Source: Candidatus Latescibacterota bacterium
GTDB taxonomy: Bacteria; Latescibacterota; UBA2968; GCA-2709665
Assembly (NCBI GenBank): GCA_965222075.1
Contig: OZ244937.1
Span: 5,123,891 to 5,187,890 of the forward strand
Direction of reading: 5' to 3'
Length of the DNA stretch: 64,000 nt
The translations under genes were made by a program, and so were the position numbers. Each line of letters begins with the position of its first letter. Within the stretch, counting starts at the first letter, position 1. Shown piece by piece: positions 1 to 64,000 of the stretch. The notes below the pieces were generated by a model that did not search any database, was not told the DNA's origin, and saw nothing but the letters and a program-made list of their open reading frames with translations.

Positions 1-1260
1 GACATCGCGCCCACACGGTGGTGGGCAACCGGCTACGCCATCAGCGAGGATGGGGTCAACTGGCACAAGCCCGTGCTGGGTCTGCACGAGTACAACGGGA
101 GCAAGAAAAACAACATCGTCCTGGACGGGCGGGGCCCGATCATCAAAGATGACACGGAGCCGGACCCGAACAAGCGATTCAAAGGGATCAAGCGCAGCTT
201 CGCGGGGCAGGGCTATGCTGGGCGAGGCGCTCGTGCCAACTACTCACCAGATGGCATCCACTGGACCGAAGGCCCCAAGATCGACCTGCCAGAGTGGTTC
301 CGCGGCCCTCCGGACATCGGCGTGCTCGTCCGCGACGATCAGGATCCCGACCCCTCACGGCGGTACAAGACCGTCTTTCAGGAGATGGTGCCGTTCGACA
401 AGCCGGATATAAAGCGCTTCGCAGAACGATACCGAGGACTCGGACGCGCCAAGATTCTGGCGTACGGCCCGGACATCGAGCACTTTCGAAGGGCGGACGA
501 GAACCCGCTGATTTCCCCGGCCGACGGCCTCGAGTACGAGGACCACCACATCATGATGTCGCCGTACGGAGGCGCGTGGATCATCTGCTACGAGTACGGC
601 TGGTACGTGCCGAACCGCTACGGCTTCTACGGCATGTATGCGGCCGACGTGCGCCTGGCCGTGAGCGGGGACGGGCTCAATTTCGATCGGGTGAATCCGC
701 ACCAGAAGGTCATCAGTCGCGGCGCGCATACGGAGTGGGACGGGGGGCTGCTCATCATTACGGATAAGCCGGTTGTCAAGGACGGGACCATCTACCTGTT
801 CTATGGCGGGTCGGGCGAAGACTTCACGAGTTGGCCCCCGGAGAACGAGATCCCGGAGTTCAGGCATGAGATGGGGAGTGGGAGCGCGCGCCTCGCACGG
901 ATGGGTCTGGCGACGCTTCGCGAGGATGGCTTCACGTGCCTTGAGACTCCCGACCGCGAGACTCCAGGCCATGCAACAACAACGCCACTGGAGCTGAGCG
1001 ATCGATTGACCACGCTCACGGTGAACGTAGGAGACGTTCGGCAAAACCGTAATTGGATCGAGGTTGAAGTCCTCGACGCGGATTCCGGCGAGCCGATCCC
1101 AGGCTTCGAATGCACCGACTGCAACGATATCTTTGTCGACGGACTGCGTCGCCCCGTCGAATGGGGCGAGAAGCGTCTCGCCGATATCGATCGGAACCGG
1201 TTCAAGCTGCGTTTCTGGCTGTACGGCACCGCCCGGCTCTACGGATACAGATTCGTCTGA
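1..1260 (+). CDS. Beta-propeller glycoside-hydrolase-like protein (GH43/GH130-type fold), 5' end outside window
   Basis: Frame 1 is open from base 1 (DIAPTRWWATGYAISEDGVNWHK...) to TGA 1258-1260. It has blade-like 'DG..W' motifs and is clearly similar to the ORFs at 35711 and 47771. Family not verified. Confidence 0.6.
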   Translation, partial: DIAPTRWWATGYAISEDGVNWHKPVLGLHEYNGSKKNNIVLDGRGPIIKDDTEPDPNKRFKGIKRSFAGQGYAGRGARANYSPDGIHWTEGPKIDLPEWFRGPPDIGVLVRDDQDPDPSRRYKTVFQEMVPFDKPDIKRFAERYRGLGRAKILAYGPDIEHFRRADENPLISPADGLEYEDHHIMMSPYGGAWIICYEYGWYVPNRYGFYGMYAADVRLAVSGDGLNFDRVNPHQKVISRGAHTEWDGGLLIITDKPVVKDGTIYLFYGGSGEDFTSWPPENEIPEFRHEMGSGSARLARMGLATLREDGFTCLETPDRETPGHATTTPLELSDRLTTLTVNVGDVRQNRNWIEVEVLDADSGEPIPGFECTDCNDIFVDGLRRPVEWGEKRLADIDRNRFKLRFWLYGTARLYGYRFV

Positions 1261-1313
1261 TCGGTGGCCCTGGCGTCGCCCGGCACCAGGCGGAATAACA
1301 GGGGGGAATTCCA

Positions 1314-3143
1314 TTGGATGAGAAACAGACTCAGGATGTGATTGTGGTCAGGGATGTGATGGTCCCGATGCGGGACGGGGTGCGCCTGGCCACGGATCTC
1401 TACTTACCGGGAAAGGATATGCGCCAACTGGAAGGGACGTTTCCCGCTGTTCTGGACAGGACGCCGTATAACAAGAAAGGCGGTGCGGAGATTGCGAGTT
1501 TTTTCGCGCGTCACGGCTATCTGTCGGTCGTGCAGGACTGCCGGGGACGCTACGGTTCCGGGGGCGTGTTCTTTCCGTTCAGAGACGATCCGGAGGACGG
1601 GTTCGACACGATTGAGTGGATCGCCAATCACGCGTTGTGCAATGGGAAGGTGGGAATGTACGGGTGTTCTCACGATGCGTGGGTGCAGTTTCACGCAGCC
1701 ACCCAGAATCCCCCGGCGCTGGCTACGATGATCCCGTTTGAAGGGCCGATCAATGCCTATCATTACAGCATGCGCGAGGGCGGCGCCCTGCATCTGGGGC
1801 TTTTGAACTGGGCGGTTCGGATGTCGACCACCAGCCATGAGGCACAGGCGGACCCTGCGATTGCCGAAGCCATACGGCCGATGTCGACCGACGGGCGGCA
1901 CTTTCTGGAATGGGCTTCCCGCATCCCCTGGAGGCGTGGCCAGACCCCTCTGGCGATGGTACCCCAATACGAAGACGTGGTTTTTCAGCTTTATTTCGAG
2001 AATAACGATTATACGGAATTCTGGCGGCAGCCGGGCTTTGCCATGGATGAGTATTTCGATTCGTTTCCGGACATGCCCATCCTCTGGATGGTGGGCTGGT
2101 TCGACTGGTATCCGAGGACGATTATTGATGGGTTTCAGAAGATGGTGAAGATGAACCGGAAGCACCAGCATCTGCTGGTGGGTCCCTGGACGCACGGCAA
2201 CTGTCATCCATCCTGTGGGGATGTGCACTTCGGGTCGGAGGGGGGTCTCCATTTCCACGAGGATTTTCTTCACCTCTATCTGGAGTGGTTCAATCGCTGG
2301 TTGAAGGAGGATCCGACCGCAGATGTGGGCAGTGCGGTGCGGATGTTCCAGATGGGCGGGGGGGATGGCAGCCGGGACAGGGAGGGATTTTTGAACCACG
2401 GGGGGACGTGGTGCTGCGGTGAGGTCTGGCCGCCGGAGGGCTCGCGGTCGACACCGTTCTACATCCACGAAAACGGGAGCTTGTCGTCCGAAGAACCCTC
2501 TGAGGAAAGCGCATCAACGACGTATACCTACGATCCGCGCAATACGGTTTCCAGCAACGGCCGCTGTATTATCCCTTATGGTCCGATGAAGGAGGGATGG
2601 TTCAAAGGGATGGGGCCTCGCGATCAGATCGAGATTGAGACCCTGCCCGGACACGGCATTCCGGGGATGCCGATCGCCTCCCGGCCCGATGTGCTGGTTT
2701 TTCAGACTGCTCCATTGAACGCAGATGTCTCAATTGCAGGGAACATCAAGGGGGTTCTGTGGATATCGTCGGACGCGCCGGATACGGACTTTTTTATGAA
2801 ACTGGTCGATGTGTATCCGTCCAGTCTCGATGATCCGACGGGCTATGGTTTTCCGGTTTCCGAGGGCATTCTGCGTGTGCGCTATCGGGATAGCTGGGAA
2901 CATCCAAGCCCGATGCAACCCGGAACCGTGTACCGGATCGAAATCGACATGCAGCCGTCCGCCAACCTCTTCAAAGCAGGCCATCGCATCCGTCTGGATA
3001 TCTGCAGCAGCAACTTTCCCAACTACGATATCAACCGGAACACGGGTGACCCGGATGACAGGGCGTGGCGAATCGCACAGAATACGGTTTACCATGAGGC
3101 TGGACACGCCTCTTATATCGAGTTGCCCATCCGGACGGTGTGA
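1314..3143 (+). CDS. CocE/NonD family hydrolase (S15 X-Pro dipeptidyl-peptidase-like)
   Basis: 609-aa ORF with a TTG start. N-terminal 'VMVPMRDGVRLATDLYLPG...LDRTPYNK' and the length fit the CocE/NonD alpha/beta hydrolases. Confidence 0.8.
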   Translation: MDEKQTQDVIVVRDVMVPMRDGVRLATDLYLPGKDMRQLEGTFPAVLDRTPYNKKGGAEIASFFARHGYLSVVQDCRGRYGSGGVFFPFRDDPEDGFDTIEWIANHALCNGKVGMYGCSHDAWVQFHAATQNPPALATMIPFEGPINAYHYSMREGGALHLGLLNWAVRMSTTSHEAQADPAIAEAIRPMSTDGRHFLEWASRIPWRRGQTPLAMVPQYEDVVFQLYFENNDYTEFWRQPGFAMDEYFDSFPDMPILWMVGWFDWYPRTIIDGFQKMVKMNRKHQHLLVGPWTHGNCHPSCGDVHFGSEGGLHFHEDFLHLYLEWFNRWLKEDPTADVGSAVRMFQMGGGDGSRDREGFLNHGGTWCCGEVWPPEGSRSTPFYIHENGSLSSEEPSEESASTTYTYDPRNTVSSNGRCIIPYGPMKEGWFKGMGPRDQIEIETLPGHGIPGMPIASRPDVLVFQTAPLNADVSIAGNIKGVLWISSDAPDTDFFMKLVDVYPSSLDDPTGYGFPVSEGILRVRYRDSWEHPSPMQPGTVYRIEIDMQPSANLFKAGHRIRLDICSSNFPNYDINRNTGDPDDRAWRIAQNTVYHEAGHASYIELPIRTV

Positions 3144-3195
3144 TGGGGTCTCCGTCATCCGCAACCCCTCCACACCCTTCCCATGCCTTCGGCGA

Positions 3196-3227
3196 GGCCT
3201 TTTTCTTGTTCGCCCAAGAAAAAGGCC
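3196..3227. repeat. Perfect 13-bp inverted repeat (GGCCTTTTTCTTG / CAAGAAAAAGGCC, 6-nt loop) in the 300-bp intergenic region
   Basis: Read directly from the sequence. It lies 53 bp after the CocE/NonD stop. There is no clean downstream T-tract, so terminator function is uncertain. Confidence 0.4.
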
Positions 3228-3438
3228 GAAAAAGAAAGAAGCTCAAACTGGCCGCTGGTGCGATGGTGCTGCTTTTCCGCGAATTGCCCCTGTGGTGGAA
3301 GCGGAAGCTCCTGTCTGCCGTGCCGGGCACGGCACAGGCAGGTCTCGGACCTTTGGGGCGTTTTTGGGCGATGGTGCTGGAGGGAACCGCGCGGAAAAGC
3401 CCCTTCCCCCCGTCCCAAAAGCGCGGGAGGTGAGACAC

Positions 3439-4473
3439 GTGACCGGAGAAATTGCAGGCAGAAAGCTTCTCTGCCTGGACATGATGGAAGAACCCTTCGC
3501 AGTGTCGGGCTTTGCCTGGCTGGATCAGGAACGGAGGTTCTGCCGGCTGCCAGTGGACGCTTTGCCTGACATGAGCGAGGCCGTCCGGACGCTGGCCTGG
3601 CACACCCCGGGCGGTATGGGTCGTTTCAGGACAGATTCCAGCACGATCGCCATCAAGGTGGAACTGCCGACAGTCGTTGATATGTCACACATGCCGCGGA
3701 CCGGAAATTCCGGATTCGACCTTTATCTGGGCGGTGGGAAAGAGAAGAGGTTCCTGAACACCGCCAGACCGCGCACAAATGAGCCGGTGTATGAGGCGCT
3801 TCTGGTCGATGGCCTGGATAGAGGCATGCGTGAGTGGACGCTGAATTTCCCGCTTTACAACGGCGTCAACCGGGTTCTGGTGGGCCTGGATGCAGACGCG
3901 GAAGTCGAACCGCCTTCGCCGTTCACAGTTGAGAAGCCGCTTCTCTTCTACGGATCGTCGATCACGCAGGGAGGCTGTGCGTCCCGGCCGGGGAACGCCT
4001 ACACCCACATCCTGGCGCGGTGGCTGGATGCGAACCTGGTCAACCTCGGATTCAGTGGGGGCGCGAAGGGGGAGCCGGGCATGGCCCGCCTGATTGCGAC
4101 GATGGACATGAGCGTCTTTATTATGGATTACGATTACAATGCGCCGTCGGCGGAGCATTTGGAGCAGACCCACGAGGCGTTCTTCCGGATTGTGAGAGAG
4201 GCCCGTCCCGAGCTTCCCGCTGTAATCGTTTCGAGTCCGTCAGTTGATACCAATCCATCACGCTGGGTGGAGAGACGGGAAATCGTTCGCAGGACGTACG
4301 AGAATGCCGTGAGACGGGGGGACAGCAAGGTCTGGTTTGTGGATGGGGAGACCCTGTTCGGCACAACCGATCGGGATGGCTGTACGGTTGACGGGTGCCA
4401 CCCGAACGACCTGGGGTTTTTGCGCATGGCCAAAGCGATTCGTTCGTCGGTTGAGGCCGCTCTGGATGGTTGA
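3439..4473 (+). CDS. SGNH/GDSL-family hydrolase
   Basis: SGNH blocks 'LLFYGSSITQGG', 'LGFSGG' and 'VDGCHPNDLG'. The track ORF starts at 2809 but overlaps the upstream gene. GTG 3439 follows GGGAGG (3424-3429); ATG 3481 is an alternative start. Confidence 0.7.
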   Translation: MTGEIAGRKLLCLDMMEEPFAVSGFAWLDQERRFCRLPVDALPDMSEAVRTLAWHTPGGMGRFRTDSSTIAIKVELPTVVDMSHMPRTGNSGFDLYLGGGKEKRFLNTARPRTNEPVYEALLVDGLDRGMREWTLNFPLYNGVNRVLVGLDADAEVEPPSPFTVEKPLLFYGSSITQGGCASRPGNAYTHILARWLDANLVNLGFSGGAKGEPGMARLIATMDMSVFIMDYDYNAPSAEHLEQTHEAFFRIVREARPELPAVIVSSPSVDTNPSRWVERREIVRRTYENAVRRGDSKVWFVDGETLFGTTDRDGCTVDGCHPNDLGFLRMAKAIRSSVEAALDG

Positions 4474-4513
4474 CGGCCTCCGAGAACCCGGACTTGTTGG
4501 GGGTGTGCGTGCT

Positions 4514-5737
4514 ATGAACGCGGGGGTATGCAGTATCCGTCCCATCGTTTCGCAGGATTTCAACTGGCATGACGCAGGGGAGGGTGGAGCCTATGTTTTC
4601 GGGGAGGACGGGTACCTGACGATGGATGGGTCGCGGGGCAGGGTTGTCTGTTCCAGGCACCTGAGGAACCCGATCCGGAGCAGGGAGGGTGTGGTCGAGT
4701 TGAAGTTGCGGGTGGTGCTGGGAAAACGGTATCACATCCGCTTCTATGACTCCGAAGAACGCCTGGCTGTGGACTGCCAAATCGACGAGGACAGTCGGGT
4801 ACGGTTCGCCAGGCAAGGTACCTGCGCGGACTCCGGGAGATTTCTGACGTTTCACTACGGGAAGCCTTATACCGATTCGGGGAACCGCGCACCCTATGTC
4901 GTGCCGTCGGACGAGCACTGCCTGCGGTTCGAGGGGTTCGATTCCGCGGAAGGAGGCGTGGATTTCGTCCTGGACGGCGCGGAGCCGGTCGCGATGGCCG
5001 GGTGTTTGAACGGGCTCTCGAAGGAGCTCTCGAAGGTCGAGCTGGTCACGGGAGAGGTAGGTGTTGGGAGCGTGATCCGCCTGCGGGAGTACGTGGAGTA
5101 CGCCGGGGGCGTCCCGGTTTACCGGGAGGGCTTCCCGCTGCACTGGAAGCCCGTTTCTGCTCCGCCTGACGGGATGCCGGACGACAATGTCTGTGAGACG
5201 CTGATGCGCCCGACGGACTACCGGTGGCTCGAGACGGCGACACGGTACGGCTATGTCAAAGCCCACATTCCCTGCCTGCCAAAGGGCGCCGTCGCGTTCG
5301 AGATGAAGACCGCGGATGCCGCACTTGAATCCTGCCTGATCCTGGAGGAGTATCAGGGGGTTATCAAATACGGCAATATCCAGCTCGGGCTGCTCAGAGG
5401 AAGGATGATCGTCTGCACACGGGATGGAGTTCTGAAGTTCGACCAGCCCGTCGAGGCAGCCAGCGGCCGGGTCTACAAGATCCGCGTTGCGTGGGACAGA
5501 GACGCCGGGACGTTCCGTATCAGGATCGACGGCACACCCATGAGCTGCGGCGGAGTCCGTGAGTTCCCCTTTCCCAACGTGCCGGAAAGAGGGATTGACA
5601 CGATCACGCTTCACCCCGGGGACTCGCGAGCGAGGCTGTCCACGATGCAGAAGTGCCAGGGGATAAAGGCTCGCGAAGTTGAACCTCTTCTGACGTATTG
5701 GGGGAGGTTCAGGGTTTACGATCTCGAAGGGCTTTGA
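4514..5737 (+). CDS. Hypothetical protein (possibly tandem beta-sandwich/LamG-like)
   Basis: Long same-strand ORF. ATG 4514 is the first start after the upstream stop at 4473. No diagnostic motif recognised. Confidence 0.55.
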   Translation: MNAGVCSIRPIVSQDFNWHDAGEGGAYVFGEDGYLTMDGSRGRVVCSRHLRNPIRSREGVVELKLRVVLGKRYHIRFYDSEERLAVDCQIDEDSRVRFARQGTCADSGRFLTFHYGKPYTDSGNRAPYVVPSDEHCLRFEGFDSAEGGVDFVLDGAEPVAMAGCLNGLSKELSKVELVTGEVGVGSVIRLREYVEYAGGVPVYREGFPLHWKPVSAPPDGMPDDNVCETLMRPTDYRWLETATRYGYVKAHIPCLPKGAVAFEMKTADAALESCLILEEYQGVIKYGNIQLGLLRGRMIVCTRDGVLKFDQPVEAASGRVYKIRVAWDRDAGTFRIRIDGTPMSCGGVREFPFPNVPERGIDTITLHPGDSRARLSTMQKCQGIKAREVEPLLTYWGRFRVYDLEGL

Positions 5738-5888
5738 ATCTCAGGTAAGCGTTCGCCGCAGAGATGCGGAGGACGCAGAGAAAACCCAAACTGTGCGTTG
5801 CAGAAGGCGGTCGCAGGCGGACCTGATCCGGAGTTGGGGGTCGGGCATCATGGATCGAAAAGACGAATCACGTCACAAGGAGGCGTTT

Positions 5889-6953
5889 ATGAAAAAGCAC
5901 ACTTTTCGCGGCAGTCCCGCCGAGGTGGGCGGGGCCCAGGGCTCGATGAGCCCGGAAGCAGCCCGGGACTATCTGAAGTTCTGGCAGGCCCGTCCGCACG
6001 ATTTTGAGAATCCGTACTTCCGGAAGAACCTGGCCTTTATGCGGCGGGAGTTTCCGGATCTGATCGAGCAGATCGAGGCGTTTGGCGAGGCGGCCGGAAT
6101 GGATAGTTTCGAGCATGCGTACTACAGCCATGTGCTGTGGGCGGGACCCATGGAGGAGGCCTGTTCGACCCTGGGAATCCTGCTGGAAGAGGACGGACCG
6201 GCTATGTTGTCGACCAACGATGGGGGTACGGATACGGTGCCGGGGACGGTTTCCAATACCGTTGTCTCGATATTTCCTGACACAAAACCGCACGGCATGA
6301 TGGGGTTGGGCACTCAACGACAGGTCACCCTGGGGATGGCCGTAAACGATTCGGGACTGGCCGTCGGGGCCAATTCGGGGCATCGGAAGTTCAATTACGT
6401 ATCCAATCCCGAATGCGTGAACCTCTATTTCGTCGTCCACCTGCTGGCGCAGCACTGCGGCGATTGTGACGATGTCCGCCATTTTGTGGAACAGTATCGC
6501 ATTTCGGGGCAGAAGGGGATGAATCTGGTCACGGTTGACGCCGCGGGAAACATCCTGGGCCTGGAGCTGGAGTCGGAGAATGTCGCCATTTCAGAGGCGC
6601 AGGACGGGATGCTTCTGGAGGTCAATCACTGGCAGCATCCCAAACTCCGGAATCCATCCCGGGCTGCGAATCCCGATTTCTGGGACGGGTCCTACTACTA
6701 TAATTCCCAGGCGCGGGTCATGTATTTTGCGCACTACCGAAATGTGTTCGCACGAATGAAGACCATGCAGGACCTGGTTGATTTTTCGTTCGACGTCCAC
6801 GCGCCGGGGCGTATCCTGCAGATGCTGGATCTGAACGTGGGGAATCTGATCTCGTGCCAGGTGATGTTCGCGACCGTGAGGGACCGAAGCATGAGGCTGT
6901 ACCTGCATCCGATAGAGAAAGATGATTACGAGGAGTTCCGGTATCCACAGTGA
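5889..6953 (+). CDS. C45-family (acyl-CoA:6-APA acyltransferase-like) Ntn hydrolase, tentative
   Basis: ATG 5889 is preceded by AAGGAGG. 'EEACSTLGILL...STNDG' resembles the nucleophile-Cys region of C45 peptidases. Assigned from memory only. Confidence 0.5.
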   Translation: MKKHTFRGSPAEVGGAQGSMSPEAARDYLKFWQARPHDFENPYFRKNLAFMRREFPDLIEQIEAFGEAAGMDSFEHAYYSHVLWAGPMEEACSTLGILLEEDGPAMLSTNDGGTDTVPGTVSNTVVSIFPDTKPHGMMGLGTQRQVTLGMAVNDSGLAVGANSGHRKFNYVSNPECVNLYFVVHLLAQHCGDCDDVRHFVEQYRISGQKGMNLVTVDAAGNILGLELESENVAISEAQDGMLLEVNHWQHPKLRNPSRAANPDFWDGSYYYNSQARVMYFAHYRNVFARMKTMQDLVDFSFDVHAPGRILQMLDLNVGNLISCQVMFATVRDRSMRLYLHPIEKDDYEEFRYPQ

Positions 6954-7021
6954 TGTTCCGGTTGATACGAGATGACGAAACATCCGGCCCAGTTGCTGCG
7001 GACCGATCCGTGCCTGGGCTT

Positions 7022-7429
7022 TCAGACAAACGGATCAACGAGTTCTACACCGCTGGCTTCGAAATCGCGACGGTTTCGGGTTGCCAGCGGTAATCCGTGA
7101 GTCAGGGCGGTGGCGGCGATGAGGCTGTCCTTGGTCGGCATCGGTTTTCCGAGAGAACGGAGACGCGCCAGCAGTTCGGCCCAGCGCAATCCCGTCTCGA
7201 CATCCCACGGAATACAGTGAATGCGACGGGCGACCTCGTCGAACCAGCGTTCGAGCGCGCGACGCCGGTGCCCGGGTGGCAGCAGAAGGATCCCGAAGCG
7301 GATTTCTCCCAGGATCACGGGATCGATGGCCAGGTCGCGTTCGGTACGCGCCAGCCACTCGATCACCCTCGGATCCGGGCTCGGCTGGGTCGCCTCGCAC
7401 AGGACGTTGGCATCCACGAGACACATCAT
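7022..7429 (-). CDS. vapC: PIN-domain toxin VapC
   Basis: 'MMCLVDANVL...' PIN N-terminus plus 'LIAATALTHGLPLATRNRRDF'. The ATG at 7429 overlaps the antitoxin stop (ATGA). The track ORF extends to 7495, which is probably an over-extension. Confidence 0.8.
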   Translation of the reverse strand: MMCLVDANVLCEATQPSPDPRVIEWLARTERDLAIDPVILGEIRFGILLLPPGHRRRALERWFDEVARRIHCIPWDVETGLRWAELLARLRSLGKPMPTKDSLIAATALTHGLPLATRNRRDFEASGVELVDPFV

Positions 7430-7668
7430 GGTGGCCATCCGAGGGAGTCGGTAGACTCCGATTTGATCGGCACGAACCAGCCCTTCACAGGACACGCGAG
7501 GAGCGTATCCACCAGCCCCTGGTTCTTCGGGGGGTCGGCAACGACCAGGCGATATTCGCCTCTGTCCACCCGTTCTATATCAAACGATTGGCCAGGTTCA
7601 ATTTTGTCCTGATGGCGAAACGCGGCCGGGATGACAATCTGACCCTTGGATGAGAGGACTGTTTTCAT
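7426..7668 (-). CDS. vapB: AbrB/SpoVT(MazE)-fold antitoxin VapB
   Basis: 80-aa ORF 'MKTVLSSKGQIVIPAAFR...' is a typical SpoVT/AbrB swapped-hairpin N-terminus. It is translationally coupled to the PIN gene. Confidence 0.8.
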   Translation of the reverse strand: MKTVLSSKGQIVIPAAFRHQDKIEPGQSFDIERVDRGEYRLVVADPPKNQGLVDTLLACPVKGWFVPIKSESTDSLGWPP

Positions 7669-7698
7669 GGGGAAGTAAGATAACGTCTTACTTCGGGA

Positions 7699-7944
7699 TT
7701 GTCAATACCCGATTTGCATGGTCGGCCCCGGGGGCCTGATGCGCCACGGCAGGCAACCGTCGCGAGCGTGGCGCGCCAGGCGTTCGAGCGTCTTGATGCC
7801 GACGGCGTGATTGACCTGCAACGGGACGGCAGGGCGACGGACGGCCACTATCGGATCGAACTTGCCTCTCTGCCACACCGTGCAAAGGCCGGAGATTACA
7901 TCGTGATGGCGCTGAGAGCCTTCATGGAGGAGGAGATGAAATGA
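7699..7944 (+). CDS. Small hypothetical ORF coupled to hsdM
   Basis: 81-aa ORF with a TTG start. Its stop overlaps the hsdM ATG (ATGA at 7941-7944). No motif recognised, and coding status is uncertain. Confidence 0.3.
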   Translation: MSIPDLHGRPRGPDAPRQATVASVARQAFERLDADGVIDLQRDGRATDGHYRIELASLPHRAKAGDYIVMALRAFMEEEMK

Positions 7945-10133
7945 GTCCTGACGCAACCGGGTCCAGGGGCAGCAATCCGGACCGGGTCCCGCCGGCAAGT
8001 GGCCGTGGAGCGGGTGTGAGCAGCCTGAACATCAGCAACTTCATCTGGAGTATCGCCGATGACGTGCTGCGGGACGTCTATGTGCGGGGCAAGTACCGGG
8101 ATGTTATCCTGCCGATGACGGTTATCCGTCGCCTGGATGCGGTTCTGGAGCCAACGAAAGACGCGGTCCTCCAGATGAAGACCCAGTTGGACGGGGCGGG
8201 CGTGACCAACCAGGATGCGGCGCTGCGCCAGGCATCCGGCGAGGCCTTCTACAACGCCTCGCCTTTCCGGCTGCGCGATCTGACCTCCCGTGCCAGGCAA
8301 CAACAGTTGAGGGCCGACTTCGAGGCGTATCTCGACGGTTTCTCACCCAACGTTCAGGAGGTGCTGGAGAAGTTCAAGTTTCGCAATCAGATTCCGACGC
8401 TGGTCGATGCGGATGTGCTCGGGTTCCTGCTGGAGAAGTTCCTGGACCGCTCGGTCAACCTCAGCCCCAAACCCGTGTTGAATGCAGACGGGTCCGTGCG
8501 TGTGGAGGGTCTGGACAACCATGGGATGGGTACGGTCTTCGAAGAGCTGATTCGGCGTTTCAACGAGGAAAACAACGAGGAGGCCGGCGAGCATTTCACG
8601 CCGCGCGACGTCGTGCAGCTGATGGCGCGGCTGATTTTCATGCCGGTTGCCGATGAGGTCCGGTCGGGCACCTACCTGGTGTACGACGGCGCTTGTGGCA
8701 CCGGCGGGATGCTGACGGTGGCCGAAGAGACGCTGACCCAACTCGCCACCGAACACGGCAAGGAGGTCGCGGTCCACCTGTACGGCCAGGAGGTCAACCC
8801 TGAGACCTACGCCATCAGCAAGGCCGACCTTATCCTCAAGGGCGAGGGCGTGGAAGCCGACAATATTCAGTACGGCTCGACCCTCTCCGCCGATGCCTTC
8901 CCGTCCCGCGAGTTCGATTTCATGCTCTCCAATCCGCCTTATGGCAAGAGCTGGAAGAGCGACCTGGAACGCATGGGCGGTAAGAGAGAGATGCGCGACC
9001 CGCGCTTTCTGATCGAGCACGATGGCGAGCCAGAGTACTCGCTGGTCACCCGTTCCAGCGACGGCCAGATGCTGTTTCTGGCCAATATGTTGAGCAAGAT
9101 GAAGCAGGATACGCCGCTGGGCAGCCGCATCGCGGAGGTCCACAACGGCAGTTCGCTGTTCACGGGCGACGCCGGGCAGGGCGAGAGCAATATCCGGCGC
9201 TGGATTATCGAGAGCGACTATCTGGAGGCGATTGTGGCGCTGCCGCTCAATATGTTCTACAATACCGGCATTGCGACTTATATCTGGGTGTTGACGAATC
9301 GCAAACCGGCGCATCGCCGGGGCAAGGTGCAGCTCATCGACGCCACGCAGTGGTCCAGGCCGCTGCGCAAGAATCTCGGCAATAAGAACTGCGAGCTGTC
9401 GGACGAGGATGTCCGGCGTATCTGCGATACTTTCCTCGCGTTTGAGGAGAGCGAGCAGTCGAAGATTTTCCCCAACGAGGCGTTCGGGTATTGGAAGGTC
9501 ACGGTCGAGCGACCGTTGCGGCTCACCGTCGATTTGTCACCGGACCGTCGCGAGGGATTCCGAGCCGCCTGTTGTGAGGCAAAGGAAGAGCCGCTTGCGG
9601 ACGCTATTGATCGGGTGGCGACAGTGCTGGGCGCCGGGCCTCACCGCGACTTCAACCGATTCATGGAAGCCGTTGTGGCGAATGCCTCCGCGCATGGCGT
9701 CAAGTTGACGGCCAGGCGGAAGAACCTGCTGCAGATGGCGCTGGCATCCCGCGACGAGGCCGCTGAGCCAGTCATCAAGAAGAGCCACCGGCCGGACGCG
9801 GTGGAACCGGACCCGATCCGCGGTCTGGCCGAAGCTACTGTGGATGGCGAGCGCCGCGTCATCGAATACGAGCCTGACGGTGAGTTGCGCGATACCGAGC
9901 AGGTGCCGCTGCTCGACGAGGGCGGTATCGAGGGTTTTCTGCGCCGCGAGGTGCTGCCCTATGCCGCCGATGCGTGGTACGACCCGGGCAGCGTCAGGGT
10001 GGGGTACGAGGTCAGTTTCACGCGCTATTTTTACAAGCCGCAGCCGCTGCGCTCGCTGGCGGAGATCCGGGCCGATATTCTGGCGGTGGAGCAGGAGACG
10101 GAGGGGTTGCTGGGGGAGATTATCGGCGGGTAG
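7941..10133 (+). CDS. hsdM: Type I restriction-modification system, methyltransferase subunit M
   Basis: 'NFIWSIADDVLRDVY..YRDVILPMTVIRRLD' HsdM N-domain. SAM motif 'VYDGACGTGGML' and catalytic 'LSNPPYGKSW' are present. Confidence 0.92.
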   Translation: MSPDATGSRGSNPDRVPPASGRGAGVSSLNISNFIWSIADDVLRDVYVRGKYRDVILPMTVIRRLDAVLEPTKDAVLQMKTQLDGAGVTNQDAALRQASGEAFYNASPFRLRDLTSRARQQQLRADFEAYLDGFSPNVQEVLEKFKFRNQIPTLVDADVLGFLLEKFLDRSVNLSPKPVLNADGSVRVEGLDNHGMGTVFEELIRRFNEENNEEAGEHFTPRDVVQLMARLIFMPVADEVRSGTYLVYDGACGTGGMLTVAEETLTQLATEHGKEVAVHLYGQEVNPETYAISKADLILKGEGVEADNIQYGSTLSADAFPSREFDFMLSNPPYGKSWKSDLERMGGKREMRDPRFLIEHDGEPEYSLVTRSSDGQMLFLANMLSKMKQDTPLGSRIAEVHNGSSLFTGDAGQGESNIRRWIIESDYLEAIVALPLNMFYNTGIATYIWVLTNRKPAHRRGKVQLIDATQWSRPLRKNLGNKNCELSDEDVRRICDTFLAFEESEQSKIFPNEAFGYWKVTVERPLRLTVDLSPDRREGFRAACCEAKEEPLADAIDRVATVLGAGPHRDFNRFMEAVVANASAHGVKLTARRKNLLQMALASRDEAAEPVIKKSHRPDAVEPDPIRGLAEATVDGERRVIEYEPDGELRDTEQVPLLDEGGIEGFLRREVLPYAADAWYDPGSVRVGYEVSFTRYFYKPQPLRSLAEIRADILAVEQETEGLLGEIIGG

Positions 10134-10281
10134 CGCTAAGGGGCGTTTTTATTGAACGCAGCCCCTTTACAAGGACAGGGTTCTTTCCCATATTAAACAC
10201 AGCCTTTAACAAGGCCGCAGTCATGTGCTATGGTGAACACAGGCTTTACTATGAGCCCGATAACCGCACATACGAAGGTGT

Positions 10282-10451
10282 TGCCCTGCGCACCGGACGC
10301 CTGGTATGACCCGGGCAGCGTCAGGGTGGGGTACGAGGTCAGTTTCACGCGCTATTTTTACAAGCCGCAGCCGCTGCGCTCGCTGGCGGAGATCCGGGCC
10401 GATATTCTGGCGCTGGAGCAGAAAACGGAAGGGTCGCTGGATGAGTCTTAA
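10282..10451 (+). pseudogene. Relic copy 2 of the hsdM 3' end
   Basis: 10308-10412 is identical by eye (105/105) to 9981-10085 of hsdM. It encodes '...AWYDPGSVRVGYEVSFTRYFYKPQPLRSLAEIRADILALEQ' and has no upstream gene body. Confidence 0.85.
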
Positions 10452-10532
10452 CATCAACACCGAGAGGTGTGAGAGCTTCCAGTTGAGGACGATCTGAAAG
10501 AGTGCTTCGATGGTTGTGATAGAGAGGAGAAA

Positions 10533-10760
10533 ATGATGATGTCTACCATGTCCGAGATCATTTTTGAGGTCACTGAGGACGAAGTCGACGGCGGGTACTC
10601 AGCAAATGCGCTGGGGTATGGTATCCACACAGAAGGTGAGACGCTCGAAGAGCTTCGCCGGAATGTGAAAGAAGCCGTCGAGTGCTACTTTGATGAGACA
10701 ATGATTCGACCCGGGTTGATTCGTCTTCACTTCGTCCGCGATGAAGTCCTTGCGCTATGA
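10533..10760 (+). CDS. hicB: HicB-like antitoxin
   Basis: 75-aa ORF 'IIFEVTEDEVDGGYSANALGYGIHTEGETLEELRRNVKEAVECYF' has a HicB N-domain pattern. ATGA overlap with the next ORF. Confidence 0.7.
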   Translation: MMMSTMSEIIFEVTEDEVDGGYSANALGYGIHTEGETLEELRRNVKEAVECYFDETMIRPGLIRLHFVRDEVLAL

Positions 10761-10999
10761 AACTGCCGCGTAATTTGAGTGGGGCTGATTTACAGAAATC
10801 GCTTCGGCGTTTTGGTTATGAGCCCACCAGACAGCGCGGTTCGCACGTACGGATAACCACACAGATCAACGGTGAACATCATGAAGTTATCCCTCAGCAT
10901 AATCCCATCAGGACAAAAACACTGTCGAGCATTTTGAAAAGCATCGCGTCGCATCATGGCTTGAGTGTCGAAGCACTGCTCAATGAACTTGGTTTGTAG
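10757..10999 (+). CDS. hicA: HicA-like mRNA interferase toxin
   Basis: 'LSGADLQKSLRRFGYEPTRQRGSHVRITT...VIPQHNPIRTKTLSSILK' matches the YcfA/HicA signature (GSH, P.H). Confidence 0.75.
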   Translation: MKLPRNLSGADLQKSLRRFGYEPTRQRGSHVRITTQINGEHHEVIPQHNPIRTKTLSSILKSIASHHGLSVEALLNELGL

Positions 11000-11094
11000 A
11001 TCCCGTTCGAGCTACTCTGCTCCGTGCTTGTGCTGCACAAGGTCAACCGCCAACCTCCCCCTCTACCTCGCCTACGGGCCCTCCGGCGTCGAGT

Positions 11095-11327
11095 GGCTGG
11101 GCGAAGGCCGCATTGAGGGTTTCCTGCGCCGCGAGGTGCTGCCCTATGCCGCCGATGCCTGGTACGACCCGGGTAGCGTCAGGACCGGGTACGAGATCAG
11201 CTTCACGCGGTACTTTTACAAACCGCAGCCGCTGCGCTCGCTGGCGGAGATCCAGGCCGATATTCTGGCGCTGGAGCGGGAGACCGAGAGGCTGTTGGGG
11301 GAGATTGTCGGGGACGGCGGGTTGTGA
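11095..11327 (+). pseudogene. Relic copy 3 of the hsdM 3' end
   Basis: Encodes 'GRIEGFLRREVLPYAADAWYDPGSVRTGYEISFTRYFYKPQPLRSLAEIQADILALERETERLLGEIVG', colinear with hsdM 9905-10133. No methyltransferase body lies upstream. Confidence 0.85.
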
Positions 11328-11402
11328 ACGCATGGCTGTTTGCGATGTGCGCCATGCCATTTGCTTCGTTATTATTCTTGCGCTTATCCCTACATTATTG
11401 TA

Positions 11403-11423
11403 ATTTAACTCTGAAAGTTAAAT
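11403..11423. promoter_or_regulatory. 8-bp perfect inverted repeat (ATTTAACT-N5-AGTTAAAT) in the AT-rich region upstream of fic; candidate operator
   Basis: Read from the sequence, 25 bp upstream of the Fic start. Confidence 0.3.
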
Positions 11424-11447
11424 AGTAAATTTTGTTATTGCACAATC

Positions 11448-12629
11448 GTGAATAAGGATCCGTCCGTCATGCGGCGCGGAGAAATCGGTAGCTACGAGGT
11501 TACGAGCATCGGCGGTGAACGCGTTCGCGCCTTTGTGCCAGCACCGTTGCCGCCGCAACCCGCCCTGATTCTGGACGGCTCGCTGCAACAGGTGCTGGAA
11601 TCGGCGGTGCTTGCCCTGGGCCGCCTTGACGGCGTCTCGACGCTTCTGCCGGACGAGGCGCTTTTTCTGTATGCCTACGTGCGCAAGGAAGCGGTGCTTT
11701 CCTCCCAGATCGAGGGGACGCAGTCTTCGTTGTCTGATCTCTTGCTCTTTGAACTTAAGGAAGCGCCCGGGGCTCCGCTTGACGACGTGCGCCAGGTTTC
11801 GAACTATGTGGACGCGCTCAACCACGGTTTGCGTCGCCTGCGGGAGGGTTTCCCGCTGTCGAATCGCCTGATCCGCGAGATACACGGCGTGCTGTTGTCG
11901 GGCGGCCGGGACAGTGTCAAGACGCCCGGTGAATTTCGGCGCTCGCAGAACTGGATTGGAGGAACCCGGCCCGGCAATGCCGTTTTTGTACCGCCGCCGC
12001 ACACTGCTGTGCCCGAATGCATGGCGGCGTTTGAGCGATTTCTCCACGCCGAGGATATGCCCGTGCTGCTGCGGGCGGGGCTCGCGCACGTGCAGTTCGA
12101 GACGATTCACCCCTTCCTTGACGGCAATGGGCGCGTGGGTCGGTTGCTCATTACGCTGCTGCTGTGCGACGCCGACGTGCTGCGCCAGCCGCTCCTGTAT
12201 CTGAGCCTGTACTTCAAGCAACACAGGAACACCTACTACGATTTGCTGAATCATGTGCGTTGTACCGGCGAGTGGGAAGCGTGGCTCGCCTTCTTTCTGG
12301 AAGGGGTGAGACTGACAGCCGAGGGCGCGGTTTTGACCGCCCGGCGCCTCTCCCGGATGTTTGAGGATGACCGGAACCGGGTCGAGGCGGCCGCGGGCCG
12401 CAGGACCGGGTCGGTGCTGCGCGTACACGAGGCCCTCAAGTCGCAGCCGATTCTATCGCTGCCCGCGGCGTGCCGTGGTACCAAACTGTCCTTTCAGGCA
12501 GCCGCGTCGGCCATGGAACTGCTCGTCACGCAGGGGATTGCGCGGGAGATCACCGGGAAGCGGCGTAACCGGCTGTTCGTTTATGACCGGTATCTTTCCG
12601 TTCTGAACGAGGGAGCCGAGGCGCCGTGA
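11448..12629 (+). CDS. fic: Fic-family protein (AMPylase-type) with N-terminal inhibitory motif
   Basis: Canonical 'HPFLDGNGRVGR' Fic motif and an upstream 'SSQIEGT' ([ST]xxxE[GN]) inhibitory helix. GTG start; ATG 11469 is an alternative. Confidence 0.9.
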   Translation: MNKDPSVMRRGEIGSYEVTSIGGERVRAFVPAPLPPQPALILDGSLQQVLESAVLALGRLDGVSTLLPDEALFLYAYVRKEAVLSSQIEGTQSSLSDLLLFELKEAPGAPLDDVRQVSNYVDALNHGLRRLREGFPLSNRLIREIHGVLLSGGRDSVKTPGEFRRSQNWIGGTRPGNAVFVPPPHTAVPECMAAFERFLHAEDMPVLLRAGLAHVQFETIHPFLDGNGRVGRLLITLLLCDADVLRQPLLYLSLYFKQHRNTYYDLLNHVRCTGEWEAWLAFFLEGVRLTAEGAVLTARRLSRMFEDDRNRVEAAAGRRTGSVLRVHEALKSQPILSLPAACRGTKLSFQAAASAMELLVTQGIAREITGKRRNRLFVYDRYLSVLNEGAEAP

Positions 12630-12676
12630 TGTCGGGCCGCTTTGCGTGGCTGTCGCCCCTGGCGTCAAGCGATTTT

Positions 12677-12710
12677 CGAGGGCGAGACGCCCTCGTTCTC
12701 AGGTTCTTTG
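12677..12710 (+). terminator. Candidate intrinsic terminator after fic
   Basis: Perfect 8-bp stem CGAGGGCG-AGA-CGCCCTCG (12677-12695) followed by a T-rich stretch TTCTCAGGTTCTTTG. Confidence 0.5.
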
Positions 12711-12753
12711 ATCCGCAAACCCGGAATTTTGAGACAGCTTCTGAGGAATTTAG

Positions 12754-13077
12754 ATGGCAATGAAAAACTTAGATCAACATATTGAGATTACCCCTGGTAT
12801 ATCAGGTGGAAAGCCCCGTATTGCCGGACATCGAATTACAGTGGAAAACATCGTCATCTGGCATGAGCACATGGGCAAGAGTGCGGATGAAATAGCCACT
12901 GAATACGATTTGACACTGGCGGATGTGTATGCGGCATTGGCCTACTATTTCGATCACCGCGCTGAGATCAACCAATCGCTGGAAGAGCGTAAAGTATTTG
13001 TAAAAACTCTACGCCAGCAGACTTTTTCAAAGCTTTCTGCAAAGCTTCAAGAAAAGACGCAACGTGGCGAAGATTAA
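12754..13077 (+). CDS. DUF433-family antitoxin-like protein (copy 1)
   Basis: 'IEITPGISGGKPRIAGHRITVENIVIWHEHMGKSADEIATEYDLTLADVYAALAYY' is the typical DUF433 pattern. It overlaps the next ORF. Confidence 0.8.
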   Translation: MAMKNLDQHIEITPGISGGKPRIAGHRITVENIVIWHEHMGKSADEIATEYDLTLADVYAALAYYFDHRAEINQSLEERKVFVKTLRQQTFSKLSAKLQEKTQRGED

Positions 13078-13393
13078 GTTCTACACGGATGAGCATGTCT
13101 CAAAAGCCGTGGTGATGGGCCTCCGCCGAAGGGGCGTGGATGTATTGACTGTTCCAGAAACGGGGACACTGGGAGTATCTGACGAAGCACATTTGAGAAG
13201 GGCGCGGGAAGAGGGACGCGTCATCTTTACTCAGGATGATGATTTTCTGCGCTTGGCCGCAGCAGGTGCAGACCATGCAGGGATTGTTTATACAACGCAA
13301 GAAACTACGACCGGCGAGATCATTTCTGGTTTGATGTTGATCCATTGGGTATTGGAAGCGGACGAGATGATGGGGCATGTAGAGTATCTTTGA
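13064..13393 (+). CDS. DUF5615-family PIN-like protein (putative toxin partner of DUF433)
   Basis: 'IKFYTDEHVSKAVVMGLRRRGVDVLTV...VIFTQDDDFLRL'. GTG start overlaps the DUF433 3' end by 14 nt. Confidence 0.75.
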   Translation: MAKIKFYTDEHVSKAVVMGLRRRGVDVLTVPETGTLGVSDEAHLRRAREEGRVIFTQDDDFLRLAAAGADHAGIVYTTQETTTGEIISGLMLIHWVLEADEMMGHVEYL

Positions 13394-13480
13394 GACCTGA
13401 GAGTTGAATTCAGCGGCGAAGCGGTCCGCAACGTCGCTCGAACATTGATCTGGGGGATGCGACCTCTGGGACAATCGGAA

Positions 13481-13828
13481 ATGCTAAACCGGAACTTGAA
13501 AGCGGCCGAAGCTCTTCGCCCGGGCCAGGAAATGGACCCTGATGGCATCGCGGTGCCTGAGCTGGAGAAGGGCGAGGCATACTTCCACAAGGAAAGAGAA
13601 GCATTGCGCGATGTCCGGGACGCCTTGCAGCGGACAGGTGGCGCAGAAGCACACGGAGTTGAGGTCTTCGAGGAATTGGACCGCCTGGACAAGCTGTTTA
13701 AGTATCTCATTGGGTCGTTCCAAGAGCTTCGATGGACCATAATGATCAACGACGGGTCGCTCACTCCGAGCACAGGAGGAACATGCGCCAGCGGAGCAGA
13801 GTTTATGGCGTCTATGGAAAATCTATAG
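13481..13828 (+). CDS. Hypothetical protein
   Basis: ORF beginning MLNRNLKAAE. No motif recognised. A competing antisense ORF lies at 13288-13899. Confidence 0.3.
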   Translation: MLNRNLKAAEALRPGQEMDPDGIAVPELEKGEAYFHKEREALRDVRDALQRTGGAEAHGVEVFEELDRLDKLFKYLIGSFQELRWTIMINDGSLTPSTGGTCASGAEFMASMENL

Positions 13829-13958
13829 GACATGTGCCCGAGACAGATGCGAATTACCGGGTTCGTAACGCCGAGCCGCAGGTTCGCCAGAATGGTCAAG
13901 CGTGCGGATGGCTTTCTGCAAAAGCCTCAAGACACAAAGTCTTCAGCAGGAGAATACG

Positions 13959-14238
13959 ATGATGCGACCCATCGCGGTGGAAGCGCGAGACGGCTACCGC
14001 ATCTGGCTGCGCTATTCGGATGGTGCCGCCGGTGAGGTAGATCTGTCGCATCTGGCCGGGCGCGGCGTATTCGCGGCCTGGGGCGACCGTACTTTCTTCG
14101 AGGCCGTGCGACTTGAGGATCATGGTACCATAGCTTGGGGTGAGGGAGCTTTGCCCCGATGCCCTTTATATGCAGCTTGTCGGCAAGTCTGTTGCGGAAG
14201 TGATGCCGGGTGTCCAGATTCCGGTTGAAAATGCCTGA
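13959..14238 (+). pseudogene. DUF2442-family gene with an apparent frameshift near 14150
   Basis: 'MMRPIAVEARDGYRIWLRYSDGAAGEVDLSHL...FFEAVRLEDHGTIAWGEG' continues in another frame as 'LCPDALYMQLVGKSVAEVMPGVQIPVENA*'. AGGAG precedes ATG 13959. Confidence 0.6.
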
Positions 14239-14377
14239 AATCTGTCGGTTTTACGGGATTGTCATTCGAATGTATTTCAACGACCACGCGCCGGCACATT
14301 TCCACACACAACGCCTGGAATCGCCCGGCAAGATCGCCCCACTGGAAAGTCGAATAGAGGAATTTAGATGGCAATGA
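14231..14377 (+). pseudogene. DUF4160-like N-terminal fragment, truncated at a repeat junction
   Basis: 'MPEICRFYGIVIRMYFNDHAPAHFH' is the DUF4160 signature. The 48-codon ORF runs into the duplicated DUF433 segment and stops. Confidence 0.5.
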
Positions 14378-14673
14378 AAAACTTAGATCAACATATTGAG
14401 ATTACCCCTGGTGTATCAGGTGGAAAGCCTCGTATTGCCGGACATCGAATTACAGTGGAAAACATCGTCATCTGGCATGAGCACATGGGCAAGAGTGCGG
14501 ATGAAATAGCCACTGAATACGATTTGACACTGGCGGATGTGTATGCGGCATTGGCCTACTATTTCGATCACCGCGCTGAGATCAACCGATCGCTGGAAGA
14601 GCGTAAAGTATTTGTAAAAACCCTACGCCAGCAGACCTTTTCAAAGGCGACTTGGAAAAATCTGGATCGATAA
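14368..14673 (+). CDS. DUF433-family protein (copy 2, orphan duplicate)
   Basis: 14357-14646 repeats 12743-13032 with about 5 mismatches by eye. The C-terminus diverges and no PIN-like partner follows. Confidence 0.75.
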   Translation: MAMKNLDQHIEITPGVSGGKPRIAGHRITVENIVIWHEHMGKSADEIATEYDLTLADVYAALAYYFDHRAEINRSLEERKVFVKTLRQQTFSKATWKNLDR

Positions 14674-14688
14674 TCATGGTGTTGGGTA

Positions 14689-14707
14689 GGGAGACGGAGA
14701 GGCTGTT
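14689..14707 (+). repeat. Possible short fourth relic of the hsdM 3' end
   Basis: GGGAGACGGAGAGGCTGTT matches GGGAGACCGAGAGGCTGTT (in 11278-11300) at 18/19. The match is short, so this is tentative. Confidence 0.35.
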
Positions 14708-14733
14708 AAATCAAATCATAACAGGAGTCTAAG

Positions 14734-15216
14734 ATGAAACTGAAAAAATTGTTCAAGAATTTCAACTTGGAAAAAATAAAATTTGGTCCAAGTGTAGCAG
14801 CAGCGGAGATAGCCTTCAAGCCGGCTGACAAAAATGCCGCTTGGGAGTTGTATATCGAGATGTTGACCCGGATCGTCACTCAACCCCTGCCTTCTGCAGC
14901 GGGGGACGAAAAGACGGCTCTGGACAGCATTTATGCACTTTTCGGAATTACCCGCGAGATTCTGCGTCGACATGGGCGTGGTACAATACAGTTCAGCAAG
15001 GTTGCGATACCAGTGCTGAACCAAGTGGTGCGGCCTTTTACCGCAAAGTGGCACAAGGAGAGTATAGCAGGAGCTTTTGATTGCGAAAGCAAACGAAAGG
15101 AATTTCGTGGAGAACTGGAAATCCTGCAAAGTGAATTGCGAAACTATAATTCCATGTTGGCGAGTATTGCCAGCGTGGAAGATTTGACTAATTTAGAACG
15201 AACAGCACCCGAGTAA
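14734..15216 (+). CDS. Hypothetical protein, gene 1 of the five-gene cassette
   Basis: 160-aa ORF. AGGAG lies 7 nt upstream of the ATG. No recognisable domain. AT-rich. Confidence 0.6.
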   Translation: MKLKKLFKNFNLEKIKFGPSVAAAEIAFKPADKNAAWELYIEMLTRIVTQPLPSAAGDEKTALDSIYALFGITREILRRHGRGTIQFSKVAIPVLNQVVRPFTAKWHKESIAGAFDCESKRKEFRGELEILQSELRNYNSMLASIASVEDLTNLERTAPE

Positions 15217-15247
15217 GGTAAATGGGTCAGGAAAGGAGCCCAACGTC

Positions 15248-15727
15248 ATGGCTGATGAAACGAAAAACATCTTCATAAGTCACATCCATGAAGATGATAA
15301 AGGCCTCGGCAAGCTCAAGAGTCTGCTGAAGGACAACGGGATGACCATCCGGGACTATTCAATCAACGCGGATAATCCCAACAACGCCCATTCAGAAAGC
15401 TACATCAAGTCCGAGATTCTTGCACCGCGCATTCGACAATCAAGTACGTTGGCTGTTTATATTTCGCCCGAAACTAAAGGCAGCCAGTGGGTGGACTGGG
15501 AGATTGAGTATGCCCATAAACAAGACAAACGAATTGTAGGAGTTTGGGCGCATGGAGAAAGCGGGTGCGAAGTCCCGGAAGCATTGGATAACTACGCCGA
15601 CGCTGTAGTTGGTTGGACGGGTAATCGCATCATTGACGCGATAAACGGAAAAATCGATGGTTGGGAAAATCCGGACGGTACAAAAAGCACGCCGCGAGGA
15701 GACATCAGCCGGTATAGCTGTCGTTAG
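15248..15727 (+). CDS. TIR-like (ThsB/DUF1863-type) domain protein, gene 2 of the cassette
   Basis: 'KNIFISHIHEDDKGLGKLKSLL' and 'GSQWVDWEIEYA' match the bacterial TIR-like/ThsB pattern. AAAGGAG lies upstream. Confidence 0.7.
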   Translation: MADETKNIFISHIHEDDKGLGKLKSLLKDNGMTIRDYSINADNPNNAHSESYIKSEILAPRIRQSSTLAVYISPETKGSQWVDWEIEYAHKQDKRIVGVWAHGESGCEVPEALDNYADAVVGWTGNRIIDAINGKIDGWENPDGTKSTPRGDISRYSCR

Positions 15728-15737
15728 AAACGTCAAT

Positions 15738-16346
15738 ATGAAACTATTCTCCTATGTCGTCGCTCGTGACTATGGTTTTGCGCCCAACCCTTTTTTTGGA
15801 ATATGTACATTAGCCACCTGCAAACCAAGAGTTCGGAAGGCAGCCTCCATAGGAGACTGGATTATCGGCACGGGCAGCAGCCAAAATGACAGACGAGGCT
15901 ATCTTGTTTATGCCATGTGCGTAACGGAAACAATGACATTTAATGAGTATTGGGAAGACGAGCGGTTCCAAAGGAAAAAGCCGAACATGAGGGGAAGCAT
16001 GAAGCAGGCATTCGGCGACAACATCTACTTTCAGAATGATGCTGGTCAGTGGCAGCAGCAGGATTCTCATCACAGTTATGAGGACGGTTCGCCCAACCCG
16101 TACAATATTTGCCACGATACACAGACGGACAGAGTCCTGCTCAGCAAGGACTACGTATATTGGGGTGGCCCAGGACCTGAAATTCCTACAAGGTTCAGAG
16201 ACTACGAGGGATGCGATATTTGCGCTAAGCGCAACCACAAATGCCGGTTTCCACAAGGATTGGTCAGGGAATTTGCTACGTGGTTGCGGTCTTTGGACGC
16301 GAGGGGTTATCTTGGAAAACCTTTAGGTTGGAGCAAAACACCATGA
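15738..16346 (+). CDS. Nmad2-like (nucleotide-modification-associated domain 2) protein, gene 3 of the cassette
   Basis: N-terminus 'MKLFSYVVARDYGFAPNPFFGICTLATCKPRVRKAASIGDWIIGTGS' matches my recollection of the Nmad2 signature. ATG 15738 is chosen because the track start at 15657 overlaps the TIR gene. Confidence 0.6.
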   Translation: MKLFSYVVARDYGFAPNPFFGICTLATCKPRVRKAASIGDWIIGTGSSQNDRRGYLVYAMCVTETMTFNEYWEDERFQRKKPNMRGSMKQAFGDNIYFQNDAGQWQQQDSHHSYEDGSPNPYNICHDTQTDRVLLSKDYVYWGGPGPEIPTRFRDYEGCDICAKRNHKCRFPQGLVREFATWLRSLDARGYLGKPLGWSKTP

Positions 16347-17518
16347 CCAGGAGTCTGTCATCCATGGATCGGCGAAACAAAGCGACTTCTGAGGGCACAA
16401 TTCTCCTGCGCGATTACATGCGAGAAATCGAGCCCACCGATAAACTTCCTCAGGACAATCTGCAACCGGTTTTGATGGGGCTGTTTGGCGAGGTTGGCAG
16501 TATCATGGCAACCGCTAAGAAGCACCTCCGGGAAAAAACAGCATATACTGGATACCAGCAGGTGGTGGAGGAAGAATTCGGCGATGCGCTTTGGTACTTC
16601 ACTACATTGTGCCGGCGTCTTGGCATTGGCGTTGACACCATCCTCTCCAAAGCGGTGAATCAAGACAAATACAGCAAGAGCATCGCTGCAAGCGACCTTC
16701 TGGACAGCCCGGTTTCTCATATCTCGTCGGTCAGTGCATTGCCTGATCTTGATAAGACACTCCTGAATCTGGGACAGGCTACGGCGGCATTGCTTGGCAT
16801 CAAGAGCTTGGATGAACAGACTCACGATTTGCTACAAACTTTCTCGGATCGCTACTTGCAGGCACTTCAAGCGGCAAACGTAAGTTTTTCAAAGATTGCT
16901 CATATGAACATAGAGAAAACGTGTGGACGTTTTCTTGAACCCAATGCGTCAGAGTTACCAACGTTCGACGACAAATTCCCGGATGAGGAACGGCTTCCCC
17001 GGCATTTCGAGATCAAAGTCACGCAACGAAAAAACGGGCAAAGTTATCTGCAATGGAATGGTGTATTTATCGGCGACCCGCTCACGGATAATATCCTTGA
17101 CCCGGATGGCTACCGATTCCATGATGTGTTTCATTTTACACATGCTGCCATTCTTCACTGGTCTCCTACCTTTCGCGCCTTGATAAAGCATAAACGCAAG
17201 AGTGATCCGAAGTTGGATGAGGCTGAGGATGGTGGCAGAGCGAAAGTCGTTGAGGAAGGACTTACCGCGTGGATATTTTCATGCGCCAAACATCTCAATT
17301 TCTTTCAGGGGCAGAATAGCGTCTCCTTTGACTTGCTAAAGACCGTGCAGCAGTTCGTGCAGGGATACGAAGTGGAAAAATGTCCTCTTAAGCTATGGGA
17401 ACGGGCTATACTGAAAGGATATGAGGTTTTCAGACTGGTACGGGATAACAACGGTGGGATCGTGATTGGAAATCGCGAGACTCGTACCATCGAGTACAAG
17501 TCAATTGATGGAGAATAG
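16343..17518 (+). CDS. MazG-like nucleoside-triphosphate pyrophosphohydrolase-fold protein with a C-terminal extension, gene 4 of the cassette
   Basis: 'GLFGEVGSIMATAKKHLRE...VEEEFGDALWYFTTLCRRLGI' is the MazG EExx(E/D) helix pair. ATG 16343 overlaps the upstream stop (ATGA). Confidence 0.7.
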   Translation: MTRSLSSMDRRNKATSEGTILLRDYMREIEPTDKLPQDNLQPVLMGLFGEVGSIMATAKKHLREKTAYTGYQQVVEEEFGDALWYFTTLCRRLGIGVDTILSKAVNQDKYSKSIAASDLLDSPVSHISSVSALPDLDKTLLNLGQATAALLGIKSLDEQTHDLLQTFSDRYLQALQAANVSFSKIAHMNIEKTCGRFLEPNASELPTFDDKFPDEERLPRHFEIKVTQRKNGQSYLQWNGVFIGDPLTDNILDPDGYRFHDVFHFTHAAILHWSPTFRALIKHKRKSDPKLDEAEDGGRAKVVEEGLTAWIFSCAKHLNFFQGQNSVSFDLLKTVQQFVQGYEVEKCPLKLWERAILKGYEVFRLVRDNNGGIVIGNRETRTIEYKSIDGE

Positions 17519-17521
17519 CGC

Positions 17522-24660: not shown

Positions 24661-24720
24661 GTGACGACTGACACCAGCAAAAGGGGCTTGAGCAATTTCA
24701 TCTGTCCGATGACTCGGAAA
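24661..24720 (+). repeat. Second, more degraded hsdR 5' relic
   Basis: GTGACGACTGACACCAGCAAAAGGGGCTTGAG... reads 'VTTDTSKRGLSNFIC', parallel to 'MTTDTSEKGLESLIC'. Confidence 0.5.
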
Positions 24721-24762
24721 CGCTCGACGCGAGGGATGAATTTTCCGCAATGGAGATAGTTG

Positions 24763-26022
24763 ATGATTACGCTGATTGAAGCCCTGAACTACCGCTGTTT
24801 ACGGTATGTGCAGAGACCTCTGAACCCGTTTCATGCCCTGGTCGGCCCGAATGCGTCGGGTAAGACAACCTTTTTGGACGTTATCGGTTTTCTGCGTGAT
24901 CTGGTATCCGAGGGGTTGGACACGGCCCTGTCGGCGCGTGCCTTGAATCCTGAAGAGCTTCTCTTTCGGCGGCAAGGGGACGGGCTGGAACTGGCGGTCG
25001 AGGCACGGATTCCCGAGGCGCTGCGCAAATTGACGTCAAAACCGGATTTGGACACGGTAAGGTACGAGGTGGCTATCGGATTTGAGGAAACACAGCGCCA
25101 GTTCGAGTTCAAGGCCGAGCGCCTGTTATTGAAAAAGGCAAAGGATTTAGGGCCGCTACAGCGCTCATTATTCCCCATGTCGCCCAGCGCGCCGGGTTCG
25201 TTGCTGACCAATATCCGCAAACAAGACAATAAGCTCGTGATCAACAAAGTATCAGGTGGGAATGACAATTTCTACAGCGAGACCTATAATCGTCCGGGCA
25301 AGGGCTGGGCGCCTTCGATCAAACTGGGACCGCAAAGATCGGCCCTGGGCCACCTTCTGGTAGATGAAAGCGCTTTTCCCGTGGCGATATGGTTTCAGAA
25401 ATATCTGATCACCGGAGTGCAGAGGTTTGTGCTCAACAGCCTTGCGATCAAGCGTCCCAGTTCTCCAACGCGGGCTGTGGGTTTTTTGCCGGATGGGTCA
25501 AATCTGCCATGGGTTGTCGCTCGTCTGCGCCACAAAGACCAGGAACGACATCGCGCCTGGATCAAGCACCTGCAAACCGCTCTGCCCGATCTGGTGGACA
25601 TCACAACTTTCGAGCGCCCGGAAGATAAGCATTGTTATATGATCTACGAGTATGAGGAAGGACTGAAAGTGCCTTCGTGGCTGGTTTCCGATGGCACACT
25701 TCGACTTACGGCACTCACCTTGCCCGCATATCTGACCGATCTTCAAGGTATTTACCTGATAGAGGAACCGGAGAATGGGGTGCATCCGAGGGCGGTGTCA
25801 ACCGTGTACGATTCCCTTTCTTCTATGTATGAAGCCCAGGTGTTGTTAGCGACCCATTCGCCGGTAGTACTGAGTACAGCCAGAATGGATGATGTGCTTT
25901 GCTTTGCCAAAGATGACGATGGTTCAACAGACATTGTTCTCGGTTCCGAACATCCCTTGCTTCAAAAGTGGCAGGGCGAGGTCGATCTTGGCACATTGCT
26001 TGCATCGGGAGTTTTGGGATGA
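24763..26022 (+). CDS. AAA15/ABC-type ATPase
   Basis: Walker A 'GPNASGKTT', signature-like 'SDGTLRL', Walker B 'IYLIEEPENGVHP' and H-loop 'LATHSP'. The track start is TTG 24760. Confidence 0.8.
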   Translation: MITLIEALNYRCLRYVQRPLNPFHALVGPNASGKTTFLDVIGFLRDLVSEGLDTALSARALNPEELLFRRQGDGLELAVEARIPEALRKLTSKPDLDTVRYEVAIGFEETQRQFEFKAERLLLKKAKDLGPLQRSLFPMSPSAPGSLLTNIRKQDNKLVINKVSGGNDNFYSETYNRPGKGWAPSIKLGPQRSALGHLLVDESAFPVAIWFQKYLITGVQRFVLNSLAIKRPSSPTRAVGFLPDGSNLPWVVARLRHKDQERHRAWIKHLQTALPDLVDITTFERPEDKHCYMIYEYEEGLKVPSWLVSDGTLRLTALTLPAYLTDLQGIYLIEEPENGVHPRAVSTVYDSLSSMYEAQVLLATHSPVVLSTARMDDVLCFAKDDDGSTDIVLGSEHPLLQKWQGEVDLGTLLASGVLG

Positions 26023-26062
26023 ACCGGAAAGACCTGGTTGTTCTCGCGGCTGACAAAGACAT
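26019..26062 (+). pseudogene. 5' stub of the ATPase partner gene (interrupted by an IS)
   Basis: The ATG overlaps the ATPase stop (ATGA 26019-22). It reads 'MNRKDLVVLAADKD' up to the IS junction. Confidence 0.7.
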
Positions 26063-27508
26063 CAATGGTTCGGTCAATTTTAGGCAGCAATTTTGCCATA
26101 ATCGCGTAGCCTTTGGTATTGAGAGGATTTTTTCATCAAATTTAGGTCGAGATCTAACATTGAGAAAATATGCTGGAGAAAAAATGTGTTGAAATAACAG
26201 GCTTTTATGCTTGCCATAGAAAAGGTTCCAGGCTCAGTGTCTGCATACGCCTGTAGGTGCTCCAGTTTGGCTAAATTGAGGGTTGTCAGAGACGCATTGA
26301 AGTGGAAATCCAGTCGGGCTTGATCTCTGGCTTGACAGTCGCATAAGCCGGTAAACTGTTTGGCATCCCTGAAGATAAATTCGATCTGAAATCTTGCTTT
26401 GTAATATCTGACAAGCGTCTTAGCGTCTAATTCTGTATCGGTGGAAAACAAGATCGTATATTTCTTCTTGTCCTTGTTGCGCTCATCTACCAAGACGACG
26501 ATTTTCAAATTGCGTTTCAAGGAGACATGGTTCAGGATGAGGGTATAGATGGCGATGCCATCTTGTGTCTCAACATATGAAAACCGCGACAGATCTTGCC
26601 AGTTGACTTTGCCATCGTAGGTCTTTTGCCTGCCGCTGCCGTGTTCGCGTTTTGGACCGGTATAGAGAAAGCGCATATTGGCGTCGCCACGTAATTTGCC
26701 GATCTGGTGCAGGTCCAATTCACAGACCCCATTGACAAATTTCTTCTTGCTAAAATAACCATCGCCAACGACATATTTTTCGGGCTCTAACAAGCTGGGT
26801 TGGACATCGATGAGATGCTGTAAATACTGATCCAGAAGGGTTTCGTCATCCTCTGCCTGTTTGGAACGTTTCTTTTTCGATTTGGCTTTTCCCTTTTTCT
26901 TGGTGCACTTTTTAGAGGTGGGCTTGTTCTTCTCTTTGGGCTTGGTGACTTCCTCTTTGGGCCTAGCATCAGACGCTTGAGGTTCCTCTCCTGGATCGGT
27001 TTGGCGAACCGAGAGCGTAAAGCCAGTGTTTTTCAAAATATCCACGATCGCCACACTGGAGACTTCCAACCCCTTTTCTGAACGACGATGACAGCCGTTC
27101 CAGAATGAATCCAGGCCATACGTCTTTTTGCCTGACTTAGATACGAAGGAAGCATCTATGACAATGATCCGGTCGCTTTCCCTTCCCAAGCCTTCATCGA
27201 TCACCGATCGGTTGAAAGCGACAAACGCAAAGGGTTTGGCAAACTGACGTGAATAAGTCTCCTCGGACACATCCGAATAACGCGATAGATTGCGGCAATT
27301 GATCTTGCCCCGTGCTGTTAGAATCGCTGTAAACACAGCGACCAAAAACTTCCTTTGAGGCTTGGAAATCTTGAAACTCTTGAGTATCTTTTCTGTCAGT
27401 TCCATTGTGCCGTCTCACTTGTCGAGGGGATCTTTGACTGGGTGGTTTAAGATCCCTACAATTTGTGGGTACGGCACTTTTTTGTCAAAATAAATAACCG
27501 AACTATTG
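26063..27508 (-). mobile_element. IS4-superfamily (IS4/IS701/IS1634-like) insertion sequence, 1446 bp
   Basis: Imperfect terminal inverted repeats CAATGGTTCGGTCAATTT / rc CAATAGTTCGGTTATTTA. 5-bp direct repeat GACAT at 26058-26062 and 27509-27513. Confidence 0.85.
26080..27405 (-). CDS. DDE transposase (YREK motif)
   Basis: 441-aa ORF. 'IVIDASFVSKSG', 'YVVGDGYFS' and 'YYKARFQIEFIFRDAKQ' give a Y(2)R(3)E(6)K motif. It has a Lys-rich insert. Confidence 0.9.
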   Translation of the reverse strand: MELTEKILKSFKISKPQRKFLVAVFTAILTARGKINCRNLSRYSDVSEETYSRQFAKPFAFVAFNRSVIDEGLGRESDRIIVIDASFVSKSGKKTYGLDSFWNGCHRRSEKGLEVSSVAIVDILKNTGFTLSVRQTDPGEEPQASDARPKEEVTKPKEKNKPTSKKCTKKKGKAKSKKKRSKQAEDDETLLDQYLQHLIDVQPSLLEPEKYVVGDGYFSKKKFVNGVCELDLHQIGKLRGDANMRFLYTGPKREHGSGRQKTYDGKVNWQDLSRFSYVETQDGIAIYTLILNHVSLKRNLKIVVLVDERNKDKKKYTILFSTDTELDAKTLVRYYKARFQIEFIFRDAKQFTGLCDCQARDQARLDFHFNASLTTLNLAKLEHLQAYADTEPGTFSMASIKACYFNTFFLQHIFSMLDLDLNLMKKSSQYQRLRDYGKIAA

Positions 27509-28099
27509 GACATGGAACATGCGTTGAAAGGGTTGCTGTCGAGGCCGCAGGCACTGGGTATTCGGGCAATCGAGGCGGACATCAGTATCCATCCGGGACA
27601 CGACCCTGCATGCGCGGGTTATGGCGTTGATTACTTGTCGAATTTCTCGGAATATTATCGCTATGGTCTGCTCATGTTTGATCACGAAGGAAGCGGCAGA
27701 GAGCAGACCCAGCCCCAGGCGTTGCAAGAGACTCTTAACAATGACTTCGCGCGTTCAGCATGGGGCGAACGCGCAAGAGCAGTCATCTTGTCGCCGGAAC
27801 TTGAGGCGTGGGTATGGAGTGATTCTCTCCATGTTGACGCGGTCGCAGGATGGAAGAACCGGCAGCCTTCGCTCCGTAGCTGGATGGTTGAGCAAGGCTG
27901 GCTGGAGGAAGGGGAGGTTAAGCCCGTACGGCCCAAAGAGGCGTTTCAAGCAGCCTTGCGCGAGGCGCGAATACCACGCAGTTCATCCCTGTATCAGCAG
28001 ATTGCGGAAAAGGTTTCCTTACACCGATGTACGGATCGTTCGTTCCAGGAATTCAAAGACGTTTTGGGAAGTTGGTTTCCGCGAGACAGCCGGTATTGA
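27509..28099 (+). pseudogene. 3' body of the ATPase partner gene
   Basis: Reads 'DMEHALKGLLSRPQALGIRAIEADISIHPGHDP...' in the same codon phase as the 5' stub relative to the GACAT duplication. No family recognised. Confidence 0.7.
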
Positions 28100-28198
28100 A
28101 GGACGCATCTATAATGTCGGAGCTACCAGGGCGGCTCGCTGGTATCCGGGTAGACCGCCATCTGGAATTGTGCCTGAAAATAGATAATAGGCCAAAAA

Positions 28199-28229
28199 GC
28201 ATAATTTTGGCATAATTTTGGCATAATTG
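28199..28229. repeat. Short tandem repeat GCATAATTTTG x2 plus a partial copy, in an AT-rich spacer
   Basis: Read directly from the sequence. It lies in the very AT-rich 28190-28319 region upstream of the next ORF. Confidence 0.8.
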
Positions 28230-28319
28230 ATTTTATAACTATCTGTTTTTATTGTATTATTCCTTTATCTTTTCTTGGCAAAATATAAATCTATAAGGTA
28301 AAAAAAGTGGTAATTCATA

Positions 28320-29063
28320 ATGCTCGGCGGGGCTTGGGTGTTTCGTGGAACGCGGGTGCCCGTATTTACCCTCTTCGAGAACCTTGAACCGGATGGACCG
28401 ATGGACAAACGCGTCAACCGTTCGAGCGATGTCCCGAAGATGACGGCAGGGCGAGCCGCCCTGGTCGGGCTGATGGACTGCTATCTGCGCGGCTTGCTGG
28501 ACCCGTTCGTGACGCTGCTGGAGGTGCATAAACTCATGTATTTTATGCAGGCCGCGGGCGAGCCGTTGAGGTTGAAGTTCGCCAAAGGCCCTTACGGACC
28601 GTATGCCGAAAATCTCCGGCATGTGATGAACGCCATTGAAGGACATCTGGTGTCCGGCTATGCCGATGGCGGCGATGCGCCTGACAAGCAGCTGGAACTG
28701 GTGCCGGGCGCGCTTGCGGATGCCCGTGCATTTCTTGAGCATAAGGCTGATACGCAGGCTCGCTTTAAAAGGGTTTGCGATCTCGTCGAAGGGTTCGAGT
28801 CATCGTTCGGCCTGGAACTGCTCACAACGGTTCACTGGGTCGTCGGCGAGGAGGGAGCCCGGACGCTCGACGATGTAGTGGAGGGCACCTACGACTGGAA
28901 CGAGAGAAAGCGCCAGTTCTCCCGGCGACAGATCAAGATCGCATTCGATGTCTTATCGGAGAAGGGCTGGATTGAGCATCTCGACCTGTGCGGGACAGCG
29001 CATCTGCACGACGCCGTGTCTGATTCGCCTGAAGAGGACAACGATAAAGGTTGTAACCCATGA
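28320..29063 (+). CDS. Chimeric ORF: DUF433 fragment fused to a Panacea/DUF4065-like (SocA-type antitoxin-like) domain
   Basis: The first ~25 aa, 'GGAWVFRGTRVPVFTLFENLE', match the DUF433 core (compare 24101). This is followed by 'LEVHKLMYFMQAAGEPLRLKFAKGPYGPYAENL'. Internal starts at 28401 and 28440 are possible. Confidence 0.5.
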   Translation: MLGGAWVFRGTRVPVFTLFENLEPDGPMDKRVNRSSDVPKMTAGRAALVGLMDCYLRGLLDPFVTLLEVHKLMYFMQAAGEPLRLKFAKGPYGPYAENLRHVMNAIEGHLVSGYADGGDAPDKQLELVPGALADARAFLEHKADTQARFKRVCDLVEGFESSFGLELLTTVHWVVGEEGARTLDDVVEGTYDWNERKRQFSRRQIKIAFDVLSEKGWIEHLDLCGTAHLHDAVSDSPEEDNDKGCNP

Positions 29064-30244
29064 GTAGCCGACGCTTGCAGATAACATTACAGCCTGACGT
29101 GTTGAGGTGGGCGCGGGAGCGGGCAGGTATTGACACCGAGCAATTGGCTCGCAAGATACAGGTTAAGGTCGAGCGTGTCATAGAGTGGGAGCGGACTGGC
29201 AACATCAGCATTGCCCAGGCAGACAGGCTCGCCGAACGCACCCATACCCCTTTGGGTTTGCTGTACCTTTCAAAGCCACCCGAAGACAATCTGCCCATAC
29301 CTGACTTCAGAACCCGCCACGCCGATGCCTCTTCGCTCCGTCCGAGTCTCGACCTCCTGGAAACGGTGTATGCGATGCAGCAGCGACAGGACTGGATGCG
29401 AGAAGAACTGATCGAGAGCGGTGCGGAACCGCTGGAGTTCGTTGGCGCCTGCATCCGTGCGCAAAGTCACGTGAACGTGGCCAGTGCAATGCGGAACGTG
29501 CTGGGGATCGAGGTTGGCTGGGCGGCAAACATGGACTCCTGGATTGCCGCGCTCAGGTTCCTTCGGAACAGATTGGACACGGCTGGCGTGCTCGTAGTTT
29601 TCAACGGGGTCGTAGGCAACAGTACCAGCCGAAAGCTTGATCCGGACGAGTTTCAAGGCTTTGCCCTGGTGGATGAATACGCCCCATTGATATTTGTGAA
29701 CAACGCAGATTACATAGCAGCCAAGATGTTTACTCTTGCCCACGAACTGGCCCATTTATGCGTCGGAGAGTCGGGTGTATCCCAATTTGATAGGTTGCAA
29801 CCGTCACAGAATGATACCGAGCGATTCTGTGATCAGGCGGCAGCTGAGTTTTTGGTGCCCGAGTCCAGTTTTCGGGATTTTTGGGGCCTCGTGGGCCGTA
29901 ATACCTTGGCGCCCACAAGTGTTCCTTTTGGGTCGATTGCACGTCAATTCAAGGTTAGCGCAATCGTGGCGGCCCGGCGAGCCTTGGACCTGGATCTGAT
30001 TGACCTCGAAACCTTTTTCACCTTCTATGAAAACCATAAACAACAAGGAGGAACCAATCGCCCGACAACGGATGGTGGCAATTTTTGGAGTACACAGAGA
30101 TGGCGCATAGGTCCACGCTTCGCGGCTGCGGTCGTCCGCGCTGCGAAAGAAGGGCGCCTGACTTATCGGGAAGCTTGTTCGCTCACCGGGCTGAGCGGCG
30201 AGACCTATGAAAACCTGGCCGTCAAGATGGATATTACACTATGA
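29060..30244 (+). CDS. XRE-family HTH + ImmA/IrrE (COG2856) zinc metallopeptidase
   Basis: N-terminal HTH 'LRWARERAGIDTEQLARKIQV...IEWE' and the 'FTLAHELAHLCVGESG' HExxH motif. ATGA overlap with the upstream ORF. Confidence 0.8.
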   Translation: MSSRRLQITLQPDVLRWARERAGIDTEQLARKIQVKVERVIEWERTGNISIAQADRLAERTHTPLGLLYLSKPPEDNLPIPDFRTRHADASSLRPSLDLLETVYAMQQRQDWMREELIESGAEPLEFVGACIRAQSHVNVASAMRNVLGIEVGWAANMDSWIAALRFLRNRLDTAGVLVVFNGVVGNSTSRKLDPDEFQGFALVDEYAPLIFVNNADYIAAKMFTLAHELAHLCVGESGVSQFDRLQPSQNDTERFCDQAAAEFLVPESSFRDFWGLVGRNTLAPTSVPFGSIARQFKVSAIVAARRALDLDLIDLETFFTFYENHKQQGGTNRPTTDGGNFWSTQRWRIGPRFAAAVVRAAKEGRLTYREACSLTGLSGETYENLAVKMDITL

Positions 30245-30331
30245 CGGGTCAGAACCGCTTGGAGTTGAATATATAGATACCTATGCGATGCTCCGCAATC
30301 TGGGAGCGCGTCTAAACTGGGAGCCTCCTGC

Positions 30332-33300
30332 TTGACCACCGATACCTCCGAACACGGTCTTGAAAGCCTGATCTGTACGGCGCTGACCGGCCTCCCGAAC
30401 GATACGACGCCGTCAGGCGACGCGGGTGAGCGGCCGGCCACCTATGGCGTGGGCTGGCTTTGGGGGGACCCGCGTGATTATGACCGCGAGTACTGTGTGG
30501 ACCTGGCTCAGCTTTCCGCTTTTCTGAGTGTGACCCAGCCCGAGGTTGCGGGGTTGCTGGATCTCGGCCTGGACAGCCCGAGGCGGCGCAAGTTTCTGGC
30601 TCGCCTGCAGGGTGAGGTCACCAGGCACGGCACGATCGATGTGCTGCGCAGGGGGATCAAGCACGGACCGCATCAGGTCGACCTGTTCTACGGGACACCG
30701 TCGCCGGGCAATGAGAAGGCCAGGGTTCTGTACAAGCAGAATCGCTTCAGTGTCACCCGGCAGCTCCGATACAGCCGCGACAATACCCGGCTCGCGCTGG
30801 ATCTGTGCCTGTTCATCAACGGTCTGCCGGTTGCTACGTTCGAGCTGAAGAACAGCCTTACGAAGCAGACGGTAGAGGACGCTATTGAGCAGTACAAGCG
30901 CGATCGAAGCCCGGGCGAGAAGCTTTTTGAGTTCGGTCGCTGTCTGGTTCACTTCGCGGTTGACGACCACGAGGTGCGCTTCTGCACCCATCTGAAGGGC
31001 AAGGCGTCCTGGTTCCTGCCTTTCAACCAGGGTTGGGATGATGGCGCCGGGAATCCTCCGAACCCGAACGGGCTGAAGACGGACTATCTGTGGAGAGAGG
31101 TGCTCACGCGCGACGGGCTCACGGATATCATCGAGAACTACGCCCAGATTGTGGAGACGAAGGATGAAAAGACCGGGCGCAGGAAGCGGGAGCAGATATG
31201 GCCGCGCTATCACCAGCTTGATGTGGTGCGCAGGCTGCTGTCGGATATGTCCGACCTGCCTGCAGCGCAGTACGCTGCGCAGGCAGGGACGAAGGCGGGC
31301 AGGCGCTATCTGATCCAGCACTCGGCCGGTAGCGGCAAGTCGAATTCCATCGCGTGGCTGGCGCACCAGCTCATCGGCCTGAAGAAAGAGAATGCTCCGG
31401 TAGTGGACTCGGTCATCGTCGTTACGGACCGCAGGGTGTTGGACCGTCAGATCAGGGATACTGTGAGACAGTTCGCACAGGTTGCCTCCATTGTCGGGCA
31501 CGCGGAGCGGTCCGGAGACCTCAGGACCTTTCTCAAGTCGGGCAAGAAGATCGTCATCACCACTGTCCAGAAATTCCCCTTCGTTCTGGATGAGATCGGC
31601 GATGAGCACCGGGGACGCCGGTTCGCGATCATCATCGACGAGGCCCATTCGAGCCAGGGCGGTCGGATGTCTGCCGCGGTTTCCATGGCGCTGGGGGAGG
31701 CCGGCGCGGGCGAGGAAGAGGATACGACCGAGGACAGGATCAACCGGCTGATGGAGTCCAGGCAGATGCTGCCCAACGCCAGCTACTTCGCGTTTACCGC
31801 GACGCCCAAGAACAAGACGCTGGAGATCTTCGGGGAGCCTGAAACCAGGGGCGAGCAGGTCGGCCACGTTCCATTTCACAGTTACACGATGAAACAGGCG
31901 ATCCAGGAAGGGTTCATCCTGGACGTGCTTGAGCACTACACGCCGGTGGGTAGCTACTACCGGCTTATGAAAACGGTAGAGGACGATCCTCTCTTCGACA
32001 CCAGGCGGGCGCAGAGGAAGCTTCGGAGATATGTGGAATCGCACGAGCACGCCATCCGCCAAAAGGCGGAGATTATGGTCGATCACTTTCACGATCACGT
32101 TGTTGCGCGCCGGAAGATCGGCGGCCAGGCGCGGGCTATGGTGGTGACCAGCGGTATTGAGCGAGCGATCCAGTACTTTCACGCCTTCGAGGCGTATCTG
32201 GAGGAACGGAAGAGTCCCTACCGGGCCATCGTCGCGTTCTCGGGTGAACATGAATACGGCGGACAGAAGGTCACCGAGGCGTCGCTGAATGGCTTTCCGT
32301 CGGGCCGGATCGCCGACAGGATCCAGGAAGATCCGTATCGGTTCCTGATCTGCGCCGACAAATTTCAGACCGGGTACGACGAGCCGCTTTTGCACACGAT
32401 GTATGTGGACAAGGTGCTTTCGGGCATCAAGGCGGTGCAGACGCTCTCCCGCCTGAATCGCGCGCATCCGCAGAAGCACGATACCTTCGTGCTGGACTTC
32501 ACGAACGACGCGGACGATATCAAAGCGTCTTTCGAGGACTACTACCGCACCACCATCCTGGCCGAAGAGACCGACCCGGACAAGCTGCACGACCTGAAGG
32601 CGAGTCTGGATGGTTATCAGGTGTACGGTTGGGACCAGGTCGAGGAGCTGGTGTCGCTGTACCTGGAGGGTACGGACCGGGACAGGCTCGATCCGATTCT
32701 GGATGCCTGCGTGGCAGTGTACAGATCCGAGCTGGATGAGGATGGACAGGTCGACTTCAAGGGCAATGCCAAGGCGTTCGCCCGCACCTACGCCTTCCTT
32801 GCGCCGATTCTGCCCTATACCAGCGTCGAGTGGGAGAAGCTCTCGATATTTCTGAACTTCCTCGTCCCGAAGCTGCCGGCCCCGGTCGAGGAGGACCTGT
32901 CGAAGGGCATTCTTGAGGCCATCGACATGGACAGCTACCGCGTGGAGGTCCGGGCGATGATGAAGATCGCCCTGTCCGACGCGGACGCGGAGATCGGGCC
33001 GGTGCCGGCGAGCGGCGAATTTCGCAAGCCCGAGCCGGAGATCGATCGCCTGAGCAACATACTGAGGATGTTCAACGAGTTGTTCGGGAATATCGAATGG
33101 AAGGATGCAGACAAGATCGGAAGGGTTATCGCCGAGGAGTTGCCGGCGAAAGTCTCCGCTGACCGGGCCTATCGGAACGCGATGGAGAACTCGGACAGGC
33201 AGAACGCCCGGATTGAGCACGACAAGGCGCTCGAACAGGCGGTGATCGAGCTGCTCTCCGATCACGCCGAGCTATTCAAGCAGTTCAGCGACAATGACTC

Positions 33301-33382
33301 GTTCCGAAAATGGCTTTCGGAAACCATCTTTCAGGCGACGTACCGTCAAGGGGTCGAAGGTGGAAACGTTCCGGTCCCGTAG
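30332..33382 (+). CDS. hsdR: Type I restriction-modification system, restriction/helicase subunit R
   Basis: 1016 aa, TTG start. Walker A 'HSAGSGKSNSIAW', DEAH box 'IIIDEAHSSQGG' and helicase C 'ADKFQTGYDEPLLHTMYVDK'. Confidence 0.92.
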   Translation: MTTDTSEHGLESLICTALTGLPNDTTPSGDAGERPATYGVGWLWGDPRDYDREYCVDLAQLSAFLSVTQPEVAGLLDLGLDSPRRRKFLARLQGEVTRHGTIDVLRRGIKHGPHQVDLFYGTPSPGNEKARVLYKQNRFSVTRQLRYSRDNTRLALDLCLFINGLPVATFELKNSLTKQTVEDAIEQYKRDRSPGEKLFEFGRCLVHFAVDDHEVRFCTHLKGKASWFLPFNQGWDDGAGNPPNPNGLKTDYLWREVLTRDGLTDIIENYAQIVETKDEKTGRRKREQIWPRYHQLDVVRRLLSDMSDLPAAQYAAQAGTKAGRRYLIQHSAGSGKSNSIAWLAHQLIGLKKENAPVVDSVIVVTDRRVLDRQIRDTVRQFAQVASIVGHAERSGDLRTFLKSGKKIVITTVQKFPFVLDEIGDEHRGRRFAIIIDEAHSSQGGRMSAAVSMALGEAGAGEEEDTTEDRINRLMESRQMLPNASYFAFTATPKNKTLEIFGEPETRGEQVGHVPFHSYTMKQAIQEGFILDVLEHYTPVGSYYRLMKTVEDDPLFDTRRAQRKLRRYVESHEHAIRQKAEIMVDHFHDHVVARRKIGGQARAMVVTSGIERAIQYFHAFEAYLEERKSPYRAIVAFSGEHEYGGQKVTEASLNGFPSGRIADRIQEDPYRFLICADKFQTGYDEPLLHTMYVDKVLSGIKAVQTLSRLNRAHPQKHDTFVLDFTNDADDIKASFEDYYRTTILAEETDPDKLHDLKASLDGYQVYGWDQVEELVSLYLEGTDRDRLDPILDACVAVYRSELDEDGQVDFKGNAKAFARTYAFLAPILPYTSVEWEKLSIFLNFLVPKLPAPVEEDLSKGILEAIDMDSYRVEVRAMMKIALSDADAEIGPVPASGEFRKPEPEIDRLSNILRMFNELFGNIEWKDADKIGRVIAEELPAKVSADRAYRNAMENSDRQNARIEHDKALEQAVIELLSDHAELFKQFSDNDSFRKWLSETIFQATYRQGVEGGNVPVP

Positions 33383-33415
33383 CGGCGATGAAGATCGGTC
33401 GGACGATGTGGGCCC

Positions 33416-33450
33416 CTTCCCCTGACAGGGAGGGGGAAGACGCTTGTTTT
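33416..33450 (+). terminator. Candidate intrinsic terminator after hsdR
   Basis: Stem CTTCCCC (33416-22) / GGGGAAG (33433-39) followed by CGCTTGTTTT. Confidence 0.4.
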
Positions 33451-33465
33451 CGTGCGGATTGATTT

Positions 33466-35659
33466 ATGACGATAAAGATTGAGGGTAGCGTTCGGGAAGT
33501 TCCCTCGGAACGTGGGCTGAAAAATATCCGCGTTTCCAATGGGGAACACATTGTGCAGACGGATGCCGATGGCCGATATGCTCTGGAGGTGGCGCCCGGG
33601 GACCACAGGTTCGTTTTTGTGACGGTTCCGGATGGCTTCCGGCTCTGCGGGAATTTCTACCGGTCCGACACTCGGCTGGACCGGATCCGCTGAACAGGGT
33701 GTGGATTTCAATCTCACGCCGGCGCCGGAAGGGGACAGGCGAACATTTACGATGGCCCATATTAGCGATACCCATGTTGTGCTGGAAGGGGACCGACCGC
33801 TGGGGAAGGTTCTGGCGCAGGATTTGCAACAGCTTGTTCGGGAAGCGGCGCCGGACCTGATCGTTGTGAGTGGGGATCTGACAGACTGGGGGACGCTGGA
33901 GGAACTGGAGCGTTTTCACGAGGCCATCGGTACGATTACGACACCGGTTCTACCCATGTTCGGCGGGCACGACGGGAATCAGGAGCGCTTCGGAGACCTG
34001 ACGGTTGAGGCGCTTGTAGAATTGAAACACAAAAGGGAGCTGGCGAAGATCCAGGAGATTCTGAAAGCGCGAGAAGGCACGACCTTCACGCGTAACTACG
34101 AACAGGTACTCGGCCCTGCGTATTATAGCTTCGACCGGGGGGGCCGCCATTTTGTTTTGTATCCAAATGAGGAGAATTTCTTTTCTCCGGCAGACCGGAA
34201 GCGGAAGGAAGACTGGTTATGGGCGGATCTGGCCCTGCAGCCTGTGGATCGAGAGGTCGTCGTTTTCCTGCACAAACCCCCATCGGCTGCTTTTCTAACA
34301 GCGTTGGGCCGGTATCCTGTGAGGCTGGTACTGCACGGGCACTGGCACTCCAGCAAGGTGTTCCTGCACGGCAGGATTGTCGTTGCCGCAACACCGGCGC
34401 TCTGTTTTGGGGGAATCGATACCCGTCCCCGGGGCTATCGTCTCGTGAAATTCCGGGAGGAGGATCTGCAGTCTGAGCTCAAGCCCCTTCGAAGGGCGGG
34501 GGGAGCGTCGCGCCCCGGTGATGAGGGGTGGGACGAGGCAGGCAGGGGTCTGCGGCTTCTGTGGGCGCATCAACTGCCGGTGGGGTTGCACCGGGCGGCG
34601 CCTGTCCGTTCAGGAGACGGGCTCCTGGTGAGTCTGGCTGACGAAGGATATCCCGGGCGCAGCGGCGTAGTCTGTATCGAGAGCCGGAGTGGAACGCAGC
34701 GGTGGCGGATGTTCACCGAGACGTCGGTGAAGAACAGTGTGGCCCTCGCATCTCCTGCGGGATCGGTGAATGGGGAGGGTGAATGGTGTGCGGTGGTGTC
34801 GGTAGCAGGCCGGGTGTACGTCCTGGAGACGGCGTCCGGACAGATTCGGTGGCAGGTTGACCTGCCCGGTTTTCCCGAACGCTGGATCTATGCCTCTCCG
34901 GTGATCGCTGACACGATGGTGTACGCAGGGGGAAAGGCAGGTTACGGGGCCTACGATCTTGAGACAGGCGCGCAACAGTGGTATACTGTAATTGAAGGCG
35001 GTGACGGCTGGCCGTGCTACGCGAGTCCGCAGGTGTGCGGCGACCTTCTCATTGTGCTCGTCCAGCGCCGGGGGCTGATGGCGCTGAACAGGCACAATGG
35101 GACGGTGGTATGGGAACGGCGCCTGGGCGTTGAAAATCCGTATGCCCGGCCGGCCGTGGCCGGAGACTTGCTGGTCAGCGGCAGCGATGCTCCAGGTCTG
35201 CACTGGTTTGGTGGGGATCCCGCGCATCTGGCGGTGCTGAGGATTTGTACGGGCGAGGTGGTCTGGCACCGTCCCGTGCTGCCGTCGAGGTACCCGACGG
35301 GACTGGCGGTCCGGGACGACCGGCTGTACGCGTCGACACCGGACGGTGAGGCGTTGTGTTTCGATCTGCATTCGGGTGTGTTGTTGTGGCGGTTCCGGAC
35401 GGGCGATGACCTGCTGGATATGATACCGGCGCGTCGAGAGGTCCGGTCCATCCTGGCTGCACCGGTTCTTTATGGGGATTATCTGCTTATCTGCGGTGGT
35501 GATGGATGCCTGTACGTTCTGGACGCGCATACCGGCGCGCGTAAGAGCTGTACGCCGTTTGGCTCTCCAATCACGGCCGCTCCGTGCTTAACCGAAGAGG
35601 GGTTCTGCGTGGGGACTTACGACGGGCGGTTGTATGGCTTTGGGGAACGGGCGGGATAG
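33466..35659 (+). pseudogene. CarboxypepD_reg-like + metallophosphoesterase + PQQ-like beta-propeller protein, split by an apparent 1-nt frameshift near 33680 (or a sequencing error)
   Basis: ORF 33466-33693 ('IRVSNGEHIVQTDADGRYALEV') and ORF 33632-35659 ('FTMAHISDTHVV', 'VVSGDLTD', 'LHGHWH', PQQ-like repeats) overlap. Removing one base in GGACCGGA gives '...TRLDGSAEQGVDFNLTPA'. Confidence 0.55.
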
Positions 35660-35710
35660 GGTCAGAGGGAGACTGCGGGTCGGTTCTACGAAGAAACCAA
35701 GGAGGAACTT

Positions 35711-36712
35711 ATGACGGTGTCTGTACAATCTCAGCCCTGGGAGCGACCGGACAAGCCCATTTTCAGCAATGCGCCGCCCCCCCAGGCGTGGATGCGGTGC
35801 AATATCTACTGCCCGCGTGTAATCTACGCTGAGGGCAAATATCGCATGTGGTTTTCCGGGTCTGATGTGCGGCCTACGCTCTACCGCTCGTGCATCGGGT
35901 ATGCCGAATCGGACGACGGCCTGGCGTGGACGCTTTACCCGGGCAACCCGATTCTGACAGCCGATGGGCTGTCGTGGGGCCAGAGTCTGCATACGCCCCG
36001 GGTTCTGTTCGATGAGGAGGAGAGGCTCTACAAGATGTGGTTCCTCAGCACGACCCATGTGGAGTACCGGGATGACGGCATCCTGGCGAAGAACATCAGT
36101 TCGGCCATGGGGTATGCCACCAGCCGGGATGGAATCCACTGGGATTTCTGGCCCGAGCCCCTGATCGAAGAGTGCCGTGCCCCGTGCGTTCACAAGGAGG
36201 GGACACGCTATCGGATGTGGTTGAATGCCAGGCCCAACCCCGATGACTCGTGGGAAACGGCCTATGGCTATGTGTATGAGTACACATCGGAGGATGGGAT
36301 CACATGGACGCGGCGCGACCGGCCTGCGGTGCAGGCGACGGGGAATACGAAGTCGTGCGTGTATCCGGACGTGCACAGGATCAATGGAACCTATTATATG
36401 TGGCACATCGGCCATCTGAAGAAGAAGGACGGTCCGATGAATCTGGCCTATCACGAGATTTTCTGCGATACGTCGAAAGATGGAGTCAACTGGACGTTGA
36501 ACCACGAGACCCCCGCGTTTGCCGCCTCCAGGGATCTCAAGCGGTTCGACTGGAAGACGGTGTCGACGCCGTGCGTGGTGGATGCGGGGGATACGTTGCG
36601 GCTGTATTACGCGGGGTGCAATCTGAAGACGAATTTCAATCTGTTTGAGGGTGGCGATAACGGAGAGGGGATGCATATCGCCGTGGCGACGATGGCCAAA
36701 GAACGGTTGTGA
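35711..36712 (+). CDS. Beta-propeller glycoside-hydrolase-like protein (paralogue of 1-1260 and 47771-48769)
   Basis: AAGGAGGA lies upstream. Repeats include 'GKYRMWFSG', 'SDDGLAWT', 'RLYKMWF', 'SRDGIHW' and 'SEDGITWT'. Confidence 0.7.
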   Translation: MTVSVQSQPWERPDKPIFSNAPPPQAWMRCNIYCPRVIYAEGKYRMWFSGSDVRPTLYRSCIGYAESDDGLAWTLYPGNPILTADGLSWGQSLHTPRVLFDEEERLYKMWFLSTTHVEYRDDGILAKNISSAMGYATSRDGIHWDFWPEPLIEECRAPCVHKEGTRYRMWLNARPNPDDSWETAYGYVYEYTSEDGITWTRRDRPAVQATGNTKSCVYPDVHRINGTYYMWHIGHLKKKDGPMNLAYHEIFCDTSKDGVNWTLNHETPAFAASRDLKRFDWKTVSTPCVVDAGDTLRLYYAGCNLKTNFNLFEGGDNGEGMHIAVATMAKERL

Positions 36713-36764
36713 CGCTCCCGGATGGTCGTTGATCTGCGAAAATATGAGGACGGAGGAACAACGG

Positions 36765-37388
36765 ATGGAACGGCATACCCTGCGGTCGAGTGTCAAGAGT
36801 ATCCAGACCGGTTTCGAGCACAAAGTGCTCATTGTGATCGGGGACGGTGCGGAGGTGCTGGATACGATGGGACCCTACTATCGGCTGGGAGAGGACTACG
36901 AGGTGGTTTTTGCCGCGCCTGAGGTCGACTCCTACCATCTTGTGATTCACGAGTTGACACCCGGATGGGATATCACCGAGGAACGTCCGGGCTACCGTGT
37001 CGAATCGGATGTGGCCTTTAGAGACGTTGATCCCGAAGCCTACGTCGCGCTGGTGTTGCCCGGTGGAAGGGCTCCCGAGTATCTGCGATACGACGAGGAC
37101 CTGATTCGGATCACCCGGAGTTTTTTCTCACAAAACAAACCCGTGGCTTCGATCTGTCACGGCATTGAGATTCTCGGAGCGGCTGACGTGATTCGCGGCA
37201 GGAAGGTTACGACGATTCCCAAGTGTCGATTCGACGCGGCGATTTGTGGGGCGAAATACGTGGCTGGGCCAACAGTCCGGGATGGGAATCTGATTTGTGC
37301 GCGAGGCAAAAAAGATATCTCTCCGTGGATGATGGCGTTTGTGAACATGGTCAAGCAGTACCTTGCGAGCCGGGAGGTGGTCAGATGA
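36765..37388 (+). CDS. DJ-1/PfpI family protein
   Basis: 'KVLIVIGDGAEVLDTMGP' and the nucleophile elbow 'VASICHGIEIL'. GGAGGA lies 7 nt before ATG 36765. Confidence 0.8.
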   Translation: MERHTLRSSVKSIQTGFEHKVLIVIGDGAEVLDTMGPYYRLGEDYEVVFAAPEVDSYHLVIHELTPGWDITEERPGYRVESDVAFRDVDPEAYVALVLPGGRAPEYLRYDEDLIRITRSFFSQNKPVASICHGIEILGAADVIRGRKVTTIPKCRFDAAICGAKYVAGPTVRDGNLICARGKKDISPWMMAFVNMVKQYLASREVVR

Positions 37389-38623
37389 CAGACGCAGAAC
37401 TTGAAGAAAAGGCGATTCGGATCCAGGCAGTGGTGGAGGAAAAGGTGCTTCAAAGGCACGGCATGGTGCCCATGCTTGTGCGTGCCAGTGATTTTCGGTT
37501 GCCCACCGCTGAGGACTACGGGGGTGCCTACCGACACCGCCATCTCCTGGGCAAGACGGAGGAGGAGGTCGGAATCGCGCCGATGCATGTCTGGCGGGCC
37601 TGGGAGAATACGCCCACGGACACCGCATGGTATCTTGGGGCTATGAGCTACCGGTATCGCTGTACCGGAGATCCCGACATTCTTGAGATCTGCCGGCGCA
37701 CATTGGGGGCGCTCAAATATATTCACGCTCTGGGGGTTGAGAAGGGCGAGCGGGGTTACATGTGCAAGCCGTATGGGGGCGTGTACAGCAACCAGACTTC
37801 CGGGGATCAGGTGCAATGCATCCTGGTGGGGCTGGCCGCGTATCGACCCATTGCGCATCGTGAAGATGTGGCCGTCGTTGACGAGATTCTCGCGGATATG
37901 GCCGAGTTCGAGATGAAATGGAATTACGTGTCCCCCCACGGGTATTTTGGCTACACCCGGGAGTCGCAGGTGGAATCGATTCTGGGAGAGAACTGGATCA
38001 ATGCCAGGTGGCCCTACGGAATCATACACGCGCCCCTGCTCTACCTGGCCTGGCAGGCGACCGGAGATCCGAAATTTCTTCGGGAGATTGAGCGCTGGTA
38101 CGATGCGTGCGATACAAGCGTGAGGTTCGAACGCCCCAAAGGGAAGATGACCGGCGGTCTGGGCTGGCGTGAGCTGTACCTCCCTGCGCTTTTGATGGCG
38201 TTCGACCCGGCGAACCACGAGCTGTGGCGCAGCATGATGCTTCAGAGATACGACATGCTTCGAACCGGGGTGCTGGAGGATGGGACGGCGGCCTATCAAT
38301 GGACCTATGATATGGATAGCGGTGAGCGCGAGCTGCTATCCTCCACTTTGTGGGGAGCGGGCCCGGCCAAGACCGGCAGGTCCGGAATTTTTGCCAGGGC
38401 CTGCGTCGGCGCCCAGCCGTGGTTTCAAGACGAGGATATGGCATCCACCGCCCGGCATATTCTGGAGAATCTGGATCTGGATACGTTCCGGTTTATTATG
38501 CCGGTGGAGGAGGACCAGCCCGTGCCGGCGGCGTGGGAGGTGGAGACCCGGCTGCTGGATATGGACAGCCTGACGGGGTGGCTGTGGGCATACTGGGAAG
38601 GACGGTGGCGCGGGTACTGGTAG
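37385..38623 (+). CDS. Hypothetical protein
   Basis: The ATG overlaps the DJ-1 stop (ATGA). 412 aa with no motif recognised. Confidence 0.6.
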   Translation: MTDAELEEKAIRIQAVVEEKVLQRHGMVPMLVRASDFRLPTAEDYGGAYRHRHLLGKTEEEVGIAPMHVWRAWENTPTDTAWYLGAMSYRYRCTGDPDILEICRRTLGALKYIHALGVEKGERGYMCKPYGGVYSNQTSGDQVQCILVGLAAYRPIAHREDVAVVDEILADMAEFEMKWNYVSPHGYFGYTRESQVESILGENWINARWPYGIIHAPLLYLAWQATGDPKFLREIERWYDACDTSVRFERPKGKMTGGLGWRELYLPALLMAFDPANHELWRSMMLQRYDMLRTGVLEDGTAAYQWTYDMDSGERELLSSTLWGAGPAKTGRSGIFARACVGAQPWFQDEDMASTARHILENLDLDTFRFIMPVEEDQPVPAAWEVETRLLDMDSLTGWLWAYWEGRWRGYW

Positions 38624-38690
38624 TGGGATGGATTGCGGGAAATCCGTTCAGAGATATGAAAAAAAGGCTAACCAAATGGAGGTGGAGCCA

Positions 38691-40781
38691 ATGAAGCAGC
38701 GAAAAATCCAACGGATCGCGTTTCTTCAGGATTATCGCAACCGGCCGGAGTCGCTTGTGGAGGAGATTCCGGAGGTGGCCGGCCTGGGTTACCACGAGGT
38801 GACGGTATCGGCGCGGATCGGGCACGAAGAGGCTGTGAGGGCGGTGGCCGGCAAGGCCGACGAATACGGTCTTGAGGTTTCGACCTTTACGGGATTTATG
38901 AAATACGCGTATGAGTACCTGGCGGAGCATCCCGAGCAGAAGGCGGTGTTCAGCAAAGATGCGGACCATCAGGAGTTGGGGGACCTGCCGGCGGTGTGGG
39001 GTTGTCCGTATAACGCGGTGTTCCAGAAGCGCTATCTGGATTTCCTGGAAAGGCTGGGTCGCATTCCGAACCTTACGGAAGTGTGGGTGAACGACGAAGC
39101 TTATTTCGGCAGGGACATGGATCTGCTGGCCTGCTACTGCCGGAGCTGCCAGGCGGACTGGGACCGGGAATTCGGCGGGAGGATCCCGATGCCGCCGTTC
39201 AAGGACCTGGAGGAGAAGGCGCGGCTGGTCACCTGGCGGTTTCGGCGGTGGAACGAAGTGCACGGCAGGATGAAGGCGGTGTTGAACCGGGATCACAGGG
39301 TCCGGGCGGTATTTCAGAGCGGCCCACAACCGTTCTGGGACATCAATCCGTGGGTGTGCGGCATAGACATCGACGGGATGGTTGAGGCGATTGACGGTCT
39401 GGCCGTGGATGCTTACCATACGTGTGTGCTGCCGGCGGTGGGGAGCGGGTTGTTTACGCCTCCTGAGATATTTCTGAGCGAGTGCTGTCGCTTCATTCGC
39501 GGGATGACGCTGGGCGAGGACAAGGTGAGCGTGATGCTGGCGCAGGGTATGTCTCACCCGGAATTTCACAGGCCACTGGACGAGCGGGATGGGTGGTGGT
39601 CGGCCGTGGTCCCACCGGCCCTTGGCGTGGATCGGGTGACGACCTATACCTACCGGCTTCAGCGGGTGTCGCCGATGCACCGGACCTTCCAGGAGGCGTT
39701 TCGGCTGGACCCCTACTTCGAACGGACCGAGCCCGTGGTATCCGTTGCGGTGGTTGACAGTCTGGAAACGCAGTGTTACGACGAACCGTTGCCCGCCAGG
39801 GGCCGCGAGAACTGGCGCTTGAGCCGGATGTTTTCGGTGGGACAGATGGCCGCGCATTACGGTCTGCCCCATGGGTATCTGCCTTCGTCAAAGCTCTCTC
39901 CCGAACTGCTCGAGCAGTATCCGGTGGTGATCCTGCCCAATGTTTCGTGCCTGTCCTCCAGCGCGCGTGATGCGCTCCTGGAATATGCCCGCAATGGCGG
40001 AACGCTGGTGGCGGCGGGGGAGACGGCCACCCGCGACGAGATGGGACACCCGTCGGACGGGTCGTTTCTAACGGAGGCGTTTGGGATTACGTCCTGTGTG
40101 CCGGAAGGGGGTTCCCACGTGTTTTCGCCCACGGGCGAGCACGAGGCGTTCGCGGGTCTCCCGTGGCCGGATGAGAGGACGGCCTGGGATCCCTGGAAGG
40201 GCAACAACCACCCGGTGCTGGGACTGGATCTCGCGGTCCGGGCAGAGGCGGGCGGCGAGGCGGAGGTGCTGGCGGTCTTCGATGAGCCCCTGGCCGCGCA
40301 CCCGGCGATTACCGTAAAGCGGCTTGGGGCAGGCTACGGCGTGTTCGTAGCAGGCATCCCTTCCCGCTGGATAGATCAAAGGCCAGCGGGCACAAATGTC
40401 CTGAGCTTTTCCCGCCAGGTGGTAGCACAGCTAATCCTGTCGCTAACAGGGAATAAGCTGCCGGTGAGGGTGAAGGGCTTTCCGCCAAGGGTGCCGTTGC
40501 AGGAGGTCAGGCCGCTGGATATTCGCTGGAAGCCGACGGTGGAGTTCATGCCTTCGGTGGGTGAGGATCTCTACCTTGTGGCGGTGCCGTCCTATTTCAG
40601 GGAGCCCGGCGCGTTCGAGATCGAGGCCAGGCTGCCGGATGGGAAGCAATGTCGGGAGGTACGGGAACTGGTGTCCGATCATCCCGTTACGGAGATGAGA
40701 CAGGATGGGCGGACGGTGGAGATTGATGTTAACTTGACCACCGAGGATTTTTTGAAGGTGTATGCTTTTTTTCTGATGTAG
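38691..40781 (+). CDS. Hypothetical glycosidase-like protein (paralogue of 50237-52258)
   Basis: GGAGG lies 8 nt upstream. 'CPYNAVFQKRYLDFLERL...VWVNDEAYFG...CYCRSCQADW' parallels 'CPFRPENKAYYLSLLMEI...IHLNDEACLG...CYCEFCQSEF'. 'VVILPNVSCLS' resembles a GH42-type trimerisation domain. Confidence 0.6.
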   Translation: MKQRKIQRIAFLQDYRNRPESLVEEIPEVAGLGYHEVTVSARIGHEEAVRAVAGKADEYGLEVSTFTGFMKYAYEYLAEHPEQKAVFSKDADHQELGDLPAVWGCPYNAVFQKRYLDFLERLGRIPNLTEVWVNDEAYFGRDMDLLACYCRSCQADWDREFGGRIPMPPFKDLEEKARLVTWRFRRWNEVHGRMKAVLNRDHRVRAVFQSGPQPFWDINPWVCGIDIDGMVEAIDGLAVDAYHTCVLPAVGSGLFTPPEIFLSECCRFIRGMTLGEDKVSVMLAQGMSHPEFHRPLDERDGWWSAVVPPALGVDRVTTYTYRLQRVSPMHRTFQEAFRLDPYFERTEPVVSVAVVDSLETQCYDEPLPARGRENWRLSRMFSVGQMAAHYGLPHGYLPSSKLSPELLEQYPVVILPNVSCLSSSARDALLEYARNGGTLVAAGETATRDEMGHPSDGSFLTEAFGITSCVPEGGSHVFSPTGEHEAFAGLPWPDERTAWDPWKGNNHPVLGLDLAVRAEAGGEAEVLAVFDEPLAAHPAITVKRLGAGYGVFVAGIPSRWIDQRPAGTNVLSFSRQVVAQLILSLTGNKLPVRVKGFPPRVPLQEVRPLDIRWKPTVEFMPSVGEDLYLVAVPSYFREPGAFEIEARLPDGKQCREVRELVSDHPVTEMRQDGRTVEIDVNLTTEDFLKVYAFFLM

Positions 40782-40837
40782 GTGTGATCGGCCGATCACA
40801 CCTATCACTGATTTGTGATCAAGCGATCCATCCGAAA

Positions 40838-41272
40838 TCAGGAACGCGGGTTCCGTGACCGCACCCATGCGTCCACGCCGTATTTTCCTGAGCCGACCAG
40901 TAGAAACATCACCGCGATGGCCAGGTACAGAAGCGCCATCTCCTTCCTTCCGAAGGGGTCCGCCGCGTGGACGCCAAATCCGGCGACCAGCATCGTAAAG
41001 CCCATAAAGAACGTGCCTGGCCGGGTGAGCAATCCAAGCGCCAGCAACAGCCCGCCGCCAAACTCCCCGAAGGCGGCCGCCCACGCGAAAAACTCGGGTA
41101 TGGGAAACCCCAGTTTTCCCGTACCGGCCACAAGCCCGGCGGAAGGCGGGACCTTTCCCAGCCCGTGCCCCAATGCCATACTCAGCCCTGTAAACACCCT
41201 CAGGATCGCCAACCCGACATTTGCCGGGATCGACTCAATAACCGCTCCGCCAAATAGAAGTCGCCTGATCAT
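40838..41272 (-). CDS. DoxX family membrane protein
   Basis: 144 aa, 4 TM-like segments. 'LAILRVFTGLSMALGHGLGK...GEFGGGLLLALGLLTR' is typical of DoxX. Confidence 0.85.
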   Translation of the reverse strand: MIRRLLFGGAVIESIPANVGLAILRVFTGLSMALGHGLGKVPPSAGLVAGTGKLGFPIPEFFAWAAAFGEFGGGLLLALGLLTRPGTFFMGFTMLVAGFGVHAADPFGRKEMALLYLAIAVMFLLVGSGKYGVDAWVRSRNPRS

Positions 41273-41286
41273 AATCTACCTCCCAA

Positions 41287-43047
41287 TTATGGATTGAAAG
41301 TAAATAAAGGGTGTAGGTTTTGATTTACGCAGCTTTTTTCAAAAAGAGGGCCCCAAATCCGGCGGATTTTTGCACCTGAAAAACCAAATGCTTTCCAAAC
41401 CAATTTGTCAGCCGTGCGCATAAGTTCGATTTTTTTGTCGGACGTGCACTCAAAAGCCTGTTTTGCCATTTTGACAAGTTGGATTGCTGGAGCTGAATCT
41501 GGCCTTGGGAGAGGGAACCGCTCAACATATTGAGTGATGAATCGTCTTCTTCCGGCATATAATTTATTGTTGAAACTTCGGTCGTAAAAGCACTCTATAA
41601 AAGAGGAGTTGCCTACAGCAAGGGCCAGCCAGGTAAGCTCGTTTTCTTCAGAGCATGAAATCCAATAGCAGTCTCCGTTTACTACGGTGCCATCCAGGTC
41701 CAGCCAAAATGTTGGATGTTCAGCTATATCCCGAAAAACGATTTTGGCTTTTTCCCAGGCTTTCGGATCCTGGGGTACCCATATTTCGTACCATTCTCTT
41801 CCTGCTTCAATTACATACTTCCTGCCCTCAAGCTGATTTCTATGTTCTTCAAGATACGCTTTCGATCTTGGGTAACTCGCTAGATCGACGGCACAACGCT
41901 TTCCTTCAAGAATAGTGTGAGGGTAAAGAATCTTGCTTTTTGGTGTCTTTGACCTGTACGGATTTCCAATGTGATGGGTTGTCAAATTTTTCAGCAACTC
42001 CGGTCGCTCATCCAAAGGCATGTCATCCCAATCTGATCTTATGAATACGCGATCAGCAGTCGTTTTAACTCCCACTCTGACCTTGCCAAGATCCTTGAAG
42101 GTGGCAGCCGTGTTCCTGCTGACTCTACTTAACCATTCTCTACTTTCCTTTGTAGATATTCGCCAAACATCCTCTGGTTTTCGCCCTGAATCCAACTCTC
42201 CCTTTTGGACCCTGAAGTATCCGTTAGATTTTGTCTTGACATACCCGCCACATCGAAGGGCTTCGATTGGACTCTCGCAATTGTGAGCTCTTTTAACGGG
42301 ATCAGAAGTGTAAATTGAAGTGAATTTGGCAGTAATAGGTGGCTTTCGAAAGGTTTTTGGTTTCAGCATCAGGACCGCTGGAAGCACAGCCGCCTCAAAA
42401 AGTTTTGTGTCACCAAGATCCCAAATATGTGCAATCTCATACATCTCTTTAATCCTGGCTCTTACGGTCTCCCCGGATCTGGTCGTCATGAACCGATTAG
42501 ATACGATTATTCCAAGAATGCCCCTCGGATGAATATATTGGGCTATCGCGATAATGAATGCATAGTAGAGATCCACCCTTCCTGCCAATCCGAATCGGCG
42601 AGCTATGTCTTGGGATCTTTTGGACCCCATTACTTGAGTTCTCACATAAGGTGGATTTGAGATCACGAGATCGAATTGCTTTGGTTGTCGGCCTTGGAAA
42701 AGGCCAGGCTGGGAGAAACAGCCCACTGATTGAGCAAGGAAATCCTGATTGTTGAACTCAATAGAAGCTTTTGGAAACTGGTCCTTTATTCTAGTCTCCG
42801 CAGAAAGCATCTCGGACTGATTCGTTTCGTATCCGCTCACGGACAGATTTACATCCATTTCTTGTAAATTTTTCAAAACAGCAAGTAATAGTTCGCCGTC
42901 ACCCAGCGCGGGATCGAATACATTTATGGCGCGTGTGTTTCTTGGCGGCTTCCACAATTTCAGCATTTCTTCTGCGACAAATTCAGCCAGAACAGGAGGG
43001 GTGTAATGCGATCCCGTTGATTTCCGTTCTGAATCGACTCTTATCAT
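41287..43047 (-). CDS. Solitary N6-adenine DNA methyltransferase (Eco57I-type MTase domain + TaqI-like C-terminal specificity domain)
   Basis: 'TGSHYTPPVLAEFV', 'VFDPALGDGELL' (SAM motif) and 'DLVISNPPYVRTQ' (NPPY). AT-rich relative to its neighbours. Confidence 0.85.
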   Translation of the reverse strand: MIRVDSERKSTGSHYTPPVLAEFVAEEMLKLWKPPRNTRAINVFDPALGDGELLLAVLKNLQEMDVNLSVSGYETNQSEMLSAETRIKDQFPKASIEFNNQDFLAQSVGCFSQPGLFQGRQPKQFDLVISNPPYVRTQVMGSKRSQDIARRFGLAGRVDLYYAFIIAIAQYIHPRGILGIIVSNRFMTTRSGETVRARIKEMYEIAHIWDLGDTKLFEAAVLPAVLMLKPKTFRKPPITAKFTSIYTSDPVKRAHNCESPIEALRCGGYVKTKSNGYFRVQKGELDSGRKPEDVWRISTKESREWLSRVSRNTAATFKDLGKVRVGVKTTADRVFIRSDWDDMPLDERPELLKNLTTHHIGNPYRSKTPKSKILYPHTILEGKRCAVDLASYPRSKAYLEEHRNQLEGRKYVIEAGREWYEIWVPQDPKAWEKAKIVFRDIAEHPTFWLDLDGTVVNGDCYWISCSEENELTWLALAVGNSSFIECFYDRSFNNKLYAGRRRFITQYVERFPLPRPDSAPAIQLVKMAKQAFECTSDKKIELMRTADKLVWKAFGFSGAKIRRIWGPLFEKSCVNQNLHPLFTFNP

Positions 43048-43616
43048 TATTCCCCCATCGCGCAGTTGGGTTTTACAGATCCCAACAGATAATACTAAAC
43101 ATCATCCGTCAAAATGATGTGCTTGCCCTGGCGTGCAATGCGAAAACCCACTTTCGCCGAACGCAGCTTCTTGGGCGAGAATTGGAGTCGGTCATATTGC
43201 CGATATGGTTGCTCTTTGTCCCACAAAAGATTACCTTATCATGCCGTACAACAGCAGTCGGGTATGGGTTGAATCGAGCGCGCATGAGACACCACCCGGT
43301 TTCTTGATGATAATCGCCGAACATACGAGATCGAAAGCGGTGCGGTTGGCATAACCGAAGTCTTCCCAAGCCTGCAAGATAATGTGTGTCCCAAGTATAG
43401 TCTATAACAAGTCGAAAAGCAAGAATGAGGCGAATCTTCGTTTCCCGTGTCCCTCCGGGGCAGGAACACCGATTGCGTGGAGGTGTTTGGTATCAACGGT
43501 GAGGGTACACTGAGGCGGCTTTTGGACACATTCTGCATCAAATAACGGCGGACAAGAGGGGATGGTTTTGGAGCTTTGACTCTGGTCTGTGGCCCGAGAT
43601 AAAAGGAGAGGAGCAC

Positions 43617-44777
43617 ATGAAAATAACGGACGTGAAGGTGCTGCCTATTGATCGATATCTGTTTGTCCAGGTTTACACGGACGAGGGAATTGTGGGGCTG
43701 GGTGAATCGGGTGCGTGGGGATACCTGGAGGCCTCCGAGAAGGTGGTGGAGAGTTTTAAGGGATATCTGATCGGGCAGGATCCACTGCGGATCGAACACC
43801 ACTGGCAGTACCTGTATCGGTGCACCCACTTTCGGGGGGCGGCGATTATGGGGGCGTTGAGTGCAGTGGATATTGCGCTCTGGGATATTGCGGGGAAGTT
43901 TTTCGGGGTGCCGGTCTACCAGCTTCTGGGGGGGAAGTGTCGGGACAAGGCACGGGTGTACGGGCATGTGATCGGGCGCACCAAAGAGGAGCTTGTAAAA
44001 GGCTGCGTGCAGGCCAAGGCAGAGGGATATACGGCGGTGGGGCACCTGACGCCGTTTCTGGACGAGTTACGCAGTGTGCCTTATTATAAGACCCACGCGG
44101 ACAAGATTCACGACGCGATCCGGACAGTTGCGGCCTACCGGGAGGCGGTGGGCGACGAGGTGGATCTGTGCATTGAGATCCATCGGCGGCTGGATCCGGC
44201 CGAGGCGATTGTGCTGGGCCGGGGGATTGAGCCTTATCGCCCGTTTTTCTACGAGGACCCGATCCGCCCGGACAATTTTGATGCCATGGCGGAGGTGGCG
44301 CAGAAGATTCACATTCCGATTGCGACGGGGGAACGACTCCACACAATCTACGAGTTTGAGATGCTTTTGACTCGCAATGCGGTTCAGTACGTGCGGCCGG
44401 ATGTGTGTATGGCGGGGGGCATCACCCATTGCAAAAAGATCGCAGCCCTGGCCGAGGCACACTATGTGGATGTGGTTCCGCACAATCCGCTCAGCCCGGT
44501 GAGTACGGCGGCCTGCGTTCAACTGGCGGCCTGCATTCCCAATTTTGCACTACAGGAGTACCCAAGGGGCGAAGGGCAACCGCCGAAGAGTGAGATCGTA
44601 TCCGGGACGCTCACTTTGGAGGACGGTTTTTTGATTATTCCCGATGCGCCGGGCATCGGAGTGGAACTCAGGGAAGGGGCGATGGAGAATTACCCCTTCC
44701 TCTCGCACAGGCCGCTGCTTGATGAGGGAATGATGCTCACGCGGCTGCACGTAGACGGGTCGGTGGTGGACCAGTAG
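43617..44777 (+). CDS. Enolase-superfamily (mandelate racemase/muconate lactonizing enzyme) sugar-acid dehydratase, galactonate/mannonate-dehydratase-like
   Basis: 'MKITDVKVLPIDRYLFVQVYTDEGIVGLGES...AVDIALWDIAGKFFGVPVYQLLGG' is the typical MR/MLE N-domain and barrel start. Confidence 0.85.
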   Translation: MKITDVKVLPIDRYLFVQVYTDEGIVGLGESGAWGYLEASEKVVESFKGYLIGQDPLRIEHHWQYLYRCTHFRGAAIMGALSAVDIALWDIAGKFFGVPVYQLLGGKCRDKARVYGHVIGRTKEELVKGCVQAKAEGYTAVGHLTPFLDELRSVPYYKTHADKIHDAIRTVAAYREAVGDEVDLCIEIHRRLDPAEAIVLGRGIEPYRPFFYEDPIRPDNFDAMAEVAQKIHIPIATGERLHTIYEFEMLLTRNAVQYVRPDVCMAGGITHCKKIAALAEAHYVDVVPHNPLSPVSTAACVQLAACIPNFALQEYPRGEGQPPKSEIVSGTLTLEDGFLIIPDAPGIGVELREGAMENYPFLSHRPLLDEGMMLTRLHVDGSVVDQ

Positions 44778-44849
44778 TGGTGGAGTCAGAATCGCTTATC
44801 TTCGCAGATGTAGAATCCCATGTTTACCTAAACCCAGGAGGACCCACGG

Positions 44850-45644
44850 ATGTCTCAGCAGATCACCGATGATCAGTGGACTCAGTTTGAAGAGGAAGGC
44901 TATCTTCGCCTCGGAAAGGTGATGGACGACGACGAACTGGCGGGGTTGCAGCAGCGCATCAACGACATTATGCTGGGCAAGGTCAAGGTCTACGACCAGA
45001 TGTACATGCAGCTGGACAGCAACACCGGGGACTACTCGGAGAAGCGGACCACCACAAGAGGGCACCGGGTTTCGACGCTGAACTACCGAAAAATCCAGGA
45101 CCTGGAGTTCGATCCCCTGTTCCTGTCGTACATGCAGAAACCCCTTTTTTGGGAGATCTGTGCGAGGGCCTACGGCCCCGATACTCCGATTTCCTGTTAT
45201 CGGGCCATGTTTATGAACAAGCCTGCCGGGAAGGGCACACACCTCCCCTGGCACCAGGATCGGTTTAACATTCTCGATACCAATCCGATTGCGACCGTGT
45301 GGATGGCGCTGGATCGGGTGACCGTTGAGAATGGGTGTGTCGGGGTGGTGCCCGGGTCTCATCGCAGCACGTTCGAGCAGGACGATTCGGCCGCATTGGC
45401 TTTTCTTACCGAAGGGCAGGCCACTGTCGTTTTGGCTGAAACAGAGCCCGAATACCTCGAGTTGGAGGCGGGCGAAGCGGCCCTGCTGCACAACTTGCTG
45501 CTCCACGGATCCGGCGTGAATAAGACCGACACCTCACGTCGCGGGTTCAGCGTTTGCTACATGGATGCCGCGACCCGATCCGAAAGTGGGACGACCTTCT
45601 CCATCATCTTCGGAGAAGGCGCGCTGAGTCCGGAGAGCTTGTAA
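44850..45644 (+). CDS. Phytanoyl-CoA dioxygenase (PhyH) family Fe(II)/2OG oxygenase
   Basis: 'FEEEGYLRLGKVMDDDEL', 'LPWHQD' and 'VENGCVGVVPGSH'. Confidence 0.8.
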   Translation: MSQQITDDQWTQFEEEGYLRLGKVMDDDELAGLQQRINDIMLGKVKVYDQMYMQLDSNTGDYSEKRTTTRGHRVSTLNYRKIQDLEFDPLFLSYMQKPLFWEICARAYGPDTPISCYRAMFMNKPAGKGTHLPWHQDRFNILDTNPIATVWMALDRVTVENGCVGVVPGSHRSTFEQDDSAALAFLTEGQATVVLAETEPEYLELEAGEAALLHNLLLHGSGVNKTDTSRRGFSVCYMDAATRSESGTTFSIIFGEGALSPESL

Positions 45645-45683
45645 ATCGCCCCGCCGACACCTGTTTAGCCAAGGAGTTCGGAA

Positions 45684-47696
45684 GTGGAAGGCTCTGCGGT
45701 GAGAGACCAGAAAGGTGATGGCCTGGCGCCGAATGAGGAGGCTGCCGGGCGGGACGGTTTAACGCCCCGTGCGTTTGGGGTCGGGCTTGTCCTGTGCGGT
45801 CTCATGTGTCTGGGGCTTACCTACAACCGGATGATCCTCCAGGGCTCCTTTATGGGGAGCGGGTATTACATGGACCGGGGGGCGCTGTTTGTGTTATTCC
45901 TCCTGGTCCTGGCCGTTAATCCGGTGCTGGGCTTCTTTAAGAACAGGTTTGTGCTGAAGCGTGGCGAATTGCTGGCAATCTACACCATGTTTCTTATTCT
46001 CCTGCCCGCCTGGGTGATGACCAAGCCGGTGATTCTCTATACGACCGGTGCGATCTACCACGCTACGCCAGAGTTGCGTCATATCGAGGCGGTGCCCCCC
46101 CACCTGCTCCCCTGGCTGGCCCCCCAGGGGTGGCAAACGGTTAAGGATCTCTACGAAGGGCTGCCGAAGGGTGGGTCGATTCCGTGGTTGGCGTGGGTTG
46201 TGCCTCTGTGGAGCTGGGGGTCTTTCCTGATCGTGCTGTTTGTTGTGCTGATCTGCCTGGGGGTGCTGATGCGGAAACAATGGGAAGAACACGAGCGGTT
46301 TGTGTTCCCCCTGATGCAGGTGCCGCTGGCGATGGTGGAGGCAGAAAAGGGAAGGCCCGGTCCGCTGTTCAGGAACTGGTTGATGGTTGCGGGGTTTGGG
46401 ATACCGTTTCTGGTCGGTTTGCTGAGGGGGCTGCGGTATTATTATCCCTATATGCCTGTTATAGGCCTGGGGAGCTACGTCCGGATCTTCCGGCGGACGA
46501 TGGTTTTGCCTTTCAAAGTCCATTTCCTCGTGCTTGGATATTCCTTTTTTGTCAATTTGGACGTGAGTTTCAGTCTGTGGGTGATCAACCTGATTACCAA
46601 GGTTATCCGGGGGGCGCTGGCGATGTTCGGCGCCGGGCAGAGCTGGGGGGTGTCCGGGGTGGTGGGACGTCACAGTTCTCAAGGGTCGGAGTTCCTGGCG
46701 ATGATGGGGATGGGGTATATCCTGTCTCTGGCCGCGTACAGTCTGTATGTGGCCAGGGGGCACCTGCGGCAGGTGTGGGAAAAGACAAGGGGGAGGCCGT
46801 CGCAGCTGGACGATTCGGAAGAGATCATTCCGTACCGGACGGCAGTGCTGGGCGTTGTTCTGGGTGCAGGCTACCTGGGGTTGTGGCTCTATCAGTCGGG
46901 GATTTCACCTCCGCTGGTCCTGTTTCTGCTTTTTTCCAGTTTTGTGGTGTTTTTCGTGATGGCCCGGATTGTGAGTGAGACGGGTTTTGTTGCGACGTAT
47001 TCGCCGATCAATCCGTCAGAGTTCGTCGTGTGCGCGGTGGGATCCTCGGCGTTCAGTCCGGCAGGTCTGGTGACGCTGGGGATCAGCTACGTGTGGACGA
47101 TGACGCGGCTGAATACGCTGATGCCACACGCTCTGGGGGCGCTGCGGCTGGCGCGGGAGATCGGACGGAAGCAGGGGCTGGCCTGGGCGATGGGGGCGGC
47201 GCTGGTGTTGGGGTTGGCCGCTACGGGGTATATGACGTTGAATCTGGGGTATACGCACGGGGGCGTGAACATCGACTATCCGTGGTTCAGCAATGTCAAC
47301 GATGCGGCCTCTCCATTCGACGAGTATATCGGACGTCGGCTGTTGGAGCCAAGCCCGATCTTCACGATGGGGTTCCTCTATACGGCTCTGGGCTCCGCCG
47401 TTGCAGCCATCTTTATCCTGCTTCGGGTACGGCTGCCCTGGTGGCCGCTTCATCCGGTTGCGCTTCCGCTGAGTACGATCTGGTATATGGACTGGTTCGG
47501 GTTCAGTGTGTTCCTGGCGTGGGGGATTAAGGCGATCATCTTGCAGGTTGGTGGGGCGGACCTCTACAGGAGGGCGCGCCCGTTTTTTATCGGGATGATT
47601 CTGGGGGAAGTGATGTGCTCGGGAGGGTGGTCCGTGGTAAGCGCTTTTACAGGGAGGCTCAGGATCTGGCCGTTTATGGGCTACTGGGGCTCGTGA
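45684..47696 (+). CDS. Polytopic membrane protein, paralogue A (putative transporter, family unknown)
   Basis: 670 aa, many hydrophobic segments. It shares 'RKQWEEHERF.FP.MQVPLAM', 'ARIVSETGFVATYSPINP' and 'WWPLHPVALPLSTIW' with 52294 and 58750. Confidence 0.75.
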   Translation: MEGSAVRDQKGDGLAPNEEAAGRDGLTPRAFGVGLVLCGLMCLGLTYNRMILQGSFMGSGYYMDRGALFVLFLLVLAVNPVLGFFKNRFVLKRGELLAIYTMFLILLPAWVMTKPVILYTTGAIYHATPELRHIEAVPPHLLPWLAPQGWQTVKDLYEGLPKGGSIPWLAWVVPLWSWGSFLIVLFVVLICLGVLMRKQWEEHERFVFPLMQVPLAMVEAEKGRPGPLFRNWLMVAGFGIPFLVGLLRGLRYYYPYMPVIGLGSYVRIFRRTMVLPFKVHFLVLGYSFFVNLDVSFSLWVINLITKVIRGALAMFGAGQSWGVSGVVGRHSSQGSEFLAMMGMGYILSLAAYSLYVARGHLRQVWEKTRGRPSQLDDSEEIIPYRTAVLGVVLGAGYLGLWLYQSGISPPLVLFLLFSSFVVFFVMARIVSETGFVATYSPINPSEFVVCAVGSSAFSPAGLVTLGISYVWTMTRLNTLMPHALGALRLAREIGRKQGLAWAMGAALVLGLAATGYMTLNLGYTHGGVNIDYPWFSNVNDAASPFDEYIGRRLLEPSPIFTMGFLYTALGSAVAAIFILLRVRLPWWPLHPVALPLSTIWYMDWFGFSVFLAWGIKAIILQVGGADLYRRARPFFIGMILGEVMCSGGWSVVSAFTGRLRIWPFMGYWGS

Positions 47697-47770
47697 GCGT
47701 TGTTAGAGCGACGCAGCCGTTGAACACGATGGGTGGATCTCTGGTTTTGCACGCTTAAGGGAGGATCATT

Positions 47771-48769
47771 ATGGAAATTCGACGTTCGATTTCGACGCCC
47801 CTTCACCGTCTCGAATGGCAGCGGCGGGACCAGCCCATCCTGTCGGCGATGACCACGAATCAGGACTGGTGCCGGGTGCAGCTTTATAATCCAACGGTGA
47901 TCCGGGTAGGCGATCGATACAGAATGTGGTATCTGGGCAACAGCACCGCCACACGGACAGGTGATATGAACCTGGGCGTTGCGGAGTCCGCGGACGGATT
48001 GCGCTGGACCGAATATCCGGGGAATCCGATACTCACTGAGAGCGACCTGCCGTTCGGCAGCGCCTGGCAGACGCCCCACGTGCTTTTCGATGTGGATGAA
48101 AACCTCTACAAGATGTGGTTTATTATGCTTGCCGGGCGCCGGAGTGCAGAGGGCAGTCTGGTGGATATCGATCAGAAACTGGGCTACGCGACCAGTTTGG
48201 ATGGTCTGAGCTGGGACGTTCACCCCGAGCCGATCTTCCGAGATGGACGGCGGCCGTTTGTCATGAAGGACGGACCGAACGCCTACCGGATGTGGATGTG
48301 CTCATCTCCGCATCCGGAGGGAGATTTCGGGGATCTGGTGAGTCACATCTATCGGTTTGTGTCGAGCGATGGCCTGAATTGGACGCGAGACCCGGAACCG
48401 ATGCTGTCGGCCACAAAGACGCATCGCAGCGTGATCTATCCGTGCGTTTTGCAGGACGAGAGTGGTTATACGATGTGGTACGGCTGCCATGTGGAGGGCG
48501 CCTTCGAGATCTTCTGCTCGACTTCGGTGGATGGATTGAGGTGGACGCACCACCTGGATAGGCCCGCCTTTCCCGCAACGCGCGATCCCAACGATTTCGA
48601 CGGACGGTTCACGTCGACACCGTGCGTGCTGGACGACGGAGACCGGTATCTGATGTATTACTGCACGCGGGACTGCGGCAATCTCTATCGGGCTGGAGAT
48701 GGGACGATTATGTTCGATCAGGCCGGCATCTATCGGCACATCGGCGTGGCGGTGTGCCCAAAGGAGTAA
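47771..48769 (+). CDS. Beta-propeller glycoside-hydrolase-like protein
   Basis: 'GDRYRMWYLG', 'SADGLRWT', 'NLYKMWF', 'SLDGLSW', 'SSDGLNWT' and 'SVDGLRWT'. Paralogue of 35711. Confidence 0.7.
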   Translation: MEIRRSISTPLHRLEWQRRDQPILSAMTTNQDWCRVQLYNPTVIRVGDRYRMWYLGNSTATRTGDMNLGVAESADGLRWTEYPGNPILTESDLPFGSAWQTPHVLFDVDENLYKMWFIMLAGRRSAEGSLVDIDQKLGYATSLDGLSWDVHPEPIFRDGRRPFVMKDGPNAYRMWMCSSPHPEGDFGDLVSHIYRFVSSDGLNWTRDPEPMLSATKTHRSVIYPCVLQDESGYTMWYGCHVEGAFEIFCSTSVDGLRWTHHLDRPAFPATRDPNDFDGRFTSTPCVLDDGDRYLMYYCTRDCGNLYRAGDGTIMFDQAGIYRHIGVAVCPKE

Positions 48770-48793
48770 AACCTTCTTACAGAGGAGAAACTC

Positions 48794-50200
48794 GTGCAAC
48801 CCCCGGCCATTATGGAGCGTGTTTGTCGTGCAATTGAGGTTTTAATAGAGGCCGGCGATCGGTACGGTGGACTTTTCCCTTCGATGCTGGACCTCAAGAC
48901 ACACGACATGCTGATGGAGATGCCCCCGGCCATCCCAGGCCAGCGCAACACAGACCGGGCGCCCCGGGGGGCGAACCTGATTCACGACGAAGCTGTACTG
49001 AAGACGATGGTTGCGCTGGACCGGCCGGGATTCCAGGACGCGGCCGACCGTTACCTGCGCCGGTTCGCCACGCACTGTACCGATACGGTGAGCGGCCTCT
49101 TCCCCTGGGGAGAGCACGCGTTCTGGGATCTGGTGGAGGACCGACCCGGAAACAGCTATACGGTCAACAATCCCGATTCATCGCAAGGGCTGACCCACGA
49201 TCACCTCCGGGCGGCTCCGCTCTGGCTGTGGGAGAAGCTCCACAGGTTCAACCCGCGCTGCGTGGAACGGTTCGGCGAGGGGCTGGACAACCACTGGTCT
49301 TGCCGGGATCCGCTGGAATACATTCGGCACGGGTATATCGACCGCATTGAGCCGTGGCCGAGTGGAGGTTCGTCCTGCGATTTTCCGCGACACAGCGGGT
49401 TTTTCATATTCGATTGGGCCTTCGGGTTCGCCAAAAGCGGGCGAAGCGAATTCCTGGATCAGATCCAGAAGATGCTGGACTACTGGTGGGAGAAGCGGCG
49501 GGACGACGGCCTTCTCTGGTCGGAGAGCCGTACAACTCCCGGCGTCCACCTGGACGGGGTGGTCGCCGTGGGACAGACGCTTTTTCTGGCGGCGAGCCTC
49601 CTGGAGGCTGCGACTCTGCTGGAGGGTTGCCGGCCGGAGTTGGCGGCTGAGATGCGATACCGGGCCTCGGTGTATATCAGGGGATTTCTCAATGCACCGC
49701 ACGATCCGGACCGGGGGATATTCCTGTACGGGTTCAAGCTGGGGACGAACCCGAACGAGTGGGCCTCCGTTATCTGGGGAAGCGTGTACGGGAGTTGTCC
49801 CGTGAGCTATGCGGCGCTTACCTGCCTGTGTGTTTACCGGATCACGTCGGAAGCGCGGCTGCTCGACTGGGCGGCTGCGGCGGGGACACGTTATGTGGAC
49901 GAGCCGTTTCCCGGTGACGCAGCGGTCCCTGCGATGGACGCAGGGATGGGTCTGGGGCTTCTGGCCGATCTTTACGACATCACGGGAGAAGATCGATGGC
50001 TCGACGTCGGGCTGCGCCGGGCGGAAGAGCTGGTCTCGATCTACTTCGGCGACTGTGACCTGCCGCGCGGGGCGGCCGGAATTTCGTGGTACGAATCGCA
50101 AATGGGCCCCTCGTTCCTGCTGCATGGCCTGGCTCGACTTGCCCTGCTTGCCGATAGGCCGGAAAGTTGCCCGCTGGGTGCGGACTACACGGGTCGATGA
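48794..50200 (+). CDS. Hypothetical protein
   Basis: 468-aa ORF. GTG start 6 nt after AGGAG. No motif recognised. Confidence 0.6.
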   Translation: MQPPAIMERVCRAIEVLIEAGDRYGGLFPSMLDLKTHDMLMEMPPAIPGQRNTDRAPRGANLIHDEAVLKTMVALDRPGFQDAADRYLRRFATHCTDTVSGLFPWGEHAFWDLVEDRPGNSYTVNNPDSSQGLTHDHLRAAPLWLWEKLHRFNPRCVERFGEGLDNHWSCRDPLEYIRHGYIDRIEPWPSGGSSCDFPRHSGFFIFDWAFGFAKSGRSEFLDQIQKMLDYWWEKRRDDGLLWSESRTTPGVHLDGVVAVGQTLFLAASLLEAATLLEGCRPELAAEMRYRASVYIRGFLNAPHDPDRGIFLYGFKLGTNPNEWASVIWGSVYGSCPVSYAALTCLCVYRITSEARLLDWAAAAGTRYVDEPFPGDAAVPAMDAGMGLGLLADLYDITGEDRWLDVGLRRAEELVSIYFGDCDLPRGAAGISWYESQMGPSFLLHGLARLALLADRPESCPLGADYTGR

Positions 50201-50236
50201 ATTCACGTTCAGGGTTTACCTGAGAGGAGGAATGTG

Positions 50237-52258
50237 ATGCCAGACCAGGACCGAACGCTCCGCCGGTCGGCACTGCTGCTTTTTCCGGATGCCGTGCTGA
50301 ACGAGGCGACGCTCGACCAGATTGTCCGGGAGGGATTCACGGATGTGGGTGTCGGCGTGGCGGTCACGCCCGGGCTAAAATACCAGGGCTTTTCGTTGGA
50401 GCAGTCGGAGAGGCTTGCCCGGATGTGCGAGGAACGGGGCCTGGGGCTGATTGCCTTTACCGGGTATATGAAATATAACGAACACCTCGTGGCGGAGGAA
50501 CCCCATCGGCTGATGCATCTGGTCGGCGGGGGCGAGGTACTGGACCTGGACGGGCTGCGGGTGCGGTGGATGTGTCCTTTTCGCCCCGAGAATAAGGCCT
50601 ACTACCTGTCTCTGCTGATGGAGATCTGCAATTGGCCGTCGGTACGGGAGATCCACCTCAACGATGAGGCGTGTCTGGGGTTCGGAGACGGGACGATCGG
50701 GTGCTACTGCGAGTTCTGCCAGTCGGAATTCCGGAAGCGCACGGGCGTCAACCCGCCCAGGACTGCGGATTGGGATGACTCGCTGTGGTATGCGTGGCTG
50801 GAAGCCCGGTTTGACAATTGGGAGGCGGTGCACGCAGAATTTCGAAGGGCCATCAAGGATGTCCGGCCGGACGTGGCTGTGGGGATCCAACACAGTCCCG
50901 CCATGCCTGAGCGGAACTACAATGCCTGGCAGACGGGGATCTGCCTGGCCCGCGATGCCCGTACGCAGGATGTTGTTGCCACAGACCCCTATCACTTCAA
51001 TCACGACAAGCTGATCCTGCACCGACCCCACCGCAGGATCCTTTCGGAGACCACGAGAAGCCTGATGGGTGTGTGTATGGACCGGCAGGTGGATATTTAT
51101 CCGCAGGGCTTCATGCCTCCGTCCCAGGCGGTGCCAATGGGCAGGCAGGACGGGTTGCTGGCGGGCGTGGTGCCGTTTGCACTGGGAGCAGACCTGGTGA
51201 TGCCGTTTACCTATGAACAGATGAAGATCATCCCGGGATTTTTCGAGGCATTCGATGAGACCCGGCGACTGGAGCCGATGTTCGCGTCACACCGGCCTTA
51301 CGGTTTTGCCACGATGATCATGCCCCAGCAGTCCGAGATCACCGGCCACTACGATTCGAACTGGGGGCATTCTGATTTGATCAATATGGTGGATATGGTC
51401 TACCGGACGGGCCTGCCGTGGCGGTGGTTCTGGGATCAGCGCCTGGACGACGCGGGCGACCGGTTGAGGGGTCCGGTGATCCTGCCCGAGGTGCACTGCC
51501 TCACGCAGTGCCAGGTCGATTGTATCAACGCGGTTGCCAAACGCGGAGAGGGTCTGCTGTGGATCGGCAACCGGCCGGCCGGTCCTTGGGCCGGGAGCGG
51601 CCCATGCAAGCTGCCGTGTACGATCGACTCGGGCGCCTTTGAACTCGACCTTCAGGGCGATCATCCGCTGACAGAGGGTCTGGACCACCCCGTGATCCTC
51701 AGCACCCGCGTGGATGGTCCGGGTCCGGACGGGGAGGTGCTGGGGACGGTGGAGGGCAGGCCGGCGCTGGTGCTGATGGAGGAGGGGAGGCGCCGAGAGG
51801 CGTGGCTGGCCGGCATGCCGGCTGTGAATTACACCGGAACGGTTCCGGGTAAGTCCTCGCTTGAGGAGACTTCCAATGTGGAACTGCTGCGGAGGCTGAT
51901 TTTCTGGACGTCGGGCCGCAGGCCGCTGGCGCGGCTGGATCCGTTCCCGCCGGTGGACGATTACCGTACGCTGCGACCGGCCGACCGCCGGGCCGTGCCC
52001 ACGATTGAGTTGCTGCCGATGGTCAAGGACGACGATTCTCTGCTGGCAATCGTGTTTCCGTATACGCCGGTGAGATGCCAGACGTCGCTGGTGGTGACCC
52101 TGTCGGAAGGTAAGACGCTCCGGAGCATCCAGGAGATCTGGTCGGGGGAGGACTGGAGCGACCGGGTGTCGTCTGTTGAAAATGGCACGGTACGCATCCC
52201 ACTTGATATTCCAGGCGATTGTGACTTCCTGGCGATTCACGTGCAGATGGAAGGCTGA
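50237..52258 (+). CDS. Hypothetical glycosidase-like protein (paralogue of 38691-40781)
   Basis: GAGGAGG lies 6 nt upstream of the ATG. See the shared motifs listed for 38691. Confidence 0.6.
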   Translation: MPDQDRTLRRSALLLFPDAVLNEATLDQIVREGFTDVGVGVAVTPGLKYQGFSLEQSERLARMCEERGLGLIAFTGYMKYNEHLVAEEPHRLMHLVGGGEVLDLDGLRVRWMCPFRPENKAYYLSLLMEICNWPSVREIHLNDEACLGFGDGTIGCYCEFCQSEFRKRTGVNPPRTADWDDSLWYAWLEARFDNWEAVHAEFRRAIKDVRPDVAVGIQHSPAMPERNYNAWQTGICLARDARTQDVVATDPYHFNHDKLILHRPHRRILSETTRSLMGVCMDRQVDIYPQGFMPPSQAVPMGRQDGLLAGVVPFALGADLVMPFTYEQMKIIPGFFEAFDETRRLEPMFASHRPYGFATMIMPQQSEITGHYDSNWGHSDLINMVDMVYRTGLPWRWFWDQRLDDAGDRLRGPVILPEVHCLTQCQVDCINAVAKRGEGLLWIGNRPAGPWAGSGPCKLPCTIDSGAFELDLQGDHPLTEGLDHPVILSTRVDGPGPDGEVLGTVEGRPALVLMEEGRRREAWLAGMPAVNYTGTVPGKSSLEETSNVELLRRLIFWTSGRRPLARLDPFPPVDDYRTLRPADRRAVPTIELLPMVKDDDSLLAIVFPYTPVRCQTSLVVTLSEGKTLRSIQEIWSGEDWSDRVSSVENGTVRIPLDIPGDCDFLAIHVQMEG

Positions 52259-52293
52259 GCGTTTCCGGCAGAAAGGGTGGAGGTGCCGAGCAG

Positions 52294-54279
52294 ATGGCGC
52301 AGAGAACTGGCCAGGTAACTCAGGAGCGCACGATACCGAAGGCGGAGGCGCACGAGGGGGACGGCCTGACACCCCGGGCGTTCCTGATCGGGCTTGCGCT
52401 GTGCGCCACCTTAGGCGTCTGGCTGACGTACAACCGGATGGTGGTCCAGGGGCCCTTTATGGGATGGTATTTCCTGGACCGGGGCGTGATGTTTGTCTTT
52501 TTCTGCCTGGTGCTGATGGTCAATCCTCTGCTGGCTTCCCTGAAGCGTCGCTACGCGTTGGGCAGGGGCGAGTTGCTGGCCATCTATGCGATGTTCCTGT
52601 TTTTGATGCCGGCATGGGGGATGGCCAAGGCGCTGCTGGGGTTTATGACCGGTGTGACCTACTACGCCTCACCGGAGATGCGCCATCTTGAGGCGGTGCT
52701 GCCCTATTCCCTGCCCTGGCTGGCGGTGCTGGATGGTGAGCCGGTGAGAGGGCTTTATGAGGGATTGCCGAAGGGCGCCTCCGTGCCCTGGTGGGCGTGG
52801 GTGGTTCCGCTGTGGAGCTGGGGGGCGTTTTTGGTGGCGCTGTTCATGGTGCTGATCTGCATGGCGGTGATTCTGCGGAAGCAGTGGGAGGAGCACGAGC
52901 GGTTTGCGTTTCCGATTATGCAGGTGCCTTTAGCGATGGGAGAGCGGGGTGAGGGGAGGGTGGGACCGCTGTTCAGGAGCCGGGTGATGTGGGGGGGATT
53001 TGCAATCCCGTTTACCATCGGTTCGATGAATGGGCTGCACAGCTATTTTTATTCGCTGCCTCAGATCAGATTGAGGACGGTGATCTGGATTTTCCGGCGG
53101 GCGATTCCTCTGTCGATCAGGCTTCACTTTGCCCTTGTCGGATACGCGTATTTCGTGAATTTAGATGTGAGTCTGAGCATCTGGCTGTTCAACGTGATCG
53201 CCAAATGTATCAACGGGACACTGGCAATGCTGGGGATGGAGCGCTACGGCGTATCCGGGGTGGTGGGACGGCACAGTTCTCAGGGGTCGGAATTTCTGGC
53301 GTTTACGGGGATGGGGTATATGCTGGCGCTGGCGGGCTACAGCCTGTGGATTGCGCGGGGACATTTGCGTAAGGTGTGGGCGAAGGCGCTGGGGCGGCCG
53401 TCGGAACTGGAGGATGGGGAGGAGGTGATTCCCTACCGGACGGCAGTGTTCGGTGTGGCGCTGGGGACGCTGTATCTGGGGCTCTGGCTGTATCAGGGAG
53501 GGATATCGCCGCTGGTGATCGTGCTGCTGTTCTTTTGCTGTTTTGTGGTGTTTCTGGTGCTGGCGCGGATTGTGAGCGAGACCGGGTATGCGGTGACGTA
53601 TTCGCCGCTGAATCCGTTTGAGTTTGCCGTGTGTGCGGTGGGTTCTTCAGCGTTTGGTCCGACGGGTCTGGTGACGATGGGGCTCAGCTATGCGTGGACG
53701 ATGACGCGGCTGAATACGATGATGCCCCGGGCTTCCGGGGCGCTGCGGCTGGCGCGAGAGATGGGACGGAAGCGGAGGCTGATCTGGGCGATGGGTGCTG
53801 CGCTGGCCGTTGGTTTGATCGTTGCGAGTTATACGACGTTAGAGTTGGGGTATGCGCACGGGGGGAGGAACCTGGATTACTGGTTCCGGGATGTGAACGA
53901 TGCCTCCCTTCCATTTGACGAGTATGTCGGCCGCCGACTGTTGGAGCCAAGTCCGGTGTTCTACCAGGGATTTCTGTATACCGGGCTGGGGGTGGCCCTT
54001 GCAGCGCTTTTGATGGGGCTCCGGATGCGGCTGCCGTGGTGGCCGCTGCACCCGGTGGCGCTGCCGGTGAGTACGATCTGGATGACGGAGCACTACTACT
54101 TCAGCGTCTTTCTGGCGTGGGGGATCAAGGCGCTGGTGATGAAGTTCGGCGGGGCGAATTTTTACAAGAGGACAAGGCCGTTTTTCATCGGGATCATTTT
54201 AGGTGAGGCGGTCTGTTTGGGAATGTGGAGCCTGATTGACTTTTTCACAGGGAAGGTTGGGAATATGTTTCTTCTGTAG
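52294..54279 (+). CDS. Polytopic membrane protein, paralogue B
   Basis: 661 aa, colinear with 45684 and 58750. Confidence 0.75.
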   Translation: MAQRTGQVTQERTIPKAEAHEGDGLTPRAFLIGLALCATLGVWLTYNRMVVQGPFMGWYFLDRGVMFVFFCLVLMVNPLLASLKRRYALGRGELLAIYAMFLFLMPAWGMAKALLGFMTGVTYYASPEMRHLEAVLPYSLPWLAVLDGEPVRGLYEGLPKGASVPWWAWVVPLWSWGAFLVALFMVLICMAVILRKQWEEHERFAFPIMQVPLAMGERGEGRVGPLFRSRVMWGGFAIPFTIGSMNGLHSYFYSLPQIRLRTVIWIFRRAIPLSIRLHFALVGYAYFVNLDVSLSIWLFNVIAKCINGTLAMLGMERYGVSGVVGRHSSQGSEFLAFTGMGYMLALAGYSLWIARGHLRKVWAKALGRPSELEDGEEVIPYRTAVFGVALGTLYLGLWLYQGGISPLVIVLLFFCCFVVFLVLARIVSETGYAVTYSPLNPFEFAVCAVGSSAFGPTGLVTMGLSYAWTMTRLNTMMPRASGALRLAREMGRKRRLIWAMGAALAVGLIVASYTTLELGYAHGGRNLDYWFRDVNDASLPFDEYVGRRLLEPSPVFYQGFLYTGLGVALAALLMGLRMRLPWWPLHPVALPVSTIWMTEHYYFSVFLAWGIKALVMKFGGANFYKRTRPFFIGIILGEAVCLGMWSLIDFFTGKVGNMFLL

Positions 54280-54336
54280 CGTTCAAGGGGTTGCCCGTTG
54301 ATCAACCGATCGCTTCTTCCAAAAGGAGTCCTAACC

Positions 54337-55254
54337 ATGCTTACTCAGGAACAGATTGATTTCTACCATACCAACGGCTATCTCGGTCTGGAAGACATCC
54401 TCTCACATCAGGAGGTCGAAGACCTCCGCCGGGTCACCGATGCGTTCGTTGAAAGGTCGCGGCAGGTCACCAGAACCGACGATGTGTTCGACCTGGAACC
54501 AAGCCATACGCCTGAAAGCCCCCGGTTGCGCCGTCTCATAAACCCGTCCCAACAGCACGACGTGTACGCCCGAGGCCTGCGCCACGACAAGATCCTGGAC
54601 ATCATCGCCCAGCTCATCGGTCCTGGCATTCGCACCAATGGGGATAAACTCAATATGAAATCTGCGGAGGTGGGTAGCCCTGTGGAATGGCATCAGGACT
54701 GGGCGTTCTACCCCCACACCAACGACGATCTGCTGGCCGTTGGTGTGGCCATAGACGACATGACCAGAGAAAATGGGTGCCTGCTGGTCATTCCGGGATC
54801 CCATCAAGGTCGCATCTACGACCACCACCTGAACGGGGCCTTTGCGGGCGCGGTCACCGAACCGGATTTCACCGGTGAAGGCGCCGTCCCGATCGAAGTC
54901 AAAGCAGGTGGCATCTCCATCCACCACGTCCGGACGCTGCACGGCTCCGCCCCGAATACGTCTGGCAAGCCTCGCCGCCTCCTCCTCTATATGTATTGCG
55001 CCGTTGATGCCTGGCCGCTGGTACAGTCTGTAACAAGCTGGGAGGAGTTCAACAGTAAAATTCTGCGCGGGGAGCCGACCCGGGAACCGCGCCTGGTCGA
55101 CGTCCCCGTCCGGATTCCCCTTCCCCCTGCCGAGCGCTCGGGGTCCATTTATGAAATTCAAACCGTCCTTGAGTCGAGTAAAATGACGCCTGGTGATGTG
55201 GGTACTGCAAGCGAAATATCTTCGGTTCTTTCAGGGGAAGACAAAGTTGCGTGA
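54337..55254 (+). CDS. Phytanoyl-CoA dioxygenase (PhyH) family oxygenase, second copy
   Basis: 'MLTQEQIDFYHTNGYLGLEDIL', 'VEWHQDWAFYP' and 'RENGCLLVIPGSHQG'. AAGGAG lies 9 nt before ATG 54337. Confidence 0.8.
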   Translation: MLTQEQIDFYHTNGYLGLEDILSHQEVEDLRRVTDAFVERSRQVTRTDDVFDLEPSHTPESPRLRRLINPSQQHDVYARGLRHDKILDIIAQLIGPGIRTNGDKLNMKSAEVGSPVEWHQDWAFYPHTNDDLLAVGVAIDDMTRENGCLLVIPGSHQGRIYDHHLNGAFAGAVTEPDFTGEGAVPIEVKAGGISIHHVRTLHGSAPNTSGKPRRLLLYMYCAVDAWPLVQSVTSWEEFNSKILRGEPTREPRLVDVPVRIPLPPAERSGSIYEIQTVLESSKMTPGDVGTASEISSVLSGEDKVA

Positions 55255-56218
55255 CTTTCCGTCAAAAGATGAAGTCACCATCTGTTTCGCCGTTACCTAT
55301 CAGATGGCGGCCAGGTTTGAGAAGCGTGCATCCGGTATCAGCCACTACCAGGCGTGGACGCCGGATGAGGTGACCGAGCGAATCGGTGAGGTTGTCGTGT
55401 TCGTGGGTTACGGATTCTGGCGCGACGATCTGCTCGACCTCGCGCCCCGGCTCAGGTTGATCCAATCCATCGGTGCGGGGTACGACGTGTTTCCACTGGA
55501 CGAGTTGAGGGCACGGGGCATCCGGCTTACCAGTTCTCAGGGTGTGAACAGGAACGCCGTGAGTGAGCACGCGATGGCGCTTATTCTGGCGTTTGCCCGA
55601 CATATCCACACCGGACGGGACAACCAGCGCCGGCGCCACTGGCGCGGAATGATCCCGGATCTGTCGCAGCGAGAGGACGAACTGGGTGGAAAGACGATGC
55701 TGATCGTGGGGATGGGAGGCATCGGGTGCAGGCTGGCAGCGCTGGGCAAGGCGTTCGATATGCGCGTCCTTGCCACGAAGCGCAACCCGGCGACCGCCCG
55801 GGGACCGGCGGACGAGGTGCATACGCCGGACCGGCTGCGGGACCTGCTGCCGCAGGCGGACTACGTCGTGTTGACCTGTCCGCTGACGCCGGAGACGGAG
55901 AAGATAATCGACGCAGAGGCCCTGTCTGCGATGAAAAGCTCTTCGTGTCTGATCAACGTGGCCCGGGGCAGGTGTGTGGATGAGCCGGCGCTGCTGGAAG
56001 CGGTGCGCAGTGGGTCGATTGGGGGTGCCGGGATCGACCATTTTTGGGACGAGCCGCTGCCGGAGGACTCGCCGTTTTGGGATCTGGAGAATGTGGTGAT
56101 CACGCCCCATACCGCGGGCCAGACCCGGATGTACGAGGAGAATACGATCGATATTCTATTGGAGAACCTGGAACGGCTGTGGCGTGGCGAGGTGGAACTG
56201 CGTAACCAGGTTTTGTAG
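55247..56218 (+). CDS. D-isomer-specific 2-hydroxyacid dehydrogenase family protein
   Basis: 'LIVGMGGIGCRLA' (GxGxxG), 'INVARGRCVDE' and 'VITPHTAG'. The start is uncertain: TTG 55247, ATG 55193 or ATG 55304. Confidence 0.75.
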   Translation: MRDFPSKDEVTICFAVTYQMAARFEKRASGISHYQAWTPDEVTERIGEVVVFVGYGFWRDDLLDLAPRLRLIQSIGAGYDVFPLDELRARGIRLTSSQGVNRNAVSEHAMALILAFARHIHTGRDNQRRRHWRGMIPDLSQREDELGGKTMLIVGMGGIGCRLAALGKAFDMRVLATKRNPATARGPADEVHTPDRLRDLLPQADYVVLTCPLTPETEKIIDAEALSAMKSSSCLINVARGRCVDEPALLEAVRSGSIGGAGIDHFWDEPLPEDSPFWDLENVVITPHTAGQTRMYEENTIDILLENLERLWRGEVELRNQVL

Positions 56219-56264
56219 ACGGAGGCCCTCACCTATAAGTGACGGGTTTTTGTGTGGGGAGAAT

Positions 56265-58721
56265 ATGGCGATGGTGAAATTGGAAGTGTTGAAGGCTGCG
56301 GTGAACTGTGTGATTTTGGGGGTGGGTCTCCAGGGGAACAGGGGGGTGCGGATTTATCGGGCACGGCGGGCGTCCGGGCCTTATGAGGAGGTGGGGGTGG
56401 CGTATGGGGAGCGGTATGTGGATGGGGCGGATTTGGAGCCGGGGAGGCGGTATTTCTATTGTGCTGTCGTCTGGAACAGTCCCTACCTGTATCCGGAGCC
56501 GGGGTGGTGGAAGGAGGGGGAGCCGGTTTCTGTGGTTGTTCCACGGGCGCCGAAGGAGAGGCGGGCCATGCTGACGCGGAAGCGGCAGGCGTTTACGGTG
56601 AATATGGGCGGGTACCTGGACGAGTCGAATACGGTGACGAAGCAGCCGGAGACGTACTCTCCCGGACCGGGCCGGAGTATGCCGCCCTACGAGCAGGCGT
56701 TTGAGCCGAACATGTATGTGGCGATTGAGAACCTGGGGGAGACAGATGTGGTGAATCCGTGGGTGGTGGCCAATGGGGAGAGGGACTGGTGGTCGGTCGA
56801 GGGCATGGCGCGGGAGATTCTGGAGACCGTCGGTTCGGGGGCGTCGGATGGTGAGAAGGCGATGGGAGTGTGGCGGTTTGTTGCCGAAGAGCTTTACGAC
56901 CAGAGGGCGGGTCTGTCATGGTCGGACGATTTTGGCGATCCGGTGAAGCTGTTCAATGTGTACGGGTTCGACGGCTGTATTGCGAATGCGGTCGTGAGCT
57001 GCCGTTTAGCCGAGGCAGCAGGACTGAAGGCCCGTGAGATCTGGCTGGGCGAAATTGCCTCTATAGATGGCTACGGCCGGGGACGGGTCTGTGCCCATGA
57101 TATTTTTGAAGCGTATGCGGAAGGGGACTGGCGTTTTCTGGATACGGATCAGATGGTGTATTTTCTGAAGCGGGACAACAAGACGGTGGCGGGGTCGGAG
57201 GATCTGGCGCGGGATATCGATCTGCTGCGCCGGTCGCACCGAACCCTGGGTCTGGCGGGAAGGGATATGCCGGAGAATACGTATTATTACACGCCTTTCC
57301 GGGAGCGGCAGTTTGTGTATCCGCCGAACAAAGGGGGGGTCTGGACGGACAACGCGGGCGTTTTTACACATGCGCCGGGGAAATATCCGCCGCCGCATAC
57401 GATGGGGCTGCGGCTGCGTCCGGGGGAGAAGCTGGTGCGCTACTGGGACAACGTGGGAAAGCAGGTGGTGCGGGGGCCTCGAATGCATCCGGAGGTACGA
57501 TATTCCAACGGGAAGCTGGTCTACCGGCCGGACCTGCGCAGCCCGCTCTGTCTGAAGGGGACCGAGGGGATGAAGAATGTGGCGCAGGAAGGATCGGGAC
57601 GCAGAGCCGCGCTGCATCCGGCAAGGGCGGGGCAGGTGTCGGAGGTGGTGTGGAAGGTGGCGTCGCCCTATGCGATTCCGGGGGCGCAGGTGGGGATCAC
57701 CTGCAGGCGGGAGACCCGGGAGGACGGTTTGGAGGTGTTGTTTTCAAAGGATGGGGAGAACTGGCGTTCGATCTGGATCGCGTGCGGACAGATGCGCGAG
57801 GGCAGACAGGGTTTTGTGCGCAAGCTGGATGCGTGTATAGAGCTGGACTGGCTCATCAATCCGGCGCTGAACGACTGGCGGGAGGAGAAGGACCTGGTGT
57901 GGCGGATGGGGCCCTGCTATTCCTACTACATCAAGGTGGCGATGTGGGCAGGCTCCAGACCGGAGGCGGTGGGGCTGGACGCGATCCGGTTCGACACGGA
58001 CATCCAGTGCGCCACACGATCCCTGCCTTCGCTGTTTTGCGGGAAGAATACGATTGCCTACCGGGACGACAGCCCGGGAGGGCGGAAGGTGCGGGTGACC
58101 TACGGCTGGCAGGAGGAGCATTCGATAAGGCCTCCCGGAGCGCCGGAGCTGGTCTATCCAAAGGACGGGGCGGACGTGAACCGGCTGGATTTCGAGTTCA
58201 GGTGGCGGAGGCCGAAGGTGGACGATTACCATGTGCAGGTGAGCCAGTACGCGGATTTCCGGTGGTGCGTCTGCCCGACGTTCGACCGGTATGTGGGGAG
58301 GACGAAGTATGCGGGAAAGACGCGGTGGCAACCGGAGTTTCCGAATCTGCTGAATCCGGATGAGACCTATTACTGGCGGGTGCGGGCGAGGAATGCGAAG
58401 GGGGTGTGGGGAGACTGGAGTGAGGTGCGGTCATTCGTGCCGCACGGTCCTCGTCTTCCGGTGGGTCTTGAGGTGAAGGGGCGAGGCAAGGGGAGGGTGC
58501 TGGTGTGGTCAACGAATGGGGAGGGGAATCCGCCGGTGGCGTATCGGGTTCACGGATCGATGGAGTCGGGAGGGTTTTCGGCAGGTGAGGAGAATTTGGT
58601 GGGCGTCGTGGAAGAGACGCGCTGGCCGTTGGAGGGTGCGAAAAAGGGGATGTCGTATCGTGTGGTGGCGGTGGATGTGGGGGGGGTGCCGAGTACGCCG
58701 TCGGATTACGTCGAAATCTAA
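56265..58721 (+). CDS. Large hypothetical protein with a transglutaminase-like core and Fn3-like repeats (tentative)
   Basis: 'FDGCIANAVVSCRLAEAAGLKAR...CAHDIFEAYAEGDWRFLDTD' resembles a Cys-His-Asp transglutaminase-like core. 'YYWRVRARN..G.WG.WS' is Fn3-like. Confidence 0.6.
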   Translation: MAMVKLEVLKAAVNCVILGVGLQGNRGVRIYRARRASGPYEEVGVAYGERYVDGADLEPGRRYFYCAVVWNSPYLYPEPGWWKEGEPVSVVVPRAPKERRAMLTRKRQAFTVNMGGYLDESNTVTKQPETYSPGPGRSMPPYEQAFEPNMYVAIENLGETDVVNPWVVANGERDWWSVEGMAREILETVGSGASDGEKAMGVWRFVAEELYDQRAGLSWSDDFGDPVKLFNVYGFDGCIANAVVSCRLAEAAGLKAREIWLGEIASIDGYGRGRVCAHDIFEAYAEGDWRFLDTDQMVYFLKRDNKTVAGSEDLARDIDLLRRSHRTLGLAGRDMPENTYYYTPFRERQFVYPPNKGGVWTDNAGVFTHAPGKYPPPHTMGLRLRPGEKLVRYWDNVGKQVVRGPRMHPEVRYSNGKLVYRPDLRSPLCLKGTEGMKNVAQEGSGRRAALHPARAGQVSEVVWKVASPYAIPGAQVGITCRRETREDGLEVLFSKDGENWRSIWIACGQMREGRQGFVRKLDACIELDWLINPALNDWREEKDLVWRMGPCYSYYIKVAMWAGSRPEAVGLDAIRFDTDIQCATRSLPSLFCGKNTIAYRDDSPGGRKVRVTYGWQEEHSIRPPGAPELVYPKDGADVNRLDFEFRWRRPKVDDYHVQVSQYADFRWCVCPTFDRYVGRTKYAGKTRWQPEFPNLLNPDETYYWRVRARNAKGVWGDWSEVRSFVPHGPRLPVGLEVKGRGKGRVLVWSTNGEGNPPVAYRVHGSMESGGFSAGEENLVGVVEETRWPLEGAKKGMSYRVVAVDVGGVPSTPSDYVEI

Positions 58722-58749
58722 GATGGACTACAGAAAGAGGACGTGAGGG

Positions 58750-60729
58750 ATGGCCGACGCTCAGACGGAAGACTTCCGAGATCGGACCCCTGGCGAACGC
58801 AGGACGGTGGGGGAGGGTGTGCGGGACGGCCTGACGGGTCGAGCATTCCTGATCGGGCTTGCGCTGTGCCTCTTTCTGGGAGTGGCGATCCCATACAACC
58901 GCATGATGGTCCAGGGCACCGCTCTGCAATTCTATTTCGTGGATCGAGGTGCCTTGTTCGTTTTTCTGTGTCTGATCCTGCTGGTGAACCCCCTCCTGAA
59001 GCGTACGCACACGCTGAAGCGGGGGGAACTCCTGTCCATCTTTTCGATGCTTCTGGTATCGATGCCCACCCTGTGGATGGTCAAGTGGCTGATCGCCTTC
59101 CTGACCGGCGCGACCTACTATGCTTCTCCGGAGCGGCGGGACTTAGAGGCAGTGCTGCCCCATATTCTGCCCTGGACGGCCCCTGAGGACGCCGAGGCCG
59201 TGCGGGGGTTCTACGAGGGGCTGCCGCAGGACGTTCCCATGCCCTGGCTGGCGTGGCTGGCCCCGCTGGCGAGTTGGGGGGCGTTTTTTATGGTGCTGTT
59301 CGGGGTGCTGATCTGCCTGGCCGTGATTCTACGGAAGCAGTGGGAGGAGCACGAGCGGTTTGCGTTTCCGATTATGCAGGTGCCACTGGAGATGGCGGAG
59401 ATGGGGGCGGGGCGGGTAGGACCGCTGTTCAGGAACCGGCTGATGTGGGCGGGATTTGCGATTCCGCTTCTTATCGGCACGATCAACGGGCTGAATCACT
59501 ATTTTTATATGCTGCCCAGAATCCAGATGGGGATGCAGCTGCGGATCTTTCAGGGGACGACGCCATTGCCCCTCAGGCTGCACTTTGCGATTCTGGGGTA
59601 TTCGTACTTTGTGAACCTGGACGTAAGCCTGAGTATCTGGCTGTTCAACGTGATCTCCAAGGTCATCCGGGGGATGCTGGCTGTCCTGGGAGCGGAGTAT
59701 ACGGATGTGTCGGGGATGGTGGGTCGGTTCAGTTCCCGGGGTTCGGCATTTCTGGCGTTGACAGGGATGGGGTATATGCTGGTGCTGGCCGCCTACAGCG
59801 CCTGGACCGCCCGGGACCACCTGCGGGGGGTTTTCGCCAGGGCGCTGGGGAGGCCGTCGAATGCCGACGATTCCGGGGAGGTGATCTCCTACCGGGCGGC
59901 TGTTTTTGGGGCTGTGGGCGGGCTGGTGTATCTGGGATGCTGGCTCCACCAGGCGGGAACCTCGCCGCTGTTGATCTTGTTTCTGTTTTTTTCCTGTGTG
60001 GTGGTGTTTCTTGTACTGGCCCGGATTGTGAGCGAGACGGGGTTCGTGGCCACATATTCGCCGATCAACCCGGCGGAGTTTGTGGTGTGCGCGACGGGCT
60101 CGTCGGCGTTCAGCCCGGCCGGTCTGGTGACGCTCGGGTTTGGCTACGGCTGGACAATGACGCGGGTCAGCAATGTGATGCCCCGCGCTCTGGGGGCGCT
60201 GTGGCTGTCGAGAGAGATGGGACGCAAGCGGGGGTTGATCTGGGCGATGGGAGCGGCGATGGCGGTTGGACTGATCGCTGCAAGCGCGGTCACACTGGAC
60301 CTGGGCTATGCACACGGCGGTCTGAACTTAGACCGGCACTTCCGTGATTATTCGCGCATCCCTTTCGACGCCTTTGTGGGAAAGCGGATGCTGGAGCCGA
60401 GTCCTATCTTCACCAGAGGGCTGCTTTATACCGGACTGGGGATGGGGGTTGCGGGCCTTTTGACGGCGCTTAGAATGCGTCTTACCTGGTGGCCGCTGCA
60501 CCCGGTAGCGCTGCCGTTGAGTACGATTTGGTACACGGATACCTATTTTATCAGTGTGTTTTTGGCCTGGGGGATCAAGGCGATCGTGTTGAAGTTTGGG
60601 GGGGCGAATCTTTACCGCAGGACCCGGCCGTTTTTTGTCGGGATTATTCTGGGGGAGGCGACCTGCGCGGGTGTGTGGACCATGGTGGATTATTTTACCG
60701 GAACGATTGGGAACAGGATCTTTTGGTAA
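58750..60729 (+). CDS. Polytopic membrane protein, paralogue C
   Basis: 659 aa, colinear with 45684 and 52294. Confidence 0.75.
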   Translation: MADAQTEDFRDRTPGERRTVGEGVRDGLTGRAFLIGLALCLFLGVAIPYNRMMVQGTALQFYFVDRGALFVFLCLILLVNPLLKRTHTLKRGELLSIFSMLLVSMPTLWMVKWLIAFLTGATYYASPERRDLEAVLPHILPWTAPEDAEAVRGFYEGLPQDVPMPWLAWLAPLASWGAFFMVLFGVLICLAVILRKQWEEHERFAFPIMQVPLEMAEMGAGRVGPLFRNRLMWAGFAIPLLIGTINGLNHYFYMLPRIQMGMQLRIFQGTTPLPLRLHFAILGYSYFVNLDVSLSIWLFNVISKVIRGMLAVLGAEYTDVSGMVGRFSSRGSAFLALTGMGYMLVLAAYSAWTARDHLRGVFARALGRPSNADDSGEVISYRAAVFGAVGGLVYLGCWLHQAGTSPLLILFLFFSCVVVFLVLARIVSETGFVATYSPINPAEFVVCATGSSAFSPAGLVTLGFGYGWTMTRVSNVMPRALGALWLSREMGRKRGLIWAMGAAMAVGLIAASAVTLDLGYAHGGLNLDRHFRDYSRIPFDAFVGKRMLEPSPIFTRGLLYTGLGMGVAGLLTALRMRLTWWPLHPVALPLSTIWYTDTYFISVFLAWGIKAIVLKFGGANLYRRTRPFFVGIILGEATCAGVWTMVDYFTGTIGNRIFW

Positions 60730-60755
60730 GAGGCGATCAATGTAAAGGGGGAGGT

Positions 60756-62300
60756 ATGGATATTTTTGATATGAACTGCATGCTGGGGCCGACGCGTACC
60801 GACCGGGAGCCGTGCTTCCGGACGCCCGAGGCGTTGCTGGCCGAGATGGATCGGGTGGGGATCGCGGAGGCCCTGGTCTACGCGAGCCACGTGGCGATGG
60901 GACATCCGGCCGATGGGAACGCGTGGGTGGTGGAGGCCACGCGTTCCCACCCACGCCTGCACCCCTGCTGGGCGGTGCTGCCGCCGGGAACAGGGGAGCT
61001 GCCGGAGCCGGAGGAGCTGGTGGCGCAGATGCGCGCCCATGGGGTGCGGGCGGCCAGGATGTTTCCGGCCGTGCACGGTTTTCCGCTGCTGGAGCGAATT
61101 CTGCGGCCGCTGCTGGAGGCGCTCGCCGGGGCGGGGATTCCGCTGATTTTAGATCAGGGGCGCACGGGCTGGAGCCAGCTCACGGACTGGCAGGGGGTGT
61201 TCGCAATTGCAGAAGCGCACCCCGGACTGCCGCTGGTGCTGATACGGGAGGGGGGCACGACCGCGAGGGCCCTGTTCGGGGTATGGGACGCGTTTCCGAA
61301 CCTCTATATCGAGGCGTCTTACATCCAGGAGTCGCGGATTGTGGAGGAGATTGCAGGGCGGTTCGGGCACGAACGGCTGCTGTTCGGGACGGGAATGCCG
61401 GTATACGACCCGGGAGGGCCGCTGGGGCTGCTGCAGGGGGCGCAAATTTCTCAGGGTCAGCGGGCGGATATGGCGGGCAACAGTCTGAGGCGGCTGCTTG
61501 GGCTGCCGGAGCGGGAGGCGGGCGAGGCGCCGGCGTGGCCCTGCGGTCCGCGCGGGTTTCGGGTGTTCGACGTGCACGGGCACCTGGGCCGGTTTCACTC
61601 GAAGTACCACCGGGACTGGTCGGCCGAACAGATGGTGTCGCGGATGGACCAGGTGGGGGTGGGGCGATTAGCGGTGAGCGATTTTATGGCGATCGGGCCG
61701 GACTACCGGAAGGGGAACGACCGGATCGGGGCGGGCGTGGCGGCGTTCCCGGACCGGCTGGTAGGATACGTGGTCTACAATCCGAATTACGAATCGGAGA
61801 TGGCCGACGAGATGGCGCGGGCGTTCGATGCGCTGGGCTGCCGGGGGATCAAGCTCCACTGCGCACTTCACGATACGTCCACGGAGGACCCGCGCTACCA
61901 CTTAGCGTTTCAGACGGCGCAGGAGCAGGGTTGCCCGATGCTGTGCCACGTCTACCAGGGGCCGTCTCCCGCGTTTTTGATGGAGAGGCTGGAGGCGTTC
62001 CCCGATGCGAAGTTCATCTATGCCCACATCGGCGGAGGAGACCGGGAGGGACTGAAGCCGTTTGTCGAGGTGGCCCATGCGCGGCCCAATCTGTTTTTCG
62101 ATCTGGGGTACTCGAAAATGGCCCGGGGTACGCTGGCCTGGCTGGTCGAGCAGGTGCCGCCGACACAGATCCTCTACGGGTCGGACCATCCGGTGAACGG
62201 GTTCACCTTCCAGCTCGGGCGGGTGCTGAATGCGGACATTTCGGACGAGTTGAAGCGGATCATCCTTTGGGACAACGCGGCGAGGATATTCGGAGTGTAA
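60756..62300 (+). CDS. Amidohydrolase-2-type (TIM-barrel metal-dependent hydrolase) protein, apparently two-domain
   Basis: 'VFDVHGHLG', 'GIKLHC' and 'ILYGSDHP'. GGGGGAGG lies upstream of ATG 60756. The track ORF starts at 60489, inside the previous gene. Confidence 0.7.
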   Translation: MDIFDMNCMLGPTRTDREPCFRTPEALLAEMDRVGIAEALVYASHVAMGHPADGNAWVVEATRSHPRLHPCWAVLPPGTGELPEPEELVAQMRAHGVRAARMFPAVHGFPLLERILRPLLEALAGAGIPLILDQGRTGWSQLTDWQGVFAIAEAHPGLPLVLIREGGTTARALFGVWDAFPNLYIEASYIQESRIVEEIAGRFGHERLLFGTGMPVYDPGGPLGLLQGAQISQGQRADMAGNSLRRLLGLPEREAGEAPAWPCGPRGFRVFDVHGHLGRFHSKYHRDWSAEQMVSRMDQVGVGRLAVSDFMAIGPDYRKGNDRIGAGVAAFPDRLVGYVVYNPNYESEMADEMARAFDALGCRGIKLHCALHDTSTEDPRYHLAFQTAQEQGCPMLCHVYQGPSPAFLMERLEAFPDAKFIYAHIGGGDREGLKPFVEVAHARPNLFFDLGYSKMARGTLAWLVEQVPPTQILYGSDHPVNGFTFQLGRVLNADISDELKRIILWDNAARIFGV

Positions 62301-62355
62301 CGGTGGCTATTTTGAGGAAACGCAGGACACATAAGACTTGAAAGCGAGGTTGACA

Positions 62356-63639
62356 ATGGCTGAGCAACTTGCGATTCTGGGGGGGGCAAAAGCGATTACG
62401 GTGGACGGCTCCGAGCAGTGGAAGCGGCCGGTGGAGGAGGAGAAGGCGGCGGTGTACGAGTTGATCGATGAGGGATTCCTTTCCGGTTCAGGAAGCGGAG
62501 TGCCGAAGGAGTTTGAGGACCGGTTCCGGGAGTATATCGGGTGCAAGTATGTGCTTACGACCAGCCACGGAAACACGGCGCTGGCAAGCGGGTTCTTCGC
62601 TGCCGGGCTGGGGCCGGGGGATGAGTTCATCGGGCCTACGATCGGGTACATCGGGAGCTACGCCGGCGCGCTTCACATGGGCGCGGTGCCGGTGTTTTGC
62701 GAGATCGACCCGGAGACGCTGCTGATGGACCCGGCGGATGCAGAGAAGCGGATTACGCCCAGGACCCGTGCCCTGGCGCCGATTCATACCGGCGGGCGGG
62801 TGTGCGATATGGATGCTCTGCTGGCGCTGGCCGAAAAGCACGATCTGGTTGTGGTGGAGGATGCGGCGCATGCGCACGGCAGCGAATGGGATGGGGTCAA
62901 GATCGGCAATGTGGGGCATATTGCGTGCTTCAGTATGCAGGGGACTACGCCCGGCGGAAAACCGGTGGCAGGTGGCGAGGCGGGCATTGTGGCTACGAAT
63001 GACCGGGAGCTGTACGAACGGGCGCTGATCTATTGCCACCTGCACCGTCCCGGCGCGGTGGACGAACTGACAAACCCGGTTTACAGGCAACTGGACCGGC
63101 AGCTGCTCGGATTGAAGCTTCGGGCGCACCCACTGGCGATGGCCCTGGGTCTGGTGTCTCTCAATTCCCTGCCCTATCGGCTGGCGTCTTTCGCCGCGAA
63201 CCGGGATGCGCTTCTTGGGAAGATTGAGGGGCTGCCAGGCGTTAAGCCCGCGCGCAACTATCCAAAGGCCACGGGAGTAGAATTATACGGTGGAATACGG
63301 TTTTTGTACGATTCGGAGGCACTGAGCGGACTGCCCGCAGCGAAGTTCGCTGAGGCGATGCGGGCGGAGGGCGCGCCGATCAAGGGCCCGGGCTTTAGCC
63401 ATGTGGAGCACCTGCGGGCGATCTATACGGAGGATCTGCCCGGCCTGTGGGGGAAGGGACATTCCGGTCCGGCAGATATTCCGCTGCCGCGCTACGCGGA
63501 GGGGGATTTCCCGGTTTCCGAAGGGCTGCGCGACAGGGTTTTGTCCTACCCCGGGCGTATCGAGGCAGCGGAGGGCTTTATCGACCAGCTGGCCGCGGCC
63601 TTCAAGAAGGTTGTGATTCAGCACGAGGAGCTGCTTTAG
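62356..63639 (+). CDS. DegT/DnrJ/EryC1/StrS-family PLP-dependent aminotransferase
   Basis: 'LAILGG', 'VPKEFEDRFREYIGCKYVLTTSHGNTAL', 'VVEDAAHAHGSEW' and 'CFSMQGTTPGGKPVAGGEAG' (PLP-Lys region). Confidence 0.8.
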   Translation: MAEQLAILGGAKAITVDGSEQWKRPVEEEKAAVYELIDEGFLSGSGSGVPKEFEDRFREYIGCKYVLTTSHGNTALASGFFAAGLGPGDEFIGPTIGYIGSYAGALHMGAVPVFCEIDPETLLMDPADAEKRITPRTRALAPIHTGGRVCDMDALLALAEKHDLVVVEDAAHAHGSEWDGVKIGNVGHIACFSMQGTTPGGKPVAGGEAGIVATNDRELYERALIYCHLHRPGAVDELTNPVYRQLDRQLLGLKLRAHPLAMALGLVSLNSLPYRLASFAANRDALLGKIEGLPGVKPARNYPKATGVELYGGIRFLYDSEALSGLPAAKFAEAMRAEGAPIKGPGFSHVEHLRAIYTEDLPGLWGKGHSGPADIPLPRYAEGDFPVSEGLRDRVLSYPGRIEAAEGFIDQLAAAFKKVVIQHEELL

Positions 63640-63658
63640 CTGAAAGGGGTGGAGAGCG

Positions 63659-64000
63659 ATGATTACAAGCCCGGGGGCACCGATTCTGGTGCTGTGGGAC
63701 AGCCAGACGCCGCACCGATTTTCCGGTTATATCACCGAGATCTTGCAGATTGAGGGGTATAACTGGTTCACGGTCCACGACCTGTCCCGTCAGGCCATTT
63801 CGACCGAACAGCTCGGGGCACACGCGATTGTTATACTGACCCATGTGGAGCCTTCCAGCGAGGTGCAGGAGCAGGTGCTGGCCTACGTGCGGCAGGGGGG
63901 CAACCTCATCGCCCTGCATCCGCCGGAGGCGCTGGCGGGCGCCCTGGGACTCATCCCGCACAGGCAGGAGATGGTGGACCGCTATGTTGCCTTCAACAAG
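63659..64000 (+). CDS. Hypothetical protein, 3' end outside window
   Basis: ATG 63659 opens a frame that stays open to the window end ('MITSPGAPILVLWDSQTPHRFSGYITEILQIEGYNWF...'). Confidence 0.5.
   Translation, partial: MITSPGAPILVLWDSQTPHRFSGYITEILQIEGYNWFTVHDLSRQAISTEQLGAHAIVILTHVEPSSEVQEQVLAYVRQGGNLIALHPPEALAGALGLIPHRQEMVDRYVAFNK

What the first reader, a model, noticed from the sequence alone, without database searches (positions are those of the whole stretch)
9923..11327. Three (possibly four) direct copies of the hsdM 3' end bracket the cassettes downstream of hsdM
The last ~70 codons of hsdM ('GIEGFLRREVLPYAADAWYDPGSVRVGYEVSFTRYFYKPQPLRSLAEIRADIL...') recur at 10282-10451 and 11095-11327. 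A 19-nt trace lies at 14689-14707.

Copy 2 is identical to hsdM over 105 bp (9981-10085 versus 10308-10412), while its flanks diverge. Copy 3 is more diverged.

The HicAB cassette lies exactly between copies 2 and 3. A 148-bp 'empty' segment lies between copies 1 and 2.

This layout is what Campbell-type integration would produce if a circular cassette carried a piece of hsdM-end homology. Serial single-crossover import from other strains' hsd loci would give the same result. The layout also means cassettes can be lost again by recombination between the repeats. That would be a homology-guided cassette exchange mechanism using the conserved ends of hsd genes as attachment sites.
Basis: seen in the sequence. 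Interest (0 to 1): 0.7.

Follow-up and report, generated by a model that had tools for sequence, protein, structure and literature searches.

The report
Orphan hsdM ends dividing defence cassettes
Leftover end-pieces of the restriction-enzyme genes sit between toxin-antitoxin and anti-phage genes nested inside a Type I restriction-modification operon, and comparison with close relatives suggests they are scars, and probably the homology handles, of the recombination that stacks and reshuffles those nested genes.

Summary
Downstream of an intact hsdM (7941-10133) lie three 5'-truncated, same-strand copies of its 3' end: 10272-10451, 11096-11327 and a 76-nt remnant at 14651-14726. Each runs to its own stop codon and is followed by its own cargo: HicBA; SoFic plus toxin-antitoxin pairs; ThsB-Nmad2-MazG. 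Copy 3 is fused in frame to the first ~17 codons of an hsdS gene. The hsdS-hsdR gap holds matching remnants of the hsdS 3' end and the hsdR 5' start.

The copies differ mostly by synonymous changes (dN/dS 0.05-0.25), so they come from different functional alleles. In other species the same cargo sits directly after a full hsdM. Six of 80 species-level relatives have extra copies. Five strain-level relatives carry differently composed arrays.

Best reading: the locus is a concatenation of hsdM3'-cargo-hsdS5' intervals stacked by recombination anchored in the conserved gene ends, then remodelled by gene conversion, duplication and short-homology deletion. This resembles the orphan 3'-end arrays of rhs, cdi and T6SS loci. 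No integrase or att/attC site is present. Campbell-type circles remain possible but unproven. The only clean copy-2 loss allele is an illegitimate deletion, not repeat-repeat recombination. I rate it a new variant of a known kind.

The parts
7941..10133 (+). Intact hsdM (730 aa; HsdM_N + N6_Mtase). Its last ~270 nt (9862-10133) form the conserved 3' block, called 'copy 1'.
   Evidence: Pfam hits. Profile hit 9862-10130, E 1e-75. Conservation profile.
10134..10271 (+). It is a conserved sequence that follows an hsdM stop codon and precedes a DUF2442/DUF4160 cassette in L004, L083 and L084. Here it is cut off by the joint to copy 2.
   Evidence: 91% identity to L004 12047-12135. 89% identity to L083 6536-6687. 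No significant fold, z -0.88.
10272..10451 (+). Copy 2: the last ~57 codons of a different hsdM allele with its own TAA stop. It holds a 105-nt tract identical to copy 1 (10308-10412).
   Evidence: Together with HicBA it is colinear with the native hsdM-HicBA of L054. Absent from L081, L082 and L086 through a 267-bp microhomology deletion of 10214-10480.
10533..10999 (+). HicB (10533-10760) and HicA (10757-10999) toxin-antitoxin cassette.
   Evidence: Pfam. The same cassette lies directly after full-length hsdM in L014, L021, L054 and L079.
11052..11105 (+). hsdS 5' remnant (~17 codons, NLPLYLAYGPSGVEWLGE) fused in frame to copy 3. This is junction type J1.
   Evidence: tblastn against the real HsdS N-terminus, E 1e-4. 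HMM hit. Junction sequences.
11096..11327 (+). Copy 3: the last ~72 codons of another hsdM allele with its own stop.
   Evidence: Orthologous copies 97-99.6% identical in L081-L084.
11448..12629 (+). Fic-domain protein, matching SoFic defence protein models.
   Evidence: Pfam Fic_N + Fic. PADLOC SoFic, 7e-117. Fic also follows hsdM in L046 and L087.
12743..14356 (+). Cargo block: DUF433 (12754-13077), DUF5615/PIN-like (13064-13393), ORF X (13445-13828), DUF2442 (13902-14228), DUF4160 (14210-14377).
   Evidence: Pfam. The order is a circular permutation of L084's X-DUF2442-DUF4160-DUF433-PIN.
14357..14646 (+). Second, 3'-truncated DUF433 copy (98% identical to 12743-13032), joined to the hsdM remnant.
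   Evidence: the repeat finder D2. Junction alignment. L082 carries a related DUF433'::hsdM-tail joint.
14651..14732 (+). Copy 4 (remnant): the last ~25 codons of an hsdM allele, including the stop, 1 nt before the next ORF.
   Evidence: nhmmer E 9e-6 and 7e-4. In L087 the same downstream module is led by a full 76-codon hsdS5'::hsdM3' copy.
14734..20190 (+). Low-GC cargo module: unknown 160-aa protein, ThsB-like TIR, Nmad2, MazG_C, UDG-like, and DUF1883-TIR split by an IS5-family insertion (18938-19753).
   Evidence: Pfam and PADLOC. GC 0.47-0.50. Intact version without the IS in L085.
20202..21539 (+). hsdS. Its first ~75 nt are the conserved 5' island.
   Evidence: Pfam Methylase_S. Conservation profile.
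21949..22114 (+). Orphan hsdS 3' end. 57 nt are 93% identical to 21466-21522, followed by its own longer tail and stop. It is preceded by a truncated PIN gene and followed by the SLFN/AlbA_2 gene.
   Evidence: the repeat finder D4. tblastn E 4e-6.
23859..23957 (+). Orphan hsdR 5' start (33 codons, 79% aa identity, keeps its ATG). A weaker second one lies at 24661-24705.
   Evidence: the repeat finder D1. tblastn E 2e-13 and 0.01.
30332..33382 (+). hsdR (1016 aa).
   Evidence: Pfam HSDR_N, ResIII, SWI2_SNF2.

Best explanation
The hsdM 3'-end copies are orphan gene ends. They are scars of repeated recombination events that stacked whole 'gap intervals' (hsdM 3' end, cargo, hsdS 5' start) from other hsd operons into this one.

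The window reads as [hsdM..c1-leader]::[c2-HicBA-hsdS5']::[c3-SoFic-TA genes-DUF433']::[c4-ThsB/Nmad2/MazG module-hsdS]. Each '::' marks a non-homologous joint.

The last ~270 nt of hsdM and the first ~75 nt of hsdS are the only conserved DNA flanking the variable gap. I infer that they serve as the homology arms. Pairing there brings in foreign cargo, and the event is completed either by a second homologous crossover (plain replacement, which leaves no scar) or by an illegitimate joint at the border of homology (addition, which leaves a displaced 5'-truncated hsdM end).

Once present, the repeats and dividers are remodelled by gene conversion, unequal or duplicative recombination, and short-homology deletions. 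This gives each strain a different array.

Shown by the data:
- the anatomy;
- the allelic origin of the copies;
- the native adjacencies in other species;
- recurrence in other genomes;
- strain polymorphism;
- the position of junctions at the borders of the conserved islands;
- the absence of any recombinase.

Inferred, not shown: the reaction itself. It could be one-sided homology plus an illegitimate joint, ends-in or Campbell insertion of a circle, or unequal sister exchange. The order of events is also inferred.
For: (1) Three extra direct copies are all colinear with the hsdM 3' end and reach their own stop codons.

(2) Differences between copies are mostly synonymous. dN/dS is 0.05-0.25, including fragment versus fragment (c3 versus L083_c5: 12 synonymous and 6 non-synonymous changes, ratio 0.14). 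Paralogous copies are 82-90% identical to each other, about as far apart as they are from copies in a Latescibacterota genome.

(3) Native adjacencies exist elsewhere: hsdM-HicBA(-hsdS) in L054, L014, L021 and L079; hsdM..Fic-hsdS in L046; hsdM-leader-DUF2442/DUF4160 in L004.

(4) Copy 3 is fused to an hsdS 5' remnant. The same J1 joint occurs in L004 (twice), L082, L083/L084, L086 and L090 with different cargo on either side. At least four other hsdS5'::hsdM3' joints exist: J2, J3, L081_cZ and L041.

(5) L088 shows hsdM-cargo-hsdS5'::hsdM3'-hsdS with nothing in the last slot. This is what is expected if a cargo-bearing interval was added to a cargo-less operon.

(6) Six of 80 species-level loci carry 1-3 extra copies. 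All are on the gene strand and all lie between hsdM and hsdS.

(7) Five strain-level relatives (flanks 97-99% identical) have 2-6 copies and different cargo. Many synteny break points fall 0-30 nt from an hsdM fragment: 12636, 13046, 14225 and 14646.

(8) Allelic patches occur in the native hsdM 3' part: 9690-10110 is ~87% identical in L081 against 98-99% elsewhere. A 105-nt conversion tract links c1 and c2.

(9) Junctions lie just inside the borders of the conserved islands.

(10) hsdS 3' and hsdR 5' remnants in the next gap show the same process there.

(11) Pfam scans of 30 window ORFs (6 kb to 37 kb) found no integrase or resolvase. All intra-array repeats are direct.
Against: No intermediate (circle, tandem dimer) and no event in progress was observed.

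The J1 joint is shared by many diverged copies, so most stacking may come from spread of one founder 'divider' rather than from repeated independent additions.

The one clean difference involving copy 2 is an illegitimate deletion. Several break points between strains lie away from any hsd remnant (10505, 11458, 13847). Non-hsd direct repeats of 290, 372, 218 and 115 nt also flank cargo. A general duplicative process that does not depend on hsd homology therefore acts here too.

The copies are nearest to the resident hsdM at the DNA level (88-91%), so donors cannot be named.

Extended microhomology between the hsdS and hsdM islands does not explain why joints cluster there.

The exact J1 DNA pattern was not found in JGI metagenome contigs or IMG/VR.
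Confidence: 0.6

Rival explanations
1. Pure in-situ origin. One or more tandem duplications (unequal sister-chromatid exchange) of the hsdM3'-cargo-hsdS5' interval created the repeats. Cargo in each slot later diverged or was replaced. No foreign 3' ends were ever imported as such.
For: The hsdS5'::hsdM3' joint is exactly the novel joint a tandem duplication makes. In L081 the hsdS remnant of cZ is 95% identical to that strain's own hsdS start. Cargo units show more than one turn of a cyclic order in the window and L084, and other direct duplications (290, 372, 218 nt) exist. Copies are closest to the resident hsdM.
Against: Slots hold unrelated cargo, each with a native hsdM adjacency in other species. 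Fragment-versus-fragment divergence is strongly synonymous-biased. That is not expected for non-coding duplicates unless they are constantly converted from functional alleles. Joints such as DUF433'::m, RhuM'::m and GmrSD'::m are not duplication joints of the interval.
Confidence: 0.18
2. The hsdS5'::hsdM3' fusions are selected functional modules. They would act either as small expressed proteins (HsdS residues 1-17 plus the HsdM C-terminal ~72 residues) that modulate methyltransferase assembly, or as translated linker ORFs that keep downstream cargo and hsdS expressed.
For: Several fusions are in frame and keep the hsdS start codon (P0005, P0009, P0011, P0027). The reading frames of c2, c3 and c5 are intact to the native stop. 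dN/dS between fragments is low. The joints cluster in a narrow region on both sides.
Against: The protein search can only recover in-frame fusions. Among joints found at DNA level without that bias, one of three types is in frame (J1 in frame; L081_cZ and L041 out of frame), as expected by chance. The window's own copy 3 has lost the hsdS ATG. Old copies decay: L025 and L004_c2 carry frameshifts and stops. Low dN/dS is equally explained by import or conversion from functional genes.
Confidence: 0.08
3. Site-specific insertion. The cassettes are mobile elements (integron-like, or integrase-driven islands that target the hsdM 3' end and carry a replacement copy of it), now mostly degenerate.
For: Direct repeats of a gene's 3' end bracketing foreign DNA are the classic signature of integrative elements. 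Tandem accretion of such elements is known (general knowledge).
Against: Pfam scans of 30 window ORFs found no integrase or recombinase anywhere in the hsd locus, and none appears among the called genes of related arrays. The only mobility genes are IS transposases that interrupt cargo. Repeat 5' limits vary from -84 to -20 codons, with no common core. There are no inverted repeats or attC-like structures. The repeats are diverged alleles, not identical att sites.
Confidence: 0.03
4. Assembly artefact (mis-joined or expanded repeats in a metagenome assembly).
For: The relatives come from long-read metagenome assemblies that contain frameshifts, such as the split hsdM calls in L081 and L086.
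Against: The copies are 10-25% diverged from each other and have different flanks. The same arrangement is found in independent contigs and samples at 98-99% identity. Analogous arrays occur in unrelated genomes.
Confidence: 0.01

Closest known systems
Orphan 3'-end arrays formed by 'C-terminal displacement' in rhs, cdiA and T6SS effector-immunity loci (Kirchberger et al. 2017, PMC5361080, and the rhs/CDI papers it cites)
   Same: A full-length gene is followed by same-strand, 5'-truncated copies of its 3' part. Each copy comes with its own downstream partner genes. The copies match alleles of other strains. The proposed cause is recombination anchored in the conserved upstream part plus an illegitimate joint (homology-facilitated illegitimate recombination). 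Strains differ in array content.
   Different: In those loci the displaced 3' end is the variable toxin domain and the retained cargo is its immunity gene, so retention has an obvious selective reason. Here the displaced piece is the conserved end of a methyltransferase gene with no known function of its own. The cargo is unrelated defence and toxin-antitoxin genes. The joints often also carry the 5' start of the next operon gene (hsdS or hsdR), so the unit is a whole inter-gene interval.
Defence systems 'embedded' inside Type I RM, BREX, DISARM and Hma operons (Payne et al., bioRxiv 10.1101/2024.01.29.577857; the DarTG2-in-RM island of EPEC, PMC12255303)
   Same: hsdM, hsdS and hsdR lie on one strand with SoFic, ThsB-like TIR, HEC-01 and toxin-antitoxin genes nested between them. 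This is the described embedding phenomenon.
   Different: A term search of those papers found no passage on how embedded genes get in or are exchanged. 'Recombination' does not occur in the first paper at all. The second paper only calls the hsdS-hsdR site a potential recombination hotspot. Orphan hsd gene ends as slot dividers are not mentioned in either.
Integron cassette arrays
   Same: A one-strand array of promoterless small cassettes, variable between strains, placed behind a fixed gene, with a repeated element between cassettes.
   Different: There is no IntI integrase, no attI or attC, and no structured inverted repeats. The 'dividers' are pieces of coding sequence with variable limits.
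Integrative islands that target the 3' end of a gene or tRNA and duplicate it (att direct repeats), including tandem accretion
   Same: Direct repeats of a gene's 3' end bracket foreign DNA, and the gene stays intact.
   Different: There is no integrase. The repeats are long diverged alleles that always run to the stop codon. Their 5' limits vary. The cassettes are as small as 0.6 kb.
Unit of evolution spanning the 3' part of one ORF, the intergenic region and the 5' part of the next ORF, in the S. aureus lpl tandem paralogue cluster (PMC2568036; abstract only)
   Same: The recombining unit runs from inside one gene to inside the next, not from gene start to gene end.
   Different: That case concerns tandem paralogues recombining with each other. 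Here two different conserved genes (hsdM, hsdS) frame unrelated cargo.
Phase-variable hsdS shufflons (inverted hsdS repeats plus a recombinase; PMC7672463)
   Same: Partial copies of a Type I RM gene lie next to the operon and recombine with it.
   Different: Those are inverted repeats of hsdS target-recognition domains, flipped by a site-specific recombinase to change specificity. Here the repeats are direct, mostly of hsdM, with no recombinase, and they frame cargo.

Membership tests
Type I RM operon with embedded defence genes | hsdM, hsdS and hsdR of one system on the same strand, with other genes between them | tested here: met
   hsdM 7941-10133, hsdS 20202-21539 and hsdR 30332-33382 are all on the + strand and all intact. 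About 10 kb and about 9 kb of other genes lie between them.
Type I RM operon with embedded defence genes | Embedded genes belong to known or candidate defence or toxin-antitoxin families | tested here: met
   PADLOC: SoFic 7e-117, ThsB 8e-63, HEC-01A 5e-40, DarG-like 3e-53. Pfam: HicAB, DUF433/DUF5615, DUF2442/DUF4160, SLFN/AlbA_2. Activity was not tested.
Orphan 3'-end array by displacement (rhs/cdi/T6SS type) | Full-length gene followed by same-strand 5'-truncated copies of its 3' part, each with its own downstream genes | tested here: met
   Cargo per copy.
Orphan 3'-end array by displacement (rhs/cdi/T6SS type) | Orphan copies derive from other functional alleles, not from in-situ decay | tested here: met
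   dN/dS 0.05-0.25. Native hsdM-cargo adjacencies in other species. This cannot exclude refreshment of the copies by gene conversion.
Orphan 3'-end array by displacement (rhs/cdi/T6SS type) | Arrays differ between close relatives | tested here: met
   Window, L081-L084 and L086 differ.
Orphan 3'-end array by displacement (rhs/cdi/T6SS type) | Formation by homology-anchored recombination with an illegitimate second joint | not testable with these tools
   Indirect only: joints lie at the borders of the conserved islands, and the joints are non-homologous.
Integron | IntI-type tyrosine recombinase next to the array | tested here: not met
   Pfam scans of 30 window ORFs (6 kb to 37 kb) found no recombinase domain. 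Only DDE transposases of IS elements are present.
Integron | attC-type imperfect inverted repeats at cassette ends | tested here: not met
   The longest inverted pair is 34 nt at 71% complementarity, and none flanks a cassette. Self-comparison of the arrays gave direct matches only. The leader fold is not better than shuffles.
Integrase-driven island at a gene's 3' end | Integrase gene at one end, and a fixed att core shared by all repeats | tested here: not met
   No integrase. The repeat 5' limits are at profile positions 51 to 212, and identities are 75-91%.
hsdS shufflon (phase-variable Type I RM) | Inverted partial hsdS copies plus an invertase | tested here: not met
   All repeats are direct and no recombinase is present.

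The most novel reading that the evidence does not exclude
The short hsdS5'::hsdM3' fusions (and their hsdS3'/hsdR5' counterparts) are not mere scars. They would be a maintained 'slot divider': a pair of back-to-back homology arms that turns a Type I RM operon into an integrase-free, RecA-driven cassette array. Any hsdM-cargo-hsdS interval from any related operon could then be added or swapped. This would be a general, homology-coded route by which defence systems become embedded in other defence systems. A stronger form holds that the in-frame fusion peptide itself is expressed and modulates HsdM-HsdS assembly.
Probability: 0.15. Interest if true: 0.85.

Novelty: new variant of a known kind. 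Interest (0 to 1): 0.6.

Why it matters
Embedding of defence systems inside Type I RM and similar operons is a recently recognised and widely used discovery heuristic. In term searches of the two embedding papers I found no proposed mechanism for how genes get in, are stacked or are exchanged.

These orphan gene ends are physical records of those events. They show:
- what the unit of transfer is: the interval from the hsdM 3' island to the hsdS 5' island;
- that no dedicated recombinase is needed;
- that arrays turn over between strains of one population.

This makes the question testable by donor-DNA experiments and long-read population surveys. It also gives a simple sequence signature, namely orphan hsdM, hsdS or hsdR ends, for delimiting cargo slots and for finding new defence genes.

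It also extends the 'displaced orphan end' architecture, known from polymorphic-toxin loci, to restriction-modification operons.

Tried and rejected
(1) Extended microhomology between the hsdS 5' island and the hsdM 3' island as the cause of the recurrent fusion site. In 64 loci, the best 18-mer match of the hsdS patch within the last 900 nt of hsdM is scattered. The junction site scores only 9.5 of 18 against a background of 8.4. Rejected as sufficient.

(2) Loss of copy 2 by repeat-repeat recombination. The alleles without copy 2 have a 267-bp deletion with end points in the leader and after the copy-2 stop, with 3-4 nt microhomology. Rejected for this allele.

(3) The 'empty' segment as a structured site, terminator or promoter. 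The fold z-score is -0.88 and promoter/terminator matches are at chance level.

(4) Scans of JGI metagenome contigs and IMG/VR for the J1 junction DNA pattern found nothing, although the pattern matches L004, L081-L084 locally. This gives no evidence for phage carriage.

(5) Exact-protein look-ups for hsdM, Fic and DUF5615 found nothing on record. HicA, ThsB and P0001 worked.

(6) The plasmid collection has 768 records with this hsdM tail, almost all with a single place. The one partial hit inspected (Sphaerotilus plasmid) is an hsdM truncated by a Tn3-family transposon, not a stacked copy.

(7) Selection for in-frame fusions could not be supported once ascertainment bias is taken into account.

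(8) Literature searches for truncated, partial or duplicated hsdM, or for genes between hsdM and hsdS, found no description of this architecture.

Full report
**Observation**

The window holds a Type I restriction-modification operon on the + strand. The genes are hsdM 7941-10133 (HsdM_N + N6_Mtase), hsdS 20202-21539 and hsdR 30332-33382. About 10 kb of other genes lie between hsdM and hsdS, and about 9 kb between hsdS and hsdR.

The repeat finder returns a three-member direct family at 9911-10126, 10238-10453 and 11096-11311, plus a 31-nt fourth member at 14677-14707. A DNA profile built from 79 native hsdM 3' ends hits the window four times, always on the + strand:
- 9862-10130 (E 1e-75)
- 10276-10445 (E 2e-43)
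- 11098-11314 (E 5e-57)
- 14651-14725 (E 7e-4; E 9e-6 with a tail-only profile in an 8.8-kb search)

The fourth copy is therefore real and covers the last ~25 codons. It ends in a stop codon 1 nt before the next ORF.

Copy 2 is identical to hsdM over exactly 9981-10085 = 10308-10412. It has 14 mismatches in the 57 flanking aligned bases. Each copy runs to its own, different, stop codon.

Immediately upstream of copy 3 the sequence reads NLPLYLAYGPSGVEWLGE. This is the start of an hsdS gene (the real one begins MAPNLKPYSSYKPSGIPWLGD at 20202). It is fused in frame to GRIEGFLRREV of hsdM. Copy 3 is therefore an hsdS5'::hsdM3' joint.

The 'empty' 148-bp segment is a conserved leader. It is 91% identical to the sequence after the hsdM stop in L004, where it precedes DUF2442/DUF4160. 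It is 89% identical to the sequence after another orphan copy in L083 and L084. In the window it is cut off by the joint to copy 2.

Copy 4 is joined to a 3'-truncated second copy of DUF433 (14357-14646, 98% identical to 12743-13032).

The hsdS-hsdR gap shows the same thing. An orphan hsdS 3' end lies at 21949-22005 (93% identical), with its own tail and stop just before the next gene. Orphan hsdR 5' starts lie at 23859-23957 (33 codons) and, weakly, at 24661-24705.

The locus reads as a concatenation of inter-gene intervals:

[hsdM..c1-leader]::[c2-HicBA-hsdS5']::[c3-SoFic-DUF433/PIN-X-DUF2442/DUF4160-DUF433']::[c4-unknown-ThsB-Nmad2-MazG_C-UDG-DUF1883/TIR-hsdS]

The same pattern continues towards hsdR.

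**Origin of the copies**

Differences between copies are mainly synonymous, with dN/dS of 0.05-0.25. This holds also for two fragments compared with each other (c3 versus L083_c5: 12 synonymous and 6 non-synonymous changes). The copies therefore diverged as parts of working genes, or are refreshed from working genes, rather than decaying in place.

Paralogous copies are 82-90% identical. That is about as distant as copies in a Latescibacterota genome. Orthologous copies in sister strains are 97-100% identical.

Each [3' end + cargo] adjacency exists as a native arrangement elsewhere:
- Copy 2 plus HicBA is colinear with full-length hsdM plus HicBA in L054. HicBA also follows hsdM directly in L014, L021 and L079, and in L079 it is followed by hsdS.
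- Fic follows hsdM in L046.
- The leader plus DUF2442/DUF4160 follows hsdM in L004.
- In L087 the module that follows the copy-4 remnant in the window (unknown 160 aa, ThsB, Nmad2, MazG_C) is led by a complete 76-codon hsdS5'::hsdM3' copy.

**Recurrence**

The hsdM family is spread across phyla, at 66-80% amino-acid identity in Chloroflexota, Latescibacterota, Nitrospira and archaea. In 80 species-level loci, six carry one to three extra copies: L004, L025, L037, L041, L046 and L080. All are on the gene strand and all lie between hsdM and hsdS. Their cargo is GmrSD, ThsB-TIR, PIN, HEPN/Ymh, a nuclease and RhuM.

A protein search with the fusion peptide returned 1795 short proteins. Their sequences show at least four in-frame HsdS-N::HsdM-C joints:
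- J1: WLG[DE]|GGIEGF
- J2: SGV|PLLEEGG
- J3: WLGDVP|D..LRDTEQ
- a P0092 variant

Other left partners also occur, including the HsdM N-terminus and truncated GmrSD. DNA-level analysis adds two out-of-frame hsdS::hsdM joints (L081_cZ, L041) and joints to truncated DUF433, the Fic end and truncated RhuM.

L088 has hsdM-cargo-hsdS5'::hsdM3' followed directly by hsdS. This is what is expected if a cargo-bearing interval was added to a cargo-less operon.

**Strain-level polymorphism**

Exact-protein look-ups found five contigs from the same population, with flanks 97-99% identical. They carry two to six hsdM 3' copies and differently composed arrays.
- L083 equals the window up to 12636. It then has a short hsdM fragment, new cargo, another hsdS5'::hsdM3' copy with the full leader, DUF2442, a further copy, GmrSD and hsdS.
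- L086 has Fic, a short fragment, ThsB, DUF2442, a fusion copy, DUF4062 and hsdS.
- L084 has the HicBA + fusion-copy unit inserted between two copies of ORF X.
- L084's block X-DUF2442-DUF4160-DUF433-PIN is a circular permutation of the window's DUF433-PIN-X-DUF2442-DUF4160-DUF433'.

Several synteny break points lie 0-30 nt from an hsdM fragment. Others do not (10505, 11458, 13847).

The native hsdM 3' part itself carries allelic patches. In L081, 9690-10110 is ~87% identical against 98-99% elsewhere.

The allele lacking copy 2 (L081, L082, L086) arose by a 267-bp deletion of 10214-10480. Its joint is TTTAACAAG|TTGAGG, with 3-4 nt of microhomology. It is a deletion rather than the ancestral state, because the leader continues natively through ~10280 in other copies.

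**Mechanism**

Pfam scans of 30 window ORFs found no integrase, resolvase or other recombinase in the locus, and none appears among the called genes of the related arrays. The only mobility genes are IS transposases that interrupt cargo. All repeats are direct, and there are no attC-like structures.

A conservation profile over 71 hsdM and 64 hsdS genes gave two results:
- The last ~270 nt of hsdM form a conserved island, with pairwise column identity of 0.57-0.77. The ~330 nt before it score 0.17-0.59.
- The first ~75 nt of hsdS form a second island, at 0.52-0.66, dropping to 0.13-0.39 afterwards.

The hsdS::hsdM joints fall just inside these borders. On the hsdS side they lie at codons 14-23, and on the hsdM side at codons -84 to -70 in most cases. 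Extended microhomology between the islands does not account for this.

The best-supported reading is homology-guided stacking. Pairing in the conserved ends brings in a foreign interval. Two homologous crossovers give a scar-less replacement. A homologous event on one side plus an illegitimate joint at the border of homology gives addition and a displaced orphan end.

This is the model proposed for orphan arrays in T6SS, rhs and cdi loci (PMC5361080, which cites work on homology-facilitated illegitimate recombination). Ends-in or Campbell insertion of a circularised interval, and unequal sister exchange, give the same product and cannot be separated from sequence alone. Afterwards, gene conversion (the 105-nt tract), duplication and microhomology deletion remodel the array.

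**Comparison with what is known, and novelty**

Embedding of defence genes in Type I RM operons is known (bioRxiv 10.1101/2024.01.29.577857; PMC12255303). A term search of those papers found no mechanism. The closest architecture is the displaced orphan-end array of polymorphic-toxin loci. Integrons, integrase-driven islands and hsdS shufflons each fail on defining features that I tested. Four literature searches found no description of orphan hsdM, hsdS or hsdR ends as dividers of embedded cargo. I rate it a new variant of a known kind, with interest 0.6.

**Limits**

- All inference is from assembled sequence, and no intermediate was observed.
- Donors cannot be named.
- The widespread J1 joint may be a single founder that spread, so the number of independent additions is uncertain.
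- The reason for the clustering of joints, and the tight linkage of HicBA to J1, remain unexplained.

Noticed in passing
window 21949-22114; 23859-23957; 24661-24705: The hsdS-hsdR gap has its own orphan gene ends. One is an hsdS 3' end copy (93% over 57 nt, with its own tail and stop) after a truncated PIN gene. Two are hsdR 5' starts (33 codons with an ATG; 15 codons, weak). These were not in the finding.
   Followed up: partly
window 18272-18426: A perfect tandem repeat (56-nt period, about 2.75 copies, 100% identical) lies between the UDG-like gene and DUF1883. On the minus strand it reads as a repeated SSSGNPHQAILIRQ. Function unknown.
   Followed up: no
window 18409-20190 (IS at 18938-19753): An IS5-family element splits a DUF1883-TIR gene. 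The gene is intact (267 aa) and directly followed by hsdS in the sister contig L085 (3610-4413).
   Followed up: partly
window 14734-18226; L087 9288-12066; L085 15-3508: A recurring five-gene module travels as a unit inside hsd operons of different genomes: unknown 160 aa, ThsB-like TIR, Nmad2, MazG_C and UDG-like. Only the TIR protein matches a PADLOC model. It is a candidate nucleotide-targeting defence system.
   Followed up: no
window 24760-28099: The HEC-01A ATPase (24760-26022, PADLOC 5e-40) and a weak HEC-01B match (27506-28099) are separated by an IS4-family transposase on the opposite strand (26080-27405). This looks like a defence pair split by an IS.
   Followed up: no
window 28320-29063: A protein matches only the C-terminal part of DarG (3e-53). 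No DarT partner was detected next to it. It is followed by an HTH + ImmA/IrrE (RmrA-like) protein just before hsdR.
   Followed up: no
window 9690-10110 versus L081 9210-9625; window 9500-9790 versus L083: The native hsdM carries short allelic replacement patches near its 3' end in sister strains: ~87% identity inside the patch against 98-99% outside.
   Followed up: partly
L084 6294-6812 and 6942-7460: The hsdS gene of this sister strain contains a 519-nt internal direct repeat (96% identical), so its two halves are nearly the same. The first target-recognition domain of hsdS also differs between sister strains.
   Followed up: no
proteins P0021, P0025, P0028: Three protein clusters are 'mini-HsdM' products: the first ~60 residues of HsdM fused to the last ~75-80. 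These are internal deletions with a break point in the same -79 to -72 codon region as the hsdS fusions.
   Followed up: no
L091 (Sphaerotilus sulfidivorans plasmid NZ_CP035709.1), locus 4002-12718: A Tn3-family transposon has truncated an hsdM of this family. It leaves the last 54 codons followed by a PDDEXK nuclease gene, hsdS and hsdR. This is a different route to an orphan hsdM end.
   Followed up: partly

Follow-up and report, generated by a model that had tools for sequence, protein, structure and literature searches.

The closest described relatives of the gene pair reported here are MAD3 and MAD4 of MADS, an eight-gene Methylation-Associated Defence System (Maestri et al., 10.1101/2023.03.30.534895). 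In the MADS of P. aeruginosa, deletion of mad3 or of mad4 abolishes defence, and mad5 can be deleted only when mad2 or mad3 is deleted as well; the published MacSyFinder model for MADS makes MAD6-8 mandatory and MAD3/4 accessory (10.1101/2023.03.30.534895). The genetics of MAD3 and MAD4 comes from within the MADS operon only, where other genes are also needed, and the two proteins could depend on them. One paper assigns Mad4, like DUF4276, to the Toprim superfamily (PMC12065111).

Pairs in which an ABC ATPase is accompanied by a TOPRIM protein are also what Hma systems most commonly carry as embedded cargo; one of them, PADLOC HEC-01 (Hma-embedded candidate 1; Payne et al., 10.1101/2024.01.29.577857), protected E. 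coli from none of the phages tested. The best-understood model of such pairs is PARIS, in which an ATPase scaffold frees the nuclease on sensing an anti-restriction protein of the phage; in its phylogeny of the AAA15/21 ATPases of defence, the PARIS paper annotates DUF4276 among the partner domains (PMC11464382).

Here we describe a MAD3/MAD4 pair whose mad4-family gene is split by an insertion sequence (IS). The window is the whole stretch of DNA that was analysed, 64,000 nucleotides in length. We put the probability at roughly 0.7 that the pair is an autonomous, horizontally mobile MAD3/MAD4 ATPase-plus-Toprim cassette, related to PADLOC HEC-01 and now inactive.

Families of the two proteins

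The features of the module, with the basis for each, are as follows.

24763..26022, + strand: mad3-family gene, ABC-type (AAA_21/AAA_15) ATPase, 419 aa, intact (HMM and motifs)
26019..26062, + strand: 5' piece of the mad4-family gene, holding codons 1-14 plus two bases of codon 15 (sequence)
26058..26062, no strand: target-site duplication GACAT, left copy (sequence)
26063..27508, no strand: insertion sequence, 1446 bp (absent from the orthologous site in L001-L004)
26080..27405, - strand: IS transposase, 441 aa, DDE type, IS4/IS701 group (Pfam)
27509..27513, no strand: target-site duplication GACAT, right copy (sequence)
27514..28099, + strand: 3' piece of the mad4-family gene, holding the last base of codon 15, then codons 16-209 and stop (HMM on the repaired protein)

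The ATPase ORF runs from 24760 (TTG) or 24763 (ATG) to 26022, and the ATG at 24763 is the start used by the homologues (MITLIEA..., 419 aa). Its translation carries a Walker A motif (GPNASGKTT, with K34), a signature-like SDGTLRL, a Walker B with the catalytic Glu (IYLIEEPE; IYLIEEPENGVHP) and an H-loop (ATHSP), as expected of the AAA_21/AAA_15 group of ABC ATPases, including the long insert that separates Walker A from the signature. The stop of mad3 overlaps the start of mad4 in an ATGA at 26019-26022; an earlier note on this DNA had pointed out both the motifs and this overlap, and the translation bears it out. The ATPase scores 494.6 bits against NCBIfam NF047739 antiphage_MADS3 (curated cut-off 420 bits; residues 1-418 versus model 1-427) and 110.5 bits against Pfam AAA_21 (cut-off 27; E = 2e-31; residues 23-371), and by its NCBIfam score it is a member of the MAD3 family.

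The partner ORF begins with MNRKDLVVLAADKD and then continues into foreign sequence from 26063, so that the unrepaired 5' piece reads into the IS and gives a 57-aa chimeric peptide. Deletion of 26063-27513 restores an uninterrupted MAD4 ORF of 209 aa, just as the earlier note had proposed, and an intact form of this gene exists: four related loci (L001-L004) represent the same locus with an uninterrupted site, and their 209-aa product (P0001) is 96% identical to the repaired protein over 100% of its length. The ATPase and its L001 orthologue share 93% protein identity. Apart from the insertion, mad3 and the repaired mad4 show neither frameshifts nor stop codons, and their dN/dS values are 0.22 and 0.17.

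The earlier note could not place the partner in any family. The IS-deleted reconstruction does find a place: it scores 210.7 bits against NCBIfam NF047734 antiphage_MADS4 (curated cut-off 160 bits; residues 4-204 versus model 1-206), and an alignment of MAD4 sequences matches the canonical MAD4 in L089, a validated MADS operon with MAD2-8 all above their cut-offs, over its full length (hhalign probability 99.7, E = 3.5e-27). By these comparisons the repaired partner is a member of the MAD4 family. With both proteins above their NCBIfam cut-offs, the partner family is one already described, and what had seemed unplaceable now belongs to a named family covered by curated models.

The insertion sequence

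The 1446-bp element at 26063 and its flanking GACAT direct repeats are as the earlier note had described them. Its termini are imperfect inverted repeats (CAATgGTTCGGTcA / CAATaGTTCGGTtA) of ∼14-20 bp (CAATRGTTCGGTYA...), it is present as a single copy in the window, its G+C content is 45% as against 53-55% in the flanking genes, and its transposase gene is oriented opposite to the operon. The transposase is above the Pfam cut-offs of DDE_Tnp_1 (52.4 bits, cut-off 23) and DDE_5 (44.3 bits), and none of the NCBIfam IS-family models is above cut-off: the best is IS701_3 (80.7 bits, cut-off 170), followed by IS4_4 (70.3 bits, cut-off 250). The label 'IS4-like' thus holds insofar as the element can be assigned to the IS4/IS701 group of DDE elements; it is not a clear IS4 (IS4_4 being below cut-off), and we assign it to no named family.

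In blastn comparisons, positions 24703-26062 of the window correspond to 5014-6373 of L001, and positions 27508-28327 to 6368-7185. Because both blocks abut there, the empty site of L001 is continuous and holds a single GACAT. The comparison independently proves that the IS was inserted into mad4, after codon 14, and the dN/dS values together with the lack of other frameshifts and stop codons show that this was recent. Since the gene is split at this point, a product of the 3' piece would be without the first beta-strand and the conserved D12, so that the module is almost certainly inactive in this genome, the ATPase gene still being intact. A natural IS knock-out and an intact allele in a close relative together make a ready allele pair for a test of autonomy.

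Toprim-like features of MAD4

A Toprim fold is expected to have an alpha/beta core in which four strands alternate with helices, a conserved acidic residue behind beta-1 and a DxD-type motif behind beta-3. The AF2 model of the repaired MAD4 (pLDDT 91.2) alternates helices with strands, the latter at residues 4-10, 36-40, 63-71 and 102-107. Its three best PDB matches in a Foldseek search are to the C-terminal Toprim region of Xanthomonas OLD (6njw, E = 3.7e-3, probability 0.99, with a TM-score of 0.46, which is below 0.5). In the model D12 follows beta-1, D71-x-E73 follows beta-3 and E110/E112 follow beta-4, all of them conserved: among representatives that are only 36-52% identical to the query, D71 and E110 never vary and D12 and E112 are conserved to at least 90% (canonical MAD4 has DCD at the position of D71-x-E73). 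The TOPRIM flavour that the earlier note had sensed in the partner is backed by the OLD match, by the acidic residues and by the published grouping of Mad4 (PMC12065111). Pfam DUF4276 gives 12.6 bits (E = 0.16), below its gathering threshold of 30.2, hhalign of MAD4 against a true HEC-01B/DUF4276 protein is insignificant, and DUF4435 or AriB gave no match in Pfam or PADLOC. We describe MAD4 as Toprim-like, a remote assignment, and as a putative nuclease with four conserved acidic residues.

The host operon and the absence of MADS

The pair sits inside a type I restriction-modification (R-M) operon, downstream of hsdS and upstream of hsdR; the operon's own genes are the following.

7941..10133, + strand: hsdM (Pfam HsdM_N and N6_Mtase)
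20202..21539, + strand: hsdS (Pfam Methylase_S; NCBIfam type I S subunit, 114 bits)
30332..33382, + strand: hsdR, TTG start (Pfam HSDR_N, ResIII, SWI2_SNF2, T1R_D3-like; TIGR00348, 208 bits)

This stretched operon has gathered many other defence and toxin-antitoxin cassettes (∼10 unrelated cargo cassettes in the window), and the pair is here not free-standing: it is one of them. In L001, too, the intact pair is followed by an hsdR, and this hsdR and that of the window share 92% protein identity.

NCBIfam names of the 'equivalog' kind imply that a MAD3 and MAD4 pair comes from MADS, and the pair could in principle be the remnant of a genuine MADS system that has degraded; both curated cut-offs are passed, and a methyltransferase and a specificity subunit are encoded in the same operon. 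The rest of the operon makes this extremely improbable. MAD6, MAD7 and MAD8, the mandatory genes of the published model, were found neither by tblastn with probes from the validated operon (E <= 1e-6; the window and 80 related loci) nor by an NCBIfam scan that covered the 14.7-45.6 kb interval and took ORFs from 150 aa upwards, and no ORF in the window is big enough for MAD6 (1391 aa) or MAD8 (1858 aa), the longest being at most 1016 aa. HsdS scores 28.5 bits on the MAD5 model (cut-off 400), HsdM and HsdR are both of the classical type I kind, with 23% identity between HsdM and MAD2 across 41% of the length of HsdM, and the intact locus of L001 likewise reads hsdS-DUF433-MAD3-MAD4-hsdR. Despite its family names, the pair in this window is not part of a MADS system.

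As an explanation of this window, a degraded MADS system is refuted, with MAD6-8 missing and the MAD5 score too low.

Distribution and genomic contexts of the pair

A MAD3-like gene lies directly upstream of a MAD4-like gene in L001-L008 and in 80 of 80 species-representative loci; the two are separate, overlapping genes in the window as well as in all relatives. The earlier note had read the locus as a two-gene, defence-type module of an ATPase and a small partner, a reading that this constant adjacency supports, and it had set as a test that homologues of the partner should lie beside similar ATPases: they do so in all 80 representative genomes. We found no third conserved gene (each other neighbour family occurs in at most 10 of the 80 loci) and, among the neighbour families of these loci, no conserved membrane partner. 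None of the 80 representatives has a MADS core gene although the equivalog models of NCBI will name their proteins 'methylation-associated defense system MAD3/MAD4', and the name therefore overstates membership of that system.

The genomic contexts vary. Type I R-M genes are found at 10 of the 80 loci, Hma genes at eight and neither at 62 (counts from flanks of up to 10 kb with one probe per family, so that neighbouring defence systems are possibly undercounted). In L005-L008 the pair sits among metabolic genes and adjoins a VapBC pair, and the stand-alone copies are mostly found among housekeeping genes; a stand-alone copy scores 494.7 and 214.2 bits on NCBIfam MAD3 and MAD4, like the pair in the window (the validated operon L089 scores 547.5 and 233.2 bits). 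At the Hma loci the pair is part of tandem arrays with other ATPase-partner pairs, and in some (e.g. L088) it adjoins a true HEC-01 pair. Identities are 51-83% across at least 12 phyla, which points to horizontal transfer, as is typical of defence genes.

Because the cassette is alone in most other genomes, we take it to be self-sufficient and not a subunit of MADS or of R-M. MAD3-MAD4 has the behaviour of a self-contained ATPase-Toprim cassette, one that was captured separately by MADS, Hma and type I R-M operons, and we infer a defence role for this MAD3/MAD4 clade.

The cassette also recurs on the same strand within three methylation-based systems, MADS (L089), type I R-M (the window, L001-L004 and 10 of the 80 loci) and Hma (eight of the 80), and this invites another interpretation: the pair may be non-autonomous, a functional subunit of whichever methylation-based system hosts it (here type I R-M), serving as its cleavage module or, like PrrC, as a guard set off by inhibition of the R-M enzyme; stand-alone copies would then be orphans or work with distant partners. 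It gains from the requirement for both mad3 and mad4 in P. aeruginosa MADS, from the constraint on mad5 deletion, which ties MAD3 to a toxic restriction activity, and from the precedent of PrrC, an ABC-type protein that lies within hsdMSR and is controlled by it (10.1101/2024.01.29.577857). We consider such a dependence unlikely: the 62 loci with neither R-M nor Hma genes in their flanks and the copies among metabolic genes in L005-L008 speak against it, the ∼10 unrelated cassettes in the operon of the window make position weak evidence of coupling, and the tandem arrays at Hma loci look like accumulation at a hotspot.

In a related and distinctly unlikely scenario, MAD3-MAD4 would be a portable 'plug-in' effector that is functionally coupled to any methylation-based immune system hosting it, to which it would supply the cleavage step or a PrrC/PARIS-like guard against an anti-restriction block. 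The IS in the effector gene would then be an escape from autoimmunity in a heavily rearranged R-M operon, and selection for broad compatibility of the module would explain why the clade is so highly conserved across at least 12 phyla of sponge-associated bacteria.

A role outside defence, be it as an ABC transport component, as an ATPase of DNA repair together with its accessory factor or as a type IV toxin-antitoxin pair, is very improbable. The stand-alone copies among housekeeping genes would suit it, the 'AbiEii toxin' label of Pfam AAA_21 hints at a toxin-antitoxin pair, and NCBIfam does give weak, P-loop-only matches of the ATPase to transporter ATPases and RecF; but the transporter matches span ∼20 P-loop residues and reach 10-20 bits against cut-offs of 200-500. 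There is no conserved membrane partner nearby, and nothing points to a transport function, the alternative that the earlier note had itself raised. Within MADS the family yields a phenotype in defence; the pair lies embedded in operons of R-M and Hma, and its identity across phyla suggests horizontal transfer.

Proposed mode of action

In the reading that we prefer, that of an autonomous cassette, mad3 and mad4 are translationally coupled through the ATGA overlap. MAD3 is an ABC-type ATPase of the AAA_21/AAA_15 kind that also occurs in OLD, Gabija, PARIS, Septu and HEC-01, and MAD4 the 209-aa putative effector, with a Toprim-like core and the conserved acidic residues D12, D71, E110 and E112. 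By analogy with PARIS, OLD and Gabija, MAD3 may serve as sensor and scaffold, holding or controlling the Toprim nuclease, until a cue from the phage, perhaps an anti-restriction protein, allows it to cleave nucleic acid in a metal-dependent manner. Both the nuclease activity of MAD4 and its control by the ATPase are carried over from these systems; in the literature searched, neither a nuclease activity nor an ATPase-nuclease complex is reported for any MAD3/MAD4 pair. For a specialist in defence systems, there is nothing surprising here.

Comparison with known systems

PrrC of the EcoprrI type I R-M system resembles the pair in that its gene, too, encodes an ABC-type NTPase and is nested on the same strand among hsd genes. 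PrrC, however, has its anticodon-nuclease domain within the one protein and is almost always embedded in type I R-M, whereas the MAD3/4-like pair mostly is not (62 of 80 loci).

With OLD and Gabija GajA the pair shares its ATPase (the N-terminus of MAD3 matches class 1 OLD, 6p74, with E = 1.8e-10), the structural match of MAD4 to the OLD Toprim region and acidic residues of the metal-binding type. In OLD and GajA, however, ATPase and Toprim are fused in one polypeptide, whereas the pair consists of two genes; the sequence similarity is confined to the ATPase motifs, and the structural match reaches a TM-score of only 0.46. PARIS (AriA and AriB, the latter a DUF4435 Toprim nuclease; PMC11464382) likewise has two genes, one for an ABC ATPase of the AAA_15/21 type and one for a Toprim effector. 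AriA and the ATPase of the window match only through the generic AAA_21 model (PADLOC), and MAD4, without a DUF4435 match, is with 209 aa much smaller than AriB (35 kDa).

The MAD3/MAD4 of MADS are of the same families and have the same gene order and overlap as the pair in the window, and the two MAD4 proteins share the motifs AD (after beta-1), FD.E/D.D, PELE.W.W, KP..PK and C.D..F...WFP. Identity to the canonical pair, however, is 35% for MAD3 and 29-30% for MAD4; the window is without the MAD6 kinase, MAD7, MAD8 and MADS-type MAD2 and MAD5, its operon being a classical hsdMSR; and, unlike the MADS members, most relatives of the pair stand alone.

HEC-01 also consists of an AAA_21-type ABC ATPase followed by a Toprim-like protein of ∼200 aa, and it too is nested in methylation-based systems, on the same strand as the host genes. 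In PADLOC the best model for the ATPase of the window is HEC-01A (135 bits, E = 7e-40, compared with E = 6e-31 for mad3), on which a true HEC-01A scores 590 bits. MAD4 of the window barely matches HEC-01B (19 bits, E = 1.8e-4, compared with 311 bits for a true HEC-01B), and a true HEC-01B finds its match in Pfam DUF4276 rather than in NCBIfam MAD4; for this reason the pair is best seen as a sister family of HEC-01, which on profile scores is related to the core family but lies outside it.

Genomic context of the gene pair

The feature is a MAD3/MAD4-family gene pair, related to HEC-01 (an ABC ATPase paired with a TOPRIM protein in PADLOC), within a type I R-M operon. It is surrounded by classical type I R-M genes; mad3–mad4 comes after hsdS and before hsdR, all on one strand, and has the same position in L001, a relative's contig in which the pair is intact. 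This single operon (7941–33382) is stretched to ∼25 kb by cargo on the same strand.

Features of the operon
7941–10133, + strand: hsdM (HsdM_N plus N6_Mtase)
10757–10999, same strand as operon: HicA
11448–12629, same strand as operon: Fic/DOC
12754–13393 and 24101–24642, same strand as operon: DUF433 with DUF5615 (PIN-like) pairs
13902–14228, same strand as operon: DUF2442
14368–14673, same strand as operon: further DUF433
15248–15727, same strand as operon: ThsB-like TIR
20202–21539, + strand: hsdS, type I S subunit (MAD5 model only 28.5 bits, cut-off 400)
22115–23581, same strand as operon: SLFN AlbA_2/HATPase_c_4 protein
24763 (ATG)–26022, + strand: mad3, ATPase of 419 aa (ORF list and raw sequence)
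26063–27508, − strand (transposase): insertion element of 1446 bp (sequence; inverted ends and GACAT flanks)
29060–30244, same strand as operon: HTH plus ImmA/IrrE protease
30332–33382, + strand: hsdR, type I R subunit

Three adjoining genes inside the operon (15657–18226) encode an Nmad2 domain (240 bits), MazG_C (276 bits) and a UDG-superfamily protein, and this trio has the look of a cassette for nucleotide modification or depletion. At 18272–18426 a 14-nt unit, CCTGATGAGGATTG, is perfectly repeated in tandem (∼11 copies); just 3′ of the repeat, between the cargo and hsdS, is an IS5-family transposase gene (18938–19753; NCBIfam IS5_3, 243 bits). The ORF at 28320–29063 opens with a DUF433 fragment (28322–28386, 75% identical to 24148–24212), and beyond that fragment its similarity is restricted to the C-terminal half of DarG, an antitoxin (NCBIfam 179 bits, cut-off 250; PADLOC DarG E = 3e-53), with no macrodomain in the ORF and no DarT seen nearby. 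This DarG-like cassette and the ImmA/IrrE gene are missing from the orthologous locus L001. Elsewhere in the window, a 586-aa Eco57I/Alw26I-type methyltransferase (41287–43047, − strand) weakly resembles type IIG and BREX PglX methylases (TIGR02987 65 bits, below cut-off).

Parts of the hsd genes are repeated: the 3′ end of hsdS at 21949–22005 (93% identical to 21466–21522) and the 5′ end of hsdR at 23860–23956 (85% identical to 30333–30429), the latter copy (region 23859–24104) being fused in frame to an hsdS-3′-like piece, which makes a chimeric ORF of 81 aa. Just upstream of mad3, at 24658–24700, is a third hsdR-5′-like stretch, a degenerate one (VTTDTSKRGLSNFIC). The repeats in these three regions are recombination scars, which suggests that recombination joined two type I operons differing in their cargo.

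The ATPase gene and its interrupted partner

mad3 is intact in the window, with an in-frame TTG at 24760 before its ATG. The motifs quoted in the earlier note (Walker A GPNASGKTT, with K34; SDGTLRL; IYLIEEPENGVHP; ATHSP) are all present in the translation, which has the full set of ABC motifs, and the ATGA by which the mad3 stop was said to overlap the downstream ORF is seen at 26019–26022. MAD3 belongs to the ABC-type ATPases of the AAA_21/AAA_15 group (Pfam AAA_21 E = 2e-31); it matches NCBIfam antiphage_MADS3 over its full length (494.6 bits, cut-off 420), and PADLOC reports HEC-01A and mad3.

The mad4 ORF begins MNRKDLVVLAADKD and then runs on into unrelated sequence. The earlier note had described a 1446-bp IS at 26063 flanked by GACAT, whose removal (26063–27513) restores a 209-aa frame, and we found both to be correct. 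The ends of the element are imperfect inverted repeats (CAATGGTTCGGTCA.../CAATAGTTCGGTTA...), GACAT is present on either side (26058–26062 and 27509–27513), and a DDE transposase of 441 aa is encoded; the element is single copy within the window, with a G+C of 45% (vs 53–55% for its surroundings). The deletion gives an open 209-aa frame, and an uninterrupted database protein (P0001, 209 aa) is 96% identical to the repaired MAD4 over the whole length. P0001 is encoded in four related contigs (L001–L004) that share the window's gene order, starting at the ATPase gene and continuing through hsdR and several genes downstream. By blastn, 24703–26062 of the window aligns to 5014–6373 of L001, and 27508–28327 to 6368–7185; as the two segments join there, the empty site is continuous and has one GACAT. 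We reject an assembly artefact, given the inverted ends, a flanking duplication of exactly 5 bp and an empty site that matches. The label 'IS4-like' is a rough one: thresholds are passed for Pfam DDE_Tnp_1 and DDE_5, but all NCBIfam IS-family models (best: IS701_3 and IS4_4) are under their cut-offs.

That mad4 was a pseudogene before the insertion is also rejected, as the gene, once repaired, is free of further lesions and shows a dN/dS of 0.17 against its L001 orthologue. Together with the dN/dS of mad3 (0.22, same comparison), this makes the insertion recent when set against the split between the window and L001 genomes. The module is almost certainly inactivated by the IS: the 3′ piece is without codons 1–14, hence without strand 1 and residue D12, its best possible start being an internal TTG at the extreme 3′ end of the IS, and the 5′ piece is now a 57-aa chimeric peptide. 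Some relatives (L047, L084 and L088) also appear degraded.

Family and fold of the partner

Plasmids were searched with the window ATPase to obtain a real MADS operon for comparison. The plasmid matches to MAD3 were all distant (at most 35% identity), one being on a Piscinibacter plasmid (L089) with a canonical MADS operon (HTH, methylase, ATPase, 215-aa protein, S-like protein, 1391-aa kinase, 557-aa protein and 1858-aa protein). NCBIfam identified MAD2 to MAD8 among its genes, each above cut-off, and the L089 genes served as a validated MAD1–8 probe set. A second plasmid match (L090) has a MAD3-like ATPase without an adjacent MAD4.

The earlier note could not place the partner in a family, but it can be assigned to MAD4, since the repaired protein matches the curated NCBIfam antiphage_MADS4 model (210.7 bits, cut-off 160) over its full length and hhalign aligns the MAD4 alignment with canonical MAD4 of L089, also full length (probability 99.7, E = 3.5e-27). 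Identity to the L089 proteins is 35% for MAD3 and 29–30% for MAD4. PADLOC gives only weak mad4 and HEC-01B matches for the repaired partner, and a PDB sequence search with the MAD4 profile gave chance matches only. The MAD4 family is large: at E ≤ 1e-3 it has 1578 clusters (50% identity), 516 of which reach E ≤ 1e-30. In a protein of 1203 aa (P0268) the MAD4-like domain covers residues 2–205; either the Toprim-like module is fused here to a long C-terminal part, or the gene call has run on.

The repaired MAD4 scores 12.6 bits with Pfam DUF4276, and the MAD4 profile has no significant hhalign match to a true HEC-01B/DUF4276 protein (E = 0.06), so the DUF4276 link rests on weak HMM matches, the fold match and literature. 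A true HEC-01B (from HEC-01), in contrast, matches Pfam DUF4276 and not NCBIfam MAD4, which makes MAD4 and HEC-01B sister families.

A confident AlphaFold model of MAD4, built on 37 homologues (pLDDT 91.2, pTM 0.86), has a predicted core of alternating strands and helices (strands 4–10, 36–40, 63–71 and 102–107), followed by a helical C-terminal part. Its top three Foldseek matches in PDB (6njw, 6njv and 6njx; E = 3.7e-3 to 1e-2, probability 0.97–0.99, TM 0.44–0.47) all correspond to the part of Xanthomonas OLD at the C-terminus that contains Toprim, and the matches beyond these are noise. Among representatives just 36–52% identical to the query plus canonical MAD4, residues D71, P109, E110, W114, K151, P152, P155 and K156 are invariant, and conservation is 90% or more for D12, D45 and E112. 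Strand 1 is followed by D12, strand 3 by D71-x-E73 (D-C-D in canonical MAD4 of L089) and strand 4 by P-E-L-E, as would be expected for a Toprim metal site. DUF4276 (of which Mad4 is a homologue) and RloB are described as Toprim members keeping the catalytic residues (PMC12065111). MAD4 probably belongs to Toprim. The loose likeness to TOPRIM/DUF4276 suggested in the earlier note is thus backed in its Toprim part by the OLD fold match, the acidic residues and that paper, the direct sequence link to DUF4276 being weak.

MADS genes in the window

A MADS system in the window is rejected, as MAD6–8 are absent by tblastn and, for the 14.7–45.6 kb section, by NCBIfam, no ORF is large enough for MAD6 or MAD8, and the R-M set is classical. 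The tblastn search of the window with the MAD1–8 probes returned MAD3, MAD4, one weak methylase-domain match and nothing more; NCBIfam found no MAD6–8 in the 20 larger ORFs (≥ 150 aa) of that section; and the longest window ORF is at most 1016 aa, vs 1391 aa for MAD6 and 1858 aa for MAD8. In the published MADS detection model MAD6–8 are mandatory and MAD3/4 accessory, 'not reliably detected in all systems' (10.1101/2023.03.30.534895).

The pair in other genomes

With one genome taken per species, 220 relatives were found and 80 loci (L009–L088) kept. These span at least 12 phyla (groups carrying the clade include Latescibacterota, Chloroflexota, Gammaproteobacteria, Nitrospinota, Binatia, Acidobacteriota, Acidimicrobiia, Spirochaetia and others) with MAD4 51–83% identical to the window's, which argues for horizontal spread of the pair. 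Many MAG names in the survey point to sponge symbionts (Poriferihabitaceae, Spongiisociaceae). This distribution of the MAD3/MAD4 clade indicates intense horizontal exchange inside one habitat, and a sponge-symbiont community of this kind is the probable source of the window.

A MAD3-like gene is directly upstream of MAD4 in every locus (80/80), and MAD6, MAD7 and MAD8 are found in none (0/80). Clustering of 1476 crude ORFs from the 80 loci yielded no conserved third gene, other neighbour families reaching at most 10 of 80; the upstream DUF433 gene and a 54-aa ORF seen in L001 were rejected as partners because they are not conserved. Recurrent neighbours (by Pfam) are mostly housekeeping genes. 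In L005–L008 the pair (84–86% identical) lies amid metabolic genes, adjoining VapBC. With extra probes, type I R-M genes were found nearby in 10 of the 80 loci, genes of the methylation-based Hma system (HmaB methylase and HmaC DUF499 ATPase, as assigned with PADLOC and Pfam) in eight, and neither in 62. One stand-alone copy has the same scores on the MAD3/MAD4 models as the window's pair.

In Hma loci the MAD3/4-like pair is often in tandem with other ATPase–partner pairs, including PDC-M07-type ones and a true HEC-01 pair (590 bits for HEC-01A, 311 bits for HEC-01B). Six Hma-embedded regions (L023, L026, L030, L042, L047 and L088; ∼3000–17000 each) each have from two to four pairs of an ABC ATPase and a small partner, arranged in tandem next to the genes for HmaB methylase and HmaC ATPase or in the space separating them. 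The pairs are of three sub-families: MAD3/4-like, true HEC-01, and a PDC-M07-like one whose partner (∼190 aa) is unannotated. These tandem pairs look like arrays of interchangeable effector cassettes.

Proposed function and relation to known systems

The mad3 and mad4 genes are translationally coupled, always paired and horizontally mobile, and an acidic cluster is conserved on the Toprim-like core of the partner. By analogy with PARIS (PMC11464382), OLD and Gabija, MAD3 would sense a cue and control MAD4, and MAD4 would cleave nucleic acid. We consider it likely (probability about 0.7) that the pair acts autonomously, as it is mostly found alone. The main rival, that the pair couples to whichever methylation system hosts it, seems unlikely. 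In the MADS system of P. aeruginosa, deletion of mad3 or mad4 abolishes defence, and mad5 (S subunit) is deletable only along with mad2 or mad3 (10.1101/2023.03.30.534895). HEC-01, a related pair, gave no protection in E. coli (10.1101/2024.01.29.577857). The defence role of the MAD3/MAD4 clade is putative. Overall, the reading of the locus as a two-gene defence module of an ATPase and a putative nuclease is supported, with the refinements described here.

Compared with MADS, the window pair shares the MAD3 and MAD4 families but is without the MADS core genes. Curated 'MADS' names are given to a large clade that, across the 80 loci, never co-occurs with these core genes, which supports the view that MAD3–MAD4 is an independent cassette, repeatedly captured by methylation-based systems.
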